64,000 nt of DNA from assembly GCA_963810935.1 (NCBI GenBank), contig CAWEPK010000009.1:204999-268998 (forward strand), read 5' to 3'. Position numbers and translations under genes: made by a program. Under the pieces are notes generated by a model. It was not told the origin of the DNA and made no database searches. It worked only from the letters and a program-made list of their open reading frames with translations. Source of the stretch: an uncultured delta proteobacterium (GTDB lineage: Bacteria; Desulfobacterota; Syntrophorhabdia; Syntrophorhabdales; WCHB1-27). Shown piece by piece: positions 1-64,000 of this stretch (within the stretch, counting starts at the first letter, position 1; every line of letters starts with the position of its first letter).

Positions 1-762
1 CTTGTCGGATGATTGGTCCTGGAGAGTGAATACAAGCGTTTTATACTTGTCGGCCGTCTTGACCAGGTCGCATGAGAGCGGTATACGGAGCTTCGAGTCG
101 AGCACGGTCCTCACCGGGTACCGCTTCGGCCTGGCTATCCTGGGCAGAAGAAGGGGGTTGTCGAAGATCACCGTGTTGATGCCGACCATGATCGCGTCCA
201 TTACGGACCTGAGCCGGTTGGCGTAGGACCTCGATTCCTCGTTGGAAATCCATTTCGAGTCCCCGACCTTTGTCGCTATCTTGCCGTCCAGGCTTACGGC
301 CGCCTTCATAACGAAGAAGGGGCGCTTCTTCTCCTGGAACGTAACGAAAGCCTCGTTGAGCTTGCGCGCCTCATCGGAAAGGGTGCCGACCTTGACGTCG
401 ATCTCCGCCTTCCGCAGCGCCTCTATTCCTTTCCCGTTAACCTCCGGGTTCGGGTCGAACATGGCGACCACAACTTTTTTCACCCCTGCCTTTATTATTG
501 CGTCGGCGCAGGGCGGCGTCCGCTTATCCGTGTGGCAGCACGGCTCCAGGGTCACGAAAAGGGTGGCGCCCCGTGCCTTGTCTCCGGCCTTCTCAAGGGC
601 TATTACCTCTGCGTGCGCCTCGCCGGGCTTGTGGTGGTATCCCTCCCCCACGATCTCCCGCCCTTTTGTCACGATGGCGCCGACCATGGGGTTCGGCGAG
701 GTAGTGCCCAGCCCCCTTTTGGCCAGCGACAGGGCAAGACGCATGAAATCTTCTTCTTTCAT
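1..762 (-). CDS. ribD: Riboflavin biosynthesis protein RibD (deaminase plus start of reductase domain); 3' end runs off the window
   Basis: Hand translation of the minus strand from ATG at 762-760 gives [53 protein letters not shown]...[15 protein letters not shown] (cytidine-deaminase zinc motif). It stays open to nt 1. It is missing from the ORF track because no stop lies in the window. ATGA overlap with the nrdR stop. Confidence 0.9.
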
Positions 763-1223
763 GTTTCCCCTTTTTTCAGGACCAGGCTCTTCAACTCTTC
801 CATGAACTCGGTGATATCCTTGAACTGGCGATAGACCGAGGCAAACCGCACGTAGGCCACCTCGTCGAGCTTCTTAAGCTCGTCCATCACGATCATTCCT
901 ATCTCGGTGCTCGTGACCTCTTTCTCTCCCCGCTCGGTCAGGTCCGACTCTATCCTTTGCGCGGCCTTCTCCAGGTCGCTTATGCTCACCGGCCTCTTCT
1001 CGCACGCCTTCCTTAAGCCTCCCAGGATCTTCGCCCTGTCGAACGTCTCCCTCCGGCCGTCCTTTTTAACAACCATGGGGAGCCCTTCTTCGAGCAGCTC
1101 CGCAGTGTTGAACCTCTTGCCGCAAAGGAGGCATTCCCTCCTTCTGCGTATGGCGTCCATCTCCTTGCTCGTTCTGGAATCGATTACCTTGCTTTCGACG
1201 TAACCGCAGTAGGGACACTTCAT
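759..1223 (-). CDS. nrdR: Transcriptional repressor NrdR (Zn-ribbon plus ATP-cone)
   Basis: [17 protein letters not shown]...[15 protein letters not shown] zinc ribbon followed by an ATP-cone; 154 aa; typical nrdR-ribD linkage. Confidence 0.95.
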
Positions 1224-1304
1224 CGGCCTGCTCCTGTCGAAAAAGACGCGAGCGACGCCCGCTTTGTAAGCGCCTGCCGTATCCTTCCACGGGCGTCCGC
1301 CGTT

Positions 1305-1763
1305 TTACGGTTTGGGCACCCGCTTGATTATTATACCCGATTCCGAGATCAAAGTGGCCGCCAGGTCGTCGGGGTAGCCTTCCAGGTGGAAGATCTCCCG
1401 TATGCCGGCGTTGATAATCATCTTGACGCAGATGGCGCAGGGAAGGTGCGTCGAGTAAATAACCGCCCCGTTGATGGAGACGCCGTGAGAGGCCGCCTGT
1501 ATAATGGCGTTTTGCTCCGCGTGCAGCCCCCTGCAAAGCTCGTGGCGCTCTCCGGGGGCTACGTTCCTGCTCTCGCGGACGCACCCGATGTCCGCGCAAT
1601 GGGCAAGGCCGGTCGGCGCACCGTTGTAGCCGGTCGAAAGGATGCGTTTGTCCTTTACGATGACTGCGCCGACGTTCCTCCGCACGCACGTCGAACGTTT
1701 CGCTACGATGCCCGCTATCTCCATGAAATAGGCGTCCCAGTGGGGGCGGCCGCTTTTGTTCAT
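1305..1763 (-). CDS. Deoxycytidylate (dCMP) deaminase, ComEB/CDA family
   Basis: HAEQNAI ... [13 protein letters not shown] zinc-binding deaminase motifs; 152 aa. Confidence 0.9.
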
Positions 1764-1770
1764 AACGGTC

Positions 1771-3030
1771 TCATATCGGGAAGATGCGGGAATAGAAAGG
1801 GAACTTGCGGCAGAGCGCCTTCACTTCTCCCCTCAGCTTGCTCGAAAGCCGCGTGTCCCTGGGCCTGCGGAGGACGGAGTCTATCATATCGGCCATCAGC
1901 TCCATCTCGGGCTCCTTCATGCCCCGCGTGGTGACTGCGGGCGTGCCGATCCTGATGCCGCTGGGCGCGATCGGCCCCTTCTTGTCGAAGGGTATCGCGT
2001 TCCTGTTGAGCATGATGCCGCTTCTCTCAAGGCTCTCCTGTGCCTCCATGCCGTCAATGCCCTTGTCGGTCAAGTCGACGAGGAAGAGGTGGTTGTCCGT
2101 CCCCCCGGATACTATCCTGTACCCGAGGCGCCTCATGCAGGTCGCTAAATGGCGGGAATTCTTGATGATCTGCTCCTGGTACGTCTTGAACTCCGGCTTC
2201 ATCGCGTTCTTGAAGGCCACTGCCTTTGCGGCAATGATATGCATGAGCGGGCCGCCCTGGATGCCGGGGAAGATCATCGAGTCGATAATCTTGGCGTGCT
2301 CTTTATCGCAGAGGATAAGGCCGCCCCGAGGGCCCCTCAATGTCTTGTGCGTCGTCCCCGTGACAAAGTGGGCTACGCCAACCGGCGACGGATGGAGCCC
2401 GGTCGCCACCGCGCCCGCGATGTGGGCGATATCGGCCAGGAGGTAAGCCCCGGCCTCGTCGGCTATCTCCCTGAATTTCTTGAAATCGATTATCCTCGAA
2501 TAGGCGCTCGCGCCGCAGACGATCAACCTCGGCCTTTCCGCCAGGGCGATCTTCCTCACCTCGTCGTAATCGATCTGCTCGGTTTCGCGCGAGACATGGT
2601 ACGAGAGGGACTTGAAGAAACGGCCCGCAAAACTCGCCGGAGCGCCGTGCGTAAGGTGGCCGCCGTGCGCCAGGTCCATACCAAGAATCTTGTCCCCCGG
2701 ACCGAGGACGGCGAATAAGACCGCCATGTTGGCCGATGACCCGGCGTGGGGCTGGACATTGGCGTGTTCCGCGCCGAAAAGCTTGCAGGCCCGCTCTATC
2801 GCTGTGCGCTCAATGTCATCGACGAACTTGCAGCCGCCGTAGAAACGCTTGCCCGGATAGCCCTCCGCGTACTTATTGGTGAGGATCGTGCCGTGCGCCT
2901 CCAGGACGTCCTGGTCGACGTAATTCTCCGAGGCGATGAGAATGAGGCTGTATTCCTCTCTCTCTATCTCGCTCTTGATTGAAGCGTAAACAATCCTGTC
3001 GCTGCCCTTAAGGGCACTCATTGAGATCAT
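1771..3030 (-). CDS. glyA: Serine hydroxymethyltransferase
   Basis: [26 protein letters not shown] and [15 protein letters not shown] (PLP lysine). The ORF track starts at TTG 3036. ATG at 3030 has AAGGAAG 7 nt upstream, so 3030 is preferred. Confidence 0.96.
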
Positions 3031-3460
3031 TTTCAAGCTTCCTTATCTTATCGACCCGCCTCTGATGGCGGCCGCCTTCGAAAGGCGTCTCCAGCCATAC
3101 CTTGACGATCTCTGCCGCAAGCCCCCGTCCGGTGATCTGCGCGCCGAGCACAAGGATATTGGCATCGACATGGCGCCTGCTCTGCTGTGCTGCAAAGAGG
3201 TCGAAGGCGAGCGCTGCCCGCACCCCAGCCACCTTGTTCGCTGTCACCGACATACCTATGCCTGTGCTGCATATCAGTATGCCGCGCTCCACCTGCCCTC
3301 CCGCGACGAGACGCGCAACCTTTATCGCGTAGTCCGGGTAATCGACCGACTCGGGGCCGTTTGTGCCCACGTCGGTCAGCTCATGCCCGGCGGCCAGCAT
3401 TTGTTTCAGGTATTCTTTCAGCTCGAAGCCGCCGTGGTCCGAGCCGAGGGCGATTTTCAT
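3008..3460 (-). CDS. rpiB: Ribose-5-phosphate isomerase B
   Basis: [18 protein letters not shown] ... [16 protein letters not shown]; 150 aa RpiB/LacA family. Confidence 0.93.
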
Positions 3461-4699
3461 TTATTCGTGCCTCTTGAAAACGAGGACCGCGTTCGTGCCG
3501 CCGAAGCCGAACGAGTTAGAGATGGCGATGTCGATCTTGTGCTTCCGCGCGGTATTCGGAACGTAGTCCAGGTCGCACTCAGGGTCGGGGTTCTCGTAGT
3601 TTATCGTAGGCGGGCATATCTGGTCCCTTATGGAGAGGACCGAGAATATCGCCTCGACAGCGCCCGCCGCCCCCAACAGGTGGCCGGTCATCGACTTGGT
3701 CGAGCTTACCGGGATCTTGTAGGCCCGCTCGCCGAAGACCTTCTTTATGGCGAGCGTCTCCGACGAATCGTTCAGGTCCGTAGACGTACCGTGGGCGTTG
3801 ATATAATCGACGGCTTCGGGGCCGAGCCCCGCGTCCCGCAGAGCCATCCTCATGCACCTTATCGAGCCGTCGCCGTCGGGGCATGGGGCCGTTATGTGGT
3901 ACGCGTCGCCGTTGTAGCCGTAGCCCGTTACCTCGGCGTATATGCGCGCCGCGCGCAGCCGGGCATGCTCCAGCTCTTCCATTATAACGATGCCCGCCCC
4001 TTCGCCGATCACGAAGCCGTCCCTTTCCTTGTCGAAAGGACGGGAGGCCTTTTCGGGGGCGTCGTTTCTGACGGAGAGCGCCTTCAGGGCGTTAAAGCCC
4101 CCCACGGTCAGGGGCGTAAGGTTGGCTTCGGTCCCGCCCGCGACCATGACGTCCGCGTCCCCGTACTGAATGATCCTCAGGGCCTCGCCTATACAATGCG
4201 CGCCGGTAGCGCACGCGGTTACGATGCTCAGGTTCGGGCCCTTTATGCCGTAGTGTATTGCGATGTTTCCGGGCGCTTCGTTGGCTATGAGCATAGGAAT
4301 GAAAAACGGCGAGATGCGTCCCGGTCCTCTCTCGAGAAGGATGGAATGATATTTCTCCAGCGTGGGAAGGCCGCCGAGCCCGGTGCCTACGATGACGCCC
4401 ACCCTTTCGGCGTCTTCGCGTTTCAGGTCTATCCCCGAGTCCTGGATGGCGACCTTGGTAGCCGCAAGCGCATACTGGATGAAGAGGTCCATGCGCCTCA
4501 GCTCTCTCCCCGGTATGTATTCCTCCGCCTTGAAGTCTTTTACCTCAGCGGCGATCTTTGTGTCGTGGGCCGATCCATCGAACCGCGTAAGGGGACCGGC
4601 GCCGGACTGCCCGGCGACTATCTTCTCCCATACGTTATCGAGCCCGACCCCAAGCGGGGTGGTAAGACCTAGACCCGTTATAACGACCCTTCTTTTCAA
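3461..4699 (-). CDS. fabF: 3-oxoacyl-ACP synthase II
   Basis: 412 aa; active-site context [22 protein letters not shown] and NSFGFGGTN; sits next to acpP. Confidence 0.97.
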
Positions 4700-4714
4700 C
4701 CCTCACCTCATGCT

Positions 4715-4948
4715 TTATTTCAGGTGCCCCTCGATGTACTTGATCGCGTCCCCGACCGTCTCTATCTTTTCTGCGTCCTCGTCGGGAATCTCGATGCCAT
4801 ATTCATCTTCGAGGGCCATAACGAGCTCGACTATATCGAGAGAATCCGCCCCAAGATCGTCGATGAACTTCGCCTCCGGCACCACCTCGGACTCGTTTAC
4901 CTCCAACTGCTCGACGATCATCTTTTTAACCTTTTCCGCAACTGTCAT
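4715..4948 (-). CDS. acpP: Acyl carrier protein
   Basis: 77 aa; phosphopantetheine site [16 protein letters not shown]. Confidence 0.97.
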
Positions 4949-4985
4949 GTAGCCACCTCCTGGTTTTAGCGAGAGACCTTATCCC

Positions 4986-5711
4986 TCAGATATACAAGCC
5001 TCCGTTGACATTTATGACCTCTCCCGTCACGTAGCTGCTATACTCCGACAGGAGAAAATAGACTACCCGTGCCACGTCAATGGGCTCTCCGGGCCGCTTC
5101 AGCGGAATCGACTGGACCATCGACTCCCGGTATTTCTCCGGTAGCCTGGCAGTCATCTCCGTGCCGATAAAGCCGGGCGCGACCGCGTTTACCCTTATGC
5201 CCCGGTCCCCGTATTCCTTGGCGATGGTCTTGGTGAAACCTATGATGCCCGCCTTGCTCGCCGCGTAGTTCGCCTGTCCGGCGTTCCCCGCCACGCCCGC
5301 GAGGGACGAGACGTTCACTATGCTGCCACCCGTTTTCATCATCTGGCGCAGCACCGTCTTCGTGCAATTAAAAACACTCTTGAGGTTGACGCGGAGCACA
5401 AGGTCCCACTCTTCTTCCGACATCCGGAGGAGGAGCTTGTCCCGCGTTATCCCCGCGTTGTTGACGAGGCCGTAGATACCGCCCATTTCTGCGACGACGG
5501 CCGCGACGGCCTTCTCGACCTCCGGCAGGTCGCCGACGTCAGCCTTATGAAAGACGGCCCTGGCGCCTTTTGCCTCAACGGCGGCCGCAGTTTCGGTGCA
5601 GTCCGCCACGTCGATTAAAGCGATATCAGCGCCTTTCTCCGCGAGAAGCTCGGCAATGGCCCGCCCGATGCCCTGGGCCGCGCCTGTCACCATCACAACC
5701 TTTCCCTTCAC
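4986..5711 (-). CDS. fabG: 3-oxoacyl-ACP reductase
   Basis: SDR motifs TGAAQGIGRAIA, NNAG and YAASKAG. The track ORF extends to 5876, but the N-terminal 55 aa overlap fabD. GTG at 5711 (VKGKVVMVTG) forms a GTGA overlap with the fabD stop. Confidence 0.94.
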   Translation of the reverse strand: MKGKVVMVTGAAQGIGRAIAELLAEKGADIALIDVADCTETAAAVEAKGARAVFHKADVGDLPEVEKAVAAVVAEMGGIYGLVNNAGITRDKLLLRMSEEEWDLVLRVNLKSVFNCTKTVLRQMMKTGGSIVNVSSLAGVAGNAGQANYAASKAGIIGFTKTIAKEYGDRGIRVNAVAPGFIGTEMTARLPEKYRESMVQSIPLKRPGEPIDVARVVYFLLSEYSSYVTGEVINVNGGLYI

Positions 5712-6646
5712 GCGAGCACCCCACGTACCGCATCCACTTCCGCCATCGTTTCGACGTGATGGCAGGGGATATCCGGCACGATCCTTTTCATCATGTTCGT
5801 AAGCACCTTCTGCGGCCCCACTTCGATGAAAAGCTCGACGCCCCGGCCAACCATAGTCTTTACGCAATCCTCCCAAAGGACCGGCGAGAACATTTGGCGG
5901 AAGAGAAGGTCTGTGACCGCCCCCGCTTCCATATTGGGACCGGCGTTTATGTTGGCTACGACGGGAAAGCGCATGGGCGAGAAAGGGACTTTCTCCAGCT
6001 CCGCTTTCAGCTTTTCCGCCGCGGGCTTCATTAGCGGGCTGTGGAACGGACCCGACACATTGAGGAAAATCGCTTTCTTATATCCTACCCCTTTCAGCTT
6101 CTCGACTGCCTCCTTCAGGGCGTTGATATCGCCCGACAGGACGAGCTGGTCCGGGGAGTTGAGATTCGCCGGCGCTGCTACGTAGTCGCCTTTGGAGACC
6201 GCGCTACAGACCTCTTCCACCTTCTGACGCACGGGGCCCATGAGAGCGACCATGCCCCCTGCCCCGGCAGGGCACGCCTCTTCCATGAGAAGGCCCCTCG
6301 TCCGGGTCAGCCTGAGTGCGTCTTCAAAGGACAGAAGCCCGCTCGCGCAGAGCGCCGTATATTCGCCGAGGCTGTGGCCGGCCGCGCAAAAAGGTTCTAA
6401 ACCGGTTTCCCTTACCAATAACAACCACGACGCGTAGCTCGCTAAAAGGATGGCCGGCTGCGTGTTAAAGGTTTTACGCAACTCGTCTTCGGGGCCCTCG
6501 AAGCAGAGCTTGGACAGGCCGAAACCGGTGGCCTTATCGGCTGATTCGAACAGGTCCCTTACATAGTCGAACCGGTCGCAAAGCTCCTTCCCCATTCCGA
6601 CATACTGCGATCCCTGCCCTGGAAAAACGACCCCTATTTTTTTCAT
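5708..6646 (-). CDS. fabD: Malonyl CoA-ACP transacylase
   Basis: VFPGQGSQYVGMG and active site AGHSLGEYTAL; 312 aa. Confidence 0.95.
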   Translation of the reverse strand: MKKIGVVFPGQGSQYVGMGKELCDRFDYVRDLFESADKATGFGLSKLCFEGPEDELRKTFNTQPAILLASYASWLLLVRETGLEPFCAAGHSLGEYTALCASGLLSFEDALRLTRTRGLLMEEACPAGAGGMVALMGPVRQKVEEVCSAVSKGDYVAAPANLNSPDQLVLSGDINALKEAVEKLKGVGYKKAIFLNVSGPFHSPLMKPAAEKLKAELEKVPFSPMRFPVVANINAGPNMEAGAVTDLLFRQMFSPVLWEDCVKTMVGRGVELFIEVGPQKVLTNMMKRIVPDIPCHHVETMAEVDAVRGVLA

Positions 6647-7807
6647 TTACCTCTTTTTCGATGCCGCTTCTTTTATCAGTTCGAGGCCGATGACGTTCCT
6701 CTGTATCTGGTTCGTTCCTTCGTAGATCTGAAGGATTTTGGCGTCCCTCATCATTTTTTCGATGGGGTAGTCCCGCATATAGCCGTAACCGCCGAATATC
6801 TGTAGGGCGTCCACCGTCACCTTCATGGCTACGTCGCTCGGAAATACCTTGCTCATGGCCGATGCCTTCGAAAGGTCCTTCGCGCCTGAATCTATGTAGC
6901 GGGCGACCGAATAAACAAGGGCGCGCGCCGCTTCAGTCTGTGTGGCCATATCCGCAAGCATGTGCTGAATCGCCTGGAAGGATATGATTTTCTTCTCGAA
7001 CTGCTCCCTTTCCCTTGCGTAGGCGACCGCTGCATCGAGCGCGCCCTGGGCCACTCCGACGGCCTGTGCCCCAATACCCGGCCGGGTCCGGTCGAAGGTC
7101 CTCATCGCAAGGATGAAGCCCATGCCTTCCCTACCTATAACATTTTCCTTCGGGACTTTGCAATCCTGGAAGACCAGCTCCCTGGTCGCAGACGCCCGGA
7201 TACCCAGCTTCTTTTCCTTCTTGCCGAAGGAAAAACCGTCCATACCCTTCTCGACGATGAACGCAGTCGCGCCCCTGCCGCCCTTGGAACGGTCGGTCAT
7301 GGCGATCACGGTATATATCTCAGCCTCGCCTCCGTTGGTGATCCACTGCTTGGTGCCGTTGAGGATGTAATAGTCGCCGTCCTTGCGCGCCTCCGTCCTG
7401 ATGCCCGCTGCGTCGCTGCCCGCGTTAGCCTCGGTGAGGCCAAAAGCAGCAAGCCTCTTACCCTTCGCAACGTCCGGCAGGAACCGCGCTTTTTGCTCCT
7501 CACTCCCGCCGAGAAGTATCGGATGGGAACCGAGCAGACTGGCCGCATAGCTCACCGACACGCCGAGGCAGCCCCTGCTCAGTTCCTCGACGACGATACA
7601 GTTTTCCAGCGCGCCGCCGCCTAAGCCGCCGTATGCCTCCGGTATGCTTACCCCGAAAAGGCCGGTCTCCGCACAGGAGCGCATGATCTCCCACGGGAAC
7701 GTCTCCGTCTCGTCCAGCTCGGCCCTGACGGGCATAATCTTTTCCTGCGCAATCCTGCGCGCCAGTTTCCTGATCTCCTTCTGGTCGTCCGTCAGAAAAT
7801 AATCCAT
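6647..7807 (-). CDS. Short/medium-chain acyl-CoA dehydrogenase family protein, embedded in the fab operon
   Basis: 386 aa; GLTEANAGSDAAG, QWITNGG and catalytic-base context IYEGTNQIQ. The stop abuts the fabD start and the start lies 1 nt after the plsX stop. Confidence 0.9.
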   Translation of the reverse strand: MDYFLTDDQKEIRKLARRIAQEKIMPVRAELDETETFPWEIMRSCAETGLFGVSIPEAYGGLGGGALENCIVVEELSRGCLGVSVSYAASLLGSHPILLGGSEEQKARFLPDVAKGKRLAAFGLTEANAGSDAAGIRTEARKDGDYYILNGTKQWITNGGEAEIYTVIAMTDRSKGGRGATAFIVEKGMDGFSFGKKEKKLGIRASATRELVFQDCKVPKENVIGREGMGFILAMRTFDRTRPGIGAQAVGVAQGALDAAVAYAREREQFEKKIISFQAIQHMLADMATQTEAARALVYSVARYIDSGAKDLSKASAMSKVFPSDVAMKVTVDALQIFGGYGYMRDYPIEKMMRDAKILQIYEGTNQIQRNVIGLELIKEAASKKR

Positions 7808-7808
7808 T

Positions 7809-8819
7809 CTAGAGCTCCTTACTCCTCGTGGGTGACGCGTACTCCCGCATCGCGTCTTTTATATGTCCGTTGACGTTCGTTCCAACAAATCCCTTTGCTT
7901 GTAAGATGGCGCTCCTGATCGCCCTCTCGTTCGACTTGCCGTGGCAGATTATACAGACCCCATCCACCCCTACAAGGGGGGCGCCGCCGTATTCGGAGTA
8001 GTCTACCATCCGGGAAAGGGCTTTGAAAACAGGGGAAAGTAAAAGATAGCCTATCTTTGCCCTCCTGCTCGCCCTTATCTTTTCCTTCAGGATGCCTAGA
8101 ATCGCCTCGGCCACGCCCTCGCTTACCTTCAGGGCCACGTTGCCGACAAAGCCGTCCGTGACGACGACGTCCGCCGTGCCGTTGTACAGGTCCATCCCCT
8201 CGAGGTAGCCCGTATAGTTGAGGTCGGCGCCGGAAAGGAGCGCGTGTGTCTCCCGCGTAAGCTCGTTTCCCTTCGTCGCTTCCTCGCCGTTGCTTAAAAC
8301 CCCGACCCTGGGGTTCTGCACCCCTAGCGCATATTTTGCGAACATATCGCCCATGATCGCAAACTGGACGAGGTGCGACGGCCGGCAGTCCACCGTGCCT
8401 CCTGAGTCGAGAAGGATCGATTTCGTGCCCCTAACGTTCGGGTGTATAGTGAGGATGGCCGGTCTCTCCACGCCCGGGAGCCTGCCCAGGGTGAAAATGG
8501 CGAACGCGAGGAAGGCGCCCGAATTCCCTGCCGAAACTACGGCCTGGACGTCGCCCGCCTTCAGCAGGCTGAACGCGACGTTGATGGAAGAGTCCTTCTT
8601 CTTCCGCAGGGCCGTGGAAGGCGACTCTTTCATCTCAACGGACGTCGGCGCGTGGACGATGTCGATGCCCGACCGGCTCTGCAAGAGCGGTCCTATCGCG
8701 TTCTCGTCGCCCACAAGGACAAGGTCTCCGGCTCCAACGGCTGCGGCCGCCTCCGCTCCCCGCACTATGGCGAGGGGCGCGTGGTCACCGCCCATGGCGT
8801 CGATGGCTATCCTCACCAT
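7809..8819 (-). CDS. plsX: Phosphate acyltransferase PlsX
   Basis: MVRIAIDAMGGDHAP ... typical PlsX. The track ORF (to 8912) overlaps rpmF, so the internal ATG at 8819 is preferred. Confidence 0.94.
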   Translation of the reverse strand: MVRIAIDAMGGDHAPLAIVRGAEAAAAVGAGDLVLVGDENAIGPLLQSRSGIDIVHAPTSVEMKESPSTALRKKKDSSINVAFSLLKAGDVQAVVSAGNSGAFLAFAIFTLGRLPGVERPAILTIHPNVRGTKSILLDSGGTVDCRPSHLVQFAIMGDMFAKYALGVQNPRVGVLSNGEEATKGNELTRETHALLSGADLNYTGYLEGMDLYNGTADVVVTDGFVGNVALKVSEGVAEAILGILKEKIRASRRAKIGYLLLSPVFKALSRMVDYSEYGGAPLVGVDGVCIICHGKSNERAIRSAILQAKGFVGTNVNGHIKDAMREYASPTRSKEL

Positions 8820-8824
8820 ACGCG

Positions 8825-9007
8825 TTAGAGCTCTTCTACCTTCAGGCGCTTCTTGCCCTTGTAGTTTCCGCATTTCGCGCATACGCGGTGGGACAGCATC
8901 GGCTCCTTGCAAGTCGGGCAGAGGACCACCCCGGGGGGCGAGGCCTTGTCATGCGTCCTTCTTTTGTCTCTCCTCGACTTTGATGTTTTTCTCTTCGGGA
9001 CAGGCAT
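8825..9007 (-). CDS. rpmF: 50S ribosomal protein L32
   Basis: [19 protein letters not shown] ... [18 protein letters not shown]; 60 aa. Confidence 0.95.
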
Positions 9008-9017
9008 AATATTCTCC

Positions 9018-9537
9018 TTACCGGTCTTTTAAAAAACTTTTCAGCTTCTCTCCCATAGCCGTACCCGTCTTCTCGCAGCCGCACTCCTCGACGTTGCGGT
9101 TCTTGCCGCAAACAGGACAGATACCCTTGCAGGCATCCGAGCAAAGGGCCTTTATGGGCAGGTCAAGCATTACCTCTTCGAAGACGTAGGGGTCGATATC
9201 GATCTCATCCCCTTCGAAGTAATATACGTTCATTTCATCGGTTTTTAACTCGACTTCTTCGCCGGCGGGCGTTTTTTGCCGCGGAAGCAGACTCTATATC
9301 GAGCTTCGATGATACCGAAAAAGTGAATTCCTCCAGGCAGCGGGCGCACGTCAGCGATAGCTCGGCACTCACCGGGCCGCTGAGCCATACATTATCGCCG
9401 GCCTTTTGTACCGTGATCTCATATTCGATGGGAGAGGCGAAGCCGATATCGGTGTCCTCGGGTCTCTTTAATTTCGCCCCGTCGAGCGACCCCTTGACCG
9501 ATATAGTATCCTGTAAGTCGTAAAGTTTTATAATCAT
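9018..9537 (-). CDS. yceD: YceD/DUF177 family protein (large-subunit accumulation protein), interrupted by an apparent +1 frameshift near 9285-9300
   Basis: Two abutting ORFs (9235-9537 and 9018-9233). The upstream frame reads ...SSKLDIE. The other frame continues [35 protein letters not shown]...[13 protein letters not shown] (DUF177 C-terminal Cys motif). Total span is 520 nt = 3n+1. Canonical position upstream of rpmF. Confidence 0.8.
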
Positions 9538-9563
9538 TGATTGTTTACCGTTTTGGGTCTAAC

Positions 9564-9593
9564 AATATAAAGGTTTTTTAGGCCTATTGTCAA
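9564..9593 (-). promoter_or_regulatory. Putative sigma-70 promoter for the yceD-rpmF-plsX-fab operon
   Basis: Minus strand TTGACA (9593-9588), 18-nt spacer, TATATT (9569-9564), about 30 nt upstream of the yceD start. Confidence 0.45.
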
Positions 9594-9679
9594 GCAATTT
9601 GGCCCTGACAGCCCCAGCGGCTCATCCGCCGTGGTTGCGCAAACCATTAAGAATACCTAATTTTTTAATAAAGGGCTAA

Positions 9680-11176
9680 TTGGGCACTAAAGGGGACGGC
9701 CATTCCGGGGAAGTCGATTGGCTCGCCGATGGGCTTTCGGCGTATCTCGCGCCCCTCATTGCCGGTCTTATGAAGCAGGGCTCGGCCGGGACGGGGGTGC
9801 CGGCTATCGCCAGGGCCCTCTGGTCGAAACTCGGCCCCAAAATAGAAAAGTCACCTCGACTCAAGGAAAGCGCAGAAGATCTGGCGCAGGGCCCGGCCGA
9901 CCCGGACCTGCTCGCCATTTTCGGGATACGGCTGCGCCGCCTCCTTTATTCGGATAGTGGCCTCGCTGCGTCGCTTCTGGAGGCGGCGGGGCCAAGGCAG
10001 GAGGAAATCCTGGGCGAGCACGGGGCCTGCCGGTGCGGGTTGCCCGGCGGGGACGATCCGGTCATGGACAGGATCGAGGCCGTCTATCGGCTCCGGTCCG
10101 GACGGCCGCCCGATGAGGTCGCGCGCGCAGTGGGCATGAGCGTGGAGCGGGTCTTCCGGCTGAACAGGCGTTTCTGCGCGGCCGGGGTAGCGGGCCTGCT
10201 TTCTGACACGGATACCGGCCATTGGCTCGCAAGGCTCGGACGCGACGACCCGGTTTTGAGAAGGCTCGACATGATCGACCTTGTGCGGTCCGGGACGCCC
10301 GCCGCAGTCGTAGCGCGTGAGTACGACGCGCTCCCGGAGTACGTGCAGATGGTCCACGAAAGGTTTTCACGGGGTGGGATGGCAGGCATGCTGACGGACG
10401 AGGAAAGAGAGCGGCTCTGGTCGCTCACGCCTAAAACGATCCGCGTCGCTTCATATAACCTGCACGGCCTGCACTGTGGGGCCGACCAGACGCAAAGGCT
10501 TAAGAATATCGGCTGGGCATTCGCCCGCCTGGACGTCCATGCAGCGGCCCTTCAGGAGGTCTTGAGCGGCGGAGAAGTGGAGGACACGGGCGTGCAAATC
10601 TCCAGGTGGGCGTCAAAGATGACGGGGTACAACTACCGGCCTTTCTTTGCCTACTGCCATCCATTCATGGAGAAGTACCCGGAGGGCGTTTCTGTGTCGG
10701 TCCGCTGCGCGCCGGAGGCAACGAAGACCATCGACCTCACCGGCTTGCCCCGCGGCCTCAAGCCGTCACTTACAAGAAACGCCCTGGCAGTCACCACAGA
10801 GGTCTTCGGCCGGAAAGTCGTCTTTGTATCGGTCCACCTCGACCATACCCGGGACCCGGCCGTGCGGCTGGCGCAGGCGGAGAAACTGGTGGCCGAGGTG
10901 GAGGCAGACGCGCCTCCAGGCGCCTGCCTCATTCTGGCGGGCGATTTCAACGACCTTGAGGATTCGCCTGCCATACACTCCCTGCTGTCGGCGGGTTACA
11001 CGGATACCTACAGGGCCCTGCACGGGGACGCGGGCAATACATACCCCGCGGGCGGACCTCAGATGAGGATCGACTACATCTTCGTGAAGGGCCATGCCGG
11101 GGTCGCCGCATCGGGACTCCTGCCCGATGACCCCGACCTTAGCGACCATATCGGAGTGTACGCAGAAATACGTTAA
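9680..11176 (+). CDS. Multidomain protein: unknown N-terminal region, two tandem HTH modules, C-terminal exonuclease/endonuclease/phosphatase (EEP) domain
   Basis: C-terminal 250 aa carry EEP signatures VASYNLHG, LQEV, VSVHLDH, GDFND and SDHIGVYAEI. aa ~126-175 and ~189-239 form an internal duplication resembling IS630/paired-type HTH (DDPVxxR...RSGxP..VAR....V...RF...GxAGxLxD). The start is uncertain (TTG at 9680; in-frame ATGs lie downstream). Confidence 0.75.
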   Translation: MGTKGDGHSGEVDWLADGLSAYLAPLIAGLMKQGSAGTGVPAIARALWSKLGPKIEKSPRLKESAEDLAQGPADPDLLAIFGIRLRRLLYSDSGLAASLLEAAGPRQEEILGEHGACRCGLPGGDDPVMDRIEAVYRLRSGRPPDEVARAVGMSVERVFRLNRRFCAAGVAGLLSDTDTGHWLARLGRDDPVLRRLDMIDLVRSGTPAAVVAREYDALPEYVQMVHERFSRGGMAGMLTDEERERLWSLTPKTIRVASYNLHGLHCGADQTQRLKNIGWAFARLDVHAAALQEVLSGGEVEDTGVQISRWASKMTGYNYRPFFAYCHPFMEKYPEGVSVSVRCAPEATKTIDLTGLPRGLKPSLTRNALAVTTEVFGRKVVFVSVHLDHTRDPAVRLAQAEKLVAEVEADAPPGACLILAGDFNDLEDSPAIHSLLSAGYTDTYRALHGDAGNTYPAGGPQMRIDYIFVKGHAGVAASGLLPDDPDLSDHIGVYAEIR

Positions 11177-11189
11177 ATCCGGGGTACTT

Positions 11190-12812
11190 ATGCCGCGCAG
11201 AGCCGGTTACTTCGTTCTCGCTTATGCCTGGGACCACCATTGCCGCAGGATCTATGATGCCCTCGACGGCAAGTTTCGGGCTGCCGAGCGGACGGCGCTG
11301 GAGCTTGAGCGCGAAGAGCCGGCCGGGATTGAGGCAATACTCGACTACTACCTGGCGTGGCATCGCTGCAATGAGACCTACCACGCAGCCACGGACGAGA
11401 CAAGAAGCAGGCAGTACGTTATAAACTCCCTGGGATACAGGGGCTACGGCGTAAACCGGGACCTCTTGGCCGCCCTGGGCGACCTGGCGCGCAGGTACGC
11501 CTGGATCGAGGGCGCGCTTCAGGACTGTTTTTACAGGAAGATAAGGGCCGCCTCCGAGATGGCGCGGGCCGGCCATGAGGCGATCGACGAGCACAGGTCA
11601 GAAGTTATCATTGAAAAGCTCGCGCACGTTGCGGGGAGGCACGATTTGCCCGGCGCACGTTATGATGCCGCCCCGGATTTAGGCGGTTACTTCGAGGTCA
11701 TGTCGAAAGAGACGCCGTGGCAAGCGAATACGGCGATCTTCCGGAAGATGTTCTTCGCGACTGGCGCGTCTTCCGTAACCATAATGAAGGGGAGCACCGG
11801 GTTGCAGGACGGCCGCTCCTGCCAGGAGGTGAAGCTCCTGGCCAACCGGAATTTCGTCGAGGCGGGGCGTGAGCTTTTCTCGAAGCTGGATGCCTTCACC
11901 GACATAGGGATCGACCTCTTAAAGAACATACATTACCTTCTGACGAAGGACTTGAGCGCAGGCGGCGGGGGTTTCCGCGCGATCGATTTTCCTGACAGAA
12001 ACGGAGTGACCTTCGAGTTCGACAATTTCCAGAGGGAGGTTGCAGACCTGTCGGTCGTCCTCGGCGAAACGGGCCGCAGCTTCGATAACCTACCGGAATT
12101 CCTCCATAACCTGGCCCGCTCGTACTACATGTTCATCGGGATACATCCCTTCTGGGACGCCAACGGCCGCTCCGGTAAGTGCTTCCTTAACTTTTTGCTG
12201 GTGAAAAAGGGGCTGCCGCCCATCCTGATGGACGACCGGGATGAGGTGCTCGCCCTCCCCCGCTACGGGGGGTCAATGGAGCAGATGCACGGCTACCTGC
12301 TCGCCAGGCTCAAGGCGGCCACGGACGTCTATTTCTACGAGAGATGGAAGCTGGAGACATCCGGCCTGCTGCACAGGGAAATCTACAACGTCTCCTTCGA
12401 CTCCGGTTTCCATTTCAGGCAGATAGGCGGCCGGCCGGCCCGGATCGAGGCAGGTTTCGAAGCATACGTCTGCAACGACGCTGCGCTCAGGCAGGCCCTT
12501 GAGGAGCATGCGGCCATCGTTTTCCCTGAAGACCGCCTGCTTTACGGGATGACCATCCACTGCGGCATCGCAGACGCCCCGTTCACGGAGTGGCGGCGCC
12601 CCTTCAGCCTTACCGGGAACTTTTACATTAAAGAGCTCGGGCAGGAGATCGAGGGCGTGAGGAGGTTCGACGTAGATTTTACCGTGGACGCACCGGGGCA
12701 GGGAGAGGGCGGCCCCTATTTCGCCTGCTCGGTCACAAGCCCGGAGGCCGGTCTCACATTCAACAACAAGGGACTCAACTATTCGTACCGCCTCGACGGC
12801 GGCGGCGCATGA
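11190..12812 (+). CDS. Fic/Doc-family protein (putative AMPylase/phosphotransferase) with large unknown N- and C-terminal regions
   Basis: Core motif IGIHPFWDANGRSGK at nt 12144-12170. ATG at 11190 follows the stop of the upstream gene by 13 nt; the track ORF start at 11094 overlaps that gene. Confidence 0.8.
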   Translation: MPRRAGYFVLAYAWDHHCRRIYDALDGKFRAAERTALELEREEPAGIEAILDYYLAWHRCNETYHAATDETRSRQYVINSLGYRGYGVNRDLLAALGDLARRYAWIEGALQDCFYRKIRAASEMARAGHEAIDEHRSEVIIEKLAHVAGRHDLPGARYDAAPDLGGYFEVMSKETPWQANTAIFRKMFFATGASSVTIMKGSTGLQDGRSCQEVKLLANRNFVEAGRELFSKLDAFTDIGIDLLKNIHYLLTKDLSAGGGGFRAIDFPDRNGVTFEFDNFQREVADLSVVLGETGRSFDNLPEFLHNLARSYYMFIGIHPFWDANGRSGKCFLNFLLVKKGLPPILMDDRDEVLALPRYGGSMEQMHGYLLARLKAATDVYFYERWKLETSGLLHREIYNVSFDSGFHFRQIGGRPARIEAGFEAYVCNDAALRQALEEHAAIVFPEDRLLYGMTIHCGIADAPFTEWRRPFSLTGNFYIKELGQEIEGVRRFDVDFTVDAPGQGEGGPYFACSVTSPEAGLTFNNKGLNYSYRLDGGGA

Positions 12813-14428
12813 AGACGCAGGAAATAACGGCGGAGGACTTTGCCCGGCCGTCCTACAAATGGATATGGGAGAGGCGCTTCATTCGCAACCTCCAGGGGTG
12901 GAGTATATCCCTCTTCCCGGCCGGCATAGGTTTTTCCGTCGCCGACTATGCTTCCGGGAAGGGCCTGCGCGTCTGCCTGTCCATAGAGCGGGAGGACGGG
13001 GCTGCCGAGTTCTACCTTGCCGACGCCTATTACGTGGGCGAATGGGGCGGGGGCTTTCAGAAATGGCAGACGCGCCCTGTGCCCGTATTCCCCTATGAGG
13101 GGCTTCACGGCCTTACGCGGGCCGTGACCTTCTCCTACAGCGTGCTGAAAGACGGGGCGGCCATCCCGTCCCGTTTCCGGTACCGGTTCGCAAGCCTAGA
13201 AGATTTTTACCGCGGCCGCCTGGCCATCGACGACTTCTATGACCCGTCCTTCAAGAGCGAAAACGACGAGCCGATGGCGGCATCCGATGACGAGGCCGTC
13301 CGGCTGGCGTACCTCCGCATGAACGCCGCGGCCGGCCCGCTCCCTATCGCGCCGCTGTTTACCCGCGGCAACGAGTGGAGGCCCGAGCACCCTGTACATG
13401 CAATCCACCGCGCCATCGACAGGGTGATAGAAAAGGCGGACACGGAGCAGGGCACGCGCCAATCGATAAGCCTCGCCATGTTCGATTTCGACAACGAGCA
13501 CATTACAAAACATCTGGTCTATGCGAAAGAGAAAGGGGTAGAGGTCGAATGCATAGGGGACTGGGCGCAGGTGAGCCCCATGAATGTCTCCGAAAATATC
13601 GCGCGCCTTCGCCGTGCGGGAATTCGCGTCTATGGCGTCGTCCGCAACGACCCCACCCGGCTGCACCAGGACATCGCGAGCATGCACACAAAATTCGTCA
13701 TTTTTAATAGCGACGAGGTCCACTCCGGTTCGTACAACCTCCATTTCCATCTCTGGGGAGGCAACTGGGAGAGCGGCCTCGCCTTCCGGTCGCCGGAGGC
13801 GGCCGTCATATACCGCTCCATCTACAACGCGATCAGGTTCGGCCTCAAGACGGGCCTCGACGTGGACCCGGCCGCAAGGCAGAACGTCTATTATACGTTC
13901 GGCGCTTACCGTACTGGGAGCGCACCGTTCCGCCCGCAGGACGCGATTATAACCGAGATAGAGAACGCGGCCCGCTCCATCGTAGTCTGCATGTTCGAGA
14001 TAAGCCCCATAACCGGCGCGCCCGATGGGCGCGGCCCGGAGACGGATATTGTAGGGGCGCTGATCCGCGCGAGGGATAGGGGTGTGCGCGTGCGGGTCAT
14101 CGTAAACGGGATGATGAGCCACACGGGGCCGCAGCCCGCAGACTGGGACAAAGACTTTTCGAGGCCGCTGAAGCACGCCTTCAACCGGCTGAGGGACGCA
14201 TGGATCGAGGTCTATTACGTCTATTACCACGAGAGCATTTACTCGCCGCTGCACCATAAGTTCGCAGTCTTCGACGAGGAATGCGTCATTGCCGGATCGT
14301 ACAACTGGTACGAGCCGAGCCTTTATTCCGACGAGATACTTACGGTGACGCGGGACGACCACCTGGCTGCCGCGTTCCTGGAAGAAGTTGAGCTGGTGCT
14401 GAGGTCGTTCAGGGTCCGAAAAGGCTGA
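12809..14428 (+). CDS. Phospholipase D-fold protein with two HKD motifs (PLD/Nuc-like phosphodiesterase)
   Basis: HTKFVIFNSDEVHSGSYN (from nt 13685) and HHKFAVFDEECVIAGSYN (from nt 14252); 539 aa. ATGA start/stop overlap with the Fic gene. Confidence 0.85.
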   Translation: MKTQEITAEDFARPSYKWIWERRFIRNLQGWSISLFPAGIGFSVADYASGKGLRVCLSIEREDGAAEFYLADAYYVGEWGGGFQKWQTRPVPVFPYEGLHGLTRAVTFSYSVLKDGAAIPSRFRYRFASLEDFYRGRLAIDDFYDPSFKSENDEPMAASDDEAVRLAYLRMNAAAGPLPIAPLFTRGNEWRPEHPVHAIHRAIDRVIEKADTEQGTRQSISLAMFDFDNEHITKHLVYAKEKGVEVECIGDWAQVSPMNVSENIARLRRAGIRVYGVVRNDPTRLHQDIASMHTKFVIFNSDEVHSGSYNLHFHLWGGNWESGLAFRSPEAAVIYRSIYNAIRFGLKTGLDVDPAARQNVYYTFGAYRTGSAPFRPQDAIITEIENAARSIVVCMFEISPITGAPDGRGPETDIVGALIRARDRGVRVRVIVNGMMSHTGPQPADWDKDFSRPLKHAFNRLRDAWIEVYYVYYHESIYSPLHHKFAVFDEECVIAGSYNWYEPSLYSDEILTVTRDDHLAAAFLEEVELVLRSFRVRKG

Positions 14429-14448
14429 AGAACGCCTTTAGGAAGTAG

Positions 14449-14523
14449 TCAGTCCTGATAATAAGCGAACATAAAGAAGCTTACGAGGAGGACCGCAGCG
14501 AAGAGGCTCGACTCGAACGTCAT
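14449..14523 (-). CDS. Candidate 24-aa hydrophobic micropeptide
   Basis: ATG preceded by AAGGAG with a 7-nt spacer. MTFESSLFAAVLLVSFFMFAYYQD is one predicted TM helix. Below the ORF-track size cutoff and no family recognised. Confidence 0.3.
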   Translation of the reverse strand: MTFESSLFAAVLLVSFFMFAYYQD

Positions 14524-14741
14524 ACCGCAGCTCCTTGTTGTAAGACGACTTGAAACGGATAAACTTCAAGAAATATGCCAGATCGGGAAGAAAAACGGGG
14601 GCGGCCGGACGGCCTTTAAAATGGGACGAATTTGAGGGCCTATGATATGGGCGGCGTCTCGTACGATAAGACGTCAGGTCTTGCCCGATAAGACGGGTCT
14701 TGCGGGAAAAGACAGAACCTAAAGGGGCAGACGCTCTGATT

Positions 14742-16943
14742 TTATGAGGTAAGCTTGAAGACCAGTCCCGCAAGGGGCGGGAGGTCGAGGTTGAGCGAGC
14801 AGGGGCGTCCGTGCCACTGCACGGGATCCGTAAGGCGGCCGCCCTGGTTGCCGAGATTGCTCCCCCAGTAGAGGCCCGAGTCGCTGTTGAGTGCTTCCCT
14901 GTAAAAGCCCGGTTTTGGGACACCGATGCGGTAGTTGTATCGCGGCACCGGGGTAAAATTGAACGCGAAAACGAGAAAGTCGTCCGGGTCCCTCGCCTTC
15001 CTGATGAAAGAGACGATGCTCCGCCCGTAGTCGCCGAAGTCGATCCATTCGAAGCCCTCGTAGCTGAAATCGACCTGGTGCATTGCGGGCTCCTTCGTGT
15101 AAAGCGCGTTCAGGTCCCGCATGAACGCCTGGAGCTTTTTGTGCGGCTCGTATTCCAGGAGGTGCCAGTCGAGGCTGGCGTTCGCGTTCCATTCCCACCA
15201 CTGGCCGAACTCTCCCCCCATAAAATTGAGCTTCTTCCCGGGCTGCGCGAACATGTAGGAGAAGAGCAGCCTCAGGTTGGCGAACTTCTGCCAGAAATCG
15301 CCCGGCATCTTATCCAGGAGCGACCGCTTGCCGTAGACGACCTCGTCGTGGGAGAGGACGAGGATGAAATTTTCCGTGAACGCGTAAAGGAGCGCAAAGG
15401 TGAGGTTGTTGTGGTGGTACTTGCGGAACACGGGGTCGTCCTCGAAGTATTTGAGTATGTCGTTCATCCACCCCATATTCCACTTCATGCTGAAGCCGAG
15501 GCCCCCCAGGTAAGTAGGGCGGGAGACGGCAGGCCAGGCGGTCGATTCCTCCGCGATGGTGAGCACCCCGGGGCGGCGGCCGTGGACGACTTCGTTGAAG
15601 CGCTTGATGAGCGCGACCGCTTCCAGGTTCTCGTGGCCGCCAAACTGGTTCGGGACCCATTCGCCCTGCTTCCTCGAATAGTCCAGGTAGAGCATGGAGG
15701 CCACCGCATCGACCCGGAGGCCGTCGATATGGTATTTATCAAGCCAGAAAAGGGCGTTGGAGATGAGGAAATTGGCGACCTCGTTCCGCCCGTAGTTGAA
15801 TACGAGCGTGCCCCATTCCTTGTGCTCTCCTTTAAGCGGGTCTGCGTGCTCGTAAAGGGCAGTGCCGTCGAAATATGCGAGGCCGTGGGCATCCCTCGGG
15901 AAATGCGCAGGCACCCAGTCCATGATTACGCCAATGCCCGCCCGGTGCATCGAATCGACGAAATACATGAAGTCGTCGGGCGTCCCGAACCGGCTCGTGC
16001 AGGAGTAGTAGCCTACCGTCTGGTATCCCCAGGACTCGTCCAGCGGGTGCTCGCTTACCGGCATGAGCTCGACGTGCGTGTAGCCCAGCTCCTTCACGTA
16101 CGGCGCCATCTCGTCGGCCAGCTCCCGGTACGTCAGCCAGCGGTTATCTTCTTCGGGGACCCTGCGCCACGAGCCGAGATGGACCTCGTAGATGGAAATG
16201 GCCGCATCGAACCAGTTCGTCTCCTTGCGCGCCTCCATCCAGCCCGCGTCCGACCAGAGATACTTGTCGAGGTCCCAGACTATGGAGGCGCTTTTCGGCC
16301 GCAATTCCGAATAGAACGCATAGGGGTCGGCTTTTTCCGCAAGGAAGCCCTTGTAGCGTCCTTTGACTTCATATTTATAAACTATGCCCGCTTCCAGGCC
16401 GGGAATGAATATCTCCCAGACGCCCGTCGAGCCGCGCACGCGCATCATGTGGCGCCTGCCGTCCCACTTGTTGAAATCGCCCGTGACGCTCACCCTGATG
16501 GCGTTGGGCGCCCAGACCGCGAAGAATACGCCTTTGACTCCGCCCAGCGTCATCTCGTGCGCGCCGAGCTTTTCGTACTGGTCGTAATGCTTCCCTTCGG
16601 CGATCAGGTAAAGGTCGTAATCGGAAAGGACGGGCAGGAAGGAATAGGGATCGATGAACACCCGGGATGCTCCCGTTAGGTACGTCTCTTTCAGCCGGTA
16701 GCCGAAGACCTCCGTCTTACCGCGTACGACCGCCTCGAAGAAGCCGTCCTTGTGGAGCCTCTTCATGGGGTATTCCGCACCCGTTGCGGTCTCGACCAGT
16801 GCGGCCTCTGCGGCCTCCGGCAGGAAGGCGCGCACAGCCACACACTCCTTGCCGCCCCATTTTATGACATGGCTACCCAGAATCCCGAACGGGTCCTGGC
16901 AGGCGGAGTTAATGATTTTCTCTATCTCTTCTTTCAGCGCCAC
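14742..16943 (-). CDS. glgB: 1,4-alpha-glucan branching enzyme
   Basis: 733 aa GH13. DGLRVDAVASMLY, AEESTAWP and LSHDEVV catalytic regions. Confidence 0.97.
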   Translation of the reverse strand: MALKEEIEKIINSACQDPFGILGSHVIKWGGKECVAVRAFLPEAAEAALVETATGAEYPMKRLHKDGFFEAVVRGKTEVFGYRLKETYLTGASRVFIDPYSFLPVLSDYDLYLIAEGKHYDQYEKLGAHEMTLGGVKGVFFAVWAPNAIRVSVTGDFNKWDGRRHMMRVRGSTGVWEIFIPGLEAGIVYKYEVKGRYKGFLAEKADPYAFYSELRPKSASIVWDLDKYLWSDAGWMEARKETNWFDAAISIYEVHLGSWRRVPEEDNRWLTYRELADEMAPYVKELGYTHVELMPVSEHPLDESWGYQTVGYYSCTSRFGTPDDFMYFVDSMHRAGIGVIMDWVPAHFPRDAHGLAYFDGTALYEHADPLKGEHKEWGTLVFNYGRNEVANFLISNALFWLDKYHIDGLRVDAVASMLYLDYSRKQGEWVPNQFGGHENLEAVALIKRFNEVVHGRRPGVLTIAEESTAWPAVSRPTYLGGLGFSMKWNMGWMNDILKYFEDDPVFRKYHHNNLTFALLYAFTENFILVLSHDEVVYGKRSLLDKMPGDFWQKFANLRLLFSYMFAQPGKKLNFMGGEFGQWWEWNANASLDWHLLEYEPHKKLQAFMRDLNALYTKEPAMHQVDFSYEGFEWIDFGDYGRSIVSFIRKARDPDDFLVFAFNFTPVPRYNYRIGVPKPGFYREALNSDSGLYWGSNLGNQGGRLTDPVQWHGRPCSLNLDLPPLAGLVFKLTS

Positions 16944-17097
16944 AGTGGAATTATCGACCCCTTTGAAAACTTATACTCTTCGGGCGGTTTTAGCAAGCTG
17001 CAGCACGTAAACCAATGCTCTGTGCGAATAGCATGTAGTCTGCGACTAAAGAACTGGCTTGCTCCGAGATGCACTCGGTAAGTCGTTTCTATGCGGC

Positions 17098-17123
17098 CCG
17101 GCTTCTGTGCTAAAATATTGCCA
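17098..17123 (+). promoter_or_regulatory. Putative extended -10 promoter giving a leaderless or near-leaderless kdpE mRNA
   Basis: TGcTAAAAT at 17108-17116, only 6 nt before the kdpE ATG (17123). No Shine-Dalgarno lies between them. Confidence 0.3.
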
Positions 17124-17812
17124 TGTCCGAAGGGGCCAGGATACTTGTGGTCGATGACGAGCAGCAGATCCGCCGGATGCTTAAAACTGCGCTCTCCGGT
17201 TACGGATACAATATCGGGGAGGCGGCTACCGCAAAAGAAGGCCTCTCGCAGGCTGCAATTTTCCACCCTGACCTCATCGTTTTGGACCTCGGCCTGCCCG
17301 ACGCGGACGGCATGGAGGTCATATGTCACCTGCGCGAATGGACGCAGGTCCCCATCATCGTCCTCTCCGTAAGGGAAGGCGAGACCGACAAGATCGGCGC
17401 CCTCGATGCAGGGGCGGATGATTACCTGACGAAACCGTTCAGTATGGGGGAGCTGCTCGCGCGCATCCGCGTAGCTTTGCGCCACGCTGCCGGGAGCGAT
17501 GACGAGCCTGTCCTTACATTCCCCGACCTCGTCCTCGACCTGGCCCGCCGCGTGGTCCTTCTTAAGGGACAGGAGCTGAAGCTGACGCCCACCGAATACG
17601 AGATCGTCAAGTATCTGGCCATCCACGCGGGGAGGGTCGTCACGCACGGGCAGTTGCTCAGGGCGGTCTGGGGCCCGAACTACCAGGAGAGCACCCAGTA
17701 CCTCCGCGTCTATGTGGGACAGTTGCGCCGCAAGATGGAAGAGGAACCGGCAAGGCCCCGCTACATCGTTACGGAGGCGGGCGTAGGCTACCGGTTCATG
17801 TCGGGGGAGTAA
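17123..17812 (+). CDS. kdpE: OmpR-family response regulator KdpE
   Basis: REC domain (ILVVDDE, LDLGLPDADG, KPF) plus winged-helix output (LTPTEYEIVKYL, GVGYRF). Directly upstream of kdpD and kdpABC. Confidence 0.9.
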   Translation: MSEGARILVVDDEQQIRRMLKTALSGYGYNIGEAATAKEGLSQAAIFHPDLIVLDLGLPDADGMEVICHLREWTQVPIIVLSVREGETDKIGALDAGADDYLTKPFSMGELLARIRVALRHAAGSDDEPVLTFPDLVLDLARRVVLLKGQELKLTPTEYEIVKYLAIHAGRVVTHGQLLRAVWGPNYQESTQYLRVYVGQLRRKMEEEPARPRYIVTEAGVGYRFMSGE

Positions 17813-19341
17813 TGGCCGCACACGTTGAGGCGCACATGGCGGCGGACGGGCCGGGATCGCACCGCAACCCGGCGGCGCCGTACCTCTGGACAGTCCTTCT
17901 CGTTGCGCTCATGACCGGCGTAGGCAAGCTGGTCGCCCCCTTTTTCGACATCGTCAACATCACGCTTCTGTACCTGCTGCCGGTGCTCTTCAGCGCAGTG
18001 CGCTGGGGGCGCGGCCCCTCCCTGTTCGCTTCTTTTTTAGGCGTGCTGACGTTCGATTTCTTTTTCGTGCCGCCTATCCACAGCTTTGCGGTGAGCGACA
18101 TCAAGTATATCTTTACCTTCGCAGTCTTTCTCCTTGTCGGGGTAGTTACGGGCACGCTCGCGACGAGGATCCGCAACGAGCTGGAAAAAACGAGGCAAAG
18201 GGAGAAGAGGACGCTTGCTCTCTATGCGCTGAGCGAGCAGATAGCGAGCAAGGCGGACCTGGATGCAATCCTTACAACGTTCCTCGTGACCGTCTCGGAA
18301 GCAACGGGCGGTCCCGTCTCCGTTATGATGGCAGAGGACGGAGGCGCCATCCGGGAAGTCGCCTCCTATCCTGCGTCGTCCAATGAGAAAGACGAGAAGG
18401 AAACGGCCGTAATCCATTGGGTGCTCGAACACGGCATGAGCGCGGGTAGGGACACGGAGACCCTGCGCGACGCAAGCCGGCTCATCTTTCCTGTAAAGGC
18501 GGACAATAAGACGCTCGCCGCCTTATGCATCACGCCTGGTGAAGAGGATAAGGCCATCTCGCCGGAGAAGCGGCAGCTCATCGAGGCGTTTGCCAACCTT
18601 GCCGCAGTCGCTATTATCCGCCTGCGGCTGGCGGAAGAAGCGGGACAGGTGCACCGGCTGGCCGAATCGGCGAAGCTCCACAAGGCCCTTCTCGACTCCA
18701 TCTCGCATGACATCCGGACACCTCTCGCCTCCATTACAGGTGCAGTCACGACGCTCATGGCCGAGGGCGGATCTTACGACACGGAATCCAAGGAGATACT
18801 CCTCGATACGATCAAGGCGGGCGCACTGCGCCTCAACAGGTTCGTTGCAAACCTGCTCGATACCGCGCGTCTTGAAAGCGGCACCCTCAAGCTGCGCTCC
18901 GATTGGTGCGACGTGCAGGACATCGTGGGTGCGGCCCTGAGGGAGGTAAGCGAGGGCCTGGCCGGACGGTCCGTCCCCCTCGATATCTCCTGCGACCTGC
19001 CCCCGGTAAAGGCCGATTTCGCGCTTATCGAGCACGTCCTTATAAACCTCCTGGAGAACGCGGCCAAGTACAGCCCGCCGGGCAGTGAGATCGCACTCTC
19101 CGCCCGCTCAGCGGAAAAGGCAGTGCTGGTAAGCGTCACGGACCACGGCCCGGCCATCCCGACCCGGGAGAGGGAGCGCATTTTCGATAAGTTCTACCGC
19201 CTGGAACGGTCGAAGGGCGCGGGTGGCTCCGGGCTGGGCTTGTCGACGTGCAGAGGCATAGTCGAGGCCCACGGCGGCATGATCTGGGTCGATTCCCCCG
19301 ACAGCGAAACGAACCGCTTCACCTTTTCCCTGCCCCTTTAG
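17812..19341 (+). CDS. kdpD: Sensor histidine kinase, KdpD C-terminal type (DUF4118 membrane domain, GAF, HisKA, HATPase); lacks the KdpD N-terminal/Usp sensor
   Basis: H-box SISHDIRTPLASITG, N-box LINLLENAAKY and G-box GGSGLGLSTCRGIV. Four TM helices at the N-terminus. 1-nt overlap with the kdpE stop. Confidence 0.85.
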   Translation: MAAHVEAHMAADGPGSHRNPAAPYLWTVLLVALMTGVGKLVAPFFDIVNITLLYLLPVLFSAVRWGRGPSLFASFLGVLTFDFFFVPPIHSFAVSDIKYIFTFAVFLLVGVVTGTLATRIRNELEKTRQREKRTLALYALSEQIASKADLDAILTTFLVTVSEATGGPVSVMMAEDGGAIREVASYPASSNEKDEKETAVIHWVLEHGMSAGRDTETLRDASRLIFPVKADNKTLAALCITPGEEDKAISPEKRQLIEAFANLAAVAIIRLRLAEEAGQVHRLAESAKLHKALLDSISHDIRTPLASITGAVTTLMAEGGSYDTESKEILLDTIKAGALRLNRFVANLLDTARLESGTLKLRSDWCDVQDIVGAALREVSEGLAGRSVPLDISCDLPPVKADFALIEHVLINLLENAAKYSPPGSEIALSARSAEKAVLVSVTDHGPAIPTRERERIFDKFYRLERSKGAGGSGLGLSTCRGIVEAHGGMIWVDSPDSETNRFTFSLPL

Positions 19342-19503
19342 CCGCCTTCCGGGCGGCCCGGCATCAGTACCCGTCTTTATATTTTATTTATGCGGCCGTA
19401 CGTTCTTTTTACAACCAATTAATGCGGAAAGCACTAAATTATACATAACAAAAACTGGCTGGTTGTCTGTCCCCAGGGTGGGGAACTCTACCGGAGGCCG
19501 AAA

Positions 19504-21201
19504 ATGGCGAAAGAGATATTCCTGATTGTTATATACCTAGCGGTCCTTGCACTGCTCGCCCCGCCCCTCGGCCGCTACATCGCGGCGGTGCTGAGCGGCA
19601 GGCGGAACGCCCTCTCGTGGCTAGTCCGCCCGGTCGAGGCGGCCGTTTACCGCGTCAGCGGCATAGACGAGAACAGGGAGATGTCCTGGAAGGCGTATTC
19701 CGTTGCCTTTCTTCTCTTCAGCGGCGTCAGCTTCGTTGCCCTCTTCCTTCTCCAGCTCCTCCAGGGGCACCTGCCGCTCAACCCCCGCAATTTCGGGGCC
19801 GTGCGCTGGGATACGGCCCTCAATACCGCCATTTCCTTTGTGACGAACACGAACTGGCAGGCCTACGGCGGCGAGAGCACGATGAGCTACCTGACCCAGA
19901 TGCTTGGCCTGACCGTCCAGAACTTCGTCTCGGCCGCCGCCGGGATCGCGGTCCTGCTGCCGCTCATCAGGTGCTTCACCGCAAAAATGAAAGATACGGT
20001 CGGGAATTTCTGGGTCGATATGACCCGCTCGGTGCTCTACATACTGCTTCCTTTAAGCATCATACTTTCCCTCGTCCTTGCCTCTCAGGGCGCGGTGCAG
20101 ACGCTCGGCGATTACGTCAATGCTGCAACCCTTGAAGGCGGCCGGCAGGTCATCGCGGTCGGTCCTGCGGCGTCTCAGGTGGCGGTCAAGCAGCTCGGCT
20201 CCAACGGGGGCGGCTTCTTCAACGCCAATTCCGCGCACCCCTTCGAGAACCCCAACGACCTGACTAACTTCCTTGAGCTGCTCTCGATACTGCTGATCCC
20301 TGCCGCGCTGCCGCTTGCTATGGGCAGGATGCTCGGCAACAGGCGACAGGGCTGGGCCATCTTCGCCGCTATGGCGGTCCTTTTCACGATCGGCCTGGCC
20401 CTTGCCTTCGCCGCCGAATGGCAGACGAGCCCATTCCTCGCAAAGCTGGGCATTACAGGCAATATGGAAGGGAAAGAGGTCCGCTTCGGCATAGGCCAGT
20501 CGGTGCTCTGGGGCCAGTCGACCACGGTCACTTCCAACGGCTCCTTAAACGCCATGCAGGACAGCATGATGCCGCTCACCGGGCTCGTCTACATGTTCAA
20601 CATGGCTGTCGGCGAGGTGATTTTCGGCGGCGTCGGCGTCGGGCTGATCGGCATGGTTATGTATGCGATCCTCGCCCTTTTCCTCGCGGGCCTGATGGTC
20701 GGCCGCACGCCGGAATTCCTGGGAAAGAAGCTCGAATCGAGGGAGATGATAATGGCCGTTGTCGTCGTCGTGGCCCCCGCCATTGCGAGCCTCGTATTCG
20801 CAGGCATCGCGGTCGTTGCGCGTGCGGGCCTTTCGGGCTTGAACAACGCGGGGCCGCACGGCCTGTCAGAGATACTCTATACGTTTTTCTCGTCCTGCGG
20901 CAACAACGGCTCGGCCTTCGCGGGGGTAAATGTGAACACGCCGTTCTATAACCTGACGACGGGCTTCTGCATGATCGTGGGGCGCTTCCTGACGATACTG
21001 CCCGCCCTCGCGGTCGCAGGCTCGCTCGCATCGAAGAAGATCATACCGCCGAGCTCGGCCACGTTCCCGACGGCCGGCCCGCTTTTCATATGCATGCTCG
21101 CGGCCGTAGTCGCCATTGTCGGCGCCCTTACGTTCTTTCCGGCCCTCGTGCTCGGGCCCATCCTCGACCACCTCCTGCTGATGTCGGGCAGGACCTTCTA
21201 A
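19504..21201 (+). CDS. kdpA: Potassium-transporting ATPase subunit A
   Basis: 565 aa polytopic protein. [10 protein letters not shown] and [19 protein letters not shown] selectivity-filter-like motifs. Confidence 0.97.
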
Positions 21202-21212
21202 GGAGGCCGGAC

Positions 21213-23249
21213 ATGGAAGAAAAACCGATCAGCATCTGGCAGACGAAGTTAATCAAATCGGCTATAGCAGGCGCGTTCAGGCGGCTCGACCCCCTGCTCC
21301 TCTGGCGCAACCCGGTCATGCTCGTCGTAGAGATCGTCTCCGTTGTAACAACGGTCATAGCGATAGGCAACCTTTTTTACGGCGGCCCTTTCGGGCTCAA
21401 CCTGCAGATCAGCATCTGGCTCTGGTTCACCGTGCTTTTCGCCACCTTCGCGGAGGCCCTTGCGGAAGGCAGGGGCAAGGCGCAGGCGGAGACACTGCGT
21501 AAGGCGCAGACAGAGGCATACGCCTATAAACTGGTGGACGGGGACAGGACCGAGAAGGTGCCCGCCCTATCGCTGCGGAAGGACGACATAGTGGTCATGG
21601 AAGACGGCGACCCTGTCCCCGGCGACGGCGAGATCATCGAGGGGGTGGCCCTCGTCGATGAATCGGCCGTAACGGGGGAGTCGGCCCCGGTCATACGGGA
21701 GGCCAAAGGCGACCGCAGCGCGGTCACCGGGGGCACCCGCGTCCTTTCCGGCAAGGTCAAGGTAATGATCACGGCGAACCCCGGCGAGACCTTCCTCGAT
21801 CATATGATCTCGATGGTGGAGAGCGCGAAACGGCAGAAGACACCCAACGAAGTCGCGCTGGAGATCCTGCTCGTCGGGCTGACCGTCCTCTTCATCGTGG
21901 TCGTCGCCACGCTATCGCCTTTCGCAATGTACAGCGGCGTTGCCATCGCAGTGCCCGTGCTCGTTGCCCTGCTCGTCTGCCTCATACCGACGACCATCGG
22001 CGGCCTCCTGCCCGCCATAGGGATCGCAGGCATGGACCGGCTGATAAGGCACAACGTCATAGCCCTCTCCGGCCGCGCGGTCGAGGCGGCGGGCGACGTA
22101 GACGTCGTGCTCCTCGACAAGACGGGGACCATCACCCTGGGCAACCGCATGGCGACCGATTTCATACCTGCCGACGGGGTAGCCAGGGATGAGCTTGCGG
22201 AGGCAGCCCTCCTCTCGTCGCTGGCCGACGAGACGCCGGAAGGGCGCTCTATCGTGGCCCTCGCCAAGCACTTCCTCTCGATACGCGGCCGGGACATCAA
22301 GACGCCGGACGCCTCGTGCTTCATACCATTTACCGCGGAGCTGCGCATGAGCGGCGTCTCCCTCGAAGGGCGCGAGATACGAAAAGGGGCCACGGACGCA
22401 GTCGCCGCTTACGTGAAATCCAAGGGCGGCACGATCCCGGAGAGCATCGACCAGGCGGCCCAGGTCGTCGGAAGGGAAGGCGGGACGCCCCTCGTTGTGG
22501 CCGATTCGTCGCGCGCCCTAGGCGTCATCCAGTTGAAGGACGTGCTGAAGGAGGGCATCAAGGAGAGGCTGAACCAACTGCGCCTCATGGGCATCCGCTC
22601 GACGATGATAACGGGAGACAACCCGCTCACCGCAGCGGCCATCGCCGCTGAGGCAGGCATCGATGATTTCGTCGCCCAGGCGAAACCCGAAGAAAAGCTG
22701 CGGCTCATCCGCAAGTACCAGGCGGAAGGCCACCTGGTGGCGATGATCGGAGACGGGACAAACGACGCGCCCGCGCTGGCGCAGGCCGACGTTGCGGTCG
22801 CAATGAACGCGGGCACCCAGGCGTCGCGTGAGGCGGCCAATATGGTGGACCTCGATTCGAACCCGACCAAGCTCCTCGATATAGTCGAGATCGGCAAGCA
22901 GATACTCATGACAAGGGGGGCGCTGACTACTTTCAGCGTGTCGAACGACGTGGCCAAGTACTTTGCCATTATCCCGGCCATTTTCGTGCAGGTCTTTCCC
23001 GCTCTGGCTATCCTGAACGTGATGCGCCTCAGTACGCCGGAGAGCGCCATCCTTTCGGCGATCATATTCAACGCGATTATCATACCCCTTCTGATACCGC
23101 TGGCGCTGAAAGGGATCAAGTACCGGCCGATCACGGCAAAGGCGCTCCTCTGGCGGAACCTGTTTATTTACGGCCTCGGAGGCGTGGTCCTGCCTTTCAT
23201 CGGCATCAAACTGATCGACTTGGCCGTTGTTTTCCTGCATTCGGTATAA
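21213..23249 (+). CDS. kdpB: Potassium-transporting P-type ATPase subunit B
   Basis: DKTGTIT phosphorylation motif, TGDNPLTA and [16 protein letters not shown] at 21213 with AGGAGG upstream; the track ORF start at 21090 overlaps kdpA. Confidence 0.97.
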
Positions 23250-23259
23250 GGAGGGGCGC

Positions 23260-24261
23260 ATGAAGGAACTTATCCGGGCCATTCTCATCTTTGTCGTATT
23301 CTCGGTAATCACGGGCCTCGCCTACCCACTGGGCATCACGGGCGCGGCCAGGCTCTTTTTTGCAGACAAGGCCGCAGGCAGCCTGATTACGGACAAGGGG
23401 CGCGTAGTCGGGTCCGCGCTCATCGGGCAGAAATTCGCGAGCGCCCGTTATTTCAACAGCCGGCCTTCGGCAAACGATTATGACGCGACGAACTCAGGCG
23501 GCTCCAATTTCGGGCCTGCCAGCGCAAAACACTTAAAGGAAGTGGCTGCGAGGGTGAAAAAGGAGCGCGATGATAACGGCATTGCCCCCGGCGCAGCCGT
23601 ACCTGCCGACCTGGTGCTCGCCTCGGCAAGCGGGCTCGACCCGCACATCACGATTGAAGCGGCCCTTGTCCAGGTGTCGAGGGTCGCCGCCAGCCGGGGC
23701 CTTGTGCCGGAAGACCTGAAGGCGCTCGTAGAATCTGCGGCAGAGGGGACATATGTGGGCGGGCAGCGCAGGGTCAACGTAGTCCGGCTGAACATGGCGA
23801 CCGACAGGCTCCAGGAGGCAGCAAAAACGCTGATGCAGGACAAAGAGGCTATTTTCGACTACCTGGCTTCGAGGATCATCGGTACGGACGATTACAATTT
23901 CAGGCACTACCTCAAAGAGTGCGTTGGGCGCCTGCCTCTCGAAGACCTACGCGCCGTGGCCTACGAAAGGAACGTGCATATCCTTGTGACTGCGGGAAAC
24001 GCCGTCATCGGCCTCGACCGGGTCCTTTACGACCAGGGCAAGGGCGACATGGTGCTCGTCGTCTTCACGTCGAATTTCAGCAAGATGCCTGCCCACGAGA
24101 TAGTCTACATCATAGCCCACGAGTTGGCCCACGTATTCTTAGGGCATTACGACAGTAAGAAGTGGAGGGGCAAGCACGGCGAGGCGGAGGCGGACCGGCA
24201 GGTAATTAAATGGGGCCTGGAGAGGGAATTAAAGGAATCGGCCTCGGCTTATCTTCACTAG
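23260..24261 (+). CDS. kdpC: KdpC fused in frame to a C-terminal ~140-aa HExxH (ImmA/IrrE-like) domain
   Basis: The N-terminal ~190 aa are typical KdpC (single TM, SGGSNFGP, ASASGLDPHIT). The ORF then continues without a stop into ...VYIIAHELAHVFLGH...GEAEADRQV. AGGAGG precedes ATG 23260. Confidence 0.8.
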   Translation: MKELIRAILIFVVFSVITGLAYPLGITGAARLFFADKAAGSLITDKGRVVGSALIGQKFASARYFNSRPSANDYDATNSGGSNFGPASAKHLKEVAARVKKERDDNGIAPGAAVPADLVLASASGLDPHITIEAALVQVSRVAASRGLVPEDLKALVESAAEGTYVGGQRRVNVVRLNMATDRLQEAAKTLMQDKEAIFDYLASRIIGTDDYNFRHYLKECVGRLPLEDLRAVAYERNVHILVTAGNAVIGLDRVLYDQGKGDMVLVVFTSNFSKMPAHEIVYIIAHELAHVFLGHYDSKKWRGKHGEAEADRQVIKWGLERELKESASAYLH

Positions 24262-24278
24262 CACGCCAATTCATCACA

Positions 24279-26315
24279 TCACGCATTGACCCATCGAAAC
24301 GCTCCCAGCGCCGACAAGCTCGCGATCGCGCCGAGCATACGCCGCTGGTCGAGAAGCAGGTTCTTGTACTCGTAGCGCACCCCGATGAGGCCCACGACCG
24401 CGTCCTCGGACTTCATGGGCAGAAAGAACGCCTTCGCATTCGCCAGCGTCTCGGTGCCGGCGCCGGCCGCTTTCCCATTTATCATCGCCCACTGGGCCAC
24501 GGTCATCTCGTGCGGGTCGAGGTCCGGCCCGTCTCCGGTCCTGGCCCAAACGCGGAGCCTGCCGTCCGGTCCGGGGAAGAGAATAAACGCGGGGGCATCT
24601 ATCACCCTCGCGACGTATTTTATGATGATGTGGCTCACGTCGTCGAGCACGGTCGTCCGGAGCAGGGAAAGGACGTTCTTCCATTCCTCGCCGTACGGCG
24701 TAAGTCCGCCTATCAATTGCTCCACGGGCGGGAGCATCAGGAATTCCTTGCTCATCTGCTCTATCAGCCTGACGCGCTCCAGGCGGAGGTTGAGTGTGAA
24801 GGTCTGCCGTTTCGTAACCTTGACGAGCTGCCCGACGACCAGAGCCGTCAAGAGGAAGACAATTGCGCTGACTACGTCATGGGCGTGGTACATACTGAAA
24901 CTGTAGCGCGGCTCGGTAAACAGGAAATCGAAGGCGACGAGGCCCACGACGGAGGCGAAGATCGACGGGCCGGTGCCGAACCGGAGGGCCGCAAAAATAG
25001 TGGCGATGAGGTAGATAAATACCAGGGCGACCGGCTCGGTGATGCGCACCAGGCCGAAGTTTGCAAGCGTCAGGACGGCGACCATGCCTAAACTGCTAAC
25101 GTAGTCCATCGTCTTGACGGTCATCTTTCTCGGGCGTGCAGCGGCCGTCTCTTCCTTCTCCTTCACGGGGCTGACAAGGTGCAGCTCGAACTGCGCCGGC
25201 GCGTGGAGCAGCTTTTGCACGGGCGACCCCTTGAAAAATTCCCGAAGCGTGGAGCCGAGAGGCTTACCCACGACTACCCTCGTGATATTGTTCTCCCTTG
25301 CGAACTTCAATATCTCGGCTGCCACGTCGCTTCCGAGAAGGGTCATGACCTTCGCCCCCAACTCTTCCGCCACGTTAAGCGCTTCCGACAGGTAGAGCTT
25401 TTCCTTATCGGTAAGCTCCGTCAGCGAGTTGGAGGAGACGTAGACCGCGTACCATTCGGCGTTGGCGTCCTTTGCTATCGTATATGCCTTCCTGAGAAGC
25501 TGCACTGCGTAGGGGCTAGCGCCGATGCAGGCCATCACCCGCTCGCCCGCCGGCCACGGGCCGGCAATGGCCTTCGCCCTCATGTAGTTGAGGAGCTCCG
25601 TGCCCATCTTCCTGGCCACGAGGGTGAGCGTAAGCTCGCGCAACGCCACGAGGTTTCCGCGCTGGAAAAAATTATCCATGGCCCGCCGCGCCCGCTCGGG
25701 CACGTATACCTTGCCCTCCTTAAGGCGCTGGGTAAGCTCTTCGAGGGGTATATCGATCACCTGGACCTCATCGGCCCGGTCGAGTATCGTATCGGGCACG
25801 CTCTCCTGTACGCGGACGCCGGTGATCTGCGCCACCACGTCGACCTGGCTCTCGAAATGCTGGATGTTTACGGCAGTATAGACGTCCAGTCCGCTCTCTA
25901 ATAGCTCTTCCACGTCCTGGTATCGCTTCGGGTGCCTGCTTCCGGGGGCGTTCGTATGGGCCAGCTCGTCCACGAGCACCACCGCGGGCTTCCTGCGCAG
26001 CGTGGCGTCTGAGTTGAATTCTTTCAGCATTATCCCGCCGTACGGGACATCCCGCAGCGGGACCATTTCAAGCCCTGCGACGAGCGCGTCCGTCTCGGCC
26101 CTGCCGTGCGTCTCGACGATGCCGACCACGACGTCCTCCCCCCTGTTCCTGAGGACGTGCGCCTCCTGGAGCATCGTATATGTCTTGCCGACACCGGGCG
26201 CGTAGCCGAGAAATATCTTAAGCCTGCCCCTTTTGGCCTCCTCGCGGTTCACCTCCGCAAGCAAAGCATCAGGGTCCGGCCGCCCGTCCTTGCCTGTCTC
26301 CGTCCGCTCTTTCAT
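24279..26315 (-). CDS. KdpD-type sensor protein without kinase domains (KdpD-N P-loop domain, Usp, DUF4118 membrane domain, GAF)
   Basis: GRLKIFLGYAPGVGKTYTMLQEA (KdpD N-terminal domain), a Usp-like segment, TM block LRFGTGPSIFASVVGLVAFDFLFTEP, then a GAF-like end. No H-box or HATPase. Convergent with kdpC. Confidence 0.85.
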   Translation of the reverse strand: MKERTETGKDGRPDPDALLAEVNREEAKRGRLKIFLGYAPGVGKTYTMLQEAHVLRNRGEDVVVGIVETHGRAETDALVAGLEMVPLRDVPYGGIMLKEFNSDATLRRKPAVVLVDELAHTNAPGSRHPKRYQDVEELLESGLDVYTAVNIQHFESQVDVVAQITGVRVQESVPDTILDRADEVQVIDIPLEELTQRLKEGKVYVPERARRAMDNFFQRGNLVALRELTLTLVARKMGTELLNYMRAKAIAGPWPAGERVMACIGASPYAVQLLRKAYTIAKDANAEWYAVYVSSNSLTELTDKEKLYLSEALNVAEELGAKVMTLLGSDVAAEILKFARENNITRVVVGKPLGSTLREFFKGSPVQKLLHAPAQFELHLVSPVKEKEETAAARPRKMTVKTMDYVSSLGMVAVLTLANFGLVRITEPVALVFIYLIATIFAALRFGTGPSIFASVVGLVAFDFLFTEPRYSFSMYHAHDVVSAIVFLLTALVVGQLVKVTKRQTFTLNLRLERVRLIEQMSKEFLMLPPVEQLIGGLTPYGEEWKNVLSLLRTTVLDDVSHIIIKYVARVIDAPAFILFPGPDGRLRVWARTGDGPDLDPHEMTVAQWAMINGKAAGAGTETLANAKAFFLPMKSEDAVVGLIGVRYEYKNLLLDQRRMLGAIASLSALGAFRWVNA

Positions 26316-26543
26316 AGGTACATTGCCTCGTACGTATTATACGACATTTCTTTTTGCGACTAGCACAATAAAGAAGCTAAACCAGTGCCTTGGACGCGTC
26401 GGTGCATGACCTCGCTGCACCCCATCCGGCGGACCGACGTATTGTTCTTCAGGCGGTCGCCCGCCCTCACCCTGTATGGAAGTTGACGTTTAGGGGCTAT
26501 CAGGGTAATATTGTATGAGACAAATCTCACACTTGGAGTCATC

Positions 26544-27830
26544 ATGAGTAAGTTCGCAACATTTGGCCTCCTCGCAGCCCTGGCGGTAACCATTGCGCTT
26601 TTCGCGCCTCCGGCTGACGCGAAGGTCTATCTCGATGTATACGGCCAGTCGTACAAGAAGATTACGATAGCGGTGCCGCCTTTTGCGGCGGAGGGGCAGC
26701 CCAGGCCCGACGTGAGCGAGCTTCTGGCCCACGACCTCGACCTGTCCGGCTTCTTCGTCGTCGCGTCCCGCTCTCTTATCAGCGCCGATCTGGCCGCGGA
26801 AAGCGTTGACAAAAGGAGCATAAGGTTCGACCAGTGGCGGTCCCTGGGCGTGGAGCTTCTTTGCAAGGCCGTGATCCAGGAGAAAGATAACGGCTTCTCC
26901 GTCGAGGCGTACTTATACGACGCGAGCGACGGAACGCTCCTTTTCGCGAAAAAGTACCGGGCGGCGCCGCAAGAATGGAGGCGGATCGTCCACAGGCTCG
27001 CCGACGAGATAATACTGACAGTCACGGGCGAGAAAGGCATCATGGGCTCCAGGGTGCTTTTTGTCTCCGGGGACAGGCGCCACCGCGACGTCTGCGTGGC
27101 GGACCTCGACGGCTACGGGGTCAGGAAGTTGACCAACCAGAACCAGATCATCGTCTCCCCGTCCGTCTCGCCGGACGGAAGGTACCTGGCCTATACGTCG
27201 TACAGGGAAGGAAGGCCAAACCTTTACGTAGTCGATTACGCGACGGGCAGGGAAGTCTACACGGACAAGCAGGAGGGGACGAAGGTCGGGGCGACCTGGA
27301 TGAATGCAAAAACCCTGGCATACGCCCACATCATCGGAAAGGTATCGACCATCTACGCAGCCAACGTCGAGACGAAGGAGCGAAAGGTGCTCCTTAAGAA
27401 AGACGGCATCCTTACCTCACCCACCTTCAGCCCGGACGGGTCAAAGATGGCTTTCGTCTCCGATATGCACGGCGGCCCGAACATCTTTATCATGGACATT
27501 GCGACGGGCGATACGAAGCGCATCTCCTTTTTCGGCAACTATAACACCTCGCCGGCTTTTTCACCGAAAGGCGACCTGATCGCTTTCGTCTCGAAGACCG
27601 AGGGGGCCCTGGAGATATGCGTCATGAGGCCGGACGGGTCGAACGCGCGGGTGCTCAGCGACGGCGGCGTCAACGATTCGCCCCAGTTCTCGCCCTGCGG
27701 CAGGTATATCCTCTATTCTTCTCAGAAAGGTAAAAAGTATTCCATCGGCATGATGCTCCACAACGGCGAGAACAAGAGGGAGCTGAAATTCACGAACGCC
27801 GAAGATACACAGCCTAAATTCATGCCTTAA
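26544..27830 (+). CDS. tolB: Tol-Pal system beta-propeller protein TolB
   Basis: Signal peptide, then repeated SP(x)FSPDG propeller motifs. Followed by pal. ATG 26544 has GGAG upstream; the track start is 26511. Confidence 0.93.
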   Translation: MSKFATFGLLAALAVTIALFAPPADAKVYLDVYGQSYKKITIAVPPFAAEGQPRPDVSELLAHDLDLSGFFVVASRSLISADLAAESVDKRSIRFDQWRSLGVELLCKAVIQEKDNGFSVEAYLYDASDGTLLFAKKYRAAPQEWRRIVHRLADEIILTVTGEKGIMGSRVLFVSGDRRHRDVCVADLDGYGVRKLTNQNQIIVSPSVSPDGRYLAYTSYREGRPNLYVVDYATGREVYTDKQEGTKVGATWMNAKTLAYAHIIGKVSTIYAANVETKERKVLLKKDGILTSPTFSPDGSKMAFVSDMHGGPNIFIMDIATGDTKRISFFGNYNTSPAFSPKGDLIAFVSKTEGALEICVMRPDGSNARVLSDGGVNDSPQFSPCGRYILYSSQKGKKYSIGMMLHNGENKRELKFTNAEDTQPKFMP

Positions 27831-27843
27831 AAGGAGGGTCAGG

Positions 27844-28413
27844 ATGAAAAAGAGTCTGTTCCCACTAATGTTAGCAGCAACTATCCTGCTCTTTTATGGA
27901 TGCTCATCGAATAAGCCTTATACTCCCATCGCGGAGCGGGCGGGGGGCCAGCAGCAGGCAGTCGAGCAGCCGTCCGGCGCAACCGCGGGCGAAAATCAGG
28001 GCGGGATAAGCGAAGAAGAGCTTGCGCGCGCGGAAAGGGAAAGGCAGAGGCTGGCCTCGGAAAGGATGGCTGCCGCGGCCTCGCACCTTCCGGACATCTA
28101 TTTCGACTTCGACAGCTACATCATCCGCAACCAGGACATGCCTACGTTGAAGGAAATGGCCGATTGGCTGGCGAAGAACCAGGGAGTCAAGGTAGTGGTA
28201 GAGGGCTATTGCGATGAGAGGGGTACTACCGAGTACAACCTTGCCCTCGGGCAGAAGAGGGCCGAGGCCGCGAAAGATTACCTCGTCAGGTCGGGAGTCC
28301 CCGCGAACAGGGTAAGGGCCACCTCATACGGCAAGGAGGCCCCCGTAGATCAGGACCACACTGAAGAAGCCTGGGCAAAAAACAGGCGCGACCATTTCAC
28401 AACACAACAATAA
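27844..28413 (+). CDS. pal: Peptidoglycan-associated lipoprotein Pal (OmpA-like)
   Basis: Lipobox LFYGC. OmpA-like IYFDFDSYIIR...VVEGYCDERGTTEYNLALGQKRA. Confidence 0.93.
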   Translation: MKKSLFPLMLAATILLFYGCSSNKPYTPIAERAGGQQQAVEQPSGATAGENQGGISEEELARAERERQRLASERMAAAASHLPDIYFDFDSYIIRNQDMPTLKEMADWLAKNQGVKVVVEGYCDERGTTEYNLALGQKRAEAAKDYLVRSGVPANRVRATSYGKEAPVDQDHTEEAWAKNRRDHFTTQQ

Positions 28414-28425
28414 GGAGGGGTCCAG

Positions 28426-29187
28426 ATGAGATTCTTTCCAATTCTTTTGATCGCCCTTCTCGTAGCGGGCTGCGCTTCATCGGGAGAGGTGAGTCAGGTA
28501 AGGCAGGACGTAACTTCGGTTTACAGCGAGCAGACAAGCTATATCCAGAAGACGGACAACCGCCTTACCCGTCTCGAGAAGGAGATGAAAGACCTGGAGA
28601 AAACCATCGGCACCCCGGAATCCGGCATGAGGAAACAGGTGATCGACCTGTCCGTAGCCGGAGACAACAGGGACGAGAAGATCAGGACGATCCTCGGCAG
28701 GCTCGACGAACTGGAATCGCAGTTGCGCGCGTACTGGGAAGAGGTGAAGGGAGAGCTGAGGGAGATGAGGAAGGGTCGCCAGGGGGCAAGCGCGGCCCCG
28801 ACCGCGGCGACGCCTGAAGACCTTTACAAGCAGGCCTTCGACAGCTTCCAGAAGGGGGCATACAAGGAAGCGGTGGCCCAGTTTACGGAATTCGTGCAGA
28901 AATCCCCCGACTCACCCCTTGCCCAGAACGCCTATTACTGGATGGGCGAGAGCTACATGAACATGAAGGCGTATGAGAAGGCGATTGTCCAGTTCCAGGA
29001 AGTAATCGACAAATACCCGAAGAGCGATAAAGCGGCCAGGGCCATGATCAGGCAGGCTGAAGGCTTTGCCGCAATAGGCGATAAAAAAAGCTCCTCGACC
29101 ATCCTGAAGAAGGTCGAGGAGCTTTTCCCGAAGACTGAAGAAGCCCGCCTCGCGGACCGGATGTTAAGGGGCGGCGCCCTCGACTAG
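28426..29187 (+). CDS. cpoB: Tol-Pal associated cell-division coordinator CpoB/YbgF (coiled coil plus TPR)
   Basis: Lipobox-like LVAGCAS, coiled-coil N-terminal half and TPR C-terminal half ([12 protein letters not shown]). Position after pal. Confidence 0.85.
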
Positions 29188-32100
29188 CGGCTCCTCCCCA
29201 TCGGCAAGGATAGGCGGAAGCTCTTCCGGTGGTTTCTCAGGGACATCGAGAGATACCATCTCGTAACTCCGGTATTTCGAGAAGCCCGTCCCCGCGGGGA
29301 TTATCCTCCCCATAATCACGTTCTCTTTGAGGCCGCGCAGGTAATCGACCCGGCCCTCGATGGACGCCTGGGTCAGTACCTTGGTAGTATCCTGGAAGCT
29401 GGCCGCCGAGATGAAGCTGTCCGTAATCAGCGACGCCTTGGTGATGCCCAGGAAGAGCGACTCCGCCGTTGCAGGCGTGCCTCCCTTCTCCATGACGCGC
29501 CTGTTCTCCTCCTCGAAGACCCACCACTCGACCGGCTCGTCGATGATGAAGTTCGTGTCCCCGACTTCCTTTATCCTTACGCGCTTGAGCATCTGCCTGA
29601 CGATGATCTCTATGTGTTTGTCGTTGATCTTGACACCCTGGAGCTGGTATACCTCCTGGATCTCGTCGACCAGGTAGCGCGCCAGGTCCTTGGTGCCGAG
29701 GATACGGAGCACGTCGTGCGGATTGACGGGGCCGTCGATAAGCGCCTCGCCCGCCCTCACGTAATCGCCCTCGTGGACGATGATGTGCTTGCCCCGCTGG
29801 ATGCTGTATTTGCGCGTCTCTCCGCGCTCCGGCGTCACGACGATCTCTCTTTTGCCTTTCTGCAGCTTGCCGAACGAGACGAGGCCGGAGATCTCCGTTA
29901 CCGTAGCGCTCTCTTTCGGGCGCCTTGCCTCAAACAGCTCTGCGACCCTGGGCAGACCGCCGGTAATGTCCTTCGTCTTGGTGGTCTCCCTGGGCATTTT
30001 CGATATGGCGTCGCCGGCAAAGATGTCGTCGCCCTCGTTAACGACTATATGGGCGCCGATGGGCAGGATGTAGCGGGCCGGGCTCTGTGTGCCCGGTATC
30101 ATTATGGTCCTCGCCTTCTCGTCCTTTATTGAGATGCGGGGCCGCAGCTCGGCGTCGCGGCTCTCGATGATGACCTTGTAGGCAAGGCCCGTAACCTCAT
30201 CGACCCGCTCCTGCATGGTCATGCCTTCGAGGATGTCGCCGAACTTCACCTTACCCGACACCTCCGAAAGAATAGGCGTCGTCCAGGGGTCCCACTCGGC
30301 CAGCGTCTGGCCTTCGCTCACTTTCTGGCCCTCCGCAACTTTCAGCCTTGCGCCGTAGATGATCGAATATTTTTCCCTCTCGTGGCCGGCCTCGTTGACG
30401 AGGAGCACTTCGCCGTTCCGGTTCATTACGACCGGCTGCCCCTCTTTGTTGAGGACCATCTTGACGTTGACGAGCTTGACGTAGCCTTCGTTCCTGGCTT
30501 CAAGCGTAGACTGCTCGACGCGCCTTGAGGCCGCCCCGCCGATGTGGAATGTCCTCATGGTGAGCTGCGTGCCCGGCTCGCCGATCGACTGCGCCGCGAT
30601 AATGCCGACGGCCTCGCCGATGCTGACCAGCCTGCCGCGCGCGAGGTCCCTGCCGTAGCAGAGGGCGCAGACGCCCCTCCTGGACCTGCACGTGAGGACC
30701 GAACGTATGCGGACCTTTTCGTAGCCCGCCTCGTCTACCCTCTTCAGGTGCTCTTCCCTGATCTCTTCGTTCCTCTTGACGATGATCTCTCCGTCGGGGT
30801 CCCTCAAATCGTCCAGCGAGACCCTCCCGAGGATCCTGGTGCCGAGCTGCTCGATAACCTCGCCGCCCTCTATCAGCGACGTCACTTCTATGCCGTCGAA
30901 GGTGCCGCAGTCCGTCTCGCCCACGATCACGTCATGGGCAACGTCGACGAGGCGCCTGGTCAGGTACCCGGAGTTGGCCGTCTTCAAAGCCGTGTCAGCG
31001 AGGCCTTTGCGGGCGCCGCTCGTAGAGATGAAGTACTGCAATACAGTCAGCCCCTCTCTGAAGTTGCTGGTGATCGGCGTCTCGATGATCTCGCCTGAAG
31101 GCTTGGCCATGAGGCCCCTCATGCCGGCGAGCTGTCTTATCTGCTGCGCGTTGCCTCTTGCGCCCGAATGGGCCATGATGAACATAGGGTTGAGGCTGTT
31201 CTGGTATTCCTGCTTGCCGTCCGGCGACGTGATCTTCTCGGACCCAAGCTCCCTCATCAACTCGTCGGCGATCCTTTCCGTAACGTCCGCCCAGATATCG
31301 ATTACCTTGTTGTAGCGCTCGCCGTCGGTGATGAGGCCTTCCGAGTACTGGTTCTGGACGACCTTGACCTCTTCGTAGGCCTTGTTTATCAGCTCTTCCT
31401 TTCGCTCCGGGATAATCATGTCGTCGATGGAGATGGAGATGCCGCCCATCGTGGCGTAGAAGAAGCCGACGCCTTTGAGCTTGTCCGAAAGGATGACCGT
31501 AGCCTTCTCGCCGCCCTGCCTGTAGCAGATGTCGACGAGCTGCCCTATCGACTTTTTGTCCATCACACGGTTTATGACCGGGAAGGGTATCATATCGGGG
31601 ATTACCTCCCGCAGGATGATCCTTCCGGGCGTTGTATCGACGAGCTGGGTCTCGGCGTCCGGCGTAATCTTCATCCTAACCCGCACACGCGCGTGGAGGT
31701 CGATCTCGCCGGAATCATACGCCATCCGCACCTCTTCCGCGTCCGCGAACGTCTTGCCCTCGCCCGGCCTGTATTTCCGGTCGATAGTGAGGTAATATAG
31801 GCCGAGCACGATGTCCTGGGTAGGCACGATGATCGGCCTGCCGCTCGCAGGCGACAGGATATTGTTCGTCGACATCATTAGGACGCGCGCCTCGGACTGC
31901 GCCTCGATGGAGAGGGGCACGTGGACGGCCATCTGGTCCCCGTCGAAGTCCGCATTATAGGCGGGGCAGACGAGGGGGTGCAACTGGATCGCCTTGCCGT
32001 CTATGAGCTGGGGCTCGAAGGCCTGGATGCCGAGCCTGTGCAGCGTGGGCGCCCTGTTCAGGAGCACCGGGTGCTCCTTTATAACGTCTTCAAGCATATC

Positions 32101-33327
32101 CCAGACCTCGGGACGCTCTTTCTCGACGAGCTTTTTCGCGTTCTTTATGGTCGTGGCAAAGCCTTTCTTTATGAGCCGGTTGTAAACGAAGGGCTTGAAA
32201 AGCTCCAGGGCCATATATTTCGGAAGGCCGCACTCGTGGAGCTTAAGCTCCGGGCCGACGACGATGACCGACCTGCCGGAATAATCGACCCTTTTGCCGA
32301 GCAGGTTCTGGCGGAACCGCCCCTGCTTGCCCCGCAGCATATCGGAGAGTGATTTGAGGGGCCTTTTGCTCGTGCCGGTGACTATACGGCCGCGCTTCGA
32401 ATTGTCGAAGAGGGCGTCCACCGCCTCCTGGAGCATCCTTTTCTCGTTCCTTATGATGATCTCCGGGGCGTTAAGCTCCATCAGCCTTTTGAGGCGGTTG
32501 TTCCTGTTGATAACTCTCCTGTAGAGGTCGTTCAGGTCGGAGGTCGCAAACCTGCCGCCGTCCAGGGGAACCAGGGGGCGAAGCTCAGGCGGGAGGACCG
32601 GGATGATATCGAGGATCATCCAATCGGGCTTTACGCCGGAGATACGGAACGCATCGACGACCTTCAGCCTCCTCGCCAGCTTCTTCCTCTTGGCGTCGGA
32701 GGACGTCTCCCTCATCTCCTCCCTGATGCTTTTCCCCACCTGCTCCACGTCGATCTTCCGGAGGCACTCGCGCATCGCCTCGGCGCCTATGCCGCCCGAG
32801 AATTTGTCGCCGTGTTTTTCTTTGGCTTCGAGGTATTTGTCCTCGGTTATAAGCTCGCAAAAGCTGTATTGGGACGGGCCGGGCTCGACGACGATGTACA
32901 TCTCGAAATATAGGACGCGCTCGACCTCTTTGATGGTAAGCTCGAGGAGCGTCCCGATCTTGCTCGGCATGCTCTTCAGGAACCAGATGTGCGCGATGGG
33001 GGAGGCCAGGTGGATATGGCCCATCCTCTCGCGCCTGACCTTCGACTGTATTACCTCGACGCCGCACTTCTCGCAGATGATACCGCGGTGCTTCATCCTT
33101 TTGTATTTGCCGCAGATGCACTCATAGTCTTTCACGGGTCCGAAGATCCGCGCGCAGAAAAGCCCGTCCTTTTCCGGCTTGAAGGTCCGGTAGTTGATCG
33201 TCTCCGGCTTCTTCACTTCACCGAAAGACCATTTCTCGATCAATTCCGGCGAAGCCAGCGAGAGCTTCATCGCCGTATAGCTCAGCGGGTCTTTCTGTTT
33301 ATCGAAAATTTTGAAATAGTCGTCCAA
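29164..33327 (-). CDS. rpoC: DNA-directed RNA polymerase subunit beta'
   Basis: 1387 aa. Zn-finger [20 protein letters not shown] and catalytic [12 protein letters not shown]. Confidence 0.99.
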
Positions 33328-33337
33328 AACGGCCTCC

Positions 33338-36300
33338 TTATTCTTCTTCTTCTTTGATCAAGTCAACGTTGATGCAGAGGCTTTGCAGCTCTTTCACCAA
33401 AACGTTGAACGATTCAGGCAGCGAGGGCTCCAGCACGTCCTCGCCTTTGACGATGGACTCGTAAGCCTTCACCCTGCCGCTCACGTCGTCCGACTTGATC
33501 GTGAGGAATTCCTGAAGCGAATAGGCAGCCCCATAAGCTTCTAAGGCCCATACTTCCATCTCGCCCAGCCTCTGGCCGCCGAACTGCGCCTTCCCGCCGA
33601 GGGGCTGCTGCGTAACGAGCGAATAAGGCCCGATGGAACGGGCGTGTATCTTGTCATCCACCAGGTGGTGGAGCTTGAGGATGTACATATAGCCTATGGT
33701 CACCTTGTGGTGGAACGGGTCTCCCGTCCTTCCATCGTAAAGCGTGATCTGCCTCGTATCGGGCAGGCCCGCCATCTTGAAGGCTTCGCTGATTTCTTCT
33801 TCCTTTGCGCCGTCGAAGACGGGGACAGCTATGTGGACGCCCTCCTTGACCTGGTTCGCAAGCTCAACCAGCTCGTCTTCAGTCAGCTTCTTCAGGAACT
33901 CCTGCATATCCGCGTGCCCGAAAATCTCCCTCATGCGGCTGCGGAGCAGGGCAGCATTGTTCTTATCGACGAGCCTGCCTATTGTCTTGCCGAGCTCGAC
34001 GGACGCCCAGCCGAGGTGGGTCTCCAGTATCTGGCCCGCGTTCATACGTGAAGGCACGCCCAGGGGGTTCAGGACTACGTCGACGGCGGTCCCGTCCTCG
34101 GTAAACGGCATGTCTTCTTCGGGCAGGATAACCGAGACGATGCCCTTGTTGCCGTGCCGCCCGGATATCTTGTCGCCTACGGCTATCTTGCGCTTCATGG
34201 CCACGTAGACCTTGATCGTCTTCAAGACGCCCGGCGGAAGCTCGTCGCCCTTCTTGATCTTGTTTATCTTGTCTTCGTAATAGAGCTTTATCAGCTCGAT
34301 CTGGTTCTCTTTGCCGTCTACGATCTTGGAGACCCTTGCCTCCAGGTCCTTGTCATCGAAATCGATATCATGCAGCTTATCGACGTTGATCGCGTTGATC
34401 TTCTCGCTGGTAAAGGCCTCGCCTTTCTTGACGACCACCTTGCCTTTGCCGTCTTTGATCTCCCTCGGCGCCGTCTTCCCTAAGAGAAGGTCCTGCACCT
34501 TGTCCCTGGTCGAATCGAGAATTATCCTGACCTGGTCTTCCTGGTCTTTGAGGATGTTCGATATCTCTATGTCCTCGATGAGCCTCGACCGCTCGTCCTT
34601 GTCGATGCCCCTGCGCGAGAGCACTTTGACGTCTATGACGATGCCTTCGATGCCGTGTGGTATCCGCAGCGACGTATCCTTTACGTCTCCGGCTTTCTCA
34701 CCGAAGATCGCGCGCAGCAGTTTCTCTTCCGGCGTAAGCTGGGTTTCGCCCTTTGGCGTGACTTTGCCGACCAGGATGTCCCCTGCCCGCACCGTTGCGC
34801 CTATGCGGATTATGCCCGAGTCGTCCAGGTCCTTCAGGGCCTCGTCGCCTACGTTCGGGATATCGCGGGTGACCTCTTCCTTGCCGAGCTTCGTGTCCCT
34901 GACGACGCATTCGAGCTCCTCGATGTGTATCGAGGTGAAGCTGTCTTCAGCGACCAGTCTCTCGTTGATCAGGACGGAGTCCTCGTAGTTGTACCCCCTC
35001 CACGGCATAAAGGCTACCATTACGTTCTTGCCCAGGGCAAGCTCGCCCCTGTCCGTAGAAGGGCCGTCCGCCAGGACCTCTCCCTTTTTGACATAGTCGC
35101 CTTTCCGTACTATCACGCGCTGGTTTATGCACGTGTCCTGGTTGGACCGGCGGAACTTCAGGAGGTTATAGACGTCGATTTTTGTGACCGGCTCCTCGCC
35201 TTTTTTCTTATCTTCGTACTTGAGGATGATCCGGTTCGCGTCCACGCTTTCCACGACGCCGTCGTACTTGGCCACGATGCTGACCCGCGAGTCTCTACCC
35301 ACTATGCGCTCCATGCCGGTGCCTATGAGGGGCGCCTCCGTCCTGAGTAGGGGCACTGCCTGCCGCTGCATGTTGGAGCCCATGAGAGCACGGTTCGCGT
35401 CGTCATGCTCGAGGAACGGAATCAAAGACGCCGAGACCGAGACGAGCTGCTTCGGGGAGACGTCCATGAGGTCGATCGACATGGGGTCTATCCAGAAGAA
35501 GCCGCCGCCCTTTCTGGCGGAGACGAGGTCCGTTTGGAAGCGCCCGTCCGCATCGACCGGCGCGTTCGCCTGGGCCACGTAATACTGCTCCTCTTCTAGG
35601 GCGCTCATATACTTGATGTTGTTCGTTACGCGACCGTTGATAACTTCACGGTACGGCGTCTCGATGAACCCGTATTCGTTGACGCGGGCGTACGTCGAGA
35701 GCGACGCGATAAGGCCGATGTTCGGTCCTTCCGGGGTCTCGATCGGGCAAATCCGGCCGTAGTGCGTCGGGTGGACGTCGCGCACCTCGAAACCTGCCCG
35801 CTCCCTGGTGAGGCCGCCCGGCCCGAGGGCCGAGAGCCTGCGCTTGTGGGTGATCTCGGAAAGCGGGTTCGTCTGGTCCATGAACTGCGAAAGCTGGCTG
35901 CTCGCGAAGAAGTCCTTGACTGCCGTAGCGACCGGCTTCGGGTTTACCAGGTCGTGCGGCATGAGCGTTTCCATCTCGGGGAAAGTAAGCCTTTCCTTGA
36001 TAGCCCGCTCCATTCGCACAAGGCCCATCCTGAACTGGTTCTCCAGCAGCTCGCCTACCGTCCTGACCCTCCTGTTCCCCAGGTGGTCGATGTCGTCGCC
36101 GGAGCCCCTCGTATCCTTCAAGCGGAGAAGCTGGTGGACAACTTCGATGATGTCCTCCCTGCGCAGGGTCGTCTCATCCAGCGGGATGCCCAGGCCGAGC
36201 CGGTGGTTCATCTTGAGCCTGCCGACCTTCGACAGGTCGTAACGCTCGGGGCTGAAGAACATGTTATGGACAAGGGCTTCTGCAAACTCGTACGTGGGCG

Positions 36301-37445
36301 GGTCGCCCGGCCGCAGCTTCCTGTATATCTCGAGGAGCGCTTCGTCCTTGCCGCCTGCCTTGTCGATAAGGAGCGTGTCCCGGAGCGAAGAGCTCGACGT
36401 TCAGGTTGTCGATGAAAAGGACTTCAAAGCTCTTTATGTTGCGGGCGGTTATCTTCGTCAGATCGTCTTCGGTGATCTCCTTGTTGATCGGGACGATCAC
36501 TTCTTTCGTCTCCGGATCGATTATGCTGGCCGCCACCACCTTGCCGATGACGTCCTGCTCATCGACCGGTATCTTGACGATATTCGCCTGCTCCATCTTC
36601 TTGATGACGCCCTTGGTGATCTTCTTGTGCTTCTTGACCAGCACCTCGTCCGTCTTGGTGTTGATGATATCGGCCGGGGCCTTCTGACCCAGGAGCAGCT
36701 CGAAAGGCGTCTCTTTGAAGACTTTTCCGTCTTTTATGCTGACCGTTTCCTTCTCATAGAAGTAATCGAGAATCTCCTTCTCCGAATAGCCCAGCGCCCG
36801 CAGAAGGAGGGTTACGGGAATTTTCTTCCGTTTGTCGATGCGAACATAAAGGAGCTCTTTGTGGTCGAACTCGAAATCGAGCCAGGAGCCCCGGTACGGG
36901 ATGATCCTTGCCGTGTAGGCGAAGTTGCCGCTGAAGGGCGCTTTCGACTGGTCGCAGTCGAAGTAGACGCCGGGCGAGCGATGGAGCTGGCTGACGATGA
37001 CCCGCTCTGTCCCGTTGATGATGAACGTCCCCCTCTCAGTCATGAGAGGTATCTCCCCGAAATAGACGTCCTGTTCCTTTACAGCCTTTATATCTTTTAT
37101 CTTGGTGTTCGGATCGACGTTGAAGACGACGAGCCGTATCGTAACCTTCATGGGGGAGGCAAAGGTGAGACCCCGGACGATGCACTCCTCCTCGGAATAC
37201 TTAGGATCGCCGATCTCGTACTGGACGAACTCCAGCGAGGTCGTCTCGTGCGAGTCCTTTATGGGGAAGACGCTGGTGAAAACCGCCTGAAGCCCCACGC
37301 TGGTCCGCTCTTCCACGGGTATGTCCTTCTGGAGGAAGATTTCGTACGAACTTAACTGAATCTCGATAAGATTGGAAATATCGAGAACCTCTTTGAGCTT
37401 CCCGTACGTCTTTCTCACAATCTTATTATGAAAGGTTTGCCTCAT
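33338..37445 (-). CDS. rpoB: DNA-directed RNA polymerase subunit beta, reading frame broken by one extra nucleotide near 36390-36400
   Basis: Two ORFs (36264-37445 and 33338-36262). The N-terminal frame is RpoB-like up to ...FIDNLNV and then reads junk. The downstream frame reads [36 protein letters not shown]...[14 protein letters not shown] upstream of the first Met in the track. Span is 4108 nt = 3n+1. Confidence 0.97.
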
Positions 37446-37472
37446 ATCCTGTTCACCTCTTGTTTGAACGTT

Positions 37473-37496
37473 GGGGGCAAAGTTTCCTTTGCCCCC
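37473..37496 (-). promoter_or_regulatory. Strong hairpin in the rplL-rpoB spacer (attenuator-like)
   Basis: GGGGGCAAAG-TTTC-CTTTGCCCCC, a perfect 10-bp stem. Same position as the E. coli rplL-rpoB attenuator, but no U-tract follows on the minus strand. Confidence 0.4.
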
Positions 37497-37517
37497 CGGT
37501 AGCCGATGCCAAAATTA

Positions 37518-37904
37518 CTACTCAACCTTAACCTGGCCGCTCACCTCTTCGAGCTGCTTTTTGACGTTCTCCGCTTCCTGCTTGGAAACGCCTTCCTTCA
37601 CAGCCTTGGGGACGCCTTCTACCAGGTCTTTAGCCTCTTTGAGGCCGAGGCTCGTTACGGCCCTCACCACCTTGATTACCTGTATCTTCTTGTCCGCCTC
37701 ATAACCGGTGAGCACTACGTTGAACTCCGTCTGCTCCTCAACCGGCTCTGCAGCCGCTGCCGCAGGGGCCGCTCCGCCGCCCATCATCATCGGCATCGCC
37801 GCCGTCACGCCGAACTTCTCCTCGAGCGTCTTTATGAATTCGGAAAGCTCCAGGACGGTCATATTCTCGATGTAGCTTATTACGTCTTCTTTGGTTGCAG
37901 CCAT
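37518..37904 (-). CDS. rplL: 50S ribosomal protein L7/L12
   Basis: 128 aa; Ala-rich hinge, then [24 protein letters not shown]. Confidence 0.97.
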
Positions 37905-37919
37905 TTAATCGATCCTCCT

Positions 37920-38441
37920 TTACACAGTCTCTTTTTTTGCCTTGATAGCGTTCAGCGTCAGCATAAGCTGCATGAGGTTGCCGGACAAAGCGCCGACGAG
38001 CCTCTGAGGCATGCTGAGCAGAAGACCGAGCAGCTTGCCGACGAGGACGTCCTTCGACGGCAGCGTTGCCAGCGTAAGTACGTCCTGCGCTTTGATCCTC
38101 TTGTTACCCAGTAACCCCGATTTGAGCTTGAGCTTTGGCACTTCCTTCGCTATTGCCGCGAGGACTTTTGCCACGCCGACCGGGTCCTTATAGCTGTAAA
38201 TTACCGCGTTGGGACCCGCAAACTCGTCTTTGAGCGCCTCTACGTTCTTCCCCTTTGCGGCGATCGCGAAGAGCGTGTTCTTCATGACCTTGAACTCTCC
38301 ACCCACATGGTCGAGCTCTCTGCGGAGCTTCGATATCTGGGCGACGTTCATGCCGCTGTATTCCGCGAGGAACAGGGCGCCGGCCCGCTTGAGCCTTTCG
38401 TCAAGCTCACTGACCTGCTTTTCTTTTGCCTTTCTTTCCAA
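37920..38441 (-). CDS. rplJ: 50S ribosomal protein L10
   Basis: 173 aa, TTG start with AAGGAGGG upstream. Position between rplA and rplL. Confidence 0.94.
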   Translation of the reverse strand: MERKAKEKQVSELDERLKRAGALFLAEYSGMNVAQISKLRRELDHVGGEFKVMKNTLFAIAAKGKNVEALKDEFAGPNAVIYSYKDPVGVAKVLAAIAKEVPKLKLKSGLLGNKRIKAQDVLTLATLPSKDVLVGKLLGLLLSMPQRLVGALSGNLMQLMLTLNAIKAKKETV

Positions 38442-38573
38442 TTGTCGTCATCCCTCCTTTCGTTGAATTATGTATGGAAAGTCAGAAGAGACGAAACTGC
38501 GTGTTCGTGTCTCGGCAGGCCGCTTTTCCCGTTTGACCGGATGCCCCGGCACCTGCTGTCTCTGACGCCTTCC
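38442..38573 (-). promoter_or_regulatory. rplJ leader region (possible L10 autoregulatory leader)
   Basis: 132-nt untranslated spacer between rplA and rplJ, where the L10(L12)4-binding leader lies in many bacteria. Assigned by position only; I did not fold it. Confidence 0.3.
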
Positions 38574-39278
38574 CTATTTTGTCAGGCTCCTCACATAGGC
38601 AGGATCGATTTTCACTCCAGGGCTCATTGTTCTTGATACGGCGATGCCCTTTACGAAGGTGCCTTTGCTTGATGCAGGCTTCAGCCTTACAATCGCATCG
38701 AAGAGCGTGCTGATGTTCTCCCTTAGCTTTTCCGGCCCAAAACTCCCCTTGCCGACGGGTACGTGGAGGTTCCCTGCCTTGTCGACGCGGAACTCTACGC
38801 GCCCCGCTTTCAGCTCGTTGACGGCCTTCGCCACGTCGAATGTTACGGTGCCGACCTTCGGGTTGGGCATGAGGCCCCTGGGTCCCAGTATCTTGCCGAG
38901 CTTACTGACCGCCCCCATCATGTCGGGAGTGGCAATTGCCTTGTCGAAATCGAGCCAGCCTTTCTGTATCTTCTCGATATAGTCGTCGGAGCCGACGTAG
39001 TCAGCGCCGGCTTCCTCGGCCTCTTTTTCCTTCTGTCCCTTGGCAAAAACGAGAATCCGCACCTTCTTGCCCAGCCCGTTCGGCAGCACTACCGAGCCGC
39101 GCACCATCTGGTCTGCGTGCCGGGGGTCTACGCCGAGGCGCATGGCGACTTCTACGGTCTCATCGAATTTTCTCTCAGGCATCTGGGCGAGCAGGTCGAG
39201 AGCTTCCTCGAGGCTATAGCGCTTTTCCCTGTCTACCTTCTCGATTGCTTCCTTATATTTCTTCGATTGTTCTGCCAT
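38574..39278 (-). CDS. rplA: 50S ribosomal protein L1
   Basis: [16 protein letters not shown]... typical L1. ATG at 39278 preferred over the GTG at 39287 used by the track. Confidence 0.95.
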
Positions 39279-39380
39279 CTCTCTCACCCCTTCAAAAAAT
39301 AAAGACTCTCAGCACAGCAATCCTCTTGCGTTGCCCGGGTCTTGAATAAGCTTAAATTGTGAGCTTGCCTTAACGCTTTA

Positions 39381-39809
39381 TCAGCCCTCCACTACCTCCA
39401 GTCCCATACTCCTCGCGGACCCCTCCACGATTTTCATCGCGCCTGCAAGGTCCTTTGCATTCAGGTCCGGCATCTTGAGCTGCGCGATCTCCTTGACCTG
39501 CGACTTCGTAACCTGCCCCACGGTCTCTTTTTTGGGGTTGCTCGCCCCCTTGGCCAGCTTTACCGCCTTCTTGAGGAGAAAGGAGACGGGGGGCGTCTTC
39601 ATTATAAAGGTAAAAGTCCGGTCGGAGTATATAGTGATAAGCACAGGAATGATGGTCCCTTCCTGCGTCTTCGTCCTCTCGTTGAAGGCCTTGCAAAACT
39701 CCATGATATTAACGCCGTGCTGGCCCAGGGCCGGGCCCACGGGCGGCGAAGGCGTTGCCTGACCCGCCGACAATTGAAGCTTTACCAACGCGGCAACTTT
39801 CTTTGCCAT
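39381..39809 (-). CDS. rplK: 50S ribosomal protein L11
   Basis: [43 protein letters not shown]. Confidence 0.97.
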
Positions 39810-39824
39810 TTTGTAAGATCTCCT

Positions 39825-40367
39825 TTACATTTTTTCTATCTGCATAAAATCCAGCTCTACGGGCGTCGTCCTTCCGAAGATATTGAGGAGGACCTTGACC
39901 TTGCCCTTCTCGGGCTTGATCTCCTCGACGCTTCCCGTAAAATTCGAAAAGGGACCCTCGATCACCTTGACGCTGTCTCCTTTGTCAAACCTGATCTTCG
40001 GTTTTATCTTCCCCTTCCCTTCCTGGATCGCAGAAACTATGTCCTTTATCTCGTCGTCCGGCAGCGGGGTGGGCTTCATGCCGTAGCCGACGAACCCCGT
40101 CACCTTCGGCGTATTGCGCACCAGGTACCACGTATCCTCGTTCATGTCCATCTGGACGATGATATAACCGGGAAATATGGTCCTCTGCGACTTTTTCGCC
40201 TGCCCCTTCACCCGCTCCATTATGATCTCGGAGGGCACTATTATCTCGGCGAATTGGTCTTCCATCCCGCTGGTCCGTATCCGCTCTTCGAGCGCTTCCT
40301 TGACCTTTTGCTCGTAGCCTGAATACGTATGCACTACATACCATTTCTTTTCCATCGATTTATCCAC
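39825..40367 (-). CDS. nusG: Transcription termination/antitermination factor NusG
   Basis: KKWYVVHTYSGYE NGN domain and C-terminal KOW (GDSVKVIEGPF). Alternative ATG start at 40355. Confidence 0.96.
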   Translation of the reverse strand: MDKSMEKKWYVVHTYSGYEQKVKEALEERIRTSGMEDQFAEIIVPSEIIMERVKGQAKKSQRTIFPGYIIVQMDMNEDTWYLVRNTPKVTGFVGYGMKPTPLPDDEIKDIVSAIQEGKGKIKPKIRFDKGDSVKVIEGPFSNFTGSVEEIKPEKGKVKVLLNIFGRTTPVELDFMQIEKM

Positions 40368-40563
40368 GGAACAGGACCTGGATGATTTTAGCGAGCCCTA
40401 CGTCCACTATCCCCAGAAAGACGGCCGCGACGAATACCGTGATGAGTACCACGTAAGTGCCTTTCATGGTTTCCTTCCTGGAGGGGAAGGTAACGCGCTT
40501 CGTCTCCACGTAGACTTCCTTGAAGTACGTCTTAACCTGGTCGACTATCTCTCTTGTATTCAT
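40360..40563 (-). CDS. secE: Preprotein translocase subunit SecE
   Basis: 67 aa with a single C-terminal TM. Canonical position between tRNA-Trp and nusG. Confidence 0.9.
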   Translation of the reverse strand: MNTREIVDQVKTYFKEVYVETKRVTFPSRKETMKGTYVVLITVFVAAVFLGIVDVGLAKIIQVLFRG

Positions 40564-40580
40564 CGCGTCTCCAGTACAAA

Positions 40581-40654
40581 CAGGCCAGGAGGGATTCGAA
40601 CCCCCAACACCCGGATTTGGAGTCCGGTGCTCTATCCGTTAGAGCTACTGGCCT
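40581..40654 (-). tRNA. tRNA-Trp (anticodon CCA)
   Basis: Minus strand AGGCCAGTAGCTC...CCGGACTCCAAATCCGG...TTCGAATCC...CTGGCCTG folds by eye as a cloverleaf. Canonical rpmG-tRNA(Trp)-secE position. Confidence 0.9.
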
Positions 40655-40655
40655 A

Positions 40656-40805
40656 CTATTTGGTTTCCTTATGCGCCGTATGTTTTTTGCAAAACTTGCA
40701 GTACTTCTTCATCTCCAGCCTGTCGGGCGTCTTCTGCTTGTTTTTAGAGGTCGTATAGTTCCTGTTCTTGCAGTCGGAACAGGCCAGTATCACCAATTGC
40801 CTCAT
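40656..40805 (-). CDS. rpmG: 50S ribosomal protein L33
   Basis: Hand translation: [49 protein letters not shown] (49 aa, two CxxC pairs). Below the ORF-track size cutoff. Confidence 0.9.
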
Positions 40806-40831
40806 CGTTCTACCTCTTCTATGGCTCTATT

Positions 40832-41015
40832 ATTGGGGCTGGCGTCGCCCCCTCCACGAACAAAGTCCGTGGAGCCTCCCCCTCATAAAGAGGAAGAGGC
40901 ATTAAAAACTACTCTATCTATCGGGGCCGGCGTCGCCCCCTCCACGGACGAAGTCCGTCGGGGTACCCGCTTTAGCGGGTCGTCCTCCTCATAAAAAGGA
41001 AGAGGCATTAAAAAC
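40832..41015 (+). repeat. Two tandem copies (A1 40832-40909, A2 40920-41015) of a two-hairpin intergenic repeat
   Basis: Both copies share ATyGGGGCyGGCGTCGCCCCCTCCACG...GTCCGT...CTCATAAAgAGGAAGAGGCATTAAAAAC. A2 carries an extra ACCCGC-TTTA-GCGGGT hairpin. Same family as 49908-50074 in the opposite orientation. Confidence 0.8.
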
Positions 41016-41027
41016 ATACCGGCCATA

Positions 41028-42227
41028 TTACTCTAATATCTCCGTCACTACTCCGGCGCCTACGGTCTTGCCGCCTTCCCTGATGGCGAAGCGCAGCTCT
41101 TTCTCAAGGGCGATCTGGGTCACGAGATCTACGGTAATGGTGACGTTGTCGCCGGGCATGATCATCTCAACGCCTTCGGGGAGATGGACTATGCCCGTCA
41201 CGTCGGTGGTGCGCAGGTAGAACTGGGGACGGTAGCCCGTGAAGAAGGGGGTATGGCGGCCTCCCTCTTCCTTGCTCAGCACGTAGACCTCGGCCTTGAA
41301 CTTCGTATGGGGGGTTATCGAGCCCGGCTTAGCCAGGACCTGACCCCTTTCGACCTCGTCCTTCTTGGTGCCGCGGAGAAGGACGCCTATGTTGTCGCCC
41401 GCCTGTCCCTGATCTAAGATCTTGCGGAACATCTCTACGGATGTGGCAACTGTCTTCTGGGTGGGGGTGAAGCCTATGATCTCCACCTCTTCACCGGGCT
41501 TTACGACTCCACGCTCCACGCGGCCCGTTACGACGGTGCCACGGCCCGAGATGGAGAAGACGTCCTCTATAGGCATGAGGAAGGGCTTGTCCGTGTCGCG
41601 GACCGGCTCGGGGATATAGGAGTCGCAGGCATCGAGGAGCTCGAAGATGCTCTTGCAGTGGGGGCAGTCGGGCTTGCCGTCTCCGCACTCTAAGGCTTTA
41701 AGAGCAGAGCCCTTTATGATCGGTATCTTGTCTCCGGGGAACTCGTAAGCGGTAAGAAGCTCGCGCAGCTCCAGCTCGACAAGCTCTATAAGCTCGGGGT
41801 CGTCTACCATGTCGACCTTGTTCAGGTAGACAACGACGTAGGGGACGCCGACCTGGCGGGCAAGGAGGATATGCTCCCTTGTCTGCGGCATGGGGCCGTC
41901 GTTTGCGCCCACGACAAGGATGGCGCCGTCCATCTGGGCCGCCCCTGTGATCATGTTCTTTATATAGTCAGCATGGCCCGGACAGTCCACGTGTGCGTAG
42001 TGGCGCTTATCCGTCTCGTATTCCACGTGGGCGGTTGCGATCGTTATGCCCCTTTCCTTCTCCTCGGGGGCCTTATCTATCTGATCGAACGGTATCCATT
42101 CCGCAAATCCCTTGTTGGCAAGACAGCGGGTGATGGCGGATGTCAGGGTTGTCTTCCCGTGGTCGATGTGGCCTATGGTGCCTACATTGACATGGGGTTT
42201 TTTGCGCTCGAACTTTTTCTTAGCCAT
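41028..42227 (-). CDS. tuf: Elongation factor Tu
   Basis: 399 aa. [17 protein letters not shown] and NKVD GTPase motifs. Confidence 0.99.
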
Positions 42228-42249
42228 AGAGAGCCTCCGTCGTAATTTG

Positions 42250-42324
<75 letters not shown>

Positions 42325-42328
42325 CTTG

Positions 42329-42437
42329 GGAGCGGGCATATCCTCCACCCGCGACGCCTTTGCTTTATAGAGCGGGCATGCTTTCACCCGCTCCGCCTTT
42401 ACTTTTTGGAGCGGGCACGTTTTCACCCGCGACGCCC
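42329..42437 (-). repeat. Three ~40-nt tandem copies of a tRNA-Gly 3'-half-like minihelix
   Basis: Plus-strand units begin at about 42329, 42369 and 42408: (G)GAGCGGGCAyrynTyCACCCGCkmCGCC. In RNA sense they read GTCGCGGGT-loop-GCCCGCTCCA, matching GTCGCGGGTTCGAATCCCGTTTCCCGCTCCA of the adjacent tRNA-Gly. Confidence 0.75.
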
Positions 42438-42448
42438 CAACGTTGTTA

Positions 42449-42525
42449 TGGAGCGGGAAACGGGATTCGAACCCGCGACCCTCAGCTTGGAAGGCTGACG
42501 CTCTGGCCAGCTGAGCTATTCCCGC
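42449..42525 (-). tRNA. tRNA-Gly (anticodon TCC), CCA encoded
   Basis: GCGGGAATAGCTCAGCTGGCCAGAGCGTCAGCCTTCCAAGCTGAGGGTCGCGGGTTCGAATCCCGTTTCCCGCTCCA. Confidence 0.9.
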
Positions 42526-42678
42526 CAGTCGAAACAATAAAGAGCTAACGAATCGAGCCATCACCCTATCACGACCAGCCGTTGATGGGATTCTCGACCT
42601 CGCAACCCTTAGCAATCTCAAAAGAGGCGAGGCGCTCCCCTTCAAAGAGCTCTCGCCTTCCACCTGTCACAATCTTTA

Positions 42679-42763
42679 TGGTGGAGAGGGGAGGATTCGA
42701 ACCTCCGAAGTCTGAGACAACAGATTTACAGTCTGCCCCCTTTGGCCGCTCGGGAACCTCTCC
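42679..42763 (-). tRNA. tRNA-Tyr (anticodon GTA), long variable arm, CCA encoded
   Basis: GGAGAGGTTCCCGAGCGGCCAAAGGGGGCAGACTGTAAATCTGTTGTCTCAGACTTCGGAGGTTCGAATCCTCCCCTCTCCACCA. Confidence 0.9.
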
Positions 42764-42768
42764 CCAAG

Positions 42769-42841
42769 AGCTGGTGATGGGACTCGAACCCGCAACCTGC
42801 TGATTACAAATCAGCTGCTCTGCCTGTTGAGCTACACCAGC
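42769..42841 (-). tRNA. tRNA-Thr (anticodon TGT)
   Basis: GCTGGTGTAGCTCAACAGGCAGAGCAGCTGATTTGTAATCAGCAGGTTGCGGGTTCGAGTCCCATCACCAGCT. The order Thr-Tyr-Gly-Thr-tuf matches E. coli thrU-tyrU-glyT-thrT-tufB. Confidence 0.9.
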
Positions 42842-42856
42842 TTTACATGAACCAGT

Positions 42857-42886
42857 ATTATAATATACGACGTTGGGCAAAATCAA
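42857..42886 (-). promoter_or_regulatory. Putative sigma-70 promoter of the tRNA-tuf operon
   Basis: Minus strand TTGATT (42886-42881), 18-nt spacer, TATAAT (42862-42857), about 15 nt upstream of the first tRNA. Confidence 0.5.
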
Positions 42887-43014
42887 CACAGATTATCCGA
42901 AGATTATCTCTTGCATAGAGACGAAGAGAAAACTCCTGCACTAGTATATATCAGAATCCTTGCAAATGGAAGTGTTATCTGCGGGCCGGACCCCCGTTTT
43001 CCCCCCATAAAGGG

Positions 43015-43043
43015 TTGCAAAAAGGCCGAATTTGGTGTATACT
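43015..43043 (+). promoter_or_regulatory. Putative sigma-70 promoter P1 (no obvious ORF downstream)
   Basis: TTGCAA, 17-nt spacer, TATACT. Confidence 0.45.
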
Positions 43044-43178
43044 AATAGTTGGAAGCCCTGTGTTGGTCGGCGCGCCTTTAATGTCTGTACTCTTTTTCAT
43101 CCACATAAAAGAAAAATCGCTGGACAAGCGGCGCAGTCGATGGATACAATTGGAAAAGCGGCAACAGAGGGCGCAAGG

Positions 43179-43206
43179 TTGACAAACAACGAATGCGTGC
43201 TATATT
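43179..43206 (+). promoter_or_regulatory. Putative sigma-70 promoter P2 upstream of rpoD (extended -10)
   Basis: TTGACA, 16-nt spacer ending in TGc, TATATT. About 80 nt upstream of the rpoD ATG. Confidence 0.5.
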
Positions 43207-43236
43207 GTAAAAAAGTTTATGGGTAATAATGCGTTT

Positions 43237-43270
43237 AAAATGCCCTTGATTCACATAAAGGGCATTTTTT
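43237..43270 (+). terminator. Intrinsic-terminator-like hairpin with U-tract, 18 nt upstream of the rpoD start codon
   Basis: AAAATGCCCTT-(10-nt loop)-AAGGGCATTTT, a perfect 11-bp stem followed by TT (six consecutive T in total). The U-tract exists only on the plus strand. Confidence 0.55.
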
Positions 43271-43288
43271 GCACCCGGAGCGAGATCG

Positions 43289-44803
43289 ATGAGCATAAAA
43301 AACTTTGACCAGATAAAGACATTGATCGACATAGGCATGGAGAAGGGTTATCTCACGCCCGACGAGATAAACGACTTCCTGCCGCAGAATATATTCTCGC
43401 CTGAAGACATCGAGGATATATTCGACTTCCTTTCGGAGTCGAATATAGACGTCGTAGAAACGATCAAGGACAAGATAGAGACCACCGAGGAGGAGCAGCG
43501 TGAATGGGAGGAGCCGGAGCGCTTTCCCACCGAGAAGACGGATAACATCATTTGGGCCTACCTTAAAGATATAGGCAGGATATCTCTTCTGTCCTCCGAA
43601 GAGGAATACGACATCGCGAAGAAGATCGAGGAGGGCGAGAGAAGGATCAGGAGCCTCCTGTTCGAGATGCCCCAGGCCATAGCCGAGCTTCAGGAACTTT
43701 CCTCCCAAATAAAAAAGGAGGCGGTCAGCATCATCGATATCGTGAAGAATATCGATGAGATGAACTTCACCAAGAAGGACGAGGAGCAGTACCGGAAGAA
43801 GACGGTCACCCTGGCGAACAGCCTCAAGAACCTTTATGAGAAAAAGATTGAGATCAAGAAGCAAAAACAGGCCCGTGACGAATTCACGAGAAAACAGACC
43901 CAGAAAAAGCTAATCACACTGGGGAATAAGATAGAAGAGACGCTTGCGGCCCTCAACCTCCAAAAGAAGGTCCTGGAAGAGATCACGCGGAAGGTGGAGA
44001 AACGCGTGAGGTTCCTGGACGAGAAAGAGGCCCGGTCGGTCCAGACGTCCTTACGCGAGATGGACGTTGTCGAAAGGGACCTGAAGATCGTTAAGAACCG
44101 GCTGATCAAAGCAAACCTCAGGCTCGTCATAAATATAGCCAAAAAGTACCTGAACAGGGGCCTTTCCTTCCTCGACCTGATACAAGAGGGCAACATGGGC
44201 CTCATGAAGGCCGCCGAAAAGTACGATTACCAGAAGGGGTACAAGTTTTCCACTTACTCTACCTGGTGGATCAGGCAGGCTATAACGAGGGCCATCGCCG
44301 ACTACGCGCGGACGATCAGGGTGCCGGTCCACGTCCTCGAGACGATGAATAAGATAACGAAGGTGACGATATCGCTTTACCAGGAGCTTGGCCGCGAGCC
44401 CACCCTGGAGGAGATATCGGCCAAGGCCGCCCTGCCGCTCGAAAAGGTCAGGAAGATAATGAAGGTCTCCAACGAACCGATATCGATAGAGACGCCTATC
44501 GGGGACGACGACTCCAAGCTGGGCGACTTCATCGCAGACCCGAAATCGCCCTCGCCTTTCGAGGAGCTGGTCAATATCTCCTGCAAAGAGGAAATCGACA
44601 AGGTTCTCTCGACCCTTACCCCCAGGGAGGAGAAGGTCATACGTATGAGGCTGGGGATAGGCGAGAAGACGGACTATACACTCGAAGAGGTGGGCGACGT
44701 GTTCGGCCTCACCAGGGAGAGGATAAGGCAGATAGAGGCGAAGGCGTTAAGGAAGCTGAAACACCCTTCGAGGAGAAAACGGCTGGAAAGTTTCCTCGAA
44801 TAG
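43289..44803 (+). CDS. rpoD: RNA polymerase primary sigma factor RpoD (sigma-70)
   Basis: 504 aa. Region 1.1 acidic N-terminus, region 2 [16 protein letters not shown], and region 4 ...[27 protein letters not shown]. Confidence 0.97.
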
Positions 44804-44829
44804 GGGTCAGGCCGTCCGTTTCCCCGCAG

Positions 44830-45300
44830 TTAATCCACGAGATAGTTCTGTAGGGTCTGGTAGCTCTGGAAGTCCGTATCGATCAGGGTTGCCCCGACAT
44901 TCGTCTGCCCGTTCGAGCGAACGTGCTTGGCGGTGCACTGGACAGAGAGGGGCTTTTCGCTTTTGGGCAGCGTGAACAAAAGGGAGATCTTCGAATCGTC
45001 GCCCTCTTCCTGCCTGAAATTATTGGGGACTGAGAAATTGATCCCTCCCAGGGACAGGTCGTTCACCATGCCAGCGTGCACGGTGCCATCGACGCTCGTG
45101 ACCAGCGCGGGGGCCGAGATTTTTTTCCTGGGAAAACGCCGTTTTTCTTCCTCTGTCCTGGCGGGCCGCTTCTTCTCTACGTAGTCATATAGGATGTTCT
45201 CTATGACGGAAGAGAGAGATCTCCTCTCGGAAGACGACACCTTTTCGATGGCCTTTCTCAGCTCGTCGCTGGTACGGAAACATATAACAGTGTCTCGCAT
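44830..45300 (-). CDS. Ribbon-helix-helix (CopG/Arc-like) domain fused to a PilZ c-di-GMP-binding domain
   Basis: N-terminus VICFRTSDELRKAIEKVSSSERRSLSSVIENILYDYV has the RHH pattern. C-terminus has RRFPRKK (RxxxR) and NDLSLGGI (D/NxSxxG) PilZ motifs. GGGAGGAG RBS upstream. Confidence 0.7.
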   Translation of the reverse strand: MRDTVICFRTSDELRKAIEKVSSSERRSLSSVIENILYDYVEKKRPARTEEEKRRFPRKKISAPALVTSVDGTVHAGMVNDLSLGGINFSVPNNFRQEEGDDSKISLLFTLPKSEKPLSVQCTAKHVRSNGQTNVGATLIDTDFQSYQTLQNYLVD

Positions 45301-45435
45301 CCGTCTGTCTCCTCCCTACAGGATTAAAAGCGACTTCGCTTCCCCGGCATAACAGAAAAAACGGCAAGCACTATAAATTGTAATACGTTGTTTCTGTGGG
45401 TTAGTCAAGAAAATTCTTTCTTCCCCCTACAAATT

Positions 45436-45771
45436 TTACACCTGCCCTGGCTCCCCACTGATGCTGAACAGGTGCCATCGGTCCGGACTGCGGCCTTTTC
45501 CCCGCCGCGGCTGCCTCTCGAAATAGATTTTCATCCTGCCCATCGTTGTCTCCACCTCGAACCAGTGCTTCCGCACGTACCGCTCAAGGCTGCCGTGGCG
45601 GCATCTGCCCGTTTCGCGCCATACGCCCACTACTCTTTTGATATCCACCGTCCTGCCCTGCCAAACAAATTGGCGGGGCAGCCCAGGAGCCCCGGCCGCC
45701 ATGGCCGTGGTGTCGCAGGTCGAGGTGACGGGCTTTATGGTCTCGCTTACGAGGCGCTCGGCCATATCCAT
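45436..45771 (-). CDS. Hypothetical protein (conserved-looking, no family assigned)
   Basis: ORF of 111-128 aa depending on start, with non-repetitive composition (…PRQFVWQGRTVDIKRVVGVWRETG…RYVRKHWFEVETTMGRMKIYFERQ…). Co-directional with the His-rich gene. No motif I can name. Confidence 0.5.
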   Translation of the reverse strand: MDMAERLVSETIKPVTSTCDTTAMAAGAPGLPRQFVWQGRTVDIKRVVGVWRETGRCRHGSLERYVRKHWFEVETTMGRMKIYFERQPRRGKGRSPDRWHLFSISGEPGQV

Positions 45772-45834
45772 TGTATATTGTAACACGAAGCTTCCGGCAT
45801 GTCCGGCTTGGCGGCCATACATGCCGTCACCCTT

Positions 45835-46119
45835 TTAGCAGGTGCCCATCTCCTGCTGCTTATGGGGGTGCTGATGCACCTCGTGCTGGTGCGCGGGGTG
45901 GTCGTGGTCGTGCGGTCCATGCTCGCCGGTATGGGAATGGGAATGTGCTTCCCCTTCACCATCGTGCTTATGCATGTGCTTATGCTCATGGATGTGCTCG
46001 TGGGCATGCTCATGCTCGTGCTCGTGCGTGTGGACGACCTCTCCGTGCTGGTGCGGGTGGGAATGGACATGCTTGTGCGGGTGCACATGCAGATGGATGT
46101 GCTCGTGTTCTCCTTCCAT
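45835..46119 (-). CDS. Histidine-rich small protein (putative metal-binding/storage or metallochaperone)
   Basis: MEGEHEHIHLHVHPHKHVHSHPHQHGEVVHTHEHEHEHAHEHIHEHKHMHKHDGEGEAHSHSHTGEHGPHDHDHPAHQHEVHQHPHKQQEMGTC. ATG at 46119 has AGGAGG 6 nt upstream; the track ORF start at 46191 is probably too far upstream. Confidence 0.6.
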   Translation of the reverse strand: MEGEHEHIHLHVHPHKHVHSHPHQHGEVVHTHEHEHEHAHEHIHEHKHMHKHDGEGEAHSHSHTGEHGPHDHDHPAHQHEVHQHPHKQQEMGTC

Positions 46120-46255
46120 TGTTCTCCTCCTTGGCGGCGAGGTGGCTGGCGCTCTAAACATACAATTCGGTCCGGGCGGCCGCAAAGTCAAGGTCCGTCA
46201 ACAGGCCGGTCGCCCCGCGCTTTTCTTCTAAAGCATTGCCGCCTTAGGCCGGGCC

Positions 46256-46966
46256 GTGGTACCATCTGGCATGGTCAACCCGCCTTCCCCTGAAACGGTA
46301 ACGGAAGGGGTCTATCTCGTCGGAAGCTCCGATTTGACCGACGGCAGGGATTGCTCGGTCTACCTGGTGGACGCGGGCGAATTGGTCCTCATCGACGCTG
46401 GGGCGGGTGTCCGGACCGACAGCATCGTTCGGAATATAGAGCTTCTCGGGCTCGACCCCGCACACATCTCGACCCTCATCCTCACCCATTGCCATATCGA
46501 CCATATAGGCGGCGCCGCGTATCTCAAAGAGCGATTCGGCGTTCGCATCGTCATACACACCCTCGATGCAGCCCCGGTGGAGCAGGCCGATGAGGTGAGA
46601 ACGGGCGCGTCCTGGTACGGCCTGCGCCTTGCCCCGTTGCCCGTCGATGTTAAGCTCGCCGGGGCTGAAGAAAGCCTCACCTTCCGCGACGGCAAGACCC
46701 TCGTCTGCCTCCATACACCGGGGCATACGCCGGGCTCCATCTCGGTATACGGCGACATAAGGGGAAAGAGGGTGCTCTTCGGCCAGGACATACACGGGCC
46801 CTTCCTCCCGGAATTCGGTGCGGACCTCAATGCCTGGCAGCGCTCGATGAAGGCGCTCCTCGATCTGGAGGCCGATATCCTGTGCGAGGGCCATTTCGGC
46901 GTATACCGGTCAAAAGCGGCAGTCAGGGACTACATAGAGCGTTACCTTGAGGAGTACGGGGACTAA
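46256..46966 (+). CDS. MBL-fold metallo-hydrolase
   Basis: LILTHCHIDHIGG (HxHxDH), HTPGHTPGS and a C-terminal CEGH. GTG start at 46256 or ATG at 46271. Confidence 0.85.
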   Translation: MVPSGMVNPPSPETVTEGVYLVGSSDLTDGRDCSVYLVDAGELVLIDAGAGVRTDSIVRNIELLGLDPAHISTLILTHCHIDHIGGAAYLKERFGVRIVIHTLDAAPVEQADEVRTGASWYGLRLAPLPVDVKLAGAEESLTFRDGKTLVCLHTPGHTPGSISVYGDIRGKRVLFGQDIHGPFLPEFGADLNAWQRSMKALLDLEADILCEGHFGVYRSKAAVRDYIERYLEEYGD

Positions 46967-46969
46967 ACC

Positions 46970-47848
46970 TTAAGAGGCGGGCCCGACTTCCGGCGCAAAC
47001 GCAGCGTCGCTGTCCTGCGCCCACAATGCAGCCTGCCTGCGCACCAGCTCGGTAAGGGACGCACCGTTCTTTACCAGCGTTCGCTGCCATTCCGCCTCAT
47101 TCCCCTTGAATACGATGTCACGCACGATCCGGCACGCGTCTTCCGCGCCCAGGTCGATGGCGTGGCCTTCCACTTTCTTCAATGTGTCGAGGATGTCCTC
47201 GGCGATGCTCTTTTGCTCCCCCGACTGCGGGTCTGCGATGAGCCCTTCCTTTCCGAAGCGGCAGGCCTGGAAGCGGTTGAAGGTATAAGCGGTGTAAAGG
47301 TCTTCATCCGGCGCAAAGGGTTTTTCCACGATCAGGTACTTGCCCGGGACTTGCAGGTAGATCGCGAGGGCCGCCGCGGTATTCATCTGCAGGGGCGTAT
47401 CGCACACGCGAAGCTCGATCGTCCCGTACTCCGGCTTCGGCCGCAGGTCCCAGTAAAAATCCTTCATCGACTCCACTATCCGCCTGGAGTTCATCTTGTC
47501 GAAAAAACTGATGAAATCATCCCAGGTAGTGACGAGCGGCGCCCGGCCCGATAGCGGGAAGGCAAAGACCGAATTGAGGCGGGCCGAATCGAAACCCGTA
47601 TCCTGCCCCTGCACGAAGGGCGAGCAGGCGGAAAGCGCAATGAACTGCGGGATGTAGCGCGAGAGCCGGTGCAGCAGCGTCAGGGCCTCGTTTCCGTCCG
47701 AGCAGCCGAGGTGCACGTACTGGCCGAAAACGGTGAATTGCTTGGCCAGGTAGCCGTAGCGTGTGGAAATCTCGTGGAAACGCGGCTTGTCGAAGATCTG
47801 CCGGTCGCTCCACCACTGGAAGGGGTGGGTGCCTCCGCCGCCACGCAA
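46970..47848 (-). pseudogene. Glutamate-cysteine ligase family 2 (YbdK-type carboxylate-amine ligase), lacking roughly the first 100 codons
   Basis: Begins at [11 protein letters not shown], which corresponds to [11 protein letters not shown] about 100 aa into E. coli YbdK as I recall that sequence. The rest is collinear ([38 protein letters not shown]). No N-terminal ATP-grasp-like segment and no ATG or RBS. Confidence 0.8.
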
Positions 47849-48119
47849 GGTCGAGGCGCTGGCCGAGCCGGAAAAGGACTATGCCGAGGGCGACGTCTAC
47901 GGCCGGCCGCCACAGGCCCGCCATATCGGGCGAGACCCATTTCAGTCCCGGCGCCCCGAATACCATGCCAAGGACGATATATGTGGCAACGCGGGGGATG
48001 CGGCGCGTCCTGAACAGGGCATCGGCAGTCGCGGCGCTGACGAGCAATGCGATGCCGAAAGCAAAAAAGGGGCTGATCGCTGCGGGTACTGCGGGCAAAA
48101 AATCAAACGTCTGGGGCAA
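47841..48119 (-). pseudogene. N-terminal fragment (~90 aa) of a CPA2/Kef-type cation:proton antiporter, running out of frame into the GCS2 remnant
   Basis: [89 protein letters not shown] matches the first 2-3 TM helices of Kef-like exchangers. Only TTG-type starts are available, and the frame continues as junk through the ligase. Confidence 0.5.
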
Positions 48120-48304
48120 ACAAACACCACAAAGCTGAGTAACTTGACCGAACGCGATAGATCTGCCTTTTTCGGTCCTGCCCAGGCCCGAGTGTGCCAC
48201 ATGCGTCGTCCGAAAGTCAAAGGAAAAGAAGCGACGTGACAAAGTCCCGTTATTCAGGCGTCTTACGCACGGTTGACATGGTCGCATTCATACCTATGTT
48301 GGGA

Positions 48305-48508
48305 ATGAAAAGAACACGAGCAAGGAGGTGCGTCATTCTATACTGGGCAATCATATTTCTGGTAATTGCGGTTATAGCTGCGATTTTCGGCTTTGCCGTC
48401 ATTGCCGGGACGGCGGCATGGATCGCAAAGGTGTTGTTTATCGTCTTCCTCATCCTCTTCGTTATCTCCCTTATCTCAGGAAGACGGAGAACACCGCCCG
48501 TAGCCTGA
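48305..48508 (+). CDS. UPF0391/DUF1328 small membrane protein
   Basis: …[51 protein letters not shown] is the typical two-TM DUF1328 pattern. Start uncertain. Confidence 0.7.
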
Positions 48509-48543
48509 AGAGGGGATCGTTTCAAGATAGCCTGACAGACAAT

Positions 48544-48577
48544 AAAAAAAACCCGGGGGGAAGACTCACCCCCGGGC
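48544..48577 (-). terminator. Rho-independent terminator of the response-regulator gene
   Basis: Minus strand GCCCGGGGG-TGAGTCTT-CCCCCGGG followed by TTTTTTTT. Confidence 0.75.
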
Positions 48578-48603
48578 AACAATGGCTTTCTAATCTTTGC
48601 GCC

Positions 48604-49602
48604 TTATGCCTCGAACAGCGTGATGATGGGATATTCCTTGATCCGGAGCACCCCGTCCAGGGTCTTGAACTTGTTCCGGATCGTGGTCTCGATCTCGGCG
48701 AAGCTCGTGCCCTGCATTAGGAGCACGATGTTGAACCGGCCGTCCGTATAGTCGCAGTTCACCACCTGGTCGTCGAAGTAGAGGGCCGGATAGACCGACT
48801 CGAGCTTCTCCTTCTCCACTTCCAGCATGACGTAGGACGAGATTCTCATGCGCGCGGCCTGCGCGGAGGCCGCTTCGCTCTCGTTTTTGTCCCTGCCGAG
48901 CGCCTTGTCGACCGTGCCCATGATGTTGATCACGTTGTCGCCAAGTATCGGCGTCTCGACGCCCAGAAGGGATACCTCGCCGACGCCTTCCAACGTCTTG
49001 ATCTCTTTATCGACCAACTCCTTTATCACGTCGGCGGTAGGGGCCTGAAGCAAAAGTACCAGGTCGCAGTCACCCCTCGTCGCGTCGCAATAGAGCACGT
49101 TGGGGTGGAAGTAGAGCGTCCGGTACGTACCGAGCAGGCTTGCGCCGCGGTCTACGGAAACCAGAGCGTACATGCTGACCGACTCCTTCTTGGCCGTTTG
49201 CTCGACGACGGGCGACTCGGGCACGACATCCGATTTCGGCTCCAACTGCTCCAGAAGCTTTGCGAGCTGGTCCATGTCGAAGGGCTTCTTCAGAAAGGCG
49301 TCGGCCGCCTTGGCCTGCTCGGAAACTGCGTCGCTGTCATAGCCGGTGATGATGATGACGGGGAGCTGGGGGTAGTTGACCTTGATGACCTTGAGCAGCT
49401 TGAAGCCGTCTATGTCAGGCAGCCTTATGTCGACGACCGCGCAGCTAAAGGGCATTGCGTTCTTCTGGTACGTCTCCAGGGTGCCGAGGGCCTTCATCCC
49501 GTTCTCGCACGGCTCGGTCTGGTAGCCCTTCTGCATGAGCCCCATGCTGACGCTCCGTCTCAAAGATGCTTCGTCATCGATTAGAAGAACTTTCTTTTCC
49601 AT
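48604..49602 (-). CDS. Response regulator: REC domain followed by two AsnC/Lrp-type (RAM-like) ligand-binding domains
   Basis: REC: VLLIDDE, VVDIRLPDIDG, KKPF. Then two repeats of an alpha/beta module resembling the Lrp/AsnC C-terminal domain (…ALVSVDRGASLL…VLYCDATRGDCDLVLLLQA… and …YVMLEVEKEKLE…VVNCDYTDGRFNIVLLMQG…). No DNA-binding domain. Confidence 0.75.
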   Translation of the reverse strand: MEKKVLLIDDEASLRRSVSMGLMQKGYQTEPCENGMKALGTLETYQKNAMPFSCAVVDIRLPDIDGFKLLKVIKVNYPQLPVIIITGYDSDAVSEQAKAADAFLKKPFDMDQLAKLLEQLEPKSDVVPESPVVEQTAKKESVSMYALVSVDRGASLLGTYRTLYFHPNVLYCDATRGDCDLVLLLQAPTADVIKELVDKEIKTLEGVGEVSLLGVETPILGDNVINIMGTVDKALGRDKNESEAASAQAARMRISSYVMLEVEKEKLESVYPALYFDDQVVNCDYTDGRFNIVLLMQGTSFAEIETTIRNKFKTLDGVLRIKEYPIITLFEA

Positions 49603-49907
49603 GATATGTCTCCTTTATATTATTTTCTGTGTTATCGATCATGCCTTTGATATAGCAAGAGCGATGCCACAAACAAAACATCAAGTGTTACATGTAGTTA
49701 GCTGTCAGGAGACATGCCCGGCGGAAACACGGGCGATAAGGAAAGATAGCCCTTTGGCTGAAACCCGCCTATTTGCAAGGGCTTTCGTCACTGTCAATAT
49801 TCTTCTCGTTTATCACCTGGACGGATTACCTTGGGAGAGAAGGGTTTGACGCTATCAAGAAATTTTATAGCAAGAAGGTATACAAAAAGAAGAAACTTGC
49901 CCGGATA

Positions 49908-50074
49908 GGGGGCGCTGAACCCCAATGATTGTCAAAGCGAGCGAATGCGAAGCGCCGAGGGGAGGCTCCATGCGGCTTCGCCGCTGGAGGGGGTGCTGAA
50001 CCCCAATAGTTGCAGCGCCGAGCGGGAAGCCTCGCCGGGCTTTGCCCGGCGAGGGTGCTGAACCCCAATAACTG
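49908..50074 (-). repeat. Three copies of the two-hairpin intergenic repeat family (minus-strand orientation)
   Basis: Plus-strand cores GGGGGCGCTGAACCCCAATGATTG (49908), GGGGGTGCTGAACCCCAATAGTTG (49989) and GAGGGTGCTGAACCCCAATAACTG (50051). The reverse complement of the middle copy, ATTGGGGTTCAGCACCCCCTCCAGCGGCGAAGCCGCATGGAGCCTCCCCTC, aligns with copy A1 at 40832. Confidence 0.8.
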
Positions 50075-50077
50075 CCC

Positions 50078-50671
50078 TCAGTGGGTGATTGCCGAATTCG
50101 CGCCTGCGCCGTATTTAATCGCGAACCAGCCGTTTCCTGCCGTACGGTATTGGTCCATGTCGCTTTCATAGATCGTTATCTTATCGTCCACAATCCGCTG
50201 AAGCGCCGTAAGGTCTACGCGGCCCGAGCGCCACATCGCCCGCACCTCCCGCACGTTCTGAGACGCATACTCCTTTTCATAGGCCGAGATAAAATCGCCG
50301 AGCGCCGCCAGGCCCTCCTTCTCCTTGCCCTGTTTCAGGAGAATCAAGGCTTTGTAGCCGAGTATTCGGATATAAGAATCGCCCTGCTTGAGTTTCGCCG
50401 CGTCCTGAACGTAACGGAACGCGCCCTCTACGTCGTCGAGATTAAAACTCGCGGTGGCCGCAAAGGCGCAAGGCTCCGATTCTGTGGGCATCGATTTGGC
50501 CGCCTTAACGAATTCGTCCAGCGATTGCTTATAGTCTCCGTCGCTGAGCAACTTCTTCCCGTTCCACATGTCGGAGCGGTATGATCCGTACTGCTTCACC
50601 TGCTGCACTTGGGAGCAGCCGAGAAGACCCAGGACAAGCACCAAAAAACATGACAGGAACACCTTTCTCAT
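50078..50671 (-). CDS. Lipoprotein with TPR-like helical repeats
   Basis: MRKVFLSCFLVLVLGLLGCSQ lipobox, then a helical region. Internal ATG at 50671 chosen over the track start at 50686. Confidence 0.65.
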   Translation of the reverse strand: MRKVFLSCFLVLVLGLLGCSQVQQVKQYGSYRSDMWNGKKLLSDGDYKQSLDEFVKAAKSMPTESEPCAFAATASFNLDDVEGAFRYVQDAAKLKQGDSYIRILGYKALILLKQGKEKEGLAALGDFISAYEKEYASQNVREVRAMWRSGRVDLTALQRIVDDKITIYESDMDQYRTAGNGWFAIKYGAGANSAITH

Positions 50672-50824
50672 TTCGATGACCTCCATCGTTAATCACTGCT
50701 GTTTTTGACAATCATATGCAAACTCGTAAAACTTTCAGACCATTACCGGCTTTTCCGCCCGGTTCCAATACCATCTACACTATAGTCGCTTCGGCCGCCG
50801 TAAAGGTTACAAAAAAACGCGGCA

Positions 50825-51826
50825 TCAAACGACAGGGCTCCAGGACACCGGTACATCCCTGTAGCCGGTGGGCGTCCTTTCGACATGGGCAACGGACGGG
50901 AAAGGATAGTGGAAGCCCTGGACCAGCATCTTATCGGCTGCGAGCATATCGTAAACCTTGCGGCGCACAGCCTCTGCCTGCACCGGATCGTGATCGACGA
51001 AGGGGTGCCAGCCGGGGTTGCGCACAAAGAGAAACGGGCAATGGGTCAGGTCCGCCTGTACGTAAACGCTGCTTGAGCCCGACGTAACGATATGGCAGGT
51101 GTGGCCGGGGGTGTGCCCTGGGGTCGCACTGGCTACGATGCCCGGGATCACTTCCCGGTCCCATTCATATGTACGCAGCCTTTTAAGCACCTCCCCGCGC
51201 ATGACGCGCCGCACGTTCTTGAAGACGCCTTCGATGCGCGGCGTGGCCGCCCGGCTCATCTCTCCGTCGTCCATCCAGTATTTGTGCTCGCGCGCAGGCA
51301 CCAGTATTTCCGCGTTCGGGAACGCGAGCGAGTTGTCGGCCCTGATGAGGCCGCTGATGTGGTCTACGTGGTAATGGGAGATGATGACTGCATCGATCGC
51401 GCCGGGGGCTATGCCCGCCGCGGCAAGGTTCGTCAGGAGCTGGCCGTTGAGGCCCCGGCTCTCCCTGTACGCTGCCTCGCCGGTCCCCGTATCGATCAGG
51501 GCGAGCGTCGTCCCGGTATTGACGACCACCGGATTGAAGGGCGTGACATATACGTCCGTCTCCATGAAGAGGGCCGCGAGAGCCGCCCGGACCTCGGCCT
51601 TTTTGACGTTGAGGGCGAGGCCGTCGGTGACGGGGAACCGGATCACGCCGTCAGTCACGACAGTCAGCTCGAAGCTCCCGACCTTGTAGCGGTAGAACCC
51701 CGGCGCCTGCCTGCCGGCAAACGGGGCGGATGCGCCGGCCGTGCGAGGCGCCGTAAACGGGACGGCTGTAGCGAGCGCCGCTGCTGCTGCGCCGGTGAGC
51801 AATTGGCGACGCGTTATCTCTGCCAT
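50825..51826 (-). CDS. Tat-exported MBL-fold metallo-hydrolase (lactonase/beta-lactamase-like)
   Basis: Twin-arginine signal MAEITRRQLLTGAAAAALA. IISHYHVDHISG and PGHTPGHT. Confidence 0.85.
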   Translation of the reverse strand: MAEITRRQLLTGAAAAALATAVPFTAPRTAGASAPFAGRQAPGFYRYKVGSFELTVVTDGVIRFPVTDGLALNVKKAEVRAALAALFMETDVYVTPFNPVVVNTGTTLALIDTGTGEAAYRESRGLNGQLLTNLAAAGIAPGAIDAVIISHYHVDHISGLIRADNSLAFPNAEILVPAREHKYWMDDGEMSRAATPRIEGVFKNVRRVMRGEVLKRLRTYEWDREVIPGIVASATPGHTPGHTCHIVTSGSSSVYVQADLTHCPFLFVRNPGWHPFVDHDPVQAEAVRRKVYDMLAADKMLVQGFHYPFPSVAHVERTPTGYRDVPVSWSPVV

Positions 51827-52008
51827 TGGTCCCCTCCTGAAGCGTCGTTCGGTCAGACAAACATATCAGGGATGGGCTATTTCCGTCAATAGCGAAATAA
51901 GCCCCTGTCCGTGCGGCCCCTTTCGAGTGTACACCGGGCAGAGGCATTGGTGCAAAGACGGTGTATAATACGGGAACGGACGCCAAACAGCCTAAAGGAG
52001 GCAAGTCC

Positions 52009-52479
52009 ATGCGGCAGGCAAAGAGGGAAATAAACGACAGGGAAGCGGTGGAAGGCATCCTGAGGGAGTGCCCCGTGGGGAGGCTCGGCACGGTGCGGCA
52101 CGACGGTTACCCCATGGTGAAGCCGCTTAATTTCGTCTATCTCGACGGCGCTATCTATTTCCACTCGGCGCGCGAGGGAGAGAAGATCGACGACATAAAG
52201 CGGGACGACCGCATCTGCTTCGAGGTCGATCTGCCGGCCATATTTGTGAAGACGACGGGTGACCCATGCTCGGCGATCGTTCTTTTCCGCAGCGTCATCG
52301 CCAGGGGGCAGGCGCGCATCGTTGAAGATAAGGACGAAGTGCTGAAAGCCCTGAAAGCACTGATGGAAAAATACCAGCCTGAAGGCGGCTATGGGCCTTT
52401 CTCCGAAGAGAAGCTCGCGATTACGGCGGTCGTGAGGATCGATATTGTCGAGATGACCGGGAAAGAGCGTTCAAAATAG
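52009..52479 (+). CDS. Pyridoxamine 5'-phosphate oxidase-family flavoprotein (NimA-like)
   Basis: MRQAKREINDREAVEGILRECPVGRLGTV...PLNFVYLDGAIYFHSAREGEK. AAGGAGG upstream of ATG 52009. Confidence 0.8.
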   Translation: MRQAKREINDREAVEGILRECPVGRLGTVRHDGYPMVKPLNFVYLDGAIYFHSAREGEKIDDIKRDDRICFEVDLPAIFVKTTGDPCSAIVLFRSVIARGQARIVEDKDEVLKALKALMEKYQPEGGYGPFSEEKLAITAVVRIDIVEMTGKERSK

Positions 52480-52519
52480 AAACACCGCTCGATGAGGCCG
52501 TCTGTACACCGCCCCGCTG

Positions 52520-53056
52520 TCATATCAGCTTGTTTTCCGCCGCTCCTGTCTTCGACAGCCTAAAAAGCATGCACGTAGAGACTGCGTGGGCGTAAAGCAG
52601 GCTATCTGCGTCGATCAGGTCCGCTTCAGCCAGGACAATGCGGGATCCTTTATGGAGAACCTTGCCGACGCAGCGCAACGGTCCCGTCTCTTTCGACACC
52701 GGCCGGAGATAATTCACCTTTATGTCCAGGGTCGTGTAACCTGTGCCTGCGGGCAGCGTGGAATGGACCGCGTAACCCACCGCTGCGTCGAGGACCGGGC
52801 AGAGTATGCCCCCCTGGACCGCCCCGAAGCGGTTATAATGGTACTCGGCCGGCGTCATCTCCATCACAGCGCGCCCCTCACTGAATTCGACTAACCGGAA
52901 ATTGACCAGGCCCCAAACGGGCGGGAGCGGGAAACGGCCGTCCAGCATGGCTTTCATCAATTCAGGGCCGCTCATGCTCAAGACGGTCTCAACGTCAACG
53001 TCGGGCCGGTCCCATGTCAGCGTCCGCCTGCCCCTTTGAGAACCTTTGTCTGTCAT
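52520..53056 (-). CDS. PaaI-family hotdog-fold thioesterase
   Basis: NRFGAVQGGILCPVLDAAVGYAV...TLDIKVNYLRPV. GGGAGG 9 nt upstream of ATG 53056. Confidence 0.8.
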   Translation of the reverse strand: MTDKGSQRGRRTLTWDRPDVDVETVLSMSGPELMKAMLDGRFPLPPVWGLVNFRLVEFSEGRAVMEMTPAEYHYNRFGAVQGGILCPVLDAAVGYAVHSTLPAGTGYTTLDIKVNYLRPVSKETGPLRCVGKVLHKGSRIVLAEADLIDADSLLYAHAVSTCMLFRLSKTGAAENKLI

Positions 53057-53217
53057 AACGCGAAGCCTCCCTTGTCGGTTGGAATAATTATAGGAATACA
53101 CGAATTGCTGTCAAGATATTTTTCACCCTTCCTATCAGGCGCGGCGAAACTCCGCCGATGCTTGCCCTTTGATGTTTTTTGTTGCACAGTCCCCTTCAAT
53201 TGGTAACAATAGTATTC

Positions 53218-55306
53218 ATGTCCATAACAGATCATGTCGTCAGGACATCGTGCAGGGGCTGCCACGGCGTCTGCCAGGTGCTCGTCCATATGGAGGGCGA
53301 CAGAATAGTCAGGGTTGTAGGCGACCCCGACAGCCCGACGAGCCGGGGTTACATCTGCCCGAAGGGGGCGGCCGCACCGGAGATATTCTACCATAAGGAC
53401 CGGCTCCTTTATCCGCTGCGGAGAGCGGGAAAGAGGGGCGAGAACAAATGGGAAAGGGTCTCCTGGGATGAAGCGATCGGCGAGATAGTAGACCGCCTCG
53501 ACCGCGTACGCGCCGAATCGGGGAGCGAATATTTCGCACATGGCGAAAGGTACAGGGAGGCCCCATTCGGAGTTCACCGCCCGGTTCGCTCAAGGCTACG
53601 GCACGCCCAATTTCCTCTCACCCGGCCACAATTGTTTCCTCCCCAGGGTGATCCTCAGCACGTTGACTGCGGGCGGCCTTCCAATCGCGGATATTTACGG
53701 CTTCGGCGGCGAGATGCCGGCGTGCGTCATGAACTGGGGATGCAACCACACAGAGACGGGGGCGTCCGACGGCATGTGCGGGGCAATGTTCAAAAGGGCC
53801 TTCATGCAGGCCAAAAAGAAGATCGTCGTAGACCCGAGGCGCATCGGGCTTGCCGAAAAGGCCGACTACTGGCTCCAACTCAAGCCGGGCAGTGAATGCG
53901 CGCTGGCCCTCGCAATGATAAATGTCATCATCGGCGAGGACCTCTACGACCACGAGTTCGTGGAGAACTACGGTTTCGGCTTCGACCGCCTGGCAGACCA
54001 CGTCCGCCCTTTCACTCCCGAATGGGCCGGTCCGATTGCAGCCATCCCAGCTTCCACGATCAGCGAGGCGGCCAGGACTTTTGCGACGACTAAGCCCGCA
54101 TGCATCCAGTGGGGCAACGGGATCGACACGAGCACGAACGCCTTCCAGACAGCCAGGGCGCTTATCATCCTTATGGGGATAACCGGCAATATCGACGCGC
54201 CCGGAGGGAACGTCTTCTGGGTGCCGCCCGAAGGCATCAGGTCGGGGCTGGACGATCTTCGTTCCAGGGACCTGATGCCTGCCGGAAAGAAGGCAGCGGT
54301 CGTCGGCAAAAGGTTCCCCTTCACTCCGGGCTGCCATGTGCCGACTTTCTGGAAATCGGTGATTACCGGCGAGCCTTACCGGGTGCGGATGATGTGGATC
54401 GTCGGCACGAACCCCATGCTTACCGCAACGCAGGGCCTGGCGATAGAGCGGGCGCTGAAAGAGTACATGGAGTACACGGTAGCCTCCGACCTCTTCATGA
54501 CCCCCGCTGCCCAACTGGCCGACCTGGTGCTGCCGGCCTCGCACTGGCTAGAGCAGGACGACATCGCCTTCATGCATGAGATCTGGTGCGCCATGACCAG
54601 GAAGAAGCTCGCGCAGATAGGAGAGGCAAGAGACGACAGGGAGGTGATCCTGGAGGTAGCCCATCGCCTGGGCCTCGATGACGCCTTCCCCTGGCTCGAC
54701 TGGCATGCATACCTCGACTGGGTTTGCGAGGGTACGGGCATGCGCTTTGCGGAGTTCAGGGAGAAAGACCTGGTTATGGGGAAGATGCGTTACAGGAAGT
54801 ATAAAGAGCATGGGTTCGCCACGCCCACAGGCAAGTTCGAGTTCTACTCGACCATTATGGAGCGCGAGGGGCGCCCTCCCCTGCCGGTCTACACCGAGCC
54901 GCCTTTGTCGCCGACGCCCGATTATCCGCTCATCCTCATGACCGGCACGAAAGGGCTCAATTATTTCCATTCGGAGCTGCACCAGATCGACTCCCTTCGC
55001 AGGCGCCACCCCGATCCCCTTGTCGAGATCAACCCCGAAACTGCGGCCCGCCTGAATATATCCGACGGCGGCTGGGTATGGGTGGAATCGCCTTATGGGA
55101 AGGTGAGGCTTAAAGCAAGGCTCATCGGAGGCATAGCGCCGGACGTCGTCAACGCGGAGCACGCCTGGTGGCGCCCGGAGGCGGCCCCGCCCGACTACAA
55201 CTGGAAGGAATCGTGCGTGAACCTGCTTTTCGGCGACGACTTTTTCGACCCCGATTCCGGGGCCGAGCCGCTGAAGTGCTACATCTGCCGCATCACCCCC
55301 GTATAG
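53218..55306 (+). CDS. Molybdopterin (bis-MGD) oxidoreductase, cytoplasmic type, with an apparent +1 frameshift near 53542-53546
   Basis: N-terminal 4Fe-4S motif CRGCHGVCQ...ICPKG in frame 1. From ...SEYFAHG the sequence continues in another frame as KGTGRPHSEFTARFAQGYGTPN... through the MGD-binding and C-terminal beta-barrel domains. Span is 2089 nt = 3n+1. Confidence 0.85.
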
Positions 55307-55372
55307 CAGATCAAATGATGTCCTTTACATTGGGCAGATAACGTTGTATGCAATATAGGCGGAGGGGCCACC

Positions 55373-56311
55373 TTGGATTTTCATGCCTGCAACCTTATTA
55401 AAGAGAACATATCCCGCGTCGTCGTCGGCAAGGAAAGGGCCGTGGAGGAGCTGCTCGTCGGCCTGCTCGCTGAAGGCCATGTACTTATCGAAGACGTGCC
55501 CGGCCTGGGCAAGACACTCCTTGCTAAGTCGCTCGCGGCGAGCATCGGCGCATCCTTCAACAGGGTCCAGTTCACGCCCGACCTCCTGCCCGCCGACATA
55601 ACGGGCTTTAGCGTCTACAACCAGCAAACAGGCCGGTTCACCTTCCAGCCCGGCCCGGTAATGACGCACGTGCTGCTGGCCGACGAGATCAACCGCACCA
55701 TCCCCCGCACGCAGTCTAGCTTGCTCGAAAGCATGGAGGAACGCCAGGTGACGGTGGACGGCACGACCTACGTCCTGCCCACCCCCTTTTTCGTCATGGC
55801 CACCCAGAACCCCATTGAGCTGGAAGGCACCTTCCCCCTGCCGGAGGCGCAGCTCGACCGGTTTCTTCTGAAGATCAGGCTCCGGTATCCCGAGATGCGC
55901 GAAGAGGTGGCGATCCTCGAGCGCTTTCAGGAAAAAGACCCTCTCAGAGAGCTTTCTGCAGTCGTCTCCCCCGAGGAGATCCACGGGATGCAGGTCGCAA
56001 GGCGCGCCGTCCGCGTTTCGGAGGCGGTCAGGTCTTACATCACCGGGATCGTGAGTGCGACGCGCAGCCACCCTGCCCTGCGCCTCGGCGCAAGTCCTAG
56101 GGGCTCCCTCGGACTGATGAGGGCTTCCCAGGCACTATCAGCCCTGCACGGACGCGATTACGTCCTGCCCGACGATGTAAAGGCCCTCGCCGTCGGCGTC
56201 CTCGCCCACAGGCTCATCCTCAAGGAAGAGGAAAGGCTGAAAGGTGCGACGCAGGAATCAATCGCCGAGGCCGTATTAGCCGCCACGCCCGTCCCTGACG
56301 GAAGCCCCTGA
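55373..56311 (+). CDS. MoxR-family AAA+ ATPase
   Basis: GHVLIEDVPGLGKTLLAKSLA (Walker A), LLADEINR (Walker B) and FFVMATQNPIE. TTG start with GGAGGGG upstream. Confidence 0.93.
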   Translation: MDFHACNLIKENISRVVVGKERAVEELLVGLLAEGHVLIEDVPGLGKTLLAKSLAASIGASFNRVQFTPDLLPADITGFSVYNQQTGRFTFQPGPVMTHVLLADEINRTIPRTQSSLLESMEERQVTVDGTTYVLPTPFFVMATQNPIELEGTFPLPEAQLDRFLLKIRLRYPEMREEVAILERFQEKDPLRELSAVVSPEEIHGMQVARRAVRVSEAVRSYITGIVSATRSHPALRLGASPRGSLGLMRASQALSALHGRDYVLPDDVKALAVGVLAHRLILKEEERLKGATQESIAEAVLAATPVPDGSP

Positions 56312-56318
56312 AACGGCT

Positions 56319-57470
56319 GTGAACGTCCAGGCGCGCCGTGTCTCAAGCGTTTTCGTCATGTACCCCAGTCTCTTCTTCGTGGGGCTGCTCCTCTTCAGCG
56401 CACTCATTTACCGCAGGGCCGACCTCGCAGTCCTCGCGCTCCTCGTTTTATGCCTCGTAGCAGGCCTGAAGGCGTGGGGCCGGTTGAGCCCGAGGGGCAT
56501 CGCGTTTGACCTCGCCGTTGACAAGATAAGGGTCTTCGCGGGCGACGGACTTACAATCTCGGCGCAGGGGCAAAACGGCAAGCTCCTTCCCGTCTGGCTG
56601 GAAGCCGCCATCCCCGCAAAAACCAGCAGGACGCAGGAGACGTTCCTTCGCGCCTCGGCCAGTCTCCTGTGGCGGCAGGGGGCACACTTCAGTTGGGAGC
56701 TGCCCGGCCTCAAAAGGGGCATAGCCTCGATCGGCCCGGCCATGACGGCAACGGCGGACCTCTTCGGGTTCTTCCCGGCCGAGAAGACGCAAGGCGACGC
56801 AATCCAGTTGGTCGTTTACCCCAGGCTCGTGCCGCTCAAAGAGTTCCGTCTGCCCAAGCGTGATTTCTTCGGCACCCCCGGCGGAAGGAGCCCTGTTAAC
56901 GACCCGGTCTACATACTGGGCACTACGGACTACCATCCGGGAAGGCCCGCCCGGTTCATCCACTGGAAGGCGACGGCGCGCCACGGCCGCCTGCAGGAAA
57001 AGATTTTCGAGCCGACCCGCCAGGCAAAGGCGCTCATCCTTCTCGACACGGAAAGGTTCTTTACTGAAAGCGCGGATGAGACCTTCGAGCGGACTATCGA
57101 AGTCGCCGCCTCGGTCGCTGCCAGACTCGACCGTGAGGGATGCGCCGTGGGCCTGCTCACGAACGGACATGTGACCGGCGGCTCGCCTTTCGTGCCCGTC
57201 AGCAGGGGGCCCGGACAGTTGTCGGCCATCCTTGAGGCCTTGGCGCGGCTCGACATGGAGCCCGCCTGCCGGATGGCGGACCTCGTCTATCGCATCGAAG
57301 TCCCCTGGGGCGCGACCTGCCTCTATTTCGCCTCGGACGAAGACGAGGCGGCCCGCGCCGTACTGGCGTGCCTCACCCGGAAGAGACTGGGACGCCTCTT
57401 CTTTACTGCGGAGGCGGCCCTGCAACTGGTGGCACGCGCAGAAAGCACGCAGCAAAGGCGGACTGCATGA
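56319..57470 (+). CDS. DUF58 domain protein (MoxR partner, vWA-like fold)
   Basis: …DYHPGRPARFIHWKATARHGRLQEKIFE… DUF58 signature. Immediately downstream of MoxR. Confidence 0.85.
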   Translation: MNVQARRVSSVFVMYPSLFFVGLLLFSALIYRRADLAVLALLVLCLVAGLKAWGRLSPRGIAFDLAVDKIRVFAGDGLTISAQGQNGKLLPVWLEAAIPAKTSRTQETFLRASASLLWRQGAHFSWELPGLKRGIASIGPAMTATADLFGFFPAEKTQGDAIQLVVYPRLVPLKEFRLPKRDFFGTPGGRSPVNDPVYILGTTDYHPGRPARFIHWKATARHGRLQEKIFEPTRQAKALILLDTERFFTESADETFERTIEVAASVAARLDREGCAVGLLTNGHVTGGSPFVPVSRGPGQLSAILEALARLDMEPACRMADLVYRIEVPWGATCLYFASDEDEAARAVLACLTRKRLGRLFFTAEAALQLVARAESTQQRRTA

Positions 57471-58867
57471 TGCGCAGCAAAGGACCACTGCTTGTTCTCC
57501 TTACGGCGCTCATGGAACTGTGCTGGCTTTACAGTTGGGCTTCCTTCTCGCTCGGCGCCACCGCTCCCCGCACGCTTTCGCTTCCTGTCCTGTGTCTCGT
57601 ATTCGGCGTTGCAGCGCTCGCCACGCGCCTGTCTTCACAGAAAGGCTGGCGCGTCGCCGCTATACTCGCCGTTCATATCCTGGGCATCGTCTGCGCAGCC
57701 GCCTTTACGGTCAGGGACGTATACTATGCTTCGTATCCACTTTTCGCAACGACCTGGCCCAGTGCGTTCTTCCACGGCGCGAGGGCGCCCCTCGATTGGA
57801 TCGTCCTGATAATCGTGCTAGCGTGGGCCGCTGCCCTCTGGGCGGCAGGCGCGACGTTCGCGCGACGGAAGAGAGACTACTACGGTGTTTGCGCCCGTTT
57901 CGATATCGGGCTAGTCGCCTTCTTCGTCCTTTTTCTCCTCACCTTCGCCGCAGAGGTGAAAGGGGGCATGCACATGGAGAACGGCCTCGCCGCCCGGCTC
58001 ATCTTCCCATTCTTCCTTTTCGGGCTCCTCGCGATAGGGACGGCCAGGGCCGAACAGGCGCAAAAGACCTTCGATGAGGGCTTTGCAGGGACGGGCCTCG
58101 TCCTTTGCGCAGCCTCGGCTGCGCTCCTTGCCGCAGGAGGCGCAGCGCTCCTTTTGATGCCCGGCATCGAAGCCGCGGCAAAGGCCGGCCAGGGGGTGCT
58201 CGCCTCTACGACGGGTCCGCTCCTGCCTTTTATGGAAAGGCTGTTGCGCTTCATCTATGCCAACCGGACGACGCTCAGGTCCGAGCCGGCAGGTGCTTCA
58301 AAAGAAACGACGTGGCTAAAGTGGCAGGCGGGCAGCGGCCATTGGCTGGGGGTATTCTTCGCCAAGGCGATGCTATGGGTCATGTGCGCCTTAGGGGTAA
58401 TACTGCTCGTCGCCATTGCCCTCGTCCTTCTCTCCTTTGTCGTCAGGTGGCTCCTGACAAGGACCGAGCGGCGTCCCGGCCGGACCGGGCAATGGACGGC
58501 CGCGCTCCGTGGGCTTTCACGGTTTCTGGAGCGTCTCATCAAGTGGCTCGGCTTCCTTCTCACGCGGCCCGTCCGGGCAGCCGATTTCTACTACAACCTG
58601 TGCAGATGGGCACGGCGCTCGGGCCTGCCGAGGGCACCTGCCGAAACCCCCTCGGAGTTCGGCATGCGCCTTTCCGGCCGCTTTCCCGGCCTCGCATCAT
58701 CCATAGGCGCTATAGTAGGCGCATTCGAGAAGGAGTTCTACGGCGGCATCGCGCTCCCCGCACGCCCGGAAGCATCCGTGCTCGCATGGCAGGCATTGCG
58801 CAGCCCAAGGCACTGGCCGCGAAGGATATGGGCGCGGGGTGCGGGGCCTGGCGCTTTGCGCGCCTGA
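57467..58867 (+). CDS. Polytopic membrane protein with C-terminal DUF4129-like domain
   Basis: ATGA overlap with the DUF58 stop. Multiple TM helices, then …FYYNLCRWARRSGLPRAPAETPSEFGMRL…FEKEFYGG, typical of DUF4129. I see no transglutaminase Cys-His-Asp core. Confidence 0.7.
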   Translation: MMRSKGPLLVLLTALMELCWLYSWASFSLGATAPRTLSLPVLCLVFGVAALATRLSSQKGWRVAAILAVHILGIVCAAAFTVRDVYYASYPLFATTWPSAFFHGARAPLDWIVLIIVLAWAAALWAAGATFARRKRDYYGVCARFDIGLVAFFVLFLLTFAAEVKGGMHMENGLAARLIFPFFLFGLLAIGTARAEQAQKTFDEGFAGTGLVLCAASAALLAAGGAALLLMPGIEAAAKAGQGVLASTTGPLLPFMERLLRFIYANRTTLRSEPAGASKETTWLKWQAGSGHWLGVFFAKAMLWVMCALGVILLVAIALVLLSFVVRWLLTRTERRPGRTGQWTAALRGLSRFLERLIKWLGFLLTRPVRAADFYYNLCRWARRSGLPRAPAETPSEFGMRLSGRFPGLASSIGAIVGAFEKEFYGGIALPARPEASVLAWQALRSPRHWPRRIWARGAGPGALRA

Positions 58868-59002
58868 GCCATATATACGGGGCTTTAGAGAACAACGGAG
58901 AGCTTCACTTCAAGATGGCCACCCGGCTGTTTTATGGTTCTGGTCACAATCAGATGTCGGGAACATTAGAGCGGGTCGCAAAATAAAGTGAGTTTCGCGT
59001 AG

Positions 59003-59083
59003 CCGTCACCCCGATGAAAATCGGGGCCCAGACCTTTCCTGCTCGTTCGAAATAGTGGATACCGGCTTTCTCCGGTATGACGG
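59003..59083. repeat. Compound palindromic element (two hairpins closed by an outer stem)
   Basis: CCGTC-A-CCCCGAT-GAAA-ATCGGGG ... ATACCGG-CTTTCT-CCGGTAT-GACGG. Single copy in this window. Confidence 0.5.
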
Positions 59084-59205
59084 AAGAGGGCAAAGCGGTC
59101 GGCGTGAAAGACGTACCTCGCTTGCAATCATCTTATCACAGACCGTTAGAATAGTATGACTTTATAAACACACCAAAAAAATTGAAAAGCACACGTCATA
59201 TTACA

Positions 59206-59917
59206 CTAGAACCGGTAGTACCACCAGATGTCGAAGGCTTCGTTTTTGATCTTGTCTCTGATGTGCTCTTTTTCCTTTGTGATGAAGTCCCTTGACTGGC
59301 CCGCTATCTCCTTGGGGTAATGGCCGAGCAGGTACTCTTCCTCGATCATGAATATGCCCGCGTTTTTGAGCCTGCCCCGTAGGTGCTCCGTGCTGTCGGG
59401 CTTCATCATTAGGAAATGGGGGTAGTAATAAAGGGGTATGAAGGGGAAGCAGCGGTGCTTTGTTCCTTCCCTGGCGCGGTACATGATCTTAAGCCGCTCG
59501 ACGTAGCCTTCCCTGCCGTCGGTCTCAAGCATCGCTTTGATGTCGGAATCCGTGAAGCCTTCAGACTCCATTATGGAGGTGAAGGTTGCAAAATGGACAA
59601 GACACGCGTATTTGGTGGCGTTGAGGATGCCCCGGAAAATGAGCTTTCTCCGCGCGAGCCTGTCGACGTCGTCGTAGAAGCGCATGATGCCCTTGATGCG
59701 CCGGTTCGTCTCCTCTCCGTCCGCGATGCTCAAGATGCCCGCCTTCCCTTTTTATAATGCCGTGGCCGACAAGGGCCTCTATCGCCTGGCGCGCATATTG
59801 CCTGTCCGGAAGGCTATCGACGACGGCCTCCTCGCTACGCCCTTTCCCTTCGTTCAAAAGAAGGTGCAGAACGCGCGGCACGGCAGGCGCGTCGAGCAGG
59901 ACGTTGAAGCTGCCCAT
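59206..59917 (-). CDS. Hypothetical protein with N-terminal winged-helix-like domain; apparent +1 frameshift in an A5 run (59749-59753)
   Basis: ORF 59561-59917 reads MGSFNVLLDAPAVPRVLHLLLNEGKGRSEEAVVDSLPDRQYARQAIEALVGHGIIK, then junk. The overlapping frame continues GKAGILSIADGEETNRRIKGIMRFYDD... to 59206. Span is 712 nt = 3n+1. Divergent from the AAA+/vWA pair. Confidence 0.55.
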
Positions 59918-59997
59918 AGGTTGACTTGGCCTCCAATCTAATCTATATTATTCACGTTATTGGGCTTCCGAAAACCCCATAAACAACGGCCGAAGAG

Positions 59998-61536
59998 ATG
60001 CTCAACACCACAACGCGCCAAAATGCAGAACTGTTAGAGCGCTACCAGCCTATCCCGATTTCCTACTTATTAAGATACTCCATCCTCAAAAGGATTGAAA
60101 GGGGAGAGGAGGTCCTGGAGGACATCCAGGGCAGGCAGGAGGTAAAACAGGACGTGATCCGCGCCCTCCTGTCGGGATCGCAGCCGTACCTGGTTTCCGA
60201 GGAGGGCACCGGCAAGACGCGCCTGGCGAGGTCGATCAGCAGGCTGCTTTTGCCCGTGCCGAAGATCGCAGGATGCCCGTACAACGATGACCCCAAGTGG
60301 CCGAAAGAGCGCATGTGCCCGCGCTGCCGGGAGACTGACGACCCTGCCGCGAAATTCGGGATAGAGTGGATAACCGGCCAGGAAAGGTTCTCCAGGATAC
60401 AGGGCAACGAGTATACGAACGAGGCAAAGCTCCTCGGCTTAAAGGACATACAGGCCATAGCGCGGGGCATGAGCCCGAAAGACCCGCTGGCTTTCGCCGG
60501 CACCGGCGTTTTCCGGGCCAACCGGGGCGTGCTTTTCATCGACGAGCTGCCCGCCATACGGACGAAGGTGCAGGTCCTCCTCCACCCGATCATCGAGGAG
60601 AAAAAGGCGATACTTGAAGAATACAACTGGGAATACCCCCTCGACATTATCGTCGTCTCCACCGGGAACCCGGAAGGGTTCTCGCACGTAAACGAGGTGC
60701 CCAGGCCGCTTCTCGACAGGCTTGAAACCATCTATATGGACCTGCCCGACGAGGAGACGGAATTGACGATCATGATGATGGAGCGGTTCGGCGGAAGGGA
60801 CGGGTCGGGACCTGCCGAGGCCTTCCCGACCGAGTTCCCCAGGATGGAAGAGGTCAAGCGGCGGGTGCTCGCGCCCTGGTGGATGCTCTCCCTTATCAAT
60901 AAATCGGCGAGGCAGAGCAGGACGTGCCGCTGGCTCGACAAGAAGGCGAGCATCAGGGGCACTACAAGGGCCATCGACCACACGTATTCCTCGACCGAGA
61001 TGGAGAGGCGGCGCGTAACGCGGCTCGCCGACGTAACGGCCGGGTTGAAACTCGCCCTGCGCGGACGCGTCCAGCTCCGCCAGGACCTTGTCGATTTCGA
61101 GAACCCCAGGGAAACCATGCGTAAGGTGGACGAGTTGTCCGAAGACCTCGTTCGAAACGGCCTGCTGGACTTGGGCAACGAAGTTGCCGCCACCTGGGAC
61201 AGGGAGGAGATGGAGAAAGAAGCGGCGGCGCTCGTGGACCTGCCGGGACGGGAATGGCCCTCCTTTATGCGCGAATCAGCGGTCCTGAAGGAAAGGCTCC
61301 AACAGATAGAGAACATGGGGCGGGAAAGATACAGGCTGGACAGGGTGGTCGCCGAAGGCGAGGACCTGCTGCGTGAGGTCGAGCGGTCGAGCGAAGTCCG
61401 GAACGAGTACCTGACGTCCGCCGCCGAGTTCATCGTCAACATCTGCGCTGTGAAGAAGTGGGTCTACCTGCAGGACGGGCGCGACTTTTATATCCCGAAG
61501 GAGATTACTTGGGCCCAAAAGGGAACCTGGAAATAG
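59998..61536 (+). CDS. ChlI/BchI-like AAA+ ATPase with Cys4 zinc-ribbon insert and long helical C-terminal extension
   Basis: Walker A EEGTGKTRLARS, then LLPVPKIAGCPYNDDPKWPKERMCPRCR (as in the Mg-chelatase I subunit), Walker B VLFIDELP, sensor STGNPEG and PLLDRL. Confidence 0.8.
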   Translation: MLNTTTRQNAELLERYQPIPISYLLRYSILKRIERGEEVLEDIQGRQEVKQDVIRALLSGSQPYLVSEEGTGKTRLARSISRLLLPVPKIAGCPYNDDPKWPKERMCPRCRETDDPAAKFGIEWITGQERFSRIQGNEYTNEAKLLGLKDIQAIARGMSPKDPLAFAGTGVFRANRGVLFIDELPAIRTKVQVLLHPIIEEKKAILEEYNWEYPLDIIVVSTGNPEGFSHVNEVPRPLLDRLETIYMDLPDEETELTIMMMERFGGRDGSGPAEAFPTEFPRMEEVKRRVLAPWWMLSLINKSARQSRTCRWLDKKASIRGTTRAIDHTYSSTEMERRRVTRLADVTAGLKLALRGRVQLRQDLVDFENPRETMRKVDELSEDLVRNGLLDLGNEVAATWDREEMEKEAAALVDLPGREWPSFMRESAVLKERLQQIENMGRERYRLDRVVAEGEDLLREVERSSEVRNEYLTSAAEFIVNICAVKKWVYLQDGRDFYIPKEITWAQKGTWK

Positions 61537-61556
61537 CGGGCCTGTGCGACCGTTGC

Positions 61557-62807
61557 ATGGCATGCAGCGAGGCAAGCGACGAAGGCATGCTCTATGACCT
61601 CGCCCACATGGACGACCGTTCCGTCTCGAACCTGGTCAATGAGTGCCAGCAGGGCGCCAACGGGCTGCAGGAGAAGGCCCGCAGCAATGCAAGGAAGCGC
61701 CTCGAAGAGAGCCGCGACGCAATGCAGTCGAAGAAGGGGGAGCTCCGCGACCTCAAGGAAGGGTTTTCATACAAGCTCCTCGAACAACTGGCCGGCGGCG
61801 CAGACGTGGACGAGCTTCTCGCGCAGTACCTCAATGACGAATACCGGAAGCGCCTGGAAGAAGAGGTTGCGATGCTCGACCGCACGGAAGAGGCCATACA
61901 GCCGGAAGACGTCGAAAACAGCCTAAAGGAATACGTCGAAAAAGATCTGGTCGAGATAGGTGAGGACGGCGTAAAGATAACACCCAGGGGCTCCAACAAG
62001 CTCGCCCGGTACGTCCTGCGCCGCATCTGGGAAAACCTGGCCGCAGCCCACCCCGGCTCAAACGCCACTAAAGAAGAAGGCTTCGGAATGAGCGACGGCT
62101 TCCGTATCAGGAAGTACGAGTTCGGCGACGAGTTTTTCAAGATCGACATGGAGACTACTCTTTTGTCCGCCCTGGAGTCAGGAAAAAAACGGGATGGGCG
62201 CATCGAGTTCGACCAGGACGACCTTTCCGTCAGGGAGACGATCGTCGATACGAAGCTGTGCGTAGGTTTGATTATCGACGAGAGCGGCAGCATGAGCGGC
62301 GACAAGATGCACGCTGCGATGGACATATCCTTGGCCCTCTCCGAGCTTATGCGGAGGAATTCGAGAGACAAGATAAGGCTTTTCCTTTTTTCCAACCAGG
62401 TGCGGGAGCTGGCGTACTGGGACATGCTCAACGTAACGTTCGCCGGTGGCACAACGGACATCAGGCGGGCGATGCGCAGGTTCAGGACGGCCACTGCGGG
62501 GGAGACCGGTGAAAAGCAGGTCTATCTCATAACCGACAGCGAGCCGAACTGCGAGGACGGGAAGTATATAGGCTTCGAGAAGGCAACGCTCGGCGTCCTC
62601 CAGGAAGCGATCATTTACCAGAAAGAGGGCATCACCCTCAACATAATAATGCTCGACAATACCCCCCACCTGCGGGAGTTTGCCTCGGTCCTTGCCAGGC
62701 GCAATCTCGGAAGGGTCTTCTTCGCAGAGCCCAAGGAGCTCGGCAAGGTTGTCATGGAGGATTACCTTCGGACCAGAAAGAGGCAGCGCTTAAGGAAGGC
62801 GGTATAA
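61557..62807 (+). CDS. von Willebrand factor A (vWA) domain protein with coiled-coil/winged-helix-like N-terminal half
   Basis: MIDAS motif IIDESGSMSGDK ... GGTTD ... LITDSEPN in the C-terminal half. Start is ATG 61557 or 61587; the track start at 61458 overlaps the ATPase gene. Confidence 0.8.
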   Translation: MACSEASDEGMLYDLAHMDDRSVSNLVNECQQGANGLQEKARSNARKRLEESRDAMQSKKGELRDLKEGFSYKLLEQLAGGADVDELLAQYLNDEYRKRLEEEVAMLDRTEEAIQPEDVENSLKEYVEKDLVEIGEDGVKITPRGSNKLARYVLRRIWENLAAAHPGSNATKEEGFGMSDGFRIRKYEFGDEFFKIDMETTLLSALESGKKRDGRIEFDQDDLSVRETIVDTKLCVGLIIDESGSMSGDKMHAAMDISLALSELMRRNSRDKIRLFLFSNQVRELAYWDMLNVTFAGGTTDIRRAMRRFRTATAGETGEKQVYLITDSEPNCEDGKYIGFEKATLGVLQEAIIYQKEGITLNIIMLDNTPHLREFASVLARRNLGRVFFAEPKELGKVVMEDYLRTRKRQRLRKAV

Positions 62808-62821
62808 CTTCCGGCGTTGAC

Positions 62822-63415
62822 TCACCTTCCCCTATGCAGCACCCTGTTTTCTTTCCCTGCCAGAAGCCGCCTGATATTCTCCCTGTGCTTCACGGTTATC
62901 ATCACTGCCATCACAGCGCATACCGAGATATAGCTTACAGGCGCGCCCAGCGCCGCCAGCACGAACGGCATAAGCACCGCACCGCAAATGGAGCCTAGGG
63001 AGACATAGCCGCCCACGAGGAAGATGACGAGGAAGACGACGAACACTATAAGCACTGCAAGAGGTCCGAGTGCGAGGAAGACGCCCAGCGCAGTCGCAAC
63101 GCCCTTGCCGCCTTTGAACTTGAGGTACAGCGGGAACAGGTGGCCCGCGAAAGCCGCAAGCCCCGCTGCCGCAACCGCCACTTCCGGCTGCCCCGATTTT
63201 ATCGCAAGCCATACGGGAATAAACCCTTTAAGCACATCGCACAGGAGGGTGACTATGCCTGTCGTCCTGCCTGCGGCGCGCATGACGTTCGTCGCCCCTA
63301 TGTTGCCGCTGCCGACCTTCCTGGGGTCTGCGCCCTTTCCCTTTGCGAGGAGCAGGCCCACTGGCACCGAGCCGAGCAGGTACGAGCCTATCACCCATAG
63401 AACCGACAGCGCCAT
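62822..63415 (-). CDS. plsY: Glycerol-3-phosphate acyltransferase PlsY
   Basis: GSYLLGSVPVGLLLAK...GSGNIGATNVMRAAG...FKGGKGVAT. Confidence 0.95.
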   Translation of the reverse strand: MALSVLWVIGSYLLGSVPVGLLLAKGKGADPRKVGSGNIGATNVMRAAGRTTGIVTLLCDVLKGFIPVWLAIKSGQPEVAVAAAGLAAFAGHLFPLYLKFKGGKGVATALGVFLALGPLAVLIVFVVFLVIFLVGGYVSLGSICGAVLMPFVLAALGAPVSYISVCAVMAVMITVKHRENIRRLLAGKENRVLHRGR

Positions 63416-63427
63416 CTGACTCTCCCT

Positions 63428-63661
63428 CTACGACCGCCTGTATAGCTCGTTCAACAGCCTTTTGAAGCGCGGCGCGTAGACTATGTCGAAAGTCTCCTCT
63501 TTTTCGGGAAAGAGGCCTAAGGCAAAGCGCTTCACGCTTTCCACGACCAGCATCGCCTCGTCATGCGAAAGCTGCTGGGTCCTGATGTACTCCAGGCTGA
63601 AATCGACCATGAAGCGCAGCCGCCTTACCTTTTTATTCTCCTCGCGCAGGTCGTCGTCCAT
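63428..63661 (-). CDS. Hypothetical small protein (77 aa)
   Basis: Compact ORF packed between lspA and plsY (3-nt and 12-nt gaps). Helical, charged; no motif recognised. Confidence 0.5.
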   Translation of the reverse strand: MDDDLREENKKVRRLRFMVDFSLEYIRTQQLSHDEAMLVVESVKRFALGLFPEKEETFDIVYAPRFKRLLNELYRRS

Positions 63662-63664
63662 GTC

Positions 63665-64000
63665 TTATCGCCCCTGCTTATGCTGCCTGTCCTTGCGCAG
63701 GCCCTCACCCGTAAAAAGCTGCGCAAATATCCATAACCCGATGCCGAAAGTAATCGACATGTCGGCCACGTTGAAGGCAGGCCAGTAATAAGTCTTGTAA
63801 GACACGAGTATGAAATCGACCACGGAGCCGTAAGCAAACCGGTCGTACATGTTGCCGGTGGCCCCGGAGAGCACGAAGGTAAGGGACAGCCTCGTCCAGA
63901 TGGGGAGCCTGCGCATAACGAGATAATATGCCAGTCCCGCGATGATCGCCAGGGGGATCAGGAGGAATATATAACGGCCCGCATCGCTTTGCGACAGCAT
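63665..64000 (-). CDS. lspA: Lipoprotein signal peptidase II, 5' end outside the window
   Basis: …SGATGNMYDRFAYGSVVDFI…WPAFNVADMSITFG… LspA C-terminal motifs. Only ~111 aa are present, and the Met at the window edge is probably internal. Confidence 0.85.
   Translation of the reverse strand: MLSQSDAGRYIFLLIPLAIIAGLAYYLVMRRLPIWTRLSLTFVLSGATGNMYDRFAYGSVVDFILVSYKTYYWPAFNVADMSITFGIGLWIFAQLFTGEGLRKDRQHKQGR

Follow-up and report, generated by a model that had tools for sequence, protein, structure and literature searches.

What does a set of three adjoining genes do that encodes an EEP phosphoesterase, a Fic-family protein and a two-HKD PLD protein, and that lies in an uncultured delta proteobacterium between a yceD-rpmF-plsX operon and the branching-enzyme gene glgB? 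An earlier note had regarded these genes as an orphan, island-like cassette and a candidate anti-phage or toxin system, with phospholipid head-group remodelling as the fallback. From the analysis of the window (the whole stretch of 64,000 nucleotides) and of orthologous loci we concluded that the trio is best explained as an old, chromosomal, cytoplasmic and vertically inherited enzyme module and not as a defence or toxin cassette, and that with a probability of about 60% this module is associated with glucan.

All coordinates of the three co-directional reading frames (Table 1) were confirmed by the ORF list, and the junctions proved exact: the TAA of gene 1 at 11174-11176 is followed by a 13-nt gap and the ATG at 11190, and genes 2 and 3 share an ATGA overlap at 12809-12812. 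The longest reading frame of gene 2 starts at 11094; orthologue alignments favoured 11190. A consensus scan of the divergent intergenic region, for which the role of promoter/operator of the trio is presumed, gave a promoter-like site on the minus strand (9593-9564) and nothing convincing on the plus strand. The flanking genes were named correctly before, as plsX was confirmed by Pfam, rpmF was recognised by eye at 8825-9007 on the minus strand and glgB was assigned by the NCBIfam GlgB equivalog (1013.7 bits, cutoff 741) with the Pfam domains GlgB_N, CBM_48, Alpha-amylase and Alpha-amylase_C. The window also encodes rpoBC, tuf and rpoD besides plsX, and the context is core chromosomal.

Table 1. 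Positions of the trio, its domains and motifs and its surroundings within the window.
Feature	Positions	Strand	Description
Intergenic region between divergent yceD-rpmF-plsX and gene 1	9538..9679	.	presumed promoter/operator of the trio
Gene 1	9680..11176	+	498 aa; N-terminal helical region, two tandem HTH_23-type repeats, EEP phosphoesterase domain
Tandem HTH repeats, residues 125-180 and 189-244	10052..10411	+	internal repeat
EEP catalytic domain, residues 256-498	10445..11173	+	canonical catalytic residues invariant
Gene 2	11190..12812	+	540-aa Fic-family protein; all-helical FICD-like body and C-terminal beta-sandwich
Fic active-site motif HPFWDANGR, H319-R327	12144..12170	+	invariant positions in alignment
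Fic C-terminal beta-sandwich, residues 398-534	12381..12791	+	CBM21-like; ends in conserved motif FNNKGLNYSY
Gene 3	12809..14428	+	539-aa two-HKD PLD-superfamily phosphodiesterase/transferase, N-terminal beta-domain
PLD N-terminal all-beta domain, residues 12-128	12842..13192	+	from DSSP on the AF2 model
First HxK motif, H293-T-K295	13685..13693	+	invariant in 57 sequences
Second HKD motif, H482-H-K484...D489	14252..14275	+	HxK invariant in 57 sequences
glgB	14742..16943	-	GH13 1,4-alpha-glucan branching enzyme, convergent with the trio

The three enzyme assignments were corroborated by Pfam. Gene 1 matched Exo_endo_phos with 68.6 bits (cutoff 24.5, E = 8.5e-19) and HTH_23 (E = 6.4e-8), and its two HTH modules are a genuine tandem repeat with 39% identity over 56 aa (E = 1e-11). 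Gene 2 matched Fic (39.7 bits, cutoff 24, E = 8.8e-10) and gene 3 matched PLDc_2 twice (128 bits, E = 2.1e-37); the histidine codons of H319 (12144), H293 (13685) and H482 (14252) lie where they had been placed. Invariant are the EEP residues N260, E293, H386, D388, H389, D422, N424, D465 and S488-D489-H490 in 38 sequences, as well as H319, P320, F321, D323, N325, G326 and R327 of Fic in 58 sequences. AF2 models were obtained for Fic (pLDDT 88.5, pTM 0.86) and PLD (pLDDT 94.2, pTM 0.94). The helical Fic body (residues 16-390) is FICD-like, with FICD/HYPE as the best Foldseek match of the model (E = 5e-6), while Foldseek placed the PLD model near bacterial PLD 7e0m, vaccinia F13, PLD3/4 and PssA. 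For the EEP domain, a family-profile search of solved structures returned 3teb (1.6e-19), 3g6s, 3mpr, 3l1w and the mannosyl-6-phosphatase 4c1r (1e-7), followed by Tdp2 and Nocturnin; neither DNase I nor ExoIII was matched in this search. By this profile, the domain is closest to sugar-phosphate phosphatase-like EEPs. Furthermore, two orthologues carry the name MapP in the JGI annotation, and MapP is the EEP-family maltose-6'-phosphate phosphatase, whose substrate bears the 6-phosphate of an alpha-1,4-glucoside (PMC3737437). The names given by JGI and the carbohydrate 6-phosphatase among the nearest EEP relatives both speak for a link to glucan.

The three genes are a conserved unit. The order EEP-Fic-PLD is constant across about 60 loci from four phylum-level groups, namely Syntrophorhabdales-like Desulfobacterota, Nitrospirota, Myxococcales and Eremiobacterota, and was kept in essentially every locus with sufficient contig. 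Gene 1 has 53 orthologues (identity 40-70%), Fic more than 120 and PLD about 105 tight ones, after which the E-value jumps from 1e-83 to 1e-8. Across 32 loci, the pairwise identities found for one protein correlate with those for the others (r = 0.91-0.975). In Myxococcales, Fic and PLD are joined in a single protein of about 1,085 aa (in the fusion of locus L039, Fic spans 247-343 and is accompanied by PLDc_2), and GCA_004321915 retains the whole trio although its PLD gene lies apart from EEP-Fic. Most gene 1 orthologues carry the HTH repeats; those of Eremiobacterota (249-290 aa) do not, and the repeats are consequently regarded as accessory to the catalytic function. Thus the co-occurrence test was positive: of the earlier interpretation, the functionally coupled unit with intact catalytic sites and without correspondence to any named system stood, whereas the conflict and lipid readings did not.

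The only recurrent neighbour of the trio is an alpha-glucan branching enzyme, so that glgB, taken before as a mere boundary gene, is its one recurrent partner. Of 46 genome loci 16 have it next to the trio, and so do 11 of the 20 metagenome loci; at least five arrangements occur. The enzyme belongs to one of two unrelated types, GH13 GlgB or a GH57 enzyme that carries DUF4912. GlgB is convergent in the window and in L009-L011, L013, L014, L016, L018, L052-L054, L056, L057 and L063, co-directional downstream in L036, L048 and L070, and upstream in L043; the GH57 enzyme is co-directional upstream in L005, L006, L008, L047, L066, L068 and L069 and convergent in L033, and in L065 the trio has both types as neighbours. 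As two unrelated enzymes for the same reaction interchange, a shared substrate is suggested rather than a protein partner. With respect to the recurrence beside branching enzymes in four bacterial groups, the trio probably modifies or regulates stored glucan, acting on it in a manner so far undescribed. Against this count that roughly two in three genome loci lack an adjoining branching enzyme and that no glgA, glgC or glgP was found near the trio loci.

A further indication came from the C-terminal beta-sandwich of Fic, whose resemblance to CBM21, a glycogen-binding module, is weak yet specific; it was seen in the fold and, with a weak signal, in the profile. Foldseek matched it to the CBM21 domains of PP1 glycogen-targeting subunits (2eef, prob 0.97; 7qf7, prob 0.77). 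In hhalign the comparison with CBM21 gave P = 0.003-0.0055, the observed score being reached in 1 of 300 column shuffles, versus P = 0.31 for the control CBM48. In the alignment the invariant N139 corresponds to Asn101 and F132 to Tyr93 of RoCBM21, both of which are binding-pocket residues (PMC3511584). The likeness is weak (hhalign probability 7-10%), which counts against the glucan reading; a sequence match was found neither in Pfam, including its CBM families, nor in the PDB. The domain is confined to the Fic family of the trio among 1.84 billion representatives, and so another protein context that might confirm binding is lacking, which also counts against that reading. For comparison, the N-terminal beta-domain of PLD, with conserved residues including W18, W86, F94-P95, H100-G101 and F108, had no match in Pfam or the PDB and was not significant against CBM21 (P = 0.05-0.06).

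Tentatively, and at somewhat less than even odds, the trio may perform a glucan-directed cycle of writing, processing and erasing. Fic would dock on the glucan via its CBM21-like domain and transfer a nucleotidyl or phospho group from a nucleotide donor onto a hydroxyl, preferably of the glucan itself. The two-HKD PLD, paired with Fic as the Myxococcales fusion suggests, would cleave or transfer the resulting phosphodiester through a histidine-phospho intermediate, and EEP, like the sugar-phosphate phosphatases MapP and mannosyl-6-phosphatase, would strip the remaining phosphomonoester. By virtue of its tandem HTH repeats, the EEP protein could in most lineages serve as a DNA-binding autoregulator as well. 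The net result would be a granule-targeted cycle of covalent phosphoester marks on alpha-glucan or its enzymes. We know of no Fic enzyme that modifies a carbohydrate, which counts against such a cycle.

Every characterised Fic enzyme known to us has protein targets, which favours a different but rather unlikely scheme: Fic, tethered to the granule by the CBM21-like domain as PP1 is by its GL and PTG subunits, would AMPylate a granule-associated enzyme, and PLD and EEP would erase the mark by cleaving the Ser/Thr/Tyr-O-AMP diester. The FICD/HYPE AMPylase/deAMPylase family as nearest structural relatives, the Foldseek match to CBM21, the very module by which a protein-modifying enzyme is anchored on glycogen, and the linkage to branching enzymes are consistent with this switch, as is the partial similarity of EEP to Tdp2, which cleaves Tyr-phospho-5'-nucleotide bonds of the same type as in Tyr-AMP. 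However, a single recognition surface is improbable for the unrelated GH13 and GH57 folds, if the branching enzymes are the targets, and two erasers per writer are unparsimonious. The Fic-PLD fusion suits consecutive steps more than a writer joined to its own eraser, although in FICD both activities can reside in one protein. The Tdp2 similarity, together with the HTH repeats of most orthologues, also makes a nucleic-acid role possible, which counts against the glucan reading. In repair of DNA or protein-DNA adducts, a Tdp2-like EEP and a Tdp1/Nuc-like PLD would remove phosphotyrosyl or nucleotidyl adducts, guided to DNA by the HTH repeats, and a topoisomerase-like protein would be the substrate of Fic. 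In favour are the tandem HTH repeats, Tdp2 as the top PDB match of EEP when a single sequence is searched (E = 0.002), the nuclease-like PLD relatives and an Mfd, SMC or PDDEXK protein beside some loci. But the match spans only about 65 residues and ranks under sugar-phosphatase-like EEPs with the family profile, Tdp1 was absent from the matches of all PLD searches, the Eremiobacterota orthologues lack the HTH region, the repair neighbours occur only in one closely related locus group (L001, L012 and L021) and the branching-enzyme linkage stays unaccounted for, which makes this role very unlikely.

The anti-phage or toxin reading, in which the HTH-EEP protein would sense or bind DNA while the effectors would be Fic and a PLD nuclease of the Nuc kind, appears improbable as well. 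It draws on domain-level matches of PLD to DrmC, MkoB and NucT models and of Fic to PDC-S04 and SoFic, and on the patchy spread over four phyla. By sequence the closest solved relatives of PLD are Zucchini/MitoPLD and Nuc-type nucleases, which together with the DrmC matches counts against the glucan reading, and mobile or defence-type neighbours were occasionally seen by eye (L020 has an ORF resembling an R-M methylase, L024 an AAA ATPase and L039 a transposase-like ORF). The PADLOC and NCBIfam matches, however, covered catalytic cores only and remained far under the family cutoffs (51 versus 133 bits for DrmC), and EEP matched no PADLOC model. GC (0.60-0.64) and GC3 (0.76-0.78) of the trio fall inside the range of the adjoining genes; with no compositional anomaly and a recurrent partner, "orphan" and "island-like" no longer apply. 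Flanking genes are housekeeping genes that differ from lineage to lineage, searched plasmids, phages and viral contigs held no copies of the trio, the co-evolution pattern is vertical, the genes are kept even when unlinked, no small, antitoxin-sized gene is present, and the specific, repeated branching-enzyme linkage would be left unexplained. Least probable of all is lipid head-group remodelling by a Cls/Pss-type transphosphatidylase (PLD), a phospholipase C/sphingomyelinase-like EEP and an AnkX-like phosphocholine transferase (Fic). The Foldseek proximity of PLD to PssA and classical PLDs (also to nucleases), weak Fic matches to AnkX (E = 0.0024-0.011) and the Ala of HPFWDANGR, where many AMPylators carry Gly, agree with it. 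Yet the family consensus at that position is Ser, versus the AnkX-like Ala, the Cls and Pss models scored far under cutoff (ClsB 14.8 versus 281 bits), membrane segments are absent from all three proteins (maximum 19-residue hydropathy 1.2), and no lipid-metabolism neighbour recurs, plsX adjoining the trio only in the window's own clade.

We found no published counterpart of the proposed glucan-associated module, and its likeness to known systems is partial in each case. DISARM DrmC and Nuc/Zucchini-type nucleases share the PLD fold and HKD motifs and are the best sequence matches of the second PLD lobe, but they are dimerising single-HKD proteins of about 150-250 aa, whereas the PLD of the trio is one two-HKD chain with an added beta-domain and comes without DrmA, DrmB or methylase partners. 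FICD/HYPE AMPylases are closest to the Fic core in structure and sequence, and the trio Fic keeps an intact catalytic motif that does not vary among its orthologues. Yet identity does not exceed 12-14%, both the helical region at the N-terminus and the C-terminal beta-sandwich are different, and no (S/T)xxxE(G/N) inhibitory motif was recognised by eye in the trio Fic. MapP, likened by family, and the Bacteroides mannosyl-6-phosphatase BT3783 (4c1r) have the EEP fold and its catalytic residues in common with gene 1, and in the profile search nucleases ranked below 4c1r and its uncharacterised EEP relatives; the window protein adds a 250-aa N-terminal region with the two HTH repeats. In the PP1 glycogen-targeting subunits GL/PPP1R3B and PTG/PPP1R3C a beta-sandwich of CBM21 type serves to anchor a protein-modifying enzyme on glycogen, and they have the NN-x-G-x-NY motif in common with the Fic C-terminal domain. 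This likeness concerns the fold, the profile signal being weak and Pfam CBM_21 unmatched, and what would be tethered in the trio is no phosphatase but a Fic domain of the same polypeptide. To our knowledge, no reversible glucan phosphorylation cycle of this sort is known in bacteria. In function, the proposed mechanism would come closest to the GWD/PWD dikinases with the SEX4/LSF2 phosphatases of plants and laforin of animals, in which enzymes equipped with carbohydrate-binding modules attach phosphoester groups to alpha-glucan and remove them, thereby steering its structure and turnover. The trio is not homologous to them and lacks their dikinase, dual-specificity phosphatase, CBM20, CBM45 and CBM48 domains; its cycle would thus be functionally analogous to plant GWD/SEX4 and animal laforin, yet built from unrelated folds.

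The three plus-strand ORFs described in the earlier note, which encode the EEP, Fic and PLD proteins (498, 540 and 539 aa), were confirmed at their coordinates (see the table), and their junctions, a 13-nt gap and then an ATGA overlap, match the sequence. Likewise, the positions it assigned to the catalytic codons proved right, and Pfam returned Exo_endo_phos and HTH_23 for gene 1, Fic for gene 2 and two copies of PLDc_2 for gene 3, as had been read. The tandem HTH pair of gene 1 was also recovered, the second HTH, unseen by Pfam, being a true repeat of the first (56 aa, 39% identical, E = 1e-11). The catalytic sites are intact as claimed, each catalytic residue of all three enzymes being invariant among 38–58 orthologues. 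Judged from sequence, the trio ORFs are real genes for predicted active enzymes and not chance ORFs. A promoter and terminator scan gave no convincing element for the trio on the plus strand. Long ORFs also run antisense to the PLD gene (388 aa) and to glgB (622 aa); similar shadow ORFs cluster across loci solely because conserved genes lie on the opposite strand, and no evidence for a coding role was obtained.

Coordinates of the features discussed (positions without a locus handle refer to the window; L handles denote loci of relatives)
Feature	Locus	Position	Strand
EEP gene		9680-11176	plus
Fic gene		11190-12812	plus
PLD gene		12809-14428	plus
glgB (GH13)		14742-16943	minus
ORF antisense to the PLD gene		13196-14362	minus
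ORF antisense to glgB		14811-16679	plus
yceD-like gene (DUF177-type), split		9018-9537	minus
yceD-like gene, the two ORFs		9235-9537; 9018-9233	minus
rpoB, split		33338-37445	minus
rpoB, Rpb2 domains 1-2		36264-37445	minus
rpoB, Rpb2 domains 2-7		33338-36262	minus
Kdp locus		17123-26315	
Response regulator and DUF4118-GAF-HisKA-HATPase kinase		17123-19341	
KdpD sensor-Usp-DUF4118 protein		24279-26315	minus
Loosened trio operon	L035	4722-11602	
Loosened trio operon	L064	4737-11590	
Glyco_trans_1_2 glycosyltransferase	L050	2732-3787	minus
Long Fic orthologue	L006	5983-8004	
Long Fic orthologue	L008	6037-7965	
Long Fic orthologue	L047	8001-9965	
DUF4912 and GH57 genes	L005	3789-6327	
DUF4912 and GH57 genes	L006	2152-5178	
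DUF4912 and GH57 genes	L008	1589-4992	
DUF4912 and GH57 genes	L033	11889-14159	
Type I R-M methylase-like ORF	L020	11835-13868	
AAA ATPase	L024	11784-13031	
Transposase-like ORF	L039	12145-13272	

Taken domain by domain, the three proteins are unexceptional members of their superfamilies. For the EEP superfamily, which is characterized by catalytic N, E, D, N, D and H on a four-layer alpha/beta fold, the Pfam score was 68.6 bits (cutoff 24.5) and all catalytic positions are invariant. In the family-profile search the nearest proteins were the uncharacterised bacterial EEPs 3teb (1.6e-19), then 3g6s, 3mpr and 3l1w, and also the Bacteroides mannosyl-6-phosphatase 4c1r; Tdp2 and Nocturnin rank after these, and DNase I, ExoIII and APE1 are absent from the matches. 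The maltose-6'-phosphate phosphatase MapP is an EEP-family enzyme (PMC3737437), and two EEP orthologues, P0161 and P0167, were named after MapP by JGI. The Eremiobacterota EEPs lack the entire N-terminal and HTH region, and DNA binding is therefore accessory.

The PLD protein scored 128 bits against PLDc_2 (Pfam) and carries the two HxK(x)4D motifs in one chain, which with a bilobal active site mark the two-HKD PLD superfamily; H293/K295 and H482/K484/D489 are invariant, and the D position of the first motif, Asp in the family, is Asn in the window protein. In its very confident AF2 model (pLDDT 94.2, pTM 0.94) residues 12-128 make up an N-terminal domain that is all beta, and the rest is a bilobal two-HKD core; in the fold search the model matched two-HKD PLDs at E = 1e-17. 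The core resembles generic members, namely the bacterial PLD 7e0m, vaccinia F13, the PLD3/4 exonucleases and PssA, a set of matches that does not tell one possible substrate from another. Sequence-profile searches of Pfam and PDB gave no match for the N-terminal beta-domain; by hhalign it reached P = 0.05–0.06 against CBM21 and P = 0.27 against CBM48, and no similarity to the Fic C-terminal beta-domain (P = 0.3).

The Fic protein (Pfam Fic 39.7 bits, cutoff 24) shows the active-site motif of the Fic/Fido superfamily, HxFx(D/E)(G/A)N(G/K)R, as HPFWDANGR, whose H, F, D, N, G and R are invariant in 58 sequences, the family consensus at the G/A position being Ser. In its model (pLDDT 88.5) an all-helical body (16-390), closest to FICD/HYPE, precedes a beta-sandwich (398-534). 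The non-Fic fold matches of this model (Foldseek) include the CBM21 of PP1 glycogen-targeting subunits, 2eef with a probability of 0.97 and 7qf7 (PTG with beta-cyclodextrin) with 0.77. CBM21 domains are recognized by a CBM_21 sequence match and by aromatic and Asn sugar-binding residues on the beta-sandwich. With a CBM21 profile assembled from PDB-verified sequences, hhalign gave a weak match to the last 36 columns of the Fic C-terminal domain (P = 0.003–0.0055; NN-x-G-x-NY in common), whose score was reached by 1 of 300 column shuffles; the CBM48 control gave P = 0.31. By transitivity via the CBM21 alignment, N139 corresponds to Asn101 and F132 to Tyr93 of RoCBM21, both located in its binding pocket (PMC3511584), and the equivalent of Tyr94 is deleted in the Fic domain. 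The beta-sandwich has no sequence-level match in Pfam or PDB, and an exhaustive profile search of 1.84 billion representatives confined it to this Fic family (18 matches, one of them, the Cys-rich protein P0308, spurious) and returned no fusion to glucan enzymes, which weighs neither for nor against a carbohydrate-binding role. The CBM21 likeness is therefore suggestive and not established. The Fic orthologues of Eremiobacterota, whose EEP partners are those without the HTH region, are longer (640–690 aa), with an extra ~110–130 aa C-terminal of the beta-sandwich which has no Pfam match.

That the three genes occur together in fixed order elsewhere was borne out: EEP-Fic-PLD was present in every neighbourhood sampled, at several levels of divergence, and the order is kept wherever the contig is long enough. 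The orthologous families are tight and comprise more than 120 clusters for Fic (40–69% identity), 53 for EEP and about 105 for PLD, after which the E-values jump from 1e-83 to 1e-8. GTDB species representatives, when scanned, yielded 41 trio loci, and a metagenome scan 20 more. The genome loci belong to four groups: Syntrophorhabdales/"delta proteobacterium" MAGs (among them L009, 93–97% identical to the window), Magnetobacteriaceae-type Nitrospirota, Myxococcales and Xenobia (Eremiobacterota). Across 32 loci the pairwise identities of the three proteins correlate with r = 0.91–0.975. In Myxococcales Fic and PLD form a single fused protein of ~1,085 aa, and one Nitrospirota genome, in which the PLD is unlinked from EEP-Fic, still retains all three. 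There a convergent glycosyltransferase follows EEP-Fic (L050), a carbohydrate-related neighbour observed in this single case. The operon is looser in two Nitrospirota-type loci: in both L035 and L064 about 1 kb separates the EEP gene from Fic, and in L035 Fic and PLD are themselves parted by two small unannotated genes (168 and 188 aa), so that the trio can dispense with tight coupling.

Only one gene family recurs beside the trio, the alpha-glucan branching enzyme, which is adjacent in 16 of 46 non-redundant genome loci and in 11 of 20 metagenome loci, several of the latter being too short to inform. Its GH13 form, a true GlgB equivalog, lies convergently downstream in the window and its relatives, co-directionally downstream in L036 and L048 (49–103 nt from PLD) and likewise in L070, and upstream in L043. 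The GH57 form is found directly upstream and co-directional in the Magnetoovum-type Nitrospirota locus L005 and in every Eremiobacterota-type locus (L006, L008, L047, L066, L068, L069), and is convergent with the trio in L033; L065 has both types flanking its trio. Other glycogen genes neither adjoin the trio nor occur elsewhere in the 64-kb window. With one or two branching-enzyme genes per few thousand, chance adjacency can be roughly estimated at ~1e-3 per arrangement, and at least five independent arrangements were found. Furthermore, the two forms are non-homologous, catalyze the same reaction and interchange, so the common denominator would be the branched glucan and not a specific protein partner. 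Directly before the GH57 gene a DUF4912 gene was present in all four loci checked, which span Nitrospirota, Eremiobacterota and one delta-proteobacterial MAG; DUF4912 would thus seem to accompany GH57 branching enzymes as a conserved partner, and no literature on its function was found. Taken as sequence comparison, these data describe a rare, ancient and tightly co-inherited three-enzyme module that is coupled genetically to glucan branching.

Several gene breaks were noticed. The yceD-like gene upstream of rpmF consists of two abutting ORFs in different frames, with readthrough in the downstream frame; the cause is a +1 frameshift or, with greater probability, an indel of the assembly. The break in rpoB is a second one of the indel type and suggests a long-read MAG with residual frameshift errors. 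Related MAGs show similar breaks in their trio genes, EEP being in three pieces (L002) and PLD in two (L043, L070). At the Kdp locus, a response regulator and a kinase precede kdpA, kdpB and kdpC, and a separate protein carries KdpD sensor, Usp and DUF4118 domains and no kinase domains at E < 1e-5; the sensor appears to be split. Mobile- or defence-type genes, identified by eye, at times stand beside the trio of relatives (L020, L024, L039), in one lineage each.

A tight operon of effector-like domains (Fic, PLD and an EEP with HTH repeats) had led the earlier note to propose a candidate anti-phage or toxin system with island-like placement; as a caution, such an operon is insufficient for a defence call. 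The GC and GC3 of the trio lie inside the range of the neighbouring genes, and the window is core chromosome, with plsX and rpmF upstream, the Kdp system downstream and, at a greater distance, rpoB, rpoC, tuf and rpoD. In other genomes, too, the flanks are housekeeping genes, which vary by lineage. PADLOC and likewise NCBIfam gave sub-threshold matches to catalytic cores alone, the EEP protein having no PADLOC match, and no mobile copies were detected on 72,556 plasmids and 50,697 phage records (tblastn) or on IMG/VR contigs (viral-contig scan). The statement that the trio is no named system holds, since each named candidate has some defining feature that is lacking here. A DISARM locus unites DrmC with DrmA (helicase), DrmB (DUF1998) and either a methylase or DrmD/E; the DrmC equivalog scored 51 bits (cutoff 133), and helicase, DUF1998 and methylase partners are missing in the window and all ~60 loci. 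In type II toxin-antitoxin modules (FicT/FicA, Doc/Phd) the gene next to that of the small toxin encodes a small antitoxin, which supplies the inhibitory helix. Here DOC_P1 scored 13.5 bits (cutoff 38.65), the 540-aa Fic protein is too large, its neighbours are enzymes of 498 and 539 aa, and an antitoxin-sized ORF could not fit into junctions of a 13-nt gap and a 4-nt overlap. Against the PADLOC candidate Fic systems (PDC-S04/SoFic), whose Fic models are to be matched over their full length, the best score was 37.7 bits over the Fic core 212-351 alone, and the SoFic equivalog reached 20.9 bits (cutoff 550). A defence or toxin system is thus unsupported, and we consider it improbable.

Repair of DNA adducts would draw on a full-domain match of EEP to Tdp2 and of PLD to HKN-type Tdp1. 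The Tdp2 match exists, but spans ~65 residues (E = 0.002 with a single sequence, 5e-6 with the profile) and ranks below other EEPs, and Tdp1 is absent from both the sequence and fold match lists of PLD, which makes this function very improbable. Remodelling of phospholipid head groups, the alternative of the earlier note, is disfavoured and the most doubtful of all: a lipid PLD combines a Cls or Pss model match with membrane association, and PssA is a generic fold neighbour only, ClsB scored 14.8 bits (cutoff 281), the Cls/Pss models fail, and none of the trio proteins has a hydrophobic membrane segment.

That the module is associated with glucan in some way appears probable. In the most economical model, each enzyme would be used once: the glucan-docked Fic would move a nucleotidyl or phospho group onto a hydroxyl, the PLD, as its obligate partner (fused in one lineage), would cleave or transfer the phosphodiester via a histidine-phospho intermediate, and the EEP would take off the remaining phosphomonoester; the HTH-bearing EEP may also autoregulate the operon. 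The main rival would be a granule-tethered switch based on protein AMPylation, which we regard as rather unlikely. The glucan itself is tentatively preferred as the Fic substrate, at somewhat below even odds, because the partner branching enzymes are non-homologous. For the full glucan model, in which Fic would nucleotidylate or phosphorylate the glycogen polymer itself as the first non-protein Fic substrate and, with PLD and EEP, would form the first bacterial reversible covalent glucan phosphoesterification cycle, convergent with GWD/SEX4 and laforin and coupled to branching, the probability is roughly one in four. The evidence is comparative throughout and is at its weakest in assigning the Fic C-terminal domain to CBM21 and in naming what Fic modifies; the remainder of our belief falls to something else.

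No account of the EEP-Fic-PLD combination, of a Fic linked to glycogen or of a characterised counterpart to the module was found in the literature. Even with the mechanism wrong, it still holds that a conserved unit with a natural Fic-PLD fusion is genetically linked, in four phylum-level groups, to branching enzymes of two unrelated types, and this offers a concrete way into the function of three "hypothetical" protein families and of DUF4912. If the model is true, the reach of Fic chemistry, so far protein signalling and toxins, would come to include the metabolism of storage polysaccharides. The glucan phosphorylation cycle of GWD/PWD, SEX4/LSF2 and laforin relies on a dikinase that has a phosphohistidine domain, together with a dual-specificity phosphatase carrying CBM20 or CBM48; none of these domains occurs in the three trio proteins, so that the likeness is not homology but functional analogy alone. 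Defects in the control of glucan by phosphoesters cause starch-excess phenotypes in plants and Lafora disease in animals, to our knowledge so far the only organisms with covalent phosphoester control of glucan structure, and the model, if true, would show that bacteria control the structure of glycogen through such marks as well.
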